Assembly (NCBI GenBank): GCA_051453625.1
Contig: JBOZIK010000001.1
Location: 16,356,299 to 16,389,575, forward strand
Direction of reading: 5' to 3'
From: Welwitschia mirabilis
Lineage: Eukaryota
DNA: 33,277 nucleotides
Of this stretch, positions 1-33,277 are shown one piece after another (the stretch's first letter is position 1; each line of letters opens with the position of its first letter). Under the pieces are notes generated by a model that was given only the letters and a program-made list of their open reading frames with translations, had not been told where the DNA came from and did no database searches. The translations under genes were made by a program, and so were the position numbers.

Positions 1-3000
1 TGCCAAAGGCCCCTCTCAGGAAAATTTACCCTGGTATGCTTATGATAGTACATCATGGTATAATTGTAACATAGTGATTCAAATTTTTTTCTCTTTCTTC
101 TTTTTGTTTTTTTTAAATATTTCCCTCTTGCTTTTTATTTTTTATTCTGTTTCATTAACTTAGACTTCCCATTTTTAATAGCATTAATTAATCATTGGAA
201 TAATAAAGTAATAAAGTATATAACTAAGAGTAAGCACTAAATTAACATAATTGATAGTTTACATAAAATAGCAAAGGATATTGATTGTAGATATTGTAAT
301 ATCTTAAGATTGGCTGAATCCAATCTTTATCATATGGAAAACCACAGTAGATAATTACTTAATGATGGTAACAAGTATGGATATCAAACATAAATCAAGT
401 TAAAGATGATCAAGTAGTTTCATAACTTAAATCAGGGAATAAAGTTAAGAAAGAAGCTAGTAGATGGCCAAGGGAAGATGTTCCTTTTTGGAAAGAGGAT
501 CTTCCAAGTTAATTACTTCTATCATGTTCAAGATATAACAACAATCATCTAGAAATGTATAAAATTTTAGTCTTTGTCCATTTACTCTTTAAATTTCTTG
601 AGTTTAAAGATCAGATATCTCAATAGAGTCATTAGAATGTACCCTTTCCACATGATAAGGACTAAGCCATTTGGAGGTCAGCTTGTTATTTATAGGATGT
701 ACTCGAGTATTATGCAAAAGTAGAAATTGACCTTTTTCTACAATTTTAGCAATTTTATCCTTTACTACTATCTTAATGATAGGATTAAGTAAGGCTTATT
801 CTTGGGAAGGGTAAAGTTAAGAACTAATGATTCATGGCTTATTAGGAGTGTTATTTAAGAACATGTATTTCAAGCCATTAGGTAATTCTTTAAGTTGAAG
901 ATCATTTTCATCCTTTATAGTTGTTGAACACCCATCTTCATGTAAAAGATTTTCAATGGATCTTACATGTTGGATATCATGCTTAAGTATGGATTTAAAT
1001 TTCTCATGAAAATAATTATTGAAAGAGTGGTTTAAAAGATTTAAATTAAGGTTGTAAGGATTAGAGGATTTTAAAGATTTAAAACTAATATAAGATTCTT
1101 CCTCATCCTCAAACAAGGAAAAGTTATTAAATAAAGGAGCCTTTCTTCAAAAGGATCATGTTGAACTAATATGAATGGCCTAATGTTTTCTTTTATGTAT
1201 AATTTATATTTTATATCTTTTTCAGTGGCATCGAATACTCTAATACTAAACTTTTTGTTACCTATATGACATTCCATAATCCCTATGCAAGCATCAATGA
1301 CGAAATGGACTGTTGCACAAAAAGCTCTTCCTAAAAGTAGAGGGTATTCACCATTATGTTTAACCTTTATAATAACCACATCTATAGGGTAGAATTATTC
1401 CTTGATTTAAATCATTAAGTCTTTGATTATTCTTATAGGTTTCTTAGTTAATGCATTAGCTAATTCCAACACTATTTTGGTAGGTTTAATTCTCCCTTAT
1501 AATTCAATATTTTTACAAATGTGTAAAGGCATAATATTGACACTTGCTTCTATGTTTATTAGAGCTTTTATGATTTTCTTATTTCCTTCTAAAATAACAC
1601 TAACAGTGGCTACCCCTGGATCTTTAAACTTAGGACATTTATGAGAAACTAAGTTGGAAAGAGATTGAGCAATAAATACTTTACTTGGAATTACTCTCTT
1701 TTGTTTTGTTTTTACTATGTCCTTTCAAATTTTTTTGTACTTGGATTGTATTAAAGGATCTTCTAAAAGGATAGGTTGATAATGTCATCATTCATAATTA
1801 TTTTCAAACATTTACCCTAAGTTGGATTATTATGTAATCTCTTCAGTCATGGGGTAGACTTCTTCTTAAGATGTTGATTGTTGTTGTTGGATTTAGGAAA
1901 GTTTAGTTGATTAAGAGTTTTAATATCATCTTCTTGAGGTTTTTCTTTATGGACAAAAGTTAAAGGTTTCTCATGAGGAATAGTATTATGTCCAACTCTA
2001 GTTACTACTTTCCAATCTTTTATTACATCATTTATATTTGGAATAGTTTGAGTGGCAAGTGATCCTTGAGGTCTTTGATTTCCTAACATGTTTTGATAAA
2101 GGAGGCTAATTAAATTTTCTATATTTTTATTTTGATTTTCTAAGACCTCATTGGTGGTATCTTATGTCTTTTTAAGTTCCTCCATCATTTCTTTATGAGG
2201 ATCATTTTTATTGTAGTTAAAAAAATTAGGCTGGGAGTTATGATTTCTATATTTATTATCAAATAAAGGTTGGAAAGATGTTGAAGGTTTATTATTTCTT
2301 GGTGGATATTATTGGCTTCCTATAAAGTTCTTTGGCCTTTGATCGAATGCATAAGCTTTATTAAATATGTCATTTCTACAAGTTAATAAAGCTAGAAATT
2401 CCTTAGTAGAGTGATAATTTTCATCACATATTTCGCAATGGTTGAGTTGATTTAGCAATTTTGTTTCAGTTAAAACTTTTTGGTAACTCTCCAATGTGCT
2501 AGTAAGATCACTAATTAGGGTGTTAACCTTTGGTTGTTCTTCTTCATATTGCATTTTTTTGAGTCTTTAAGAATTTCACCTATAGTTCTAGTATCTTTAC
2601 ATATAGTTTTTGGCTAATTTTGACTTCTTTATATAAGGTCTTATTCAAGAATTATCTAAGATTAAATTAAGTAAACCTCCACCACATGAAAAATCTACCA
2701 TTTGTCTGGTTTGACTATTTAATCCACTATATAAATGATTAATAAGTTCTTTTTTTTAAAACTTATTCACTGGATTGCATGATATCACAATTAAGAATCT
2801 TTTATATGTTGAGGAATACTCTTCATGAAGGTATTATTAAAAATTCATTACTTATTTTCTTCTTGTCCTCATGACTGTCTCATTCATGAACTATTTGATA
2901 AAGTCTTCTTCTACATGATTCCATGACTTACAACTTCTATATGAAATGGTTTTAAGTCAATTCTTTGCTTTTCTTTTTAAGATAAATGAAAAGGCTATTA

Positions 3001-3564
3001 TGTAGGTCCTATCCAAAGTTTTATTGTCCTCATTTCTTGAGGTAAGGGTGAGTTATTCAGTATCAACTATGTGTTGGAATGGGTCTTCATTAGCTTCTTC
3101 AGAAAAGATAGGATAAGCATTCAAGTTTTTAAACTCTATATCATCTCCAAGGGGTAGGTCAAATAGGTTTTGAAGTTCCCTTTCTTTGTTGGATAACATA
3201 TCCTTTAAAGTAACATTTGGATTAGAATATTTATTGGATGTCATAGACATGATAGTATTAGGATGATAACACAAAAGAGGAGAAGCAAGATTTTTAGTAG
3301 AACTTTGTTAATTTTTAGAAATTTTCAAAGACTTAGGAGTATGCAAGTAAGAAATAGTAAACAAAGAATAATGGTCTTGCTTGATTCAAGAATTAAATTT
3401 TTTTTTCTTATCTTAGTTCTTGAATTGAAGTTCACCAAACCTTCTTTGATTACATTTTTCTCAAGAAAATGTTTTTCATGAGTGTATTTGCCTTTGCTAC
3501 TATTTACCATTTCCTATAAGATCAATTTATGTTAAACAAACTTCTTTACATTTAAGTGGCATCA
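1..3564 (-). mobile_element. Athila-like Ty3/gypsy non-autonomous element, internal region, unit A (decayed gag-protease-RT stub-integrase tail and start of the 3' non-coding region)
   Basis: Minus-strand translation from the ATG at 3510 gives gag motifs (NAYPIFSEEANEDPFQH, CEICDENYH, QRPQGSLATQTIPN), an aspartic protease (ALINIEASVNIMPL at ~1525-1565, degenerate ALxDLGAS; YPLLLGRAFCAT), the linker LQLKELPNGLKYMFL and the integrase tail (KLTSKWLSPY...RVNGQRLKFY). It is collinear with 7442-10960 and has many stops and frameshifts. Confidence 0.9.
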
Positions 3565-3664
3565 NNNNNNNNNNNNNNNNNNNNNNNNNNNNNNNNNNNN
3601 NNNNNNNNNNNNNNNNNNNNNNNNNNNNNNNNNNNNNNNNNNNNNNNNNNNNNNNNNNNNNNNN

Positions 3665-5453
3665 GTGCATCATTTCTCTACAAGGATCATTTTTATTGTA
3701 GTTGGGAAAATAGGGTTGAGAGTTTTGACTTCTGTATTTATTATTAAATGAGAGTTGGAAAGATGTTAAAGATTCATTAGTTCTTGGTGGATATTATTGG
3801 TTGCTTCCAAAGTTTTTTGGCCTTTAATTAAATGCATAAACTTCATTGAATATGGCATTTTTACAAGTTGGTAAAGCTGGGTCTTCTTTGGTAGAGTGAT
3901 AGTTTTCATCACATATTTCACAATGGTTGAGTTAATTTAGCAATTTTGCATCAGTTAAAGCTTTTTTGTAACTCTTCAATGTGCTAGTAAGATCACTAAG
4001 TAGAATGTTAACCTTTGGTTATTCTTCTTCATATTGCACTTTTTCGGAATCTCTAAGCATTTTACCTACAGTTCTAGTATCGTTACATGTAGTTTTTGGC
4101 CAATTTTAACTTCTTTCCACAAGGTCTTCTAATAAGTTTCAAGCATTGTTTAATGTTAAATTAAGTAAATATCCACCACATGAAAAATATACCATTTGTC
4201 TGGTTTGACTATTCAATCCACTATAGAAATGATTAAGAAGTTCTTATTTTTCAAATTCATTAACTGGGTCGAATGACACAACAATCAAGAATCTTTCATA
4301 TGTTGAGGAATAATCTTCATGAGGGTATTGTTGAAAATTTGTTACTCCTTTTCTTCTTGTCCTCATGACTGTTTCATTCATGAACCATTTGATAAAGACT
4401 TCTTGTACATGATTTCGTGACTTAAGACTTCTATGTAAAATGGTTTTAAGCCAATTCTTTGCTTTTCCTTTTAAGGTAAATGGAAAGACTATCATGTAGG
4501 TTCCATCTAAAATTTCATTTTTCCCATTTCCCGAGGTAAGGATGAGTTGTTCAATATCAGCTATGTGTTGAAATGGGTCTTCATTAGCTTCTCCAGAAAA
4601 GATAGGATAAGCATTCAAGTTTTTATCTCTACATCATCTCCAAGGAATAGGTCAAATAGGTTTTGAAGTTCCCTCTTTTTTTTGGCTAACATACCCTTTA
4701 AAGTAATGTTTGAATTAGAAGATTTGTTGAATGCCATATAGGTGATAGTATTAGAATGATAACACAAAAGAGAAAAGGCAAGAATTTTAGCAGAACTTGG
4801 TTGATTTTCAGAAATCTTCAAAGACTTAGGAATATGAGAATAAGGAATAGTAAATGCAGAATAATTGTTTTGTTCAATTAAAGAATTAAATTTTTCTATC
4901 TCACCTCTAGTTCTTGAATTAAAGTCCACCAAACCTTCTTTGATTACTTCATTAAGAAAATGTTTTTGATGAGTGTATTTGCCTTTGCTGCTATTTACCA
5001 TTCCATGTAAGATCAATTTATGTTAAATAAACTTCTTTACATTCAAGTGGCATCAATCTCCAGGATTACTCAAAGGTGCAAGGAGTAGGATCTACCAAAT
5101 GAATGTGGTAATCACTTAGATCGCACAAAGCGTAAAGTGTAGGCTAAGTTTGTTACAAATAAAAATCAATATGGTAATCCTCAAGATTAGATGAAGTGTG
5201 AGCGATAGACCTAATAGATTGCTAAATTGAAATATGAGTTCTTAAAATTTCACTTGAAAGTAAAGAAAGGAAAATTATAAGAAATAAAAATTACAATTTT
5301 TAAGAAAGAATATTAAAGTACATTCAAAATGATTAGTCAAAAAATTACTTGTAAACTACTCAAATAAACAAATTGAAATGAATTCAAAATACTTAATTAA
5401 GTAATGACAATCTTTCTTTTTTTTTGAAGTCTTCCCTGGTAATGATGCCAAAA
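3665..5453 (-). mobile_element. Athila-like element unit B: PBS, leader and 5' half of gag
   Basis: ORFs 4615-5016 and 4244-4618 (FPFTLKGKAKNWLKT...VTNFQQYPHEDYSSTYERF) are Retrotrans_gag-like. The region is a diverged duplicate of 2182-3564 across a 100-N gap. Confidence 0.88.
5433..5450 (-). promoter_or_regulatory. Degenerate primer-binding site (tRNA-Asp type, Athila) of unit B
   Basis: The minus strand reads TGGCATCATTACCAGGGA, 3 nt after the LTR end. It differs from the Athila PBS TGGCGCCGTTGCCGGGGA only by C>T and G>A transitions. Confidence 0.85.
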
Positions 5454-6507
5454 TGTTGCAATGCATATTTGTGCTTCTAATTTTAATATTCTAAATATTA
5501 AATTTAACTTGAAACATCTAAAAATCTAATATTCTAATTACACATAATACACATTTATATAGTGGGATCAATCCAAATGTCATATAGTTAGAGAAGACTT
5601 TATAAAGAGGATATGAAAAATTGCTTTCATAGAGAGAAGAACAAATATTTTGGACTTTTGATCTTAAGGAAATAAAATTAAATAATGCAAAGATGAAGAT
5701 ATAATGCAATGCAATGTAATGAAATAAAATGCAATGTAATGAATGCAATTCTAATGTAATGAATTAATTAAACTTTCAATCTACTATCACTTACATTGAT
5801 CATTATAATCTATTTTAATTACAAATTCATGTCACTTAAATTACAATTAAGATAAGCTATAAGAATGAATAATAAAACATTTAAAAATATTTCAATTCTA
5901 TTAATACTTTTATTAATGAAATTGAAGTACATCCACTTATGATAGCTCCTCAATAAAAGATTCACTGCCTAACATCAAGGTGATTCTTCTCACTAGTAAG
6001 ATGAATCTCCTTGCCTTCAATAATGTACAATTATCAAAAGGATGTAGATGTAGAAGATGATGTTGAATAGGGTCTAAAAGAACCTATTTATAGGTTGGGA
6101 TAGATTGCTAAAGGGTGTGAAACAAAGAGGTTCAAGCTGAATCAACCCTTTCATAATAATTTTATTAAATTTACAAATTATTTTGAGTGTCATCCCTTGT
6201 GTCATCCCCATAACATAAATGACAACACCATGTTAAAAATAATGATTGTCATCCTAATCATCATTGTCATCACACATAGGATGACCATATTATATTGTCC
6301 CCATGATAGTGAGGACGATCAATATATTTTTATTATTTTACTTTTGTTGGTCATTATCTAAAAATGGCTTCTTATTTGAATATTATTACGTATTTTGGCC
6401 TATATGGAAGTTTCGTAGAATTTGTATAAATCCTTAGAAAAACTTGTCAATAGGACCTGAAAATATACTCCACAAGTATATTAAATAGATAAGTTAGCAT
6501 CATAACA
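5454..6507 (-). repeat. LTR 1 (~1054 bp), shared: 3' LTR of unit C and 5' LTR of unit B
   Basis: TGTTGCAATG...CATCATAACA termini; alignable over its full length to 11402-12448; TATA-like CCTATAAATAGG on the minus strand at 6083-6094; PPT on one side and PBS on the other. Confidence 0.92.
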
Positions 6508-6543
6508 TATCCTCCAACTTAGCATTTGTCAGTCCCTAACAAA
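6508..6543 (-). promoter_or_regulatory. Polypurine tract / 3' attachment region of unit C
   Basis: The minus strand reads TTTGTTAGGGACTGACAAATGCTAAGTTGGAGGATA directly before the LTR, resembling the Athila motif (GAGGAC..GCAA....TAAGT.TGGGGG). Confidence 0.75.
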
Positions 6544-7899
6544 GTAAGTAAATAAGAATTTTTGAGTCAACTAACAGGAAAAACTAAAAACAAGTATATC
6601 ATTTAGATTTAAGAGTACAACATGTGAAATACATCTATGAAAAAGCATAAGTAAAATTGATGTATATTATAAATCATTAAGTTTAACATTATAGAAAAGT
6701 TACATAAGTCATTAAGGAAAGGTAAAGTAGGATAATAATTACATAATTAAAAGTTTAAGTAATAGAAGAGGTTATAAAAAGGAAGATCATTAAGGAAAAG
6801 GAGATTATCAATACTATCATGTAAAAGAATGGTCAAGGCAGAGGTGAATTTGATTTAGTGTATAATAATCAAGTAAAAAAAATGTAACAAGTAAATTAGA
6901 AAATGACAAAGTACTAACTATTATTTTGAAAGAGGTGAGAAAAATAACTTTGAGAAGATAAACCCTCAAACTAATATAAGACAAAAAGAAAAATTAACAA
7001 GATAAAATGTGAAGAATATTAACTTTTTTCCCTCTAAAATTTTAACTTAGCAAAATTTCTTAGTAAGGTAATAATGCTACTTTATAGAAATGCATGATTC
7101 AATATAGAACACCATAGAATACCATTTAAAAAAAAAGTGATGATGATAATATGTACTGATTATATTTAGAAAGGTATCAAGTTATGTTTGTACTATGATT
7201 CAATCCATCTTCAGCTATTACAACCATAGTAATTTGATATGATATCATCCTATAATCAATATGCTCATATTCTCATGAATTTTATGCATCATAGTGATGG
7301 TAGTTAATGTGTTATTAAACAATACCATTCATCATGATAAGGGGAGTGCAACCATTGCCAAGAGAATAAGGACCTATAAGCTGAAGCTAGATCATAACCA
7401 ACTAATCCTTTGATGGAGTTCCTATGGCTACCATATCACACTGCCAAAGGCCCCTCTTGGGAAAATTTACCTTGGTGTACTTATGGTAGTGCATCATGGT
7501 ATAATTACAAGAGGGTGATTCATTTCTTTTCTTTCTCTTTTTTTTTTAATATTTTCCTTTTGATTTTCATTTTTTTTGTTCTTTTCCATTAACTTATACT
7601 CCTCATTTTTAACATCATTGATTAATAATTAGAATAATCAAGTAACATAGTATGTGACTGAGAGTAAGCATCAGATTAACATAATTGATATTTATGATAA
7701 AATAATCAAGGAGATTGATATAGATATTGGAATATTTTAAGATTAGCTAAATCCAATCATTATCACATGAAAACCCAAAGTAAAGAATTACTTAATCACG
7801 GTAACACCTGTGGAATTCAAATATAAATCAAGTTAAAGATTATAAAGTAGTCTCATAACTTAAATCAAGGAATAAAGCTAAGAAAGAATCTAGTACATC

Positions 7900-10800
7900 A
7901 CCAAGGGAAGATCTTTCTTTTTGTAAAGATGATCTTCCAAGTTAAGTGCTTCTATCATGTTCAAGGTATAACAATAATCATATAGAGATGTATAACATTT
8001 TAGATTTATTCATTTACTCTTTGTATTTCTTGAGTTTAAAGATTAGATATCCTAATAGAGCCATTAGAATATACCCTTTCCCCATGATAAGGGTCAAACC
8101 CTTTGGAGGTCAGCTTGTTATGTATAAGATGACTCAAGTATTATGCAAAAGCACAAATTAACCTACGTTTATAAGTTTAGCAATTTTTTCCTTGACTACT
8201 GGCTTAATGATAGGATTAAGTAAGGCTTTTTCTTAGAAAGGATAAAGTTGAGAACTAATGATCAATGGCTTATTAGGAGTGTTATTTAAGAACATGTATT
8301 TCAAGTTGTTAGGTAATTCTTTAAGTTGAAGATCATTTTCATCCTTCATAGTTGTTAAACAGCCATCTTGATGTAAAATACTTTCAATGAATCTTAAATG
8401 TTGGATGTTATGCTCAAGTATGAATTTAAAGTTATCATGTAAATAATTATTAGAAGAGTGGTTTAAAAGATTTGGATTAAGGTTGCAGGGGTTGGAGGAT
8501 TTTAAAGATTTAAGACTAATAGAAGATTCTTCCTCATCCTCAAACAAGGTAGATTTATGTAAAGAAAGAAGCCTTTCTTCAAAAGGATGATGTTGAACTA
8601 ACATGGATGGTATAAATTTTTCTTCTATATCTAATTTATCTTCTTTGTCTTTTTTAATGTCAACAAATACTCTGATACTAAACTTTTTATTACCTATATG
8701 ACATTCCATCATTCCTATGTGATTATCAATGACACAATGGGTTGTTGCACAAAAGGATCTTCCTAAAAGTAGAGGGTATCCACCATTATGTTTAACCTAT
8801 ATAATAACCACATCTATAGGGTAGAAATATTTCTTGATTTGAATCACTAAGTCTTTGATTATTCCTATAGGTTTCTTAGTTGATGCATCAGCCAATTCCA
8901 ACACTATTTTGGTNNNNNNNNNNNNNNNNNNNNNNNNNNNNNNNNNNNNNNNNNNNNNNNNNNNNNNNNNNNNNNNNNNNNNNNNNNNNNNNNNNNNNNN
9001 NNNNNNTTCTTATCTCCTTATAAAATAATACAAATAGTTACTACACCTAGATCTTTAAAATCAAGACATTTCTGAGAAACTAAGTTGGAAAGAGATTGAG
9101 CAATGGATACTTTACTTGGGGTTACTCTATTTTGTTTTGCTTTTACCAAGTCCTTCCAAATTTTGTTGTACTTGGGATTTTCTTAAAGGATCTTTCAAAA
9201 GAGTAGTTTAATAGTAACATCATTTATAATTGGTTTCAAACATTCATCATAAGTTGGATTGTTGTATAATCTTTTCAGCCATGGGATAGTCTTCTCCTTA
9301 GAGTGTTGGTTACTCTTGTTCAATTTAGGAAAGTTTAGTTAATTAATAATTTCAATATCATATTCTTGAGGTTTTTCTTTATGGACAGAAGTTAAAGGTT
9401 TTTCATGGGGAGTAGTGTTATGTCCACTTCTAGTTACTACTTTCCAATCTTTCGTTACATCATTTGAGTTTTAAATAGTTTGAGTGGCAACTGATCCTGA
9501 GGTCTTAGTTTCATAACATGTTTTGATGAAGGAAACCAATAAAATTTTTTAAGTTTTAATTCTAATTTTCTAAGATCTTATTGATGGTATCTTATTTCTT
9601 TTTGAGTTCCTCGATCATTTTTCTATAAGGATCATTTTTATTATAGTTGGATATATTGGGCTGAGAGTTTTTATTTTTGTATTTGTTGTCAAATGAATGT
9701 TGGAAATATCTTGAAGGTTCACTATTTCTTGGTTGGATATTATTGATTACCTCTAAAGTTATTTGAACTTTGATTTATACAAGTTGGTAAATCTAGANNN
9801 NNNNNNNNNNNNNNNNNNNNNNNNNNNNNNNNNNNNNNNNNNNNNNNNNNNNNNNNNNNNNNNNNNNNNNNNNNNNNNNNNNNNNNNNNNNNNNNNNNNN
9901 NNNNNNNNNNNNNNNNNNNNNNNNNNNNNNNNNNNNNNNNNNNNNNNNNNNNNNNNNNNNNNNNNNNNNNNNNNNNNNNNNNNNNNNNNNNNNNNNNNNN
10001 NNNNNNNNNNNNNNNNNNNNNNNNNNNNNNNNNNNNNNNNNNNNNNNNNNNNNNNNNNNNNNNNNNNNNNNNNNNNNNNNNNNNNNNNNNNNNNNNNNNN
10101 NNNNNNNNNNNNNNNNNNNNNNNNNNNNNNNNNNNNNNNNNNNNNNNNNNNNNNNNNNNNNNNNNNNNNNNNNNNNNNNNNNNNNNNNNNNNNNNNNNNN
10201 NNNAATCTTTCATATGTTGAGGAATAATATTCATGAGGGTATTGTTGAAAATTTATTACTTCTTTTCTTCTTGTCCTCATAATTGTCTCATTCATGAACC
10301 ATTTGGTAAATACTTTTTATACATGATTCCATGAATTAAGACTTCTATGTGGAATGGTTTTCAGCCAATTCTTTACTTTTTCTTTTAAGGTAAAAGAAAA
10401 GGCTATCATGTAGGTCCTATTTAAAATTTTATTTTTCCCATTTCCTGAGGTAAGGATGGGTTATTTAATATCAACTATGTGTTGGAACAGGTCTTCATTA
10501 GCTTCTCCAAAAAAGATAGAATAAGCATTTAAGTTTTTAAACTCTACCTCATCTCCAAGGAGTAGGTCAAATGGATTTTGAAGTTCCCTCTTAACATATT
10601 CTTTAAAGTAACATTTGAATTAGAAGATTTGTTGAATGCCATAAAGGTGATAGTATTAGAATGATAAGGCAAAGAGGAGAGGTAGGATTTTTAGTAGAAC
10701 TTGGTTGTTTTTTAGAAATTTTTAAAGACTTAAGAGTATGCGAGCAAGAAATAGTAAATGAAGAATAATTGTCTTACTTGATTAAAGAATTAAATTTTTC

Positions 10801-10903
10801 TTTTTCACCTCAAGTTCTTAAATTAAATTCCATTAATCCTTCTTTAATTGCTTTATTAAGAAAATGTTTTCATGAGGTATTTGCCTTTGTTGCTATTTAC
10901 CAT
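7900..10903 (-). pseudogene. Decayed gag-protease-(RT stub)-(integrase C-terminal) polyprotein of unit C
   Basis: ORF 8233-8712 (…DLQLKELPNNLKYMFLNNTPNKPLIISSQLY) and ORF 9759-10295 (MRTRRKEVINFQQYPHE); same architecture as unit A. Confidence 0.85.
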
Positions 10904-11380
10904 TCCCTATAAGATCAATTTATGTTAAATAAACTTCTTTACATTCAACTGACATCAATCTCTAGGATTACTCAAAGGTGCAAGAAGTAAGATCTACTAA
11001 ATTAACATGGCAATTACTTACATGAAGCATAAAGTATAGGCTAAGTTTGTTGCAAATAAAAATCAATGTGATAACCCTCAAGATTACACGAAGTATGAGG
11101 GGTAGACCTAATAGATTACTGAATTAAAATATGAATTCTTAAAATTTCACTTGAAAGTAAAGAAAGGAAAACTATAAGAAATAAAAGTTATAATTTGCAA
11201 AAAAAGAAATTAAAGTACATTTCAAATGAATAATGAAATAAATACTTGTATACCAAAAGGTAATCAAGCAATTGCAAATAGATTCAAAAGGATAAAATAC
11301 AATAATACTAAAATAAACAAATTAAAATGAGTTCAAAATACTTACTTAAGTAATAACAATATTTCTTTCTCTTTAAATCT

Positions 11381-11398
11381 TCCATAGCAATGGTGCTA
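11381..11398 (-). promoter_or_regulatory. Degenerate tRNA-Asp-type PBS of unit C
   Basis: The minus strand reads TAGCACCATTGCTATGGA, 3 nt from the LTR end, at the same position as the PBS at 5433-5450. Confidence 0.8.
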
Positions 11399-11401
11399 AA
11401 A

Positions 11402-12448
11402 TGTTGTGATGTATATTTTTTCTTTTAATTTCAATATTCTAAAAATTAAATTTAACTTGTAGCATCTAAAATGCTAATATTATAATTACATGCAATAGAC
11501 ATTTTTAAAGTAGAATCAACCCAAATATTGTACAGTTAGAGAAGACTTTTGAAAGAGAACATGAAAAATTGCTTTCATAAAGAGAAGAATAAATATTTTG
11601 GATTTTTAATTTCAAGGAAATAAAATTAAATAATGCAAATATGAAGATGGAATGTAATGCAGTGTAATGAAATGAAATGCAATGTAATGAATACACTTTT
11701 AATGTAATGAATCAATTAAACTTCTAATCTACTACCACTTAGATTGGTTCTTATAGCCTATTTCAATTACAAATTCATGTCACTTAAATTATAGTTAAGA
11801 TAAACTATAAGGAAGAATAATAAAACATTTGAAAATATTTTAATATAATCAATACTTTTATTAAGGAAATTTAAGTACATTGACTTACGAAAATAACTAT
11901 TCAATAAAAGATTCACTGCCTAACACCGAGTTGGTCCTTCTTACAAGGAGGATAGATATTCTTGCCTTCAACAATCTTTAATTATCACAAGAATGTAGGT
12001 GTAGAAGATGATGTTTAATAGGGTCTAAAAGGGCCTATTTATAGGTTGGGATAGGTTGATTAAGGCTGTGAAATGAAGAGGTTTAAGTTAGATTCATTCT
12101 TTCATAACAATTTAATTAACTTTATAAATTATTTTGAGTTTTGTCCCTTATATCATCTCATAACATAGAGGATGATCTGATCATTATCCCAACCATCGTT
12201 CCCTCAACACAGAGGATGATGGCATCTCCTCTATTATCTCCATGATAGTGAGGATGACCAATATATCTTTAATATTTTGCTTTGGTTGATCATTATCCAA
12301 AAATATCCTCTTATTTGAAATATTACTGCATATTTTGATCTGTATGAAAGCTTTATAGAATTTGCATAAATCCGTAGAAAAACCTGTTAATAGGACCTAA
12401 AAATGTACTCCACAAGTGTATTAAATTGGTTAAGTTTGCATCACAACA
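11402..12448 (-). repeat. LTR 2 (~1047 bp), 5' LTR of unit C
   Basis: Perfect 10-bp terminal inverted repeat TGTTGTGATG...CATCACAACA; homologous to 5454-6507; TATA-like motif at 12034-12045. Confidence 0.93.
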
Positions 12449-14431
12449 TCCACAATAGTGGAATATATAACATGGCATTTAAAAAATAAAATAGACTATG
12501 GCATAATGTGATATCTAGTAGATTTTATATTATGGAAAAGTATTGATGAATCATACAATGAATTGAAGTTCAAACCCAAACATGTAAGACTTGGTATTGT
12601 AATGGATAGATTTAATCATTTTAGAATGCTTTCTGCTTCTTATAGTTGTTGGCCAGTTATGAGGTTATCTATAACTTATCACAGCATCTATGCATGAAAA
12701 GGTCATATGTGATACTTTCTTTGCTCATACTGGGGCCTAAGCAACTAGAAAAAGATATTGATATGTACCTTTAACCTCTTATTGAATAATTAAAGCTACT
12801 ATGATATAAGGGACTAAAAACATTTGATAGACTAAATAAGGAGTTCTTTACAATGAAAGTAGTGTAACTTTGGATGATAAATGATTTTCTAGCATATGGA
12901 AACATCTCAAGATGGAGCACGAAGGGGAGATTAGCATGTCCCATATGTGCTTATAAGACCAATTATTTATGGTTGCTTCATAGTAGGAAACATTACTACC
13001 AAGGCATAGAAGATTCCTTGATAATAATAATAGGTATAGACAAATGAAAAGACCTTTTAATGGTAAAGTAAAAAAAGAAGAAGAACCCATGTCATTAAGT
13101 AGTGAAAAGATTCTTTTTCAGCTTGACAACATAAATATTACTTCGGGGAAGTGAATTTCTAAACATTAATAAAAGAGAACAAAAATGCCAAAACATTAAA
13201 ATCGAGAAAACCAGTTAAAGGTCACTCCACCTAGTTAATTTAAAAGATCACATAGCAAATGCAAGAAGGTCATTTTGGACATTCAAGAGAAAAGGCATAG
13301 AAATAGATGGAAAAAGAGATCAATACTATTTAATCTCCTATATTAGAAGGTAACAAAAGTTTATAAAATAGTTTATTTATAAATTCTTTTTCTTTCTTAT
13401 GATTCTATTTAATACCTTTTTCATTTCTAACATATACACAGGAACATGATGTTCGACATAATTTGGATGTTATGCATATTGAAAAAAATGTTTATGAAAG
13501 CTTACTAAGCACTATCCTCAATATAAGAGGAAAATCAAAGGATAATTTTAAAGCATGACTTGATCTAAGAGAGCTAGATATCATAGATAAACTTTCACCC
13601 ATTATGATGAATGAAGGTAAAAAGGCATTCCTTCCACTTGCTAGTTTTGTGATGTCAATACAAGAAAAGAATTATTTTCTCAATATGTTATCAGAGTTGA
13701 AAATTCCAAATGGGTATGCATCAAATATTCATATGTATATCCTACAAAAAGAACATAGACTTTCTAGGCTTAAGAGTCATTACTACCATGTCTGTTTGCA
13801 ACTCATTCTTCCCATTGCTTTGCATAACTTACTTCCGTCTAAGGTGCGTCCATTAATAATTCAAATGTGTATATTCTTCAAAGAGATTTATTGCAAGGAA
13901 ATTAATATAAAACTTTTGGGAGAACTAAAATCAAGAATTAGTATCATACTTTGTAATCTTGAGAGAATATTTCCTTGGCTTTCTTCAATATCATGATGCA
14001 TTTATCTATCCATTTGGTAACTGAGATTAGGTTTTGTAGACCCATGAAATATCGATGAATGTATCCTATAGAAAGGTAACAAGCATACTTTTTTTTTTTT
14101 CGCTATAAAAGTAGCTTGTTAATAATTATGAATTAACTATAAAGTTTTTACATGTCTACCTTAGGTTCTTGAAAGTTTTAAAAAGGTATATCAAAAACAA
14201 GAACAAACTAGAGGAATGCATTTCAGAATCTTTTCTTATAGAGGAAGCATTAAATTTTTGCACTAAATACATGATAAATATTGATACATTTAAAAATAAA
14301 TTATAGTGCAATGAAGTTATTAATAATGACTCTAGTAAATAAACTATACATCTAGAAGGAAGATCACTAGGTGTTGCAGATAGAAGAATATTGAGTAACA
14401 TAGAAATTAAACAGGCATATAGATATATGTT
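12449..14431 (+). pseudogene. CACTA (En/Spm) TnpD-type transposase remnant, copy 1 (Transposase_21 and DUF4218-like regions), 5'-truncated by the LTR insertion
   Basis: Translates to STIVEYITWH...PKHVRLGIVMDRFNHF...SYSCWPV...GPKQLEKDIDMYL*PL, then VRHNLDVMHIEKNV, KIPNGYASNI, LKSHYYHV and *MYPIER|FLKVLK. GT-AG introns lie at about 13350-13441 and 14076-14164. Confidence 0.92.
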
Positions 14432-14531
14432 NNNNNNNNNNNNNNNNNNNNNNNNNNNNNNNNNNNNNNNNNNNNNNNNNNNNNNNNNNNNNNNNNNNNN
14501 NNNNNNNNNNNNNNNNNNNNNNNNNNNNNNN

Positions 14532-16521
14532 AAGAAAGAGGACAAAAATGTCAAAACATGGAAAGAAAGAAAACCAATTAAAGGTCATCCCATCATAGCA
14601 AATGTAAGAAAGCCCTTGTGGACATTCAAGAAGAAGAGCATAGCAACAGATGGAAAAAGAAATCAATACTATTTAATCTCTCATGTTTGAAGGTAATAAA
14701 ACTTTATAAAATAGTTTAGTAATAAATTCATTTTCTTTCTTATTATTTTATTTTATATCTTTTTCATTTCTAACATATACATAAGAACATAACATTCAAC
14801 ACAATTTAGATGTTATGTAATTTGAAAAACAATGTTTGTTAGAGGTTGCTAACAACTATCCTTAATATAAGAGGAAAATCAAAGAACAAGCTTGAAGCAT
14901 GACTTGATCTAAAAAAGCTATGTATTAGAGATGAACTTTTACCCACTATGTTGAGTGATGGTAAAAAGACATTCCTTTCACCTACTAGTTTGTGATGTTA
15001 GTACAAAAAAAGAATTCTTTTCTCAAGATTTTATCAAAGTTAAAACTTCGAGATGGGTATTCATTAAATATTCATAAGTATATCCTACACAAAGAACATA
15101 GACTTTTTAAGCTTAAGAGTTATGACTACCATGTTCTTTTACAACTCATTCTTCCCATTTCTTTGTGTAACTTACTTCCATCTAAGATGTGTCCATCAAT
15201 AATTCAAATGTTTCTATTCTTTAAGGAGGTTTGTTACAAGGAAATTACTATAAAACTTTTGGAAGAACTAAAATCAAGAATTGCTATCATACTTTTTAAT
15301 CTTAACAGAATGTTTCCTCTAGTTTTCTTTGATATCATGATGCATTTACCTATTCATTTGGTAAGGGAGGTTAGATCTTATGGCCCTGTGCAATATCGAT
15401 GGATGTATCCTATAGAAAAGTAATAAGAATACTTTTTTTTCCCATAAATATAACTTGTTAATAATTATGAATTAACTATAAATTTTTGCCATGTCTACCA
15501 CTTAGGTTCTTGAAAGTTTTAAAAGGGTATGTCAGAAACAAGAACAAACTAGAGGGATGCATTTTAAAATCTTTTATTATATATGAAGCATTAAGTTTTT
15601 GAATTAAGTACATGACAAATATTAATACATTTAAAAATCGATTATAGTGCAATGAAGTTATTGATAATAACTCTAGTGAATCAACTATACATCTAGAAGT
15701 AGGATCACTAGGTGTTGCAGATAGAAGGATATTAAGTGTCATTGAAATTAAATAGGTACATAGATATGTGTTTTTTAACACACCATGCATTGAATCATTT
15801 GTGACATAAGATAATCATAATTTCATTATTTTATTGTTATTGTATACATTCTTAATTATATTATATGTACAGTTAACACCTACAAGAAATTTGTAGATGG
15901 TTTTTATGAATGACAAAGTCTTCATATCTTTGAATTCATGAGATCACTTTACTACTTGGTTTTAAGAACATGTAATCTATAATGCATTCTATATAAAGGT
16001 ATTAATGGCCATGTAATTTTGATGTCTATAATATGTATGCATATAAATTTGTTGATGTTTCAGATTTACAAGTTAAGAGAAAAAGTCATGCTTAGTGAAG
16101 AACAAGAAAAATAAGTAAAATGATTGTCACATCCTTCAAGTAGACATGCACAAAGTTATAAGGAATACCTAATCAATGGGTATAGGTTTTATGTAAAGGA
16201 AAGAGATGTAAAAATTAACATGTTGAAATAGTGGAGTTTCTATAATTACTTGTACTTCAAGTGTATGAAGTGAAAAGGATAAAAATCCTATAAGTAATGA
16301 TGTAAATTATTATGGTATCTTAAAAGACATAGTCATATTATATTATAATTTCATATTCAATGTTATGGTCTTCAAATGTGAATGAATTGATGTTGTTCAA
16401 TAAGCTAACATCAAGAAGGATGAGTATAGTTTCACGATTATTAATACAAGAAAACACATCAAGGATGATCATGTACAACATGAACCATTCATATTAGCTA
16501 GTTAGGCATCATAGGTTTTCT
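14532..16521 (+). pseudogene. CACTA TnpD transposase remnant, copy 2 / 3' part (DUF4218- and DUF4216-like)
   Basis: ORF 14992-15423 (FPLVFFDIMMHLPIHLVREVRSYGPVQYRWMYPIEK), then YLINGYRF and YYGILKDI...FKCE*ID...KDEYSFT...EPFILAS*AS*VF. 14532-15771 duplicates about 13168-14431. Confidence 0.92.
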
Positions 16522-17408
16522 NNNNNNNNNNNNNNNNNNNNNNNNNNNNNNNNNNNNNNNNNNNNNNNNNNNNNNNNNNNNNNNNNNNNNNNNNNNNNNN
16601 NNNNNNNNNNNNNNNNNNNNNNNNNNNNNNNNNNNNNNNNNNNNNNNNNNNNNNNNNNNNNNNNNNNNNNNNNNNNNNNNNNNNNNNNNNNNNNNNNNNN
16701 NNNNNNNNNNNNNNNNNNNNNNNNNNNNNNNNNNNNNNNNNNNNNNNNNNNNNNNNNNNNNNNNNNNNNNNNNNNNNNNNNNNNNNNNNNNNNNNNNNNN
16801 NNNNNNNNNNNNNNNNNNNNNNNNNNNNNNNNNNNNNNNNNNNNNNNNNNNNNNNNNNNNNNNNNNNNNNNNNNNNNNNNNNNNNNNNNNNNNNNNNNNN
16901 NNNNNNNNNNNNNNNNNNNNNNNNNNNNNNNNNNNNNNNNNNNNNNNNNNNNNNNNNNNNNNNNNNNNNNNNNNNNNNNNNNNNNNNNNNNNNNNNNNNN
17001 NNNNNNNNNNNNNNNNNNNNNNNNNNNNNNNNNNNNNNNNNNNNNNNNNNNNNNNNNNNNNNNNNNNNNNNNNNNNNNNNNNNNNNNNNNNNNNNNNNNN
17101 NNNNNNNNNNNNNNNNNNNNNNNNNNNNNNNNNNNNNNNNNNNNNNNNNNNNNNNNNNNNNNNNNNNNNNNNNNNNNNNNNNNNNNNNNNNNNNNNNNNN
17201 NNNNNNNNNNNNNNNNNNNNNNNNNNNNNNNNNNNNNNNNNNNNNNNNNNNNNNNNNNNNNNNNNNNNNNNNNNNNNNNNNNNNNNNNNNNNNNNNNNNN
17301 NNNNNNNNNNNNNNNNNNNNNNNNNNNNNNNNNNNNNNNNNNNNNNNNNNNNNNNNNNNNNNNNNNNNNNNNNNNNNNNNNNNNNNNNNNNNNNNNNNNN
17401 NNNNNNNN

Positions 17409-19780
17409 CTCTTCAGGTTTTGAGAATGTTAATGATTCTTCACAATAAGAGCAAAGAATATCTGATACTATTCTAGGTAATAATAGAAAGATGTTTAAGA
17501 ATAGGCACTCCATTACTTTTTCATTTTTATTAATTATATATCTTCTAATGTATAGGAGAAGGTGGTGTTAGCTCCAATTCCACAAACAGTGGAAAATCAA
17601 AATGCCTTGATCGAGCCAAAGTTCAGCATAATGAGAAGATACAATTGAGATGGAATAAGAAAGGCCAAGCGGTTGATTCAAACAGAGAAGAATTATCATC
17701 CTACTTGGGGAAAATAGTAAGGGATAATAGAGTTGCACCAAAAAATCATAAGAATTGGAGGGAATTACCTGAGAATTTCAAGATTGATGTATGGGAGATG
17801 GTCAAGGCATGTTATTATTCAATAATTATTACACATATGTAACTTGTAATTATTACATCCCATTTTAACGCATGTCAAACATATAGCAAAAATTTGAAGT
17901 GTCTAAAGAGAATAATAACTTAATATTTAAAAATATGGATAGACAATGGTGTGAATGAAAAAACAAAGTGATAAGGGACTTTTATGTTACTTACAATAAT
18001 GACGTAAATAGGCTTATACATGTTTCTAAGGGGTTTCAACCATAACAATGGCAAGAGATGATGGCATACTTTAGTTTAAATGAATGGCAAGTATGTAAGA
18101 TGTATTTTAAGAGTTTTAACATAGAATGCATTCTAAAAGAATTGTTAGGATCTTTTTAGCATTCAATTTTGCTATATGTTAATAGTAATTAAGACAAAGA
18201 ATCAAAAGATATAAGAGGCAACAAGTTTTACATCATATTAGTGGATGAAAAACTATGAAGCAAATATAAGATGATATAGTATAAAGTGTTGAATTAATAA
18301 GAGTAAATTTTTTTCCAATGTGTTGTTTCTAATGTTATAAATACTAATTATTATAGAGAGTTGAGATAGATGATCTATCATCAATAATAGATTGTATGAG
18401 TGTATCAAAAAAGGCACAAATTAGGCCTAATGGATCAGTAGCTACAACATAAACTACTGAAATTACTATAACTATTGAAATTAGCATATTAACTACTAGA
18501 GATAATTGTATTGCACATGTGTTAGAATCATGTATTAGATCTTAAGCATTCTAATAGAGTTCATGCTGCCAGTGACTCTATAATAAGAAAAAGATTTTTC
18601 CAAAGAAAACACCCTTTATGAGATCATATCAAGTTGTTCATAATTTAAATGTAATTAGAAAGGAAAATGAGAAACTTAAAAGAAATTAGCAATGATGGAA
18701 GAAAAAATTTTAAAAATTATAAATATGTTACATCAAGCTGGTCCTGTGGTGAGAATGCAACTTCATTTTTTGTAATGATAATATACTTTTTATTATTTGA
18801 TAACATGATTTTCAAATTATAGAATGGAATTATCTTGAAAACACTCTAATTTGATAATGTTAATTCTTCCATGGTACAAAATAATGATTCAATGAAGGTA
18901 ATAAAGAAATACTTATTTTACTCTATGTACTTTATTGAAATAAAAATATATAAATTAATTTATAACTTTCATTGTTTTCTAGTTTAATGAAGGTGAATCA
19001 TCCAGAAGTAAAGTTGGGAATGAGAAATCGAATATGAACTCAGTTCTAAATAGATCAAGTGGTTCAAAGCAAATTTATAGTAGAAAGGTTTAAACATATA
19101 TTGCCTTATGTAAGTAATGGTTTGAGTTATTTATTACATTACTAAAGTATTTTTCCTTTTTCTAGGATAACACTGTATCACCTTGTCAGTTATTGGATAT
19201 GTACAATAAAGTTGTAGTAAAATAGTAATTATGGGGAGGTATTCCAAATTTATATTTAATAATGAAAGATTAAAAGAAGGATTTCTTACAGTTTTTGTGA
19301 AAGTAGTGAAAAATCCTAAAACACCATTAATAGTACAAGAAAAGGACATTACTACATTAAAGGAGGCAAAAGAAGAGGTTACTGCATGGCCTTCACAATA
19401 TGTTAAGAAGGTAACTAAATATCATTTTATGTTTAATTACTTAGTTATCATTTAAGTTTAACATTAGTCATTATGTTTGTTAATCATATGTAGGTTATGG
19501 ATGGATCACCAAAAGTACCATTACCATTATTGAATAAAGAATTCATTCTCAAGGATGGTCAATGCAATACTGTAGCTATTGGAATAATACTTTTGGATAC
19601 CCCTACATCATTAGTTCATCATGCACTACTTAGTGACCATGCTTACAAAGTTAAATTGGCAGTTATTATAATTTATAGCACTGAGTTATTTTACAAGACA
19701 AGTTTTACAATGACTCTTACTGATGTTGGGGTTAATAGCATTACATCTTAGCCAAAAAAATATACTATAATAATTTAATA
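17409..19780 (+). pseudogene. CACTA TnpA/Ptta-like (Transposase_24-associated) multi-exon gene remnant with C-terminal repeat domains
   Basis: WNKKGQAVDSNREELSSYLGKIVRD..APKNHKNWRELPENFKIDVWEMVK; next exon QKFEV...QWCE*KNK...QWQEMMAYF; exons ~19168-19410 (VFVKVVKNPKTPL...TTLKEA..VTAWP) and ~19495-19775 (VAIG...VHH..L...AYKV...TLTDV...*P). The position after TnpD is typical of CACTA elements. Confidence 0.8.
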
Positions 19781-20285
19781 TTTTATGTGATAGTGTAATC
19801 TTTATTGAGAATTTCTAAAACATTGAAACCATGCAAGACTTATGTCTTGAGTAATTGTTGAATGTGAAAATTGGCCTTTTGTTCCATAGATGCACTTATT
19901 TTATTCATAAATGTAACTCGTAGTTGTTGATGAATCCAATGTCTACTTGGAAGGTTGGTTTTAAAAATCTTATTTATTAATTTTGCATTCAAAATTAATG
20001 AAATCTATAAATTGTAGAAATTTATTACATAAATGTTGGTTGTTGATTTGAAGGGAAAATTTAAGTGCCTATTTAGATGATGGATAGACTATAAGTATGA
20101 ATACACATATTTTGTATATGTGGGATATCATTTCATTTTCCCCTTTTGTTATCTGTAAGGAGGTATACTACCTCTTGATGTAACTTAATCTTAAAAAACA
20201 TATCTTTGTCTTTCACAGAGTGCAAGCATACTTTGCTTTTATTATTTTCAAGTTTTATTGGATCTTACATGTTTGTACATATTAG

Positions 20286-20435
20286 ATGGTATTTTATGTG
20301 TGAGTTGGAGCATCTCATTACAAGGATGTATGAAGGAAGAGTCCTCATATCACTTTCTAGAATATTATCAAAAATAGAGAATATTATCCCTAATCTTAGT
20401 TTTGGCAGGGAACAAGATGTCCATGACCTTTTAAG
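20286..20435 (+). pseudogene. Captured exon of a ubiquitin-specific protease (plant UBP15-19-like)
   Basis: WYFMCELEHLITRMYEGRVLISLSRILSKIENIIPNLSFGREQDVHDLLR|GT matches the recalled WCxxCE.E...S...ILS.I..I...L..GRQEDAHEFLR motif and ends at a GT donor. Confidence 0.78.
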
Positions 20436-20666
20436 GTGAATATTTCTATTTGTTTATAAACTATGTTTAGGCTTGGAGCTAAAAAGTTTTTCTTTTCCTC
20501 TCTCCCATTTATTTAATTACAAGAAACTTATTATCATTTTCTATTTTGTTTGAATAAGTATCATTATGATAGATGCAATTTGTATATCAATAGGCTTGAA
20601 TACTTCCCACTTTCTTATTTGATGACTTTATAGCTTGTTTATCTTTCATTCTTAACATCTTTGTAG

Positions 20667-20770
20667 GTAATATCATATTAATAGAATTATAGCTTAAAGT
20701 AAAGGCACTGAATACTTTAAGGCTTCTTATTATTGTTAAAGCTGGCTTTCTGGATTCTATAGCACTCAAG
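20667..20770 (+). pseudogene. VPS13: Captured exon of VPS13 (chorein N-terminal domain)
   Basis: 104-nt AG|...|GT exon reading (G)NIILIEL*LKVKALNTLRLLIIVKAGFLDSIALK, versus recalled plant VPS13 GDVELTNMQLKPEALNALKLPVKVKAGFLGSVKLK. Confidence 0.78.
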
Positions 20771-20957
20771 GTATTTTAAGAGCATTTTTCAGGAAAGCTT
20801 AGGTTACAGTTTAGAAATAACCCTATGTAAATTAAAATTATTTTTAAGAAGTATACATGACATTTATAGTTTAAGAATTCTCTTATTGTTGTCATTACCC
20901 TTGTATCTTCCATTTAAAATTTTGCATTTACTGTTCATGAATTTAGAACTCATATAC

Positions 20958-21065
20958 CCCAAGTCAAGTATTATAACTATTCTTCCTACATTCATCCAAA
21001 GTTGCTGGCCTCATTTATATCATTTAATACTACATATCCCAAGTCAAGTATTATAACTATTCTTC
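20958..21065. repeat. 28-bp perfect direct repeat, two copies 80 bp apart
   Basis: CCCAAGTCAAGTATTATAACTATTCTTC at 20958-20985 and 21038-21065. Confidence 0.9.
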
Positions 21066-22971
21066 TGATTTAAGATTACGTGTTAGCCTTTAATACTAAC
21101 CTAATTGATAGCCCTTGCTCTTCTAGGGTTCTCTTCAATTCTCTTCTACTTCAAGATTATAATACTATAATCTTAGTTTTCATGCAAACTAGCTCCACTA
21201 GACTTCTTTTACATTGCATTAAGAATGCATTAGGTGTGTTCCCATAATTTAATGCAAGTTCTCTATAGGCTAAATGTTTATGGAAGACTCTAATTATAGC
21301 ATTGTAAAGATCCATTTGGTAGAAATCTTTCAATTAGTCATGGTTGCAACACTACTCCTCAAATATGATCTACCCTAATTTATTCAGTTTGGGTATCAAT
21401 GGTTTCATCTTTATTATGGTTGTTTTTATGGAAGTTAAAATGGCTATTACATAATTTTCTATGTTAGATATCATTACAACATTACAATTATTTTACATAG
21501 ATAAAGAAAGTAGCTTTATCTTATCATGGGAGATTCTCGAGATCTAAATCCAAATCATGTTTTAGACTACTTATGTAATATTACAAAGGAAATTATTTCC
21601 TTTTCTATAGTTTTACAATCACTCAACATCATCATATAAGTAATCTATTCTTACAACTTGATTTTTAGGATTTAAGTACATAACTATAACATGTTGTGGG
21701 GCAAAACGAAGTGAGTACCATAATGACTTTTCATTGGAATGTTGTATATTTGATTAAATGGAGAGCTACATGGTGTTGACTTATTTAATTAAAGAGTACT
21801 TAGTAACTAATTAGTAATTAGTACCTAATGAAAACATTTTCTCATTGCAATTCTTTACTTTGATTTCAAACTCTTACATTTCTTAAAAATAATGAGTAAT
21901 ATTCAAGCCACAACTAGCTTTTGTAAAGGCATTTATCAAAGAACCAAACACAAAAACATCAGGATATAGTTTTCTATTCATAATCCACTAATAGGTTTGT
22001 CATGCCTCATTTTCTTACCTTTCCTAACTTCCTATAAGCAATAATCAAAGTAGCAAATAGTTTACTTTTTAGCTAAAGCCTTTCTTGTTGCATTCTAATA
22101 TGACATATTTTTTATTCATCCAAAGGTAATATCCCTGCATAAAATTGGATGACAGTGGAAAAGAGGACTTAATCAAGACTAATACCTTAGGTATTCATGG
22201 TTTTAAATAAATTAAAAGTGTTATCACATAATCTTCCAATTTCATATTTATTAGAAGCATAGTATCTTTTATTCCCTTTTTCTCTAATAAATGCTCCTTG
22301 TTAGATGTTTTTCATGTCAAAGATTTTCCAGTCTTTGTCATTAATTCTAGCATGATATGATCATGCTTAATATCATAGATCATCTCTAAGGGAATTACTT
22401 TTGTAAAAGTGCCACATGAAACCATTGTATTTATTTTCATGTTAAAATTGTTAATATATTTGCTTTATTGGGATTGTTAATTTTACATATAAATATGGCA
22501 CATCAATTATTAATAAAGATGAGTACACCATGAAGTAAAACAAAGTTCTTAGTTTTCAAATGTCTAAAGAAGAGGAATGGATAAGTGGCTATAGAGCATT
22601 GTATTTCAAAGTAAAGAGCAATAGTTAGGGGAATAAGTATAGAAGAGAGTTGGTTATTTTACTTTTTTTTATATGTCCTCATAGTTTTTGTGTTGTTAAG
22701 AGATGTACTTACATCATGGATATGGTTAAAATGTGTTGTGTTAATACACATTGCTTACTAGATTATCTAACTATTATCACTAAAATAGTTTGATTTTAGG
22801 ATTTATTAAATAGTTATTCCTTCTTGAATTTTTCTAGCTTTTTCTTAAAACATAGGTTTTGTAAGTTTTCTATAATTGCTAGCTTTAGCAATATGAATGA
22901 ATTTGGGATTTCTATAAAAATTTGATGTTCTAGCTGATGATGAAATAAACATGCTTAGTATTGTATTGTAG

Positions 22972-23103
22972 ACTATCATGCCATCAAGTCTAAAGAATCT
23001 TGCACATATACCTATGTGCAAAGGAGAAAAGCTTGTGTGTGTCCTTATTGCAATATACTTATTTCCTATTGCAATTCACTGAAACTGGGCTTATGATGAG
23101 CTA
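22972..23103 (+). pseudogene. Captured exon of a lysine/histidine transporter-like (LHT8-like) amino-acid transporter
   Basis: 132-nt AG|...|GTAAG exon reading TIMPSSLKNLAHIPMCKGEKLVCVLIAIYLFPIAIH*NWAYDEL, versus recalled TMPSTFKHPAHVPMWRGAK...LIA.C.FPI.IGGFWAYGNL. Confidence 0.85.
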
Positions 23104-23414
23104 GTAAGTTTCCTTTCATTTGATTTATTCTTAACAAGCTATTATCAATGTTTTATCTTTAAAATATTCTTATCCATACTCTTTATGATTTTAATGATTC
23201 TATGTTTACTACACTAAGAAAAGTCAACAAATAAGAAGAAATAAAAACATTTGTTACTAATTTTGATGAATTAATGTTTTCTATATCAAAGAAGTATAGG
23301 ATGTAAGAAGAATTAAAACATTGAGAGAGAATTAGTACAAGAGCACTAAGAAAAGGAAGAAATTCTATCCAAATATAAAAAGTTGATGATCATCTACTAT
23401 TTACAAGGCACTAA

Positions 23415-24070
23415 ATACAAGAGTTGAGAGATTTAATAGTAGGAGAAGAGCTTGTACCTGAAGTGAGTGCTTTATTGACTTAATAATTATTCAAGAATAA
23501 TACATTAAGGCTTCTAATCCAATGTCTACCTAAGTTAAATTTGGAGGCATGTAAAGATATAACCCAAGTATTTGCAAATTTGTAGAGGTAATGAGTGTAG
23601 TAATAAGTTATTGCTTTTGATTATTTCAAATCAAAAAAAGACCTTCTTGATCTATTGATATAAGGGTATGAAGACATTGATCTAGCCTTGTATCATGGTT
23701 CAACATTAAAATATTTCATATGCCATCAAAGCATTAGTGAGATGCTGCTACTACATTTAAAAAACTTTTAACTAGANNNNNNNNNNNNNNNNNNNNNNNN
23801 NNNNNNNNNNNNNNNNNNNNNNNNNNNNNNNNNNNNNNNNNNNNNNNNNNNNNNNNNNNNNNNNNNNNNNNNNNNNAGACATAAATCAACTATAGCAAAC
23901 CTTATTATTAAGAATTAAAATTAGCTTTTAGCTTAATATGATTCAAAGCTTCTAGATTATTCAAACTACATTCTAGGACAACAAGTAGTTAAACTTCTTA
24001 AAGGCATTTTACTAGATCTTTCAAACTTAATAGCTATAAGATGTTATGCAAGCTACGTTAATGGTTAGAA
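23415..24070 (+). pseudogene. MO25: Intron-less MO25/CAB39-like gene fragment
   Basis: [35 protein letters not shown]...GYEDIDLALYHG...HQSI / DAATTFKKLLTR [gap] RHKSTIA...YDSKLLDYSNYILGQQVVKLLKGILLDLSN, a strong match to plant MO25. Confidence 0.92.
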
Positions 24071-24164
24071 CAATGTCCCTTGAACTTCATATCTAAGAAC
24101 ACAGACAATGCCTTTATATTCCTTATATAGAAAAACTCATGGTTAGATATTAGAAATTCATTTC

Positions 24165-24345
24165 CATTTCAACAATTGCCAATGTAAAGGACTAACCATT
24201 GCAATGAAACATAGGACTGTCTAGAGATATTTAGGCGCCGAAATCATTCCCCACATAAAAATAGATTATAGGGCATTGAGATAAGCCCTCTATGACTGTA
24301 TATCACTCCTTTTAAATTAGCAGTTATTCTTGAAGTGTAGATAGA
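24165..24345 (-). pseudogene. Fragment of an acyl-activating enzyme (AMP-binding, AAE family)
   Basis: Minus strand with two frameshifts: IYTSRITANLKGVIYSHRG/AYLNAL*SIFMWGM..PKYL*TV/MFHCNG*SFT, matching YTSGTT..PKGVVYSHRGAYL...YLWT.PMFHCNGW. Confidence 0.88.
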
Positions 24346-25431
24346 TCCTTCTTTACTTTTTTTCACTTATAAATAAGGATGAGGTAAATGTAACATCTTG
24401 GCTTTCACCTTTTCATTTAGTGAAGTATATGATAATAGTATATGTATATTTACTAGGTATGAAATGGAGGAATTCTCCTAAAATGATTATTGTCAATAAC
24501 ACTTCTAAGAAGACCACATAACCCCTGGTTCAATGAACTCTATAAAGATAACAAATGTTGTCCTCTCCTATGTAAAAGTAGTATAGTTAGAATTTGAGTG
24601 TTGATGCTAAACAAGATTTTCATCCCTTCATAATTCTTATCCATCATTCTAGATCTGCATTATCTATTCTCCCCTATTTCTAGAGCATTTTATTTCAACG
24701 TGCTCCCCTATTTCTAGTGTTTTTGGCACTAAATATGTTAGTCTCCTTTAACTGAGCTGGTTTCATCTATCTTTTCTCTTTTCTCCTCTTTGAATGAATT
24801 CATGTAACTGCTTATTCAATGTGGTTGTCTTGCATTTTATCTTCCTAGTATAAAATACCATGAATGATTGTCAATGCTAATCAAAAATCAAAGGAAAAGG
24901 CTTAAGAAATGGTAAGTAAGAGATGCATGCCCATAAAATGTTTTTCAAAGAAGTAGTGGCAAGCACAAAAGTAGTTCCAATCTTAACTTTCTATCATAAA
25001 TATACTAGCATCTTTTTAAATAACTTAGATTCATCATGATTAACATTAGAAAGAGATGAGTCTTCTTAGATTCAAAATATCCAAATCCTCTTAACCTTCT
25101 TAATTATTAAATAAGTAGTATTTAGAAGTTAGAATAATAAGAGAAGACTAGCAAATCACTGATCTAGGATATATAGTAATAAACTATAGGAATATTCAAT
25201 GATGTGGAAAGATTGGATATTCTTACTCCACATGTTATCCTATTTCTATGATTGAGTCACTGAAGATTCTGATTAAGAGATACCAATCTCTCATGGAAAA
25301 AATCATTAACTTATGCAAATAAATGCATTACAATAAGTCAAACCTTAATAATGGCATCTATTTAAGATGTAGTAGGGGACCATACCTTAGAATAGGAATT
25401 GTATCTTAAGGAAGTAACAAAAATATTTAGG

Positions 25432-25852
25432 GACCATTACACAACTTAATATGAAAAAGACAATTAAATAAACTTGACTGACATCTCTCTCAATAATTCT
25501 CTTTCTGATTTAGGGACTATTACCCTCCCTTTTGATAAAAGTGAAAATCCCATTAGAGAGAGGATTACATCTATATGGCTTTACATCATACCTTGATAAT
25601 TAAGAAGGCCTACAAATTACATCAAGAATAATTATGGAAATCCTCTTGTTCTCATCACAAAAAATGAAATAGATAACTCAAATAACATATTTAATCCTAA
25701 ATAAAAGGTTTTAAATGATAAAATCAAAATCAAAATATAATCTAATTACTTATTAGAGGTCTCAACCATAATCAAGAAAGATGGATGCAATGTAAAAGGG
25801 TGCTTTGTTCAGTCTATTTTGAACAGCTAAAATAGAAGTAAAAGGCTATACA
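25432..25852 (+). pseudogene. Intron-less glycoside hydrolase family 1 beta-glucosidase (BGLU40-like) C-terminal fragment
   Basis: HYTT*Y...SDLGTITLPF...SIWLYIIP...NYIKNNYGNPLVLITKNEID...IKKDGCNVKGCFVQSILNS...GYT; ITKNE is the degenerate ITENG nucleophile motif. Confidence 0.9.
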
Positions 25853-27572
25853 CATCAACCTCTAATTGATCTGCCAACATTACACTTGAGAAAAGAAGTG
25901 AAAGCGAGATAAAGTAGACACTTGTGTGAGATTTACATAATAGACAGGGCATGATAAGCATTATGAACTTTGTATCTATTAAAAATTGAAGGCCCTTTAC
26001 TTTTATAATTGACTATGATTTTTGTTAAATGCAACATTCAAAGCCAATCTTATTTATTATTTGTCATTTTCTTTTTAGAATCATTATCAATTATCTTTGG
26101 GTTGTAGAACTAATTACTTAGTATTTGTTATCTAAATCTAAATACAAAGATCACTATATTAGTATGTAAGTTTGTGAAATCATAAGAAAAGGAAAAAAAA
26201 GTAAGGATGTGAGAGAAAGGTATGTTTGCAAATAGAAAATAGAGACAGAGGCCTATAATTTATAAGGAATGTTCAATGGAAATGTGACACTTTTACTACC
26301 GCTGAATTCATAGCAATACAGAGACACTATGACCCTTAAGATGAAGGAGAGAATCAAAGAATTATAAGCTAGCAAGGAAAATCAACAGGCTTGTAACATT
26401 TCACAACTGCCCCTACAATTTTTGTACTATTATTACTTTATCAAAAAAAGGATTGTGGACTCAAGGAAAAAAGTGAAAACATAAAAACAAGCTTACACTA
26501 CATGAATACATGCTACCCTGAAACAACAATCACAAAGAAGAAGATATCAATGTATCATAGCAATATAAACTAGCTAAACATTGATTATAGACCAAAACCT
26601 CCATTTTTAATCTCCTAGTCTTATCATAGGCATGGGATAACCATCATGAACATATTACCACCTAATTTTACATATTAGATAGACCCACCATTATAATGTA
26701 TTTATCACATGCAGAATTTAATAGAAGCCTCATCACTTGTGTTGATCTTCCATCTTATGAAACTAGTTTAAGTATCATTTATATGTAGAATAGGCAAAAT
26801 AAATGTTCTATTCTATAATNNNNNNNNNNNNNNNNNNNNNNNNNNNNNNNNNNNNNNNNNNNNNNNNNNNNNNNNNNNNNNNNNNNNNNNNNNNNNNNNN
26901 NNNNNNNNNNNNNNNNNNNNNNNNNNNNNNNNNNNNNNNNNNNNNNNNNNNNNNNNNNNNNNNNNNNNNNNNNNNNNNNNNNNNNNNNNNNNNNNNNNNN
27001 NNNNNNNNNNNNNNNNNNNNNNNNNNNNNNNNNNNNNNNNNNNNNNNNNNNNNNNNNNNNNNNNNNNNNNNNNNNNNNNNNNNNNNNNNNNNNNNNNNNN
27101 NNNNNNNNNNNNNNNNNNNNNNNNNNNNNNNNNNNNNNNNNNNNNNNNNNNNNNNNNNNNNNNNNNNNNNNNNNNNNNNNNNNNNNNNNNNNNNNNNNNN
27201 NNNNNNNNNNNNNNNNNNNNNNNNNNNNNNNNNNNNNNNNNNNNNNNNNNNNNNNNNNNNNNNNNNNNNNNNNNNNNNNNNNNNNNNNNNNNNNNNNNNN
27301 NNNNNNNNNNNNNNNNNNNNNNNNNNNNNNNNNNNNNNNNNNNNNNNNNNNNNNNNNNNNNNNNNNNNNNNNNNNNNNNNNNNNNNNNNNNNNNNNNNNN
27401 NNNNNNNNNNNNNNNNNNNTTTTATTTTATACAATCTCACAAGATCAAAGTTTATTTTCATCATAAGTAATTGGTTTTTCACAAGTATCTCTACCAACAT
27501 TTTCATTTTTGTGTTTTTATAAGAAATTGGTTTTTATTAAAACCTAACTATGAGTGTTTATTCTTATCTTAG

Positions 27573-27629
27573 GTACACATGAAGTACTTGAAATAAGGGG
27601 CTAATATAAGAGTTATAGCTTCTTGTTAG
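27573..27629 (+). pseudogene. Captured 57-nt exon of homocysteine S-methyltransferase (HMT)
   Basis: AG|GTA CAC ATG AAG TAC TTG AAA TAA GGG GCT AAT ATA AGA GTT ATA GCT TCT TGT TAG|GT = VHMKYLK*GANIRVIASC*, versus the recalled HMT exon VHMEYLEAGADIVVTSSYQ (19 codons). Confidence 0.7.
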
Positions 27630-28399
27630 GTAGATGATAATCCTATCTATTTTATAACAACATAGATTGACTTTAACTTTAGCTTTGCTTATCTTACTTA
27701 AGTATCCTATGAGAAACATTTCTAATTCTTTCTGATTTTTTAATTTCTTTAATCATCAAAATAAGTCTAATTGCTAAAAGATATAAACAAGGCCATCGAA
27801 ATTAAAAATAGAGGGATATTACTTAATAACATAAGTAGATATTAGTTAAAGTTACATTTATTCTTTGCATAAAGATTTAAAATAAAAAAATTAAAAAATA
27901 AAAAAACAGATTTTGATGTATTTATTTTATTGTTTTTTTTCTAGGTGATGCCTTTTGAGGAATTTATTGGATAAACACTTTTAAAGATATTTTAAGGCTT
28001 TTTTCTGAAGAAATGACTTAGAAGAAATGTGTTATGGATAATTCCTCCTTAGGATATTCCATATTATCCTTGTCCTAGTTTCTCTAGTACAAAAGTAATA
28101 ATTTATCAAAAATGATATTCTTATTAATGAAGCATTTATCATAAGATGATATATCCCTTTTGTTCTCTACATATTAGATTTTAGATAAACATTACCTTTT
28201 TAATACTTTAAAACATGTATGTATGTAGGAAATGAGAAGGTCTTAAGGATTTTATATATACCTCATAACCCATGCCAAACCCCCTTTAGAGTTTTACTAG
28301 TAATTAAAAAAATATATTCTATTCATTAAATAGTTTTCAATGATTATAGCCTTCATGTAATATTCCTTTTTATCATATTTAATAGTCAACATTTTAATA

Positions 28400-28920
28400 T
28401 AAAGGAATACTTAATTTATTAAAAATTACAGCATAATTATATACTAATATGATCAAATGGAAGTATCTATTTATTATCACAATAGAAAGTTTACTTTCTA
28501 AACCTTGTTCAAGACTTGAAATAGTGGTTAAAGGAAATGACATGTAGTATAACCTTCATTCCCATCTTGAGGCACTTAAGGATCAGCCAAGTTTATCATT
28601 GACTACATTAATCCTATCTATCCAACTCCACCTAATATGATAAGCTTAATACTTAAGATTAAAGAATACAATCTTATAATTTAAGGGTTACAAACTTTAA
28701 CTATATACTGGAATCTAGTAATTACATTAAAATCACTCTTAACAAATAATCAATTAATCATAAACTAGTTTTGAAACATTACATTTCCTTACCCTTAATT
28801 TATTCGCTCATCCTTAAGATAAGGCTCTTTAGGTAATGGACTGCTTATACTTGTATCTACTTATTCTTTCTCATCTATCTTCATTGCTATTTCTACAAAA
28901 ATTTATTTTGACATACAAGT
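28400..28920 (-). mobile_element. Probable chromovirus (Tekay/Del-like) Ty3/gypsy 3' remnant: pol end, PPT and start of LTR
   Basis: The minus strand reads ...CTTAAGGATGAGCGAATAAATTAAGGGTAAGGAAA TGTAAT (LTR start at 28783), resembling the GAGGACGAA....TAAGGGGGGAAGAA TGTAA end motif. Boundaries are uncertain. Confidence 0.4.
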
Positions 28921-29072
28921 CAATTTATGAATATAAAGAAATAAACATATAGCATACAATAAACCCATTTTTTAGTTGAATATCTAGGGAAAGTTCTATT
29001 TCATGAATTACTTATTCTCCCATGTGTTTTAATTACAGTGGATTAATTTCATTAATACTTTATTAATGATAT

Positions 29073-30607
29073 TGTTTTGGCATTTTCCATTATGAGAATT
29101 TAGAATGTCTTCAGCTTATATGTCAAATGTAGATTTGTTTTTAGTAAGATGTTTTTCTAGTTAAGTGTATAATATTGGATTTTATCTTAATTGTCTAGTT
29201 TCAATAGGCTAACATGGTAAATTTAGTTTTCATAATTCCACTTATCAAATATTTTATGTCATTATCTAGATAGGTTAATACCAAGAACATCAAACACTGA
29301 TAGGCCTTAGATCATGATGAATCTTTAAATATAAAATCTTACAAAAAGGATTAGTTATTCAAAAGAAAAATCATTTGTTTAAAGATGTATTAAAAATTAA
29401 ATATGTCTTTAATAAAGATGTCTAGGAAATTAAAGACATCTTGAATGTATGAGAAATTATGTCCCAAGCTTGAAATAACTATCTTATTAAGATGACTATG
29501 CTAAAATTAAACTTGACACAAATAAAGATATCTACATGTTTGAAGACATCTATATTGAGTTAAAATGGGTAACAAATTCAATTGGTTTTTGACTAATATA
29601 TTATATTTTAGATAATCTATTAGATTATACATTACAAATTCATAATCATGGAGGTCCAAGTAAATTCCATCAAAATCTAAGCAAGTTTACTAAATACATG
29701 TACAAGGTAAAGACATCTAATTGTTAGTAGACATCTGTAAAACTAAAGATGTCTTGGATCAAAGTTCACATCAATAAAAATCAAAGTTATGTTCCTAAAA
29801 CCTAAACATTTCCTACCCATTACATGATAGTTACAAGATTAAATGACTACATTTCAAGCTCAAATGACTAGATCTTCTTTGCCTATATAAAGCCTTAACA
29901 TTACAAAATAAATAACAAGTATTGAAATCTTAAAGAATACTTGGGTTTTGAATCTTGACAAACAATGATTAGATCATGAACAAAAAATGCATGAGTGAAA
30001 GGAACTTCTTATAAAGAATCAAATGGATTATTTATAAAGGATCTTTCATTACTCTTATCATTCACTCTTGGATTTTCATTACTTCATCCTTCATTTACAC
30101 TTATGATAGCAACAACAACATCAAGGATCTCAAATATTCATTAAAGTTATATATTTAGACTTATTTTTGTATTGTATTTTTGGTTCTACAATATTGGACT
30201 ATCTTATTATTAAATATTCTTATAAGTTCATTCTTCATTATTAAACATATTGTAAGGAAACCCTTGTATGGGTATACATTTGAGGTTGTGCCTATGAGTA
30301 CTTATTTGTTATAAGGTTATTGTTGAGCTAAAAAACTATCATTACCTTATGGAAGAGAGAGTGCTATCTTGTGAGAAGACTCTCAATTATTGTAAGATTG
30401 ATGGTATACTAGAAAATCACTATTTTCTAAAAAGTTAAAAATATCTAGAGGTGTGAGGAAAAGGTAACCTCTAAGTGTGGATGAAAATAGGTTGAAAAAT
30501 TACATTACTTACTAAGGTATTTTATTATGAATTTTCATTCGATCATTAGTTTAAATTTTATTTGGTAGAATTCATTCATCCCTCTCATCTGAGTTCAACA
30601 ATCTTCA
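29073..30607 (+). repeat. 5' LTR of a SIRE-like Ty1/copia element (left boundary uncertain)
   Basis: Ends ...ATTCATCCCTCTC...AATCTTCA before the PBS; cluster of AGAYRTCT palindromic motifs at 29416-29754; TATA box GCCTATATAAAG at 29881. Confidence 0.6.
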
Positions 30608-30609
30608 AG

Positions 30610-30621
30610 TGATATCAGAGT
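30610..30621 (+). promoter_or_regulatory. Degenerate tRNA-iMet PBS
   Basis: TGATATCAGAGT versus TGGTATCAGAGC, 2 nt after the CA LTR end and ~35 nt before the gag ATG. Confidence 0.8.
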
Positions 30622-30656
30622 CAATACTCATAATTAGTAACTTTTTTGAGTAAATA

Positions 30657-31866
30657 ATGGAAGGGATGCCATCCATTAAACCTCTACTCTTCAGACAGAT
30701 AAACCATAACTCTTGAAAGATAAGGATATAGATGTTTTCACAATCTTATGAGTTTCACATTTGAAAAAATAATGAGTTTCACATTTGAAAAAATAAAGAT
30801 GAACATTTACAAAACTAAAGTAGGGATAAAAATGTCTAATGAAGAAGCTTATTATATTCTTATGATCATTGCACATTCTCAATAAGAAAAAGATAAGATA
30901 ATAGAAGAATATAAATCAGATAGTAAAGATGACAAAAGTTTGAAAATTCAAGAAAGGCACAAACTAATTTTTAAAGAGTTTATTAAACAATAAAAGATAT
31001 GTATTAAGATGAAAAAGTTACATCATACTCATGAGAAAGCTTACAAATAAAAAAAAATATTAGTAATAAATTACCTTTAGAAAAATCAACTCTTAAAGAT
31101 TAAGTTAGTAGACTAACATGTGAATTATAGTTTTTAAAATAGGAACTATTTGATTCAAAGAAAATCAATAAGAAATTTACCTAAGAAAAGGAGATATTGG
31201 GTATCATACTTAAACAATATAAGTAATCAAATTACAAAGTGGATTGGGATATAATGAAGCTACAAAAAGCTTTTTAGATTTTGTATTTGATAAATGGAAC
31301 TATAAGACAAGGTATAAACATCTAATAAATACAAATAATTTTATTTATTATTATTATTATCATAATATAGGTCATTATCATTGTAGACGTGTAATCAAAT
31401 TTAAAATTAGATATTATATTGATAATGTCAAAAGTGTAAGGATAATTCTACAACATTAATGTAAGATAAACTAAGAAAAATATGAGTACTAAAATTAAAA
31501 CCAACTCTTTTAGCTTAAATAGCACTCAAAGCAATGAATAAGCACATATGGTATGTTGACAATGGATACCCAAGATACGTGATTAAAGATAAATTTGACT
31601 TCACCACTTTGATGTAATAAGATAAAGGAGTTGTAATGTTTAAAGATAATATAGAAGCATTAATCAAAGGTATTGGTATCATTGTAGGAGGTAATCTACC
31701 AAAGGTAAAAGATGTATTTTTTATAGAAGGTTTGGAATACAATCTTTTAAGTAAAAGTCAACTTCACGATGCAAATTTTTCTATTACATTTACAAAAAAA
31801 ATGATTGTATTATTAGAGAGTAAATATTGCACTACCACCTTGCATGTATTTAATAGGGTAGTTTGA
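30657..31866 (+). pseudogene. Heavily deleted Ty1/copia (SIRE-like) gag-protease remnant
   Basis: MEGMPSIKPLLFRQINHNS*KIRI (EG.S..RPPLF.G.NY..WK.RM type); degenerate zinc knuckle at ~31350-31385; protease WYVDNGYPRYVIKDK...VMFKDN...GIG...GLEYNLLSKSQLHD. Confidence 0.85.
30748..30795. repeat. 24-bp perfect tandem duplication
   Basis: ATGAGTTTCACATTTGAAAAAATA repeated twice. Confidence 0.9.
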
Positions 31867-32280
31867 GTAGCTTTGTAAGATATTAAATAGGTTTATGCTA
31901 GATTTCTATGATAATGGAGAGCTTAGATGAAAGATACAAAAACATGTAATCTTCATGATATATTATAACATTTAAAGTAGTTTAGAATATTTTCTATTTT
32001 GAATTAAACTTTCTACAAGGCTAATGCATTTCATGGGTACTTATAAAAATCCTATCATCCACCTCATTATCCAAATGACTATATGAATTATAGAACATTT
32101 AAACCATTAAGAATGCTAACTAAAATAAATTTGTCAGATGACATGGGATTCTTATGCAGTGGCATTGTCTCCTATATTATTTGGATGACCATCAAAAAAA
32201 TGTCTAAAATAATTCTCCACTAAACTTCACCTAACTCTAGCCAACAGGAAAGACAATGAACAGGATAGCACTGAAACTGA

Positions 32281-33277
32281 ATGGTTAAGATCAAAAAAGG
32301 TGAAAAATATTAGAGAGAGCGACAATTCATTACAAAAACTATCCAAGAAGGTTTGCTTAATTTTGAATTTGAAAATCAAAATAGTCTAGGTACGTAAACT
32401 TTAGAATTTCCTAAAATTTCTGATTGTAATTCTGCAAGTGAATTTGATTTTAATTTTGAAGAATTAAATACAATGTTGACCTCTCATCAAAAACAACCTA
32501 TCTCACCAAATCCTCCACCCGTCGTTGGAACTATTACTCGTACTCCTCCTCAACCAAACAATCGTGTGATTTTAAGAGATCTTATAGCTAATAAATGACT
32601 TGAAATTCAAAACCTCTTTGACTTACCTCTTAGCAATGACATAGAACTGAAAAACCTAAATGCTTATTCTACTTTTAGAGGAGAACCTGATGAAAACCCC
32701 CTACAACACATCGCAGAAATAGAGCAACTTNNNNNNNNNNNNNNNNNNNNNNNNNNNNNNNNNNNNNNNNNNNNNNNNNNNNNNNNNNNNNNNNNNNNNN
32801 NNNNNNNNNNNNNNNNNNNNNNNNNNNNNNAAAGATCTTATAGCAAATAAATGACTTGAAATTCAAAACCTTTTTGACTTACCTCCTGGTGATAATGTAT
32901 AACTAAAAAACCTGAACGCTTATCCTACCTTTATAGGAGAACCTGATGAAGACCCCCTACAACACATTGCAGAAATAGAACAACTCATCCTTACATCCGA
33001 AAATGGTAAGAAATGTATAACCGATAGAACTTACATGATCATCTTTCCCATGACTTTGTGAGACAAGGCTAAACTTTGGCTTAGGACAATCCCTCATAAA
33101 AGCCTAAAATCCTAGAACCAAGTTCAAGAGACCTTTGTCAAACGATTCATGAGCGAAACCACTGTCTGGAAATCTAAGAAAGAAGTTACAAACTTCCAAC
33201 AACTGCCTAACGAAGAATATGCTTCTGCTTACAAGAGATTTGTCATAGCCTTACAATCAAACCCAGTAGATGCCTTT
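32281..33277 (+). mobile_element. Athila-like gag remnant on the plus strand, a relative of the element at 1-12448; runs off the window
   Basis: MVKIKKGEKY...IQEGLLNF...QNLFDLP...LKNLNAYPTFIGEPDEDPLQHIAEIEQLILTSENGK...FPMTL*DKAKLWLRTIP...VTNFQQLPNEEY. About 155 bp is duplicated either side of the 100-N gap at 32731-32830. Confidence 0.88.

What the first reader, a model, noticed from the sequence alone, without database searches (positions are those of the whole stretch)
20200..27630. Pack-CACTA-like cargo: at least seven unrelated host-gene fragments packed in ~7.4 kb behind TnpD/TnpA
Seen, in order: UBP exon (20286), VPS13 exon (20667), LHT-like exon (22972), MO25 (23415), AAE (24165, antisense), BGLU40-like (25432) and HMT exon (27573). 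None is a full gene and all are similarly decayed. Known: CACTA elements (e.g. the morning glory Tpn1 family and soybean Tgm), Pack-MULEs and Helitrons capture gene fragments. Inference: this is the cargo of a transposase-encoding CACTA that captured fragments serially. This density in an element that also retains TnpD and TnpA is unusual. The 3' TIR was not found, so element membership is unproven.
Basis: partly seen in the sequence, partly recalled or inferred. Interest (0 to 1): 0.78.

Follow-up and report, generated by a model that had tools for sequence, protein, structure and literature searches.

The report
Decayed gene-fragment patchwork beside CACTA transposase
A stretch of old, heavily mutated plant DNA holds short dead pieces of several unrelated genes packed together next to the remains of a CACTA transposon gene, which is a known and fairly ordinary by-product of transposon activity, and its membership in that transposon could not be proven.

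Summary
The mosaic is real but smaller than claimed. Four fragments are solid: a UBP exon (20287-20436), an LHT-like transporter exon (22972-23105), MO25 (23343-24053) and a GH1 beta-glucosidase closest to rice Os3BGlu6 (25429-25830). The VPS13 N-terminal exon (20667-20769) is probable. AAE is near noise. HMT has no support.

Each tested fragment is one isolated piece. There are two kinds. UBP, VPS13 and LHT are single exons bounded by AG/GT, so they came from genomic DNA. MO25 (about 229 aa) and GH1 (134 aa) are colinear in one frame with no introns and lack the genes' 3' ends, so they came from spliced RNA.

TnpD is confirmed upstream on the same strand (Transposase_21, DUF4218, DUF4216), but it lies across an 887-N scaffold gap. 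TnpA could not be confirmed.

I found no CACTA termini, target-site duplication, subterminal repeats, Helitron end or long inverted repeat.

The whole window is uniformly deaminated (CpG o/e 0.04-0.15).

Best reading, at about 0.5: dead cargo of an old CACTA element. It is a known kind of thing and of modest interest.

The parts
12506..13130 (+). TnpD-type CACTA transposase core (Transposase_21), split over three frames
   Evidence: PF02992 E 5.9e-32 (profile 57-170), with adjoining pieces at 6.6e-9 and 4.5e-6 in the other two frames; 5 in-frame stops in 212 codons.
13251..15772 (+). Two copies of a 1.2-kb TnpD segment, 85% alike, each with DUF4218. They lie either side of the 100-N gap at 14432-14531.
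   Evidence: 13251-14431 matches 14594-15772 at 85.0%. PF13960 at E 2e-28, 1.7e-17 and 2.7e-19.
16341..16520 (+). DUF4216, the C-terminal TnpD-associated domain. It runs into the 887-N gap at 16522-17408.
   Evidence: PF13952 E 5e-10; gap coordinates.
17549..19751 (+). Not confirmed.
   Evidence: No Transposase_24 hit or 36 (10 pieces, E up to 10). One search found no homologue. In one search the nearest family-bearing Atlas cluster is Transposase_24 at 0.82, which is a lead only. One search gave no usable hit.
20287..20436 (+). Single exon of a MYND-type ubiquitin-specific protease (UBP). It ends at a GT donor.
   Evidence: sequence ...TTAAG|gtgaat. Homology to UBP proteins stops at ...LLR, which is the position where P0049 carries an inserted stretch before homology resumes.
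20667..20769 (+). Probable single exon from the VPS13 N-terminal (chorein) region, bounded by tag|GT... and ...AAG|gtat
   Evidence: PF12624 E 0.0044, profile 28-68. VPS13C residues 27-77, E 0.2, the only hit; sequence.
22972..23105 (+). Single exon of an LHT-like amino-acid transporter (Aa_trans), bounded by tgtag| and |gtaagt
   Evidence: Database proteins show introns at both ends of this exon (P0048 and many proteins that read on past ...YGNL).
23343..24053 (+). MO25 fragment, residues about 25-253 of about 335. It is in one frame with no introns, has 14 in-frame stops, and spans the 100-N gap at 23777-23876.
24250..24342 (-). Possible acyl-activating enzyme (AMP-binding) fragment, antisense. 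Weak.
   Evidence: PF00501 E 0.029, 13.6 bits. Searches found nothing.
25429..25830 (+). GH1 beta-glucosidase fragment, residues 318-450 of rice Os3BGlu6. It is in one frame with no introns and has 7 in-frame stops.
   Evidence: The Os3bglu6 gene is listed as pattern 1, which is 13 exons (PMC1781453 Table 1 and text).
27573..27629 (+). Claimed HMT exon: 57 nt between an AG and a GT, beyond the 600-N gap. Identity unsupported.
   Evidence: sequence; no match.

Best explanation
The interval 20.3-25.8 kb is a dead patchwork of transduplicated host-gene fragments. It most likely sits in the 3' half of an old, now immobile CACTA (En/Spm-type) element whose TnpD remains lie upstream on the same strand.

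The pieces were probably copied in one after another, by template switching during repair of breaks in the element (gap repair after excision). Some templates were genomic DNA. These gave single exons with stubs of their introns: UBP, VPS13 and LHT-like. Others were spliced RNA, cDNA or a retrocopy. These gave the intron-free internal segments of MO25 and GH1.

Since then the whole region has been methylated and deaminated and has no function.

Shown here: the fragments, their two structural kinds, TnpD, and the uniform decay.
Inferred: that the fragments lie inside the CACTA element, how they were captured, and in what order.
For: - TnpD domains lie on the + strand at 12506-16520.
- All five solid or probable fragments are on the + strand.
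- Pfam found no competing transposon protein domain between the cargo and TnpD, or within 3.9 kb downstream of the finding's end. It was run on both strands of 20200-27630, on the + strand of 12450-20200, and on five of the six frames of 27420-32730/33277. The next transposon domain is a copia Pol_BBD at 31549.
- UBP, VPS13, LHT-like and the first part of MO25 lie in one gap-free contig, 17409-23776. MO25 continues colinearly across the 100-N gap, so 17409-26819 is one physical unit.
- The fragments are too close together to be decayed neighbouring genes. The UBP exon ends 230 bp before the VPS13 exon starts, and each parent is represented by one piece only.
- Gene fragments inside CACTA elements are documented. 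Tgm-Express1 has five fragments in 5.7 kb (PMC1947982, abstract). Transposase-bearing Chenopodium CACTAs carry one or two (PMC8978399, passages).
Against: - No CACTA...TAGTG terminal pair beyond chance. Seven pairs matched at 11 or more of 13 positions, and my own estimate of the chance number is about 4-5.
- The En/Spm terminal motif (recalled) is not clearly enriched: 33 matches against 23 +/- 5 in shuffles, and 4 of 100 shuffles reach 33.
- No subterminal motif arrays.
- TnpA not confirmed.
- TnpD is linked only through an 887-N gap. Three of the four 100-N gaps lie exactly between direct repeats about 85% alike, which suggests mis-scaffolded paralogues.
- Intron-free fragments are not what capture by a DNA transposon from chromosomal DNA usually gives.
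- No second copy of the mosaic was seen. There is none within the window. There are no close relatives in the protein libraries: best identity is 43-53%.
Confidence: 0.5

Rival explanations
1. The patchwork belongs to a different vehicle with no coding capacity of its own. [quoted passage not shown] It would lie next to, or be inserted into, a truncated CACTA element, and the neighbourhood would be coincidental in a transposon graveyard.
For: No CACTA termini were found. TnpA is unconfirmed, so the CACTA element may end before 20287. The window is a dense mix of transposon debris. The close MO25/AAE-like junction and the mixed strands fit patchwork filler.
Against: No Helitron-type hairpin followed by CTRR on either strand of 17409-33277. 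No long inverted repeat or direct repeat brackets the interval. No Helitron or MULE protein domains. All of these negatives are weak in DNA this decayed.
Confidence: 0.27
2. The intron-free pieces (MO25, GH1), and perhaps the whole mosaic, arose by reverse transcription. In this reading an LTR retrotransposon or LINE machinery switched templates between co-packaged cellular mRNAs, and the product later lost its ends.
For: MO25 is colinear in one frame over about 229 residues and GH1 over 134, with no introns. The Os3bglu6 gene has 13 exons (PMC1781453). Retroelement remains flank the region.
Against: UBP, VPS13 and LHT-like are single exons that keep AG/GT boundaries and stubs of their introns, so they were copied from genomic DNA. 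MO25 and GH1 lack their 3' ends, which does not fit LINE-type processed pseudogenes. No LTR pair was found.
Confidence: 0.1
3. The adjacency is partly an assembly artefact. Contigs from different repeat copies were chained together, so the picture of one element holding both TnpD and the cargo does not exist in the plant.
For: There are eight N runs in 33 kb. Three of the four 100-N gaps lie exactly between repeats about 85% alike. The window opens with two copies of a 5-6.5 kb segment, about 7.4 kb apart and 82-86% alike.
Against: The core mosaic lies in one gap-free contig, and MO25 bridges the next gap colinearly.
Confidence: 0.13

Closest known systems
Gene-fragment-carrying CACTA elements: soybean Tgm-Express1 and the Ipomoea Tpn1 family
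   Same: Several short fragments of unrelated host genes are packed into a few kb. Exons keep usable splice sites. Tgm-Express1 has five fragments in 5.7 kb (PMC1947982, abstract). Tpn1 elements replace their interior with host sequence (PMC5105172, passages).
   Different: Those elements are non-autonomous and have intact terminal inverted repeats and subterminal repeats. Here a transposase lies upstream as scaffolded, no termini were found, and two fragments have no introns.
Transposase-bearing CACTA elements with captured fragments (Chenopodium 'Jozin'-type elements)
   Same: TnpD-type coding sequence and host-gene fragments occur in one element (PMC8978399, passages).
   Different: Those carry one or two small fragments, located 5' of ORF1, within recognisable ends. 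Here there are at least four or five fragments 3' of the coding region, and the ends are not recognisable.
Pack-CACTA / Pack-TYPE transposons (Arabidopsis)
   Same: The interior is made of host chromosomal DNA (PMC6379663, passages).
   Different: Pack-TYPE elements are by definition non-autonomous and bounded by CACTA1-type terminal repeats with a 3-bp target-site duplication. Neither feature is shown here.
Processed (retro)pseudogene fragments
   Same: MO25 and GH1 are intron-free, frame-colinear copies of multi-exon genes.
   Different: They are internal segments without the 3' end. They sit in a mosaic with fragments derived from genomic DNA.

Membership tests
CACTA (En/Spm) superfamily element | TnpD-type transposase (Transposase_21 with DUF4218 and DUF4216) | tested here: met
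   PF02992 E 5.9e-32, PF13960 E 2e-28, PF13952 E 5e-10, all on the + strand at 12506-16520. The gene is broken by frameshifts and stops.
CACTA (En/Spm) superfamily element | Terminal inverted repeats that begin CACTA... and end ...TAGTG | tested here: not met
   no pair better than chance; the recalled 13-nt En/Spm terminal motif gives 33 matches against 23 +/- 5 in shuffles. Decay may have erased the termini.
CACTA (En/Spm) superfamily element | 3-bp target-site duplication | tested here: inconclusive
   Only one candidate pair (235/24422) has equal flanks, AAG/AAG. Its 5' CACTA is not kept in the paralogous copy, and the two ends share no subterminal similarity. I judge it a chance match.
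CACTA (En/Spm) superfamily element | Subterminal repeat arrays (TnpA-binding motifs) | tested here: not met
   no 10-12-mer with at least 3 G+C recurs in a cluster near any candidate end.
CACTA (En/Spm) superfamily element | Second ORF of TnpA type (Transposase_24) | tested here: inconclusive
   No Pfam hit and no homologue. There is an Atlas lead at 0.82 only.
Pack-TYPE (Pack-CACTA) transposon | Interior made of host gene fragments | tested here: met
Pack-TYPE (Pack-CACTA) transposon | Non-autonomous, bounded by CACTA terminal repeats with a target-site duplication | tested here: not met
   No termini found. A transposase lies upstream as scaffolded.
Pack-TYPE (Pack-CACTA) transposon | Several copies, or evidence of mobility | not testable with these tools
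   No genome is held. Earlier findings and the metagenome scan were empty.
Helitron | 3' hairpin followed by CTRR, plus Rep/helicase domains | tested here: not met
   no perfect stem of 6 or more (with at least 3 G-C pairs) followed by CTRRT on either strand of 17409-33277. No Helitron domains. This is a weak negative in decayed DNA.
Pack-MULE | Long terminal inverted repeats flanking the captured fragments | tested here: not met
   the longest inverted pair bracketing part of the interval is 32 nt at 72% (21399/26480).
LINE-type processed pseudogene | Intron-free copy that includes the 3' end and a poly(A) tail | tested here: not met
   The fragments are intron-free, but MO25 stops at about residue 253 of about 335 and GH1 at about 450 of 521.

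The most novel reading that the evidence does not exclude
A transposase-bearing CACTA lineage built up its cargo from two kinds of template. Chromosomal DNA gave single exons with intron stubs. Spliced mRNA or cDNA gave the intron-free internal segments of MO25 and GH1. That would be a natural record of RNA- or cDNA-templated gap repair contributing to gene capture by a DNA transposon.
Probability: 0.12. Interest if true: 0.6.

Novelty: new member of a known kind. Interest (0 to 1): 0.28.

Why it matters
Transposons that collect gene fragments are a recognised source of pseudogenes, false gene models and, occasionally, exon shuffling. This locus adds one old, dead example. In practice it warns annotators that the MO25, GH1, UBP and transporter hits here are debris.

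The one point of wider interest is that genome-derived single exons and intron-free, RNA-derived segments occur in the same patchwork. If both prove to lie inside one CACTA element, that bears on how such elements acquire DNA.

Tried and rejected
**Routes that were closed**
- Whole-genome recurrence test: no genome is held for this window.
- Sequencing runs: 12 rows in 3 studies hold part of 17409-23776. No RNA holder is listed, and none were laid.
- Earlier findings by place, by relatives and by words: all empty.
- Metagenome scan with a 30-nt string across the MO25/AAE-like junction: 0 matches.

**Termini and other vehicles**
- CACTA termini: the exact CACTA/TAGTG pair scan and the recalled En/Spm 13-mer with up to 3 mismatches gave nothing convincing.
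- The 235/24422 pair with AAG/AAG flanks was rejected. The paralogous copy lacks the CACTA, and the ends share no subterminal similarity.
- Subterminal k-mer arrays: none.
- Helitron hairpin plus CTRR: none.
- Long inverted or direct repeats around the cargo: none.

**TnpA**
- Pfam on whole frames and on 10 short pieces, a homologue search and two Atlas look-ups gave only a 0.82 lead to Transposase_24.

**Weak fragments**
- AAE: two PDB searches and a word-seeded homologue search found nothing.
- HMT: Pfam and PDB found nothing.
- UBP and LHT-like were missed by Pfam and PDB. They were confirmed only by the full phmmer search.

**Further fragments and other features**
- Pfam on 10 more + strand pieces of the unexplained intervals found only noise.
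- Rfam found no family.
- Tandem repeats: nothing relevant.

**Readings rejected**
- 'Decayed cluster of neighbouring genes' was rejected. The exons lie as little as 230 bp apart, and each parent contributes one piece only.


Full report
**Setting.** The window is AT-rich (about 28% G+C) and holds eight runs of N. No whole genome is held for it. The best protein matches of the MO25 piece are mostly monocot proteins, and the best solved relative of the GH1 piece is from rice. I take it to be a monocot scaffold, which is an inference. CpG observed/expected is 0.04-0.15 and CAG/CTG about 0.2-0.75 in every segment of the window. So the whole region is old, methylated and deaminated DNA, with no visible contrast between a putative element and its flanks.

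**The observation.** Pfam on all six whole-frame translations of 20200-27630, with stops read as X, found two families. Mo25 scored E 2.6e-23 at nt 23403-24053, and Glyco_hydro_1 scored E 2.8e-8. Both are on the + strand, and nothing was found on the minus strand.

- **MO25.** In the homologue search, 27 of 318 candidates scored E<=1e-5, the best at 8e-47, and all 27 carry PF08569. tblastn with four of them gave one HSP each. It covers residues about 25-253 at 23343-24053 in a single frame, across the 100-N gap. Identities are 105 of 242 aligned columns, and about 45 of those columns fall in the N run or in alignment gaps.
- **GH1.** The piece matches rice Os3BGlu6 residues 318-450 at E 1.9e-32 (115.8 bits). 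The next-best GH1 scores 65.8 bits.
- **UBP and LHT-like.** Pfam and PDB searches missed both exons. A full phmmer search of frame 1 of 20179-23775 against 1.84 billion representatives gave 34 proteins at E<=0.001. Nine hit the UBP exon (best 7.5e-6) and 25 hit the transporter exon (best 8.8e-7). I scanned 10 of the 34 with Pfam. All 5 from the UBP side carry UCH, and 3 of those 5 carry zf-MYND. All 5 from the transporter side carry Aa_trans.
- **VPS13.** Pfam VPS13_N scored E 0.0044 at profile positions 28-68. The only PDB hit is VPS13C residues 27-77 at E 0.2. I call this probable.
- **AAE.** Pfam AMP-binding scored E 0.029. Across the 30 short pieces, six unrelated families scored E 0.057-0.15, so this hit is near noise. 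Three further searches found nothing.
- **HMT.** It is 57 nt with two stops, and nothing matched.
- **Further fragments.** Ten more + strand pieces of the unexplained intervals gave only noise.

The tally is four solid, one probable, one weak and one unsupported.

**Two kinds of fragment.** UBP (20287-20436), VPS13 (20667-20769) and LHT-like (22972-23105) are each a single exon. In each, homology stops at an AG on one side and at GT(A/G) on the other. Database proteins show introns at those same positions in other plants. P0049 and P0048 carry inserted stretches there, and many short 'proteins' read on past ...YGNL. These three pieces were therefore copied from genomic DNA.

MO25 (about 229 residues) and GH1 (134 residues) are colinear in one frame with no interruption.

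- The Os3bglu6 gene is listed as pattern 1, which is 13 exons and 12 introns. Intron positions are described as highly conserved among plant GH1 genes (PMC1781453, passages and Table 1). A 134-residue stretch must therefore cross several exon junctions.
- For MO25, the hits include isoforms X1-X3 of single palm and banana genes, which implies that those genes have introns. That plant MO25 genes have many exons is otherwise my recollection.

Both pieces lack the 3' part of their genes, so they are not classical LINE-type processed pseudogenes.

**Decay.** Identity to the best available homologues is similar across fragments: MO25 roughly 55% outside the gap, UBP 56%, LHT-like 53%, GH1 about 44% (my counts). 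In-frame stops differ. MO25 has 14 in 183 codons and GH1 has 7 in 134. The three exons together have 2 in 136, and the TnpD domains have 11 in 388. The background is about 8% in any frame. In MO25 a run of glutamine and arginine codons has become stops (NL*R**V***), as C-to-T deamination would produce. The numbers are small, and 'similarly decayed' holds only roughly.

**The CACTA context.** TnpD is confirmed on the + strand:

| Domain | Position | E-value |
|---|---|---|
| Transposase_21 | 12506-13130 | 5.9e-32 |
| DUF4218 (present twice) | within 13251-15772 | 2e-28 |
| DUF4216 | 16341-16520 | 5e-10 |

No transposase-associated N-terminal domain was found upstream. TnpA could not be confirmed. 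There was no Transposase_24 hit in whole frames or in 10 short pieces and no homologue. Atlas gave only a 0.82 lead, and the second look-up returned nothing.

No terminal or subterminal signature was found:

- The CACTA/TAGTG pair scan gave seven pairs at 11 or more of 13 positions. I estimate about 4-5 by chance.
- The one pair with equal 3-bp flanks (235/24422) fails in the paralogous copy.
- The recalled En/Spm motif is not clearly enriched.
- No k-mer arrays were found.

There is also no Helitron-type 3' end, no long inverted repeat and no LTR pair around the cargo. Given the deamination, all of these negatives are weak.

**Assembly caveat.** Three of the four 100-N gaps lie exactly between direct repeats about 85% alike:

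- 2183-3564 | gap | 3668-5055
- 13251-14431 | gap | 14594-15772
- 32577-32729 | gap | 32833-32985

In addition, 1-6508 is repeated at 7442-12449. This looks like paralogous repeat copies chained by the scaffolder, or real duplications that the assembler could not close.

TnpD reaches the cargo contig only across an 887-N gap, and the HMT exon lies beyond a 600-N gap. By contrast, 17409-23776 has no gap, and MO25 bridges the next gap colinearly. The unit 17409-26819 is therefore physically credible. It holds the unconfirmed 'TnpA' frames, UBP, VPS13, LHT-like, MO25, the AAE-like piece and GH1.

**What it most likely is.**

- **Decayed gene cluster: excluded.** Exons of unrelated, large genes lie as little as 230 bp apart, and each parent contributes one piece.
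- **Transposon-associated patchwork: best explanation.** The nearest and only coding vehicle is the CACTA element upstream on the same strand. All five solid or probable fragments share its orientation, and no other transposon domain occurs before 31549. I put cargo of an old CACTA element at about 0.5.
- **Rivals.** A separate non-coding vehicle or break-repair filler beside a truncated CACTA is at about 0.27. Scaffold-made adjacency is at about 0.13. A purely reverse-transcription origin is at about 0.1.

The decisive test is recurrence of the same fragment order, with defined ends, at other loci. It could not be run.

**Comparison with what is known.**

- Gene fragments inside CACTA elements are well documented. 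Tgm-Express1 has five fragments in 5.7 kb and is non-autonomous (PMC1947982, abstract). The Tpn1 family is non-autonomous with a host-derived interior (PMC5105172, passages).
- Pack-CACTA elements are defined as non-autonomous with CACTA1-type terminal repeats and a 3-bp target-site duplication (PMC6379663, passages).
- Transposase-bearing Chenopodium CACTAs carry one or two fragments (PMC8978399, passages).
- A 2026 review lists transduplication by Pack-CACTA among the capture mechanisms (PMC13317346, passages).

In the listings and passages I read, I saw no transposase-bearing CACTA with five or more fragments. Those searches were not exhaustive, supplements were closed, and I did not check the Triticeae literature on CACTA-borne gene fragments, which I only recall.

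The locus works like a gene-fragment-carrying CACTA element. It cannot be filed as a Pack-CACTA, because the defining termini were tested and not found, and because a transposase lies upstream.

**Verdict.** This is a real but smaller mosaic than claimed. It belongs to a known kind, is old and dead, and its membership in the element is unproven. The mix of genome-derived exons and intron-free segments is the only unusual feature. Interest is 0.28.

Noticed in passing
3565-3664, 14432-14531, 32731-32830: Three of the four 100-N gaps lie exactly between direct repeats about 85% alike: the sequence just before each gap is homologous to the sequence just after it. This suggests paralogous repeat copies chained by scaffolding, or tandem duplications that were never closed.
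   Followed up: partly
1-6508 and 7442-12449: A 5-6.5 kb segment occurs twice, about 7.4 kb apart and 82-86% alike. It holds a gypsy-type gag on the minus strand (Retrotrans_gag, 4244-4633) and about 1.1 kb lying directly upstream of the Transposase_21 match. The gaps of 93 and 406 N in copy 2 match the lengths of the corresponding stretches in copy 1.
   Followed up: partly
whole window: Methylatable sites are extremely and uniformly depleted: CpG observed/expected is 0.04-0.15 and CAG/CTG about 0.2-0.75. In MO25, glutamine and arginine codons have turned into stops (NL*R**V***).
   Followed up: yes
235 and 24422: This is the only CACTA.../...TAGTG pair with identical 3-bp flanks (AAG/AAG), and it matches at 11 of 13 positions. 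The paralogous copy lacks the CACTA and the ends share no subterminal similarity, so I judge it a chance match.
   Followed up: yes
22972-23105, and database proteins P0028-P0060: Many public 'proteins' of 55-115 aa consist of just this one LHT-like exon read on into its intron (...YGNLVS...). They look like mis-annotated exon fragments in many plant genomes.
   Followed up: no
31549-31776 and 33044-33256: A copia-type Pol beta-barrel domain (E 3.1e-9) and a second Retrotrans_gag (E 3.3e-6) lie on the + strand downstream of the cargo. The gag region is an inverted relative of 4371-4624.
   Followed up: no
23777-23876: The 100-N gap inside MO25 stands opposite only about 21-24 missing residues, so it is a placeholder and not a measured gap. 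The reading frame is kept across it, which would happen by chance one time in three.
   Followed up: yes
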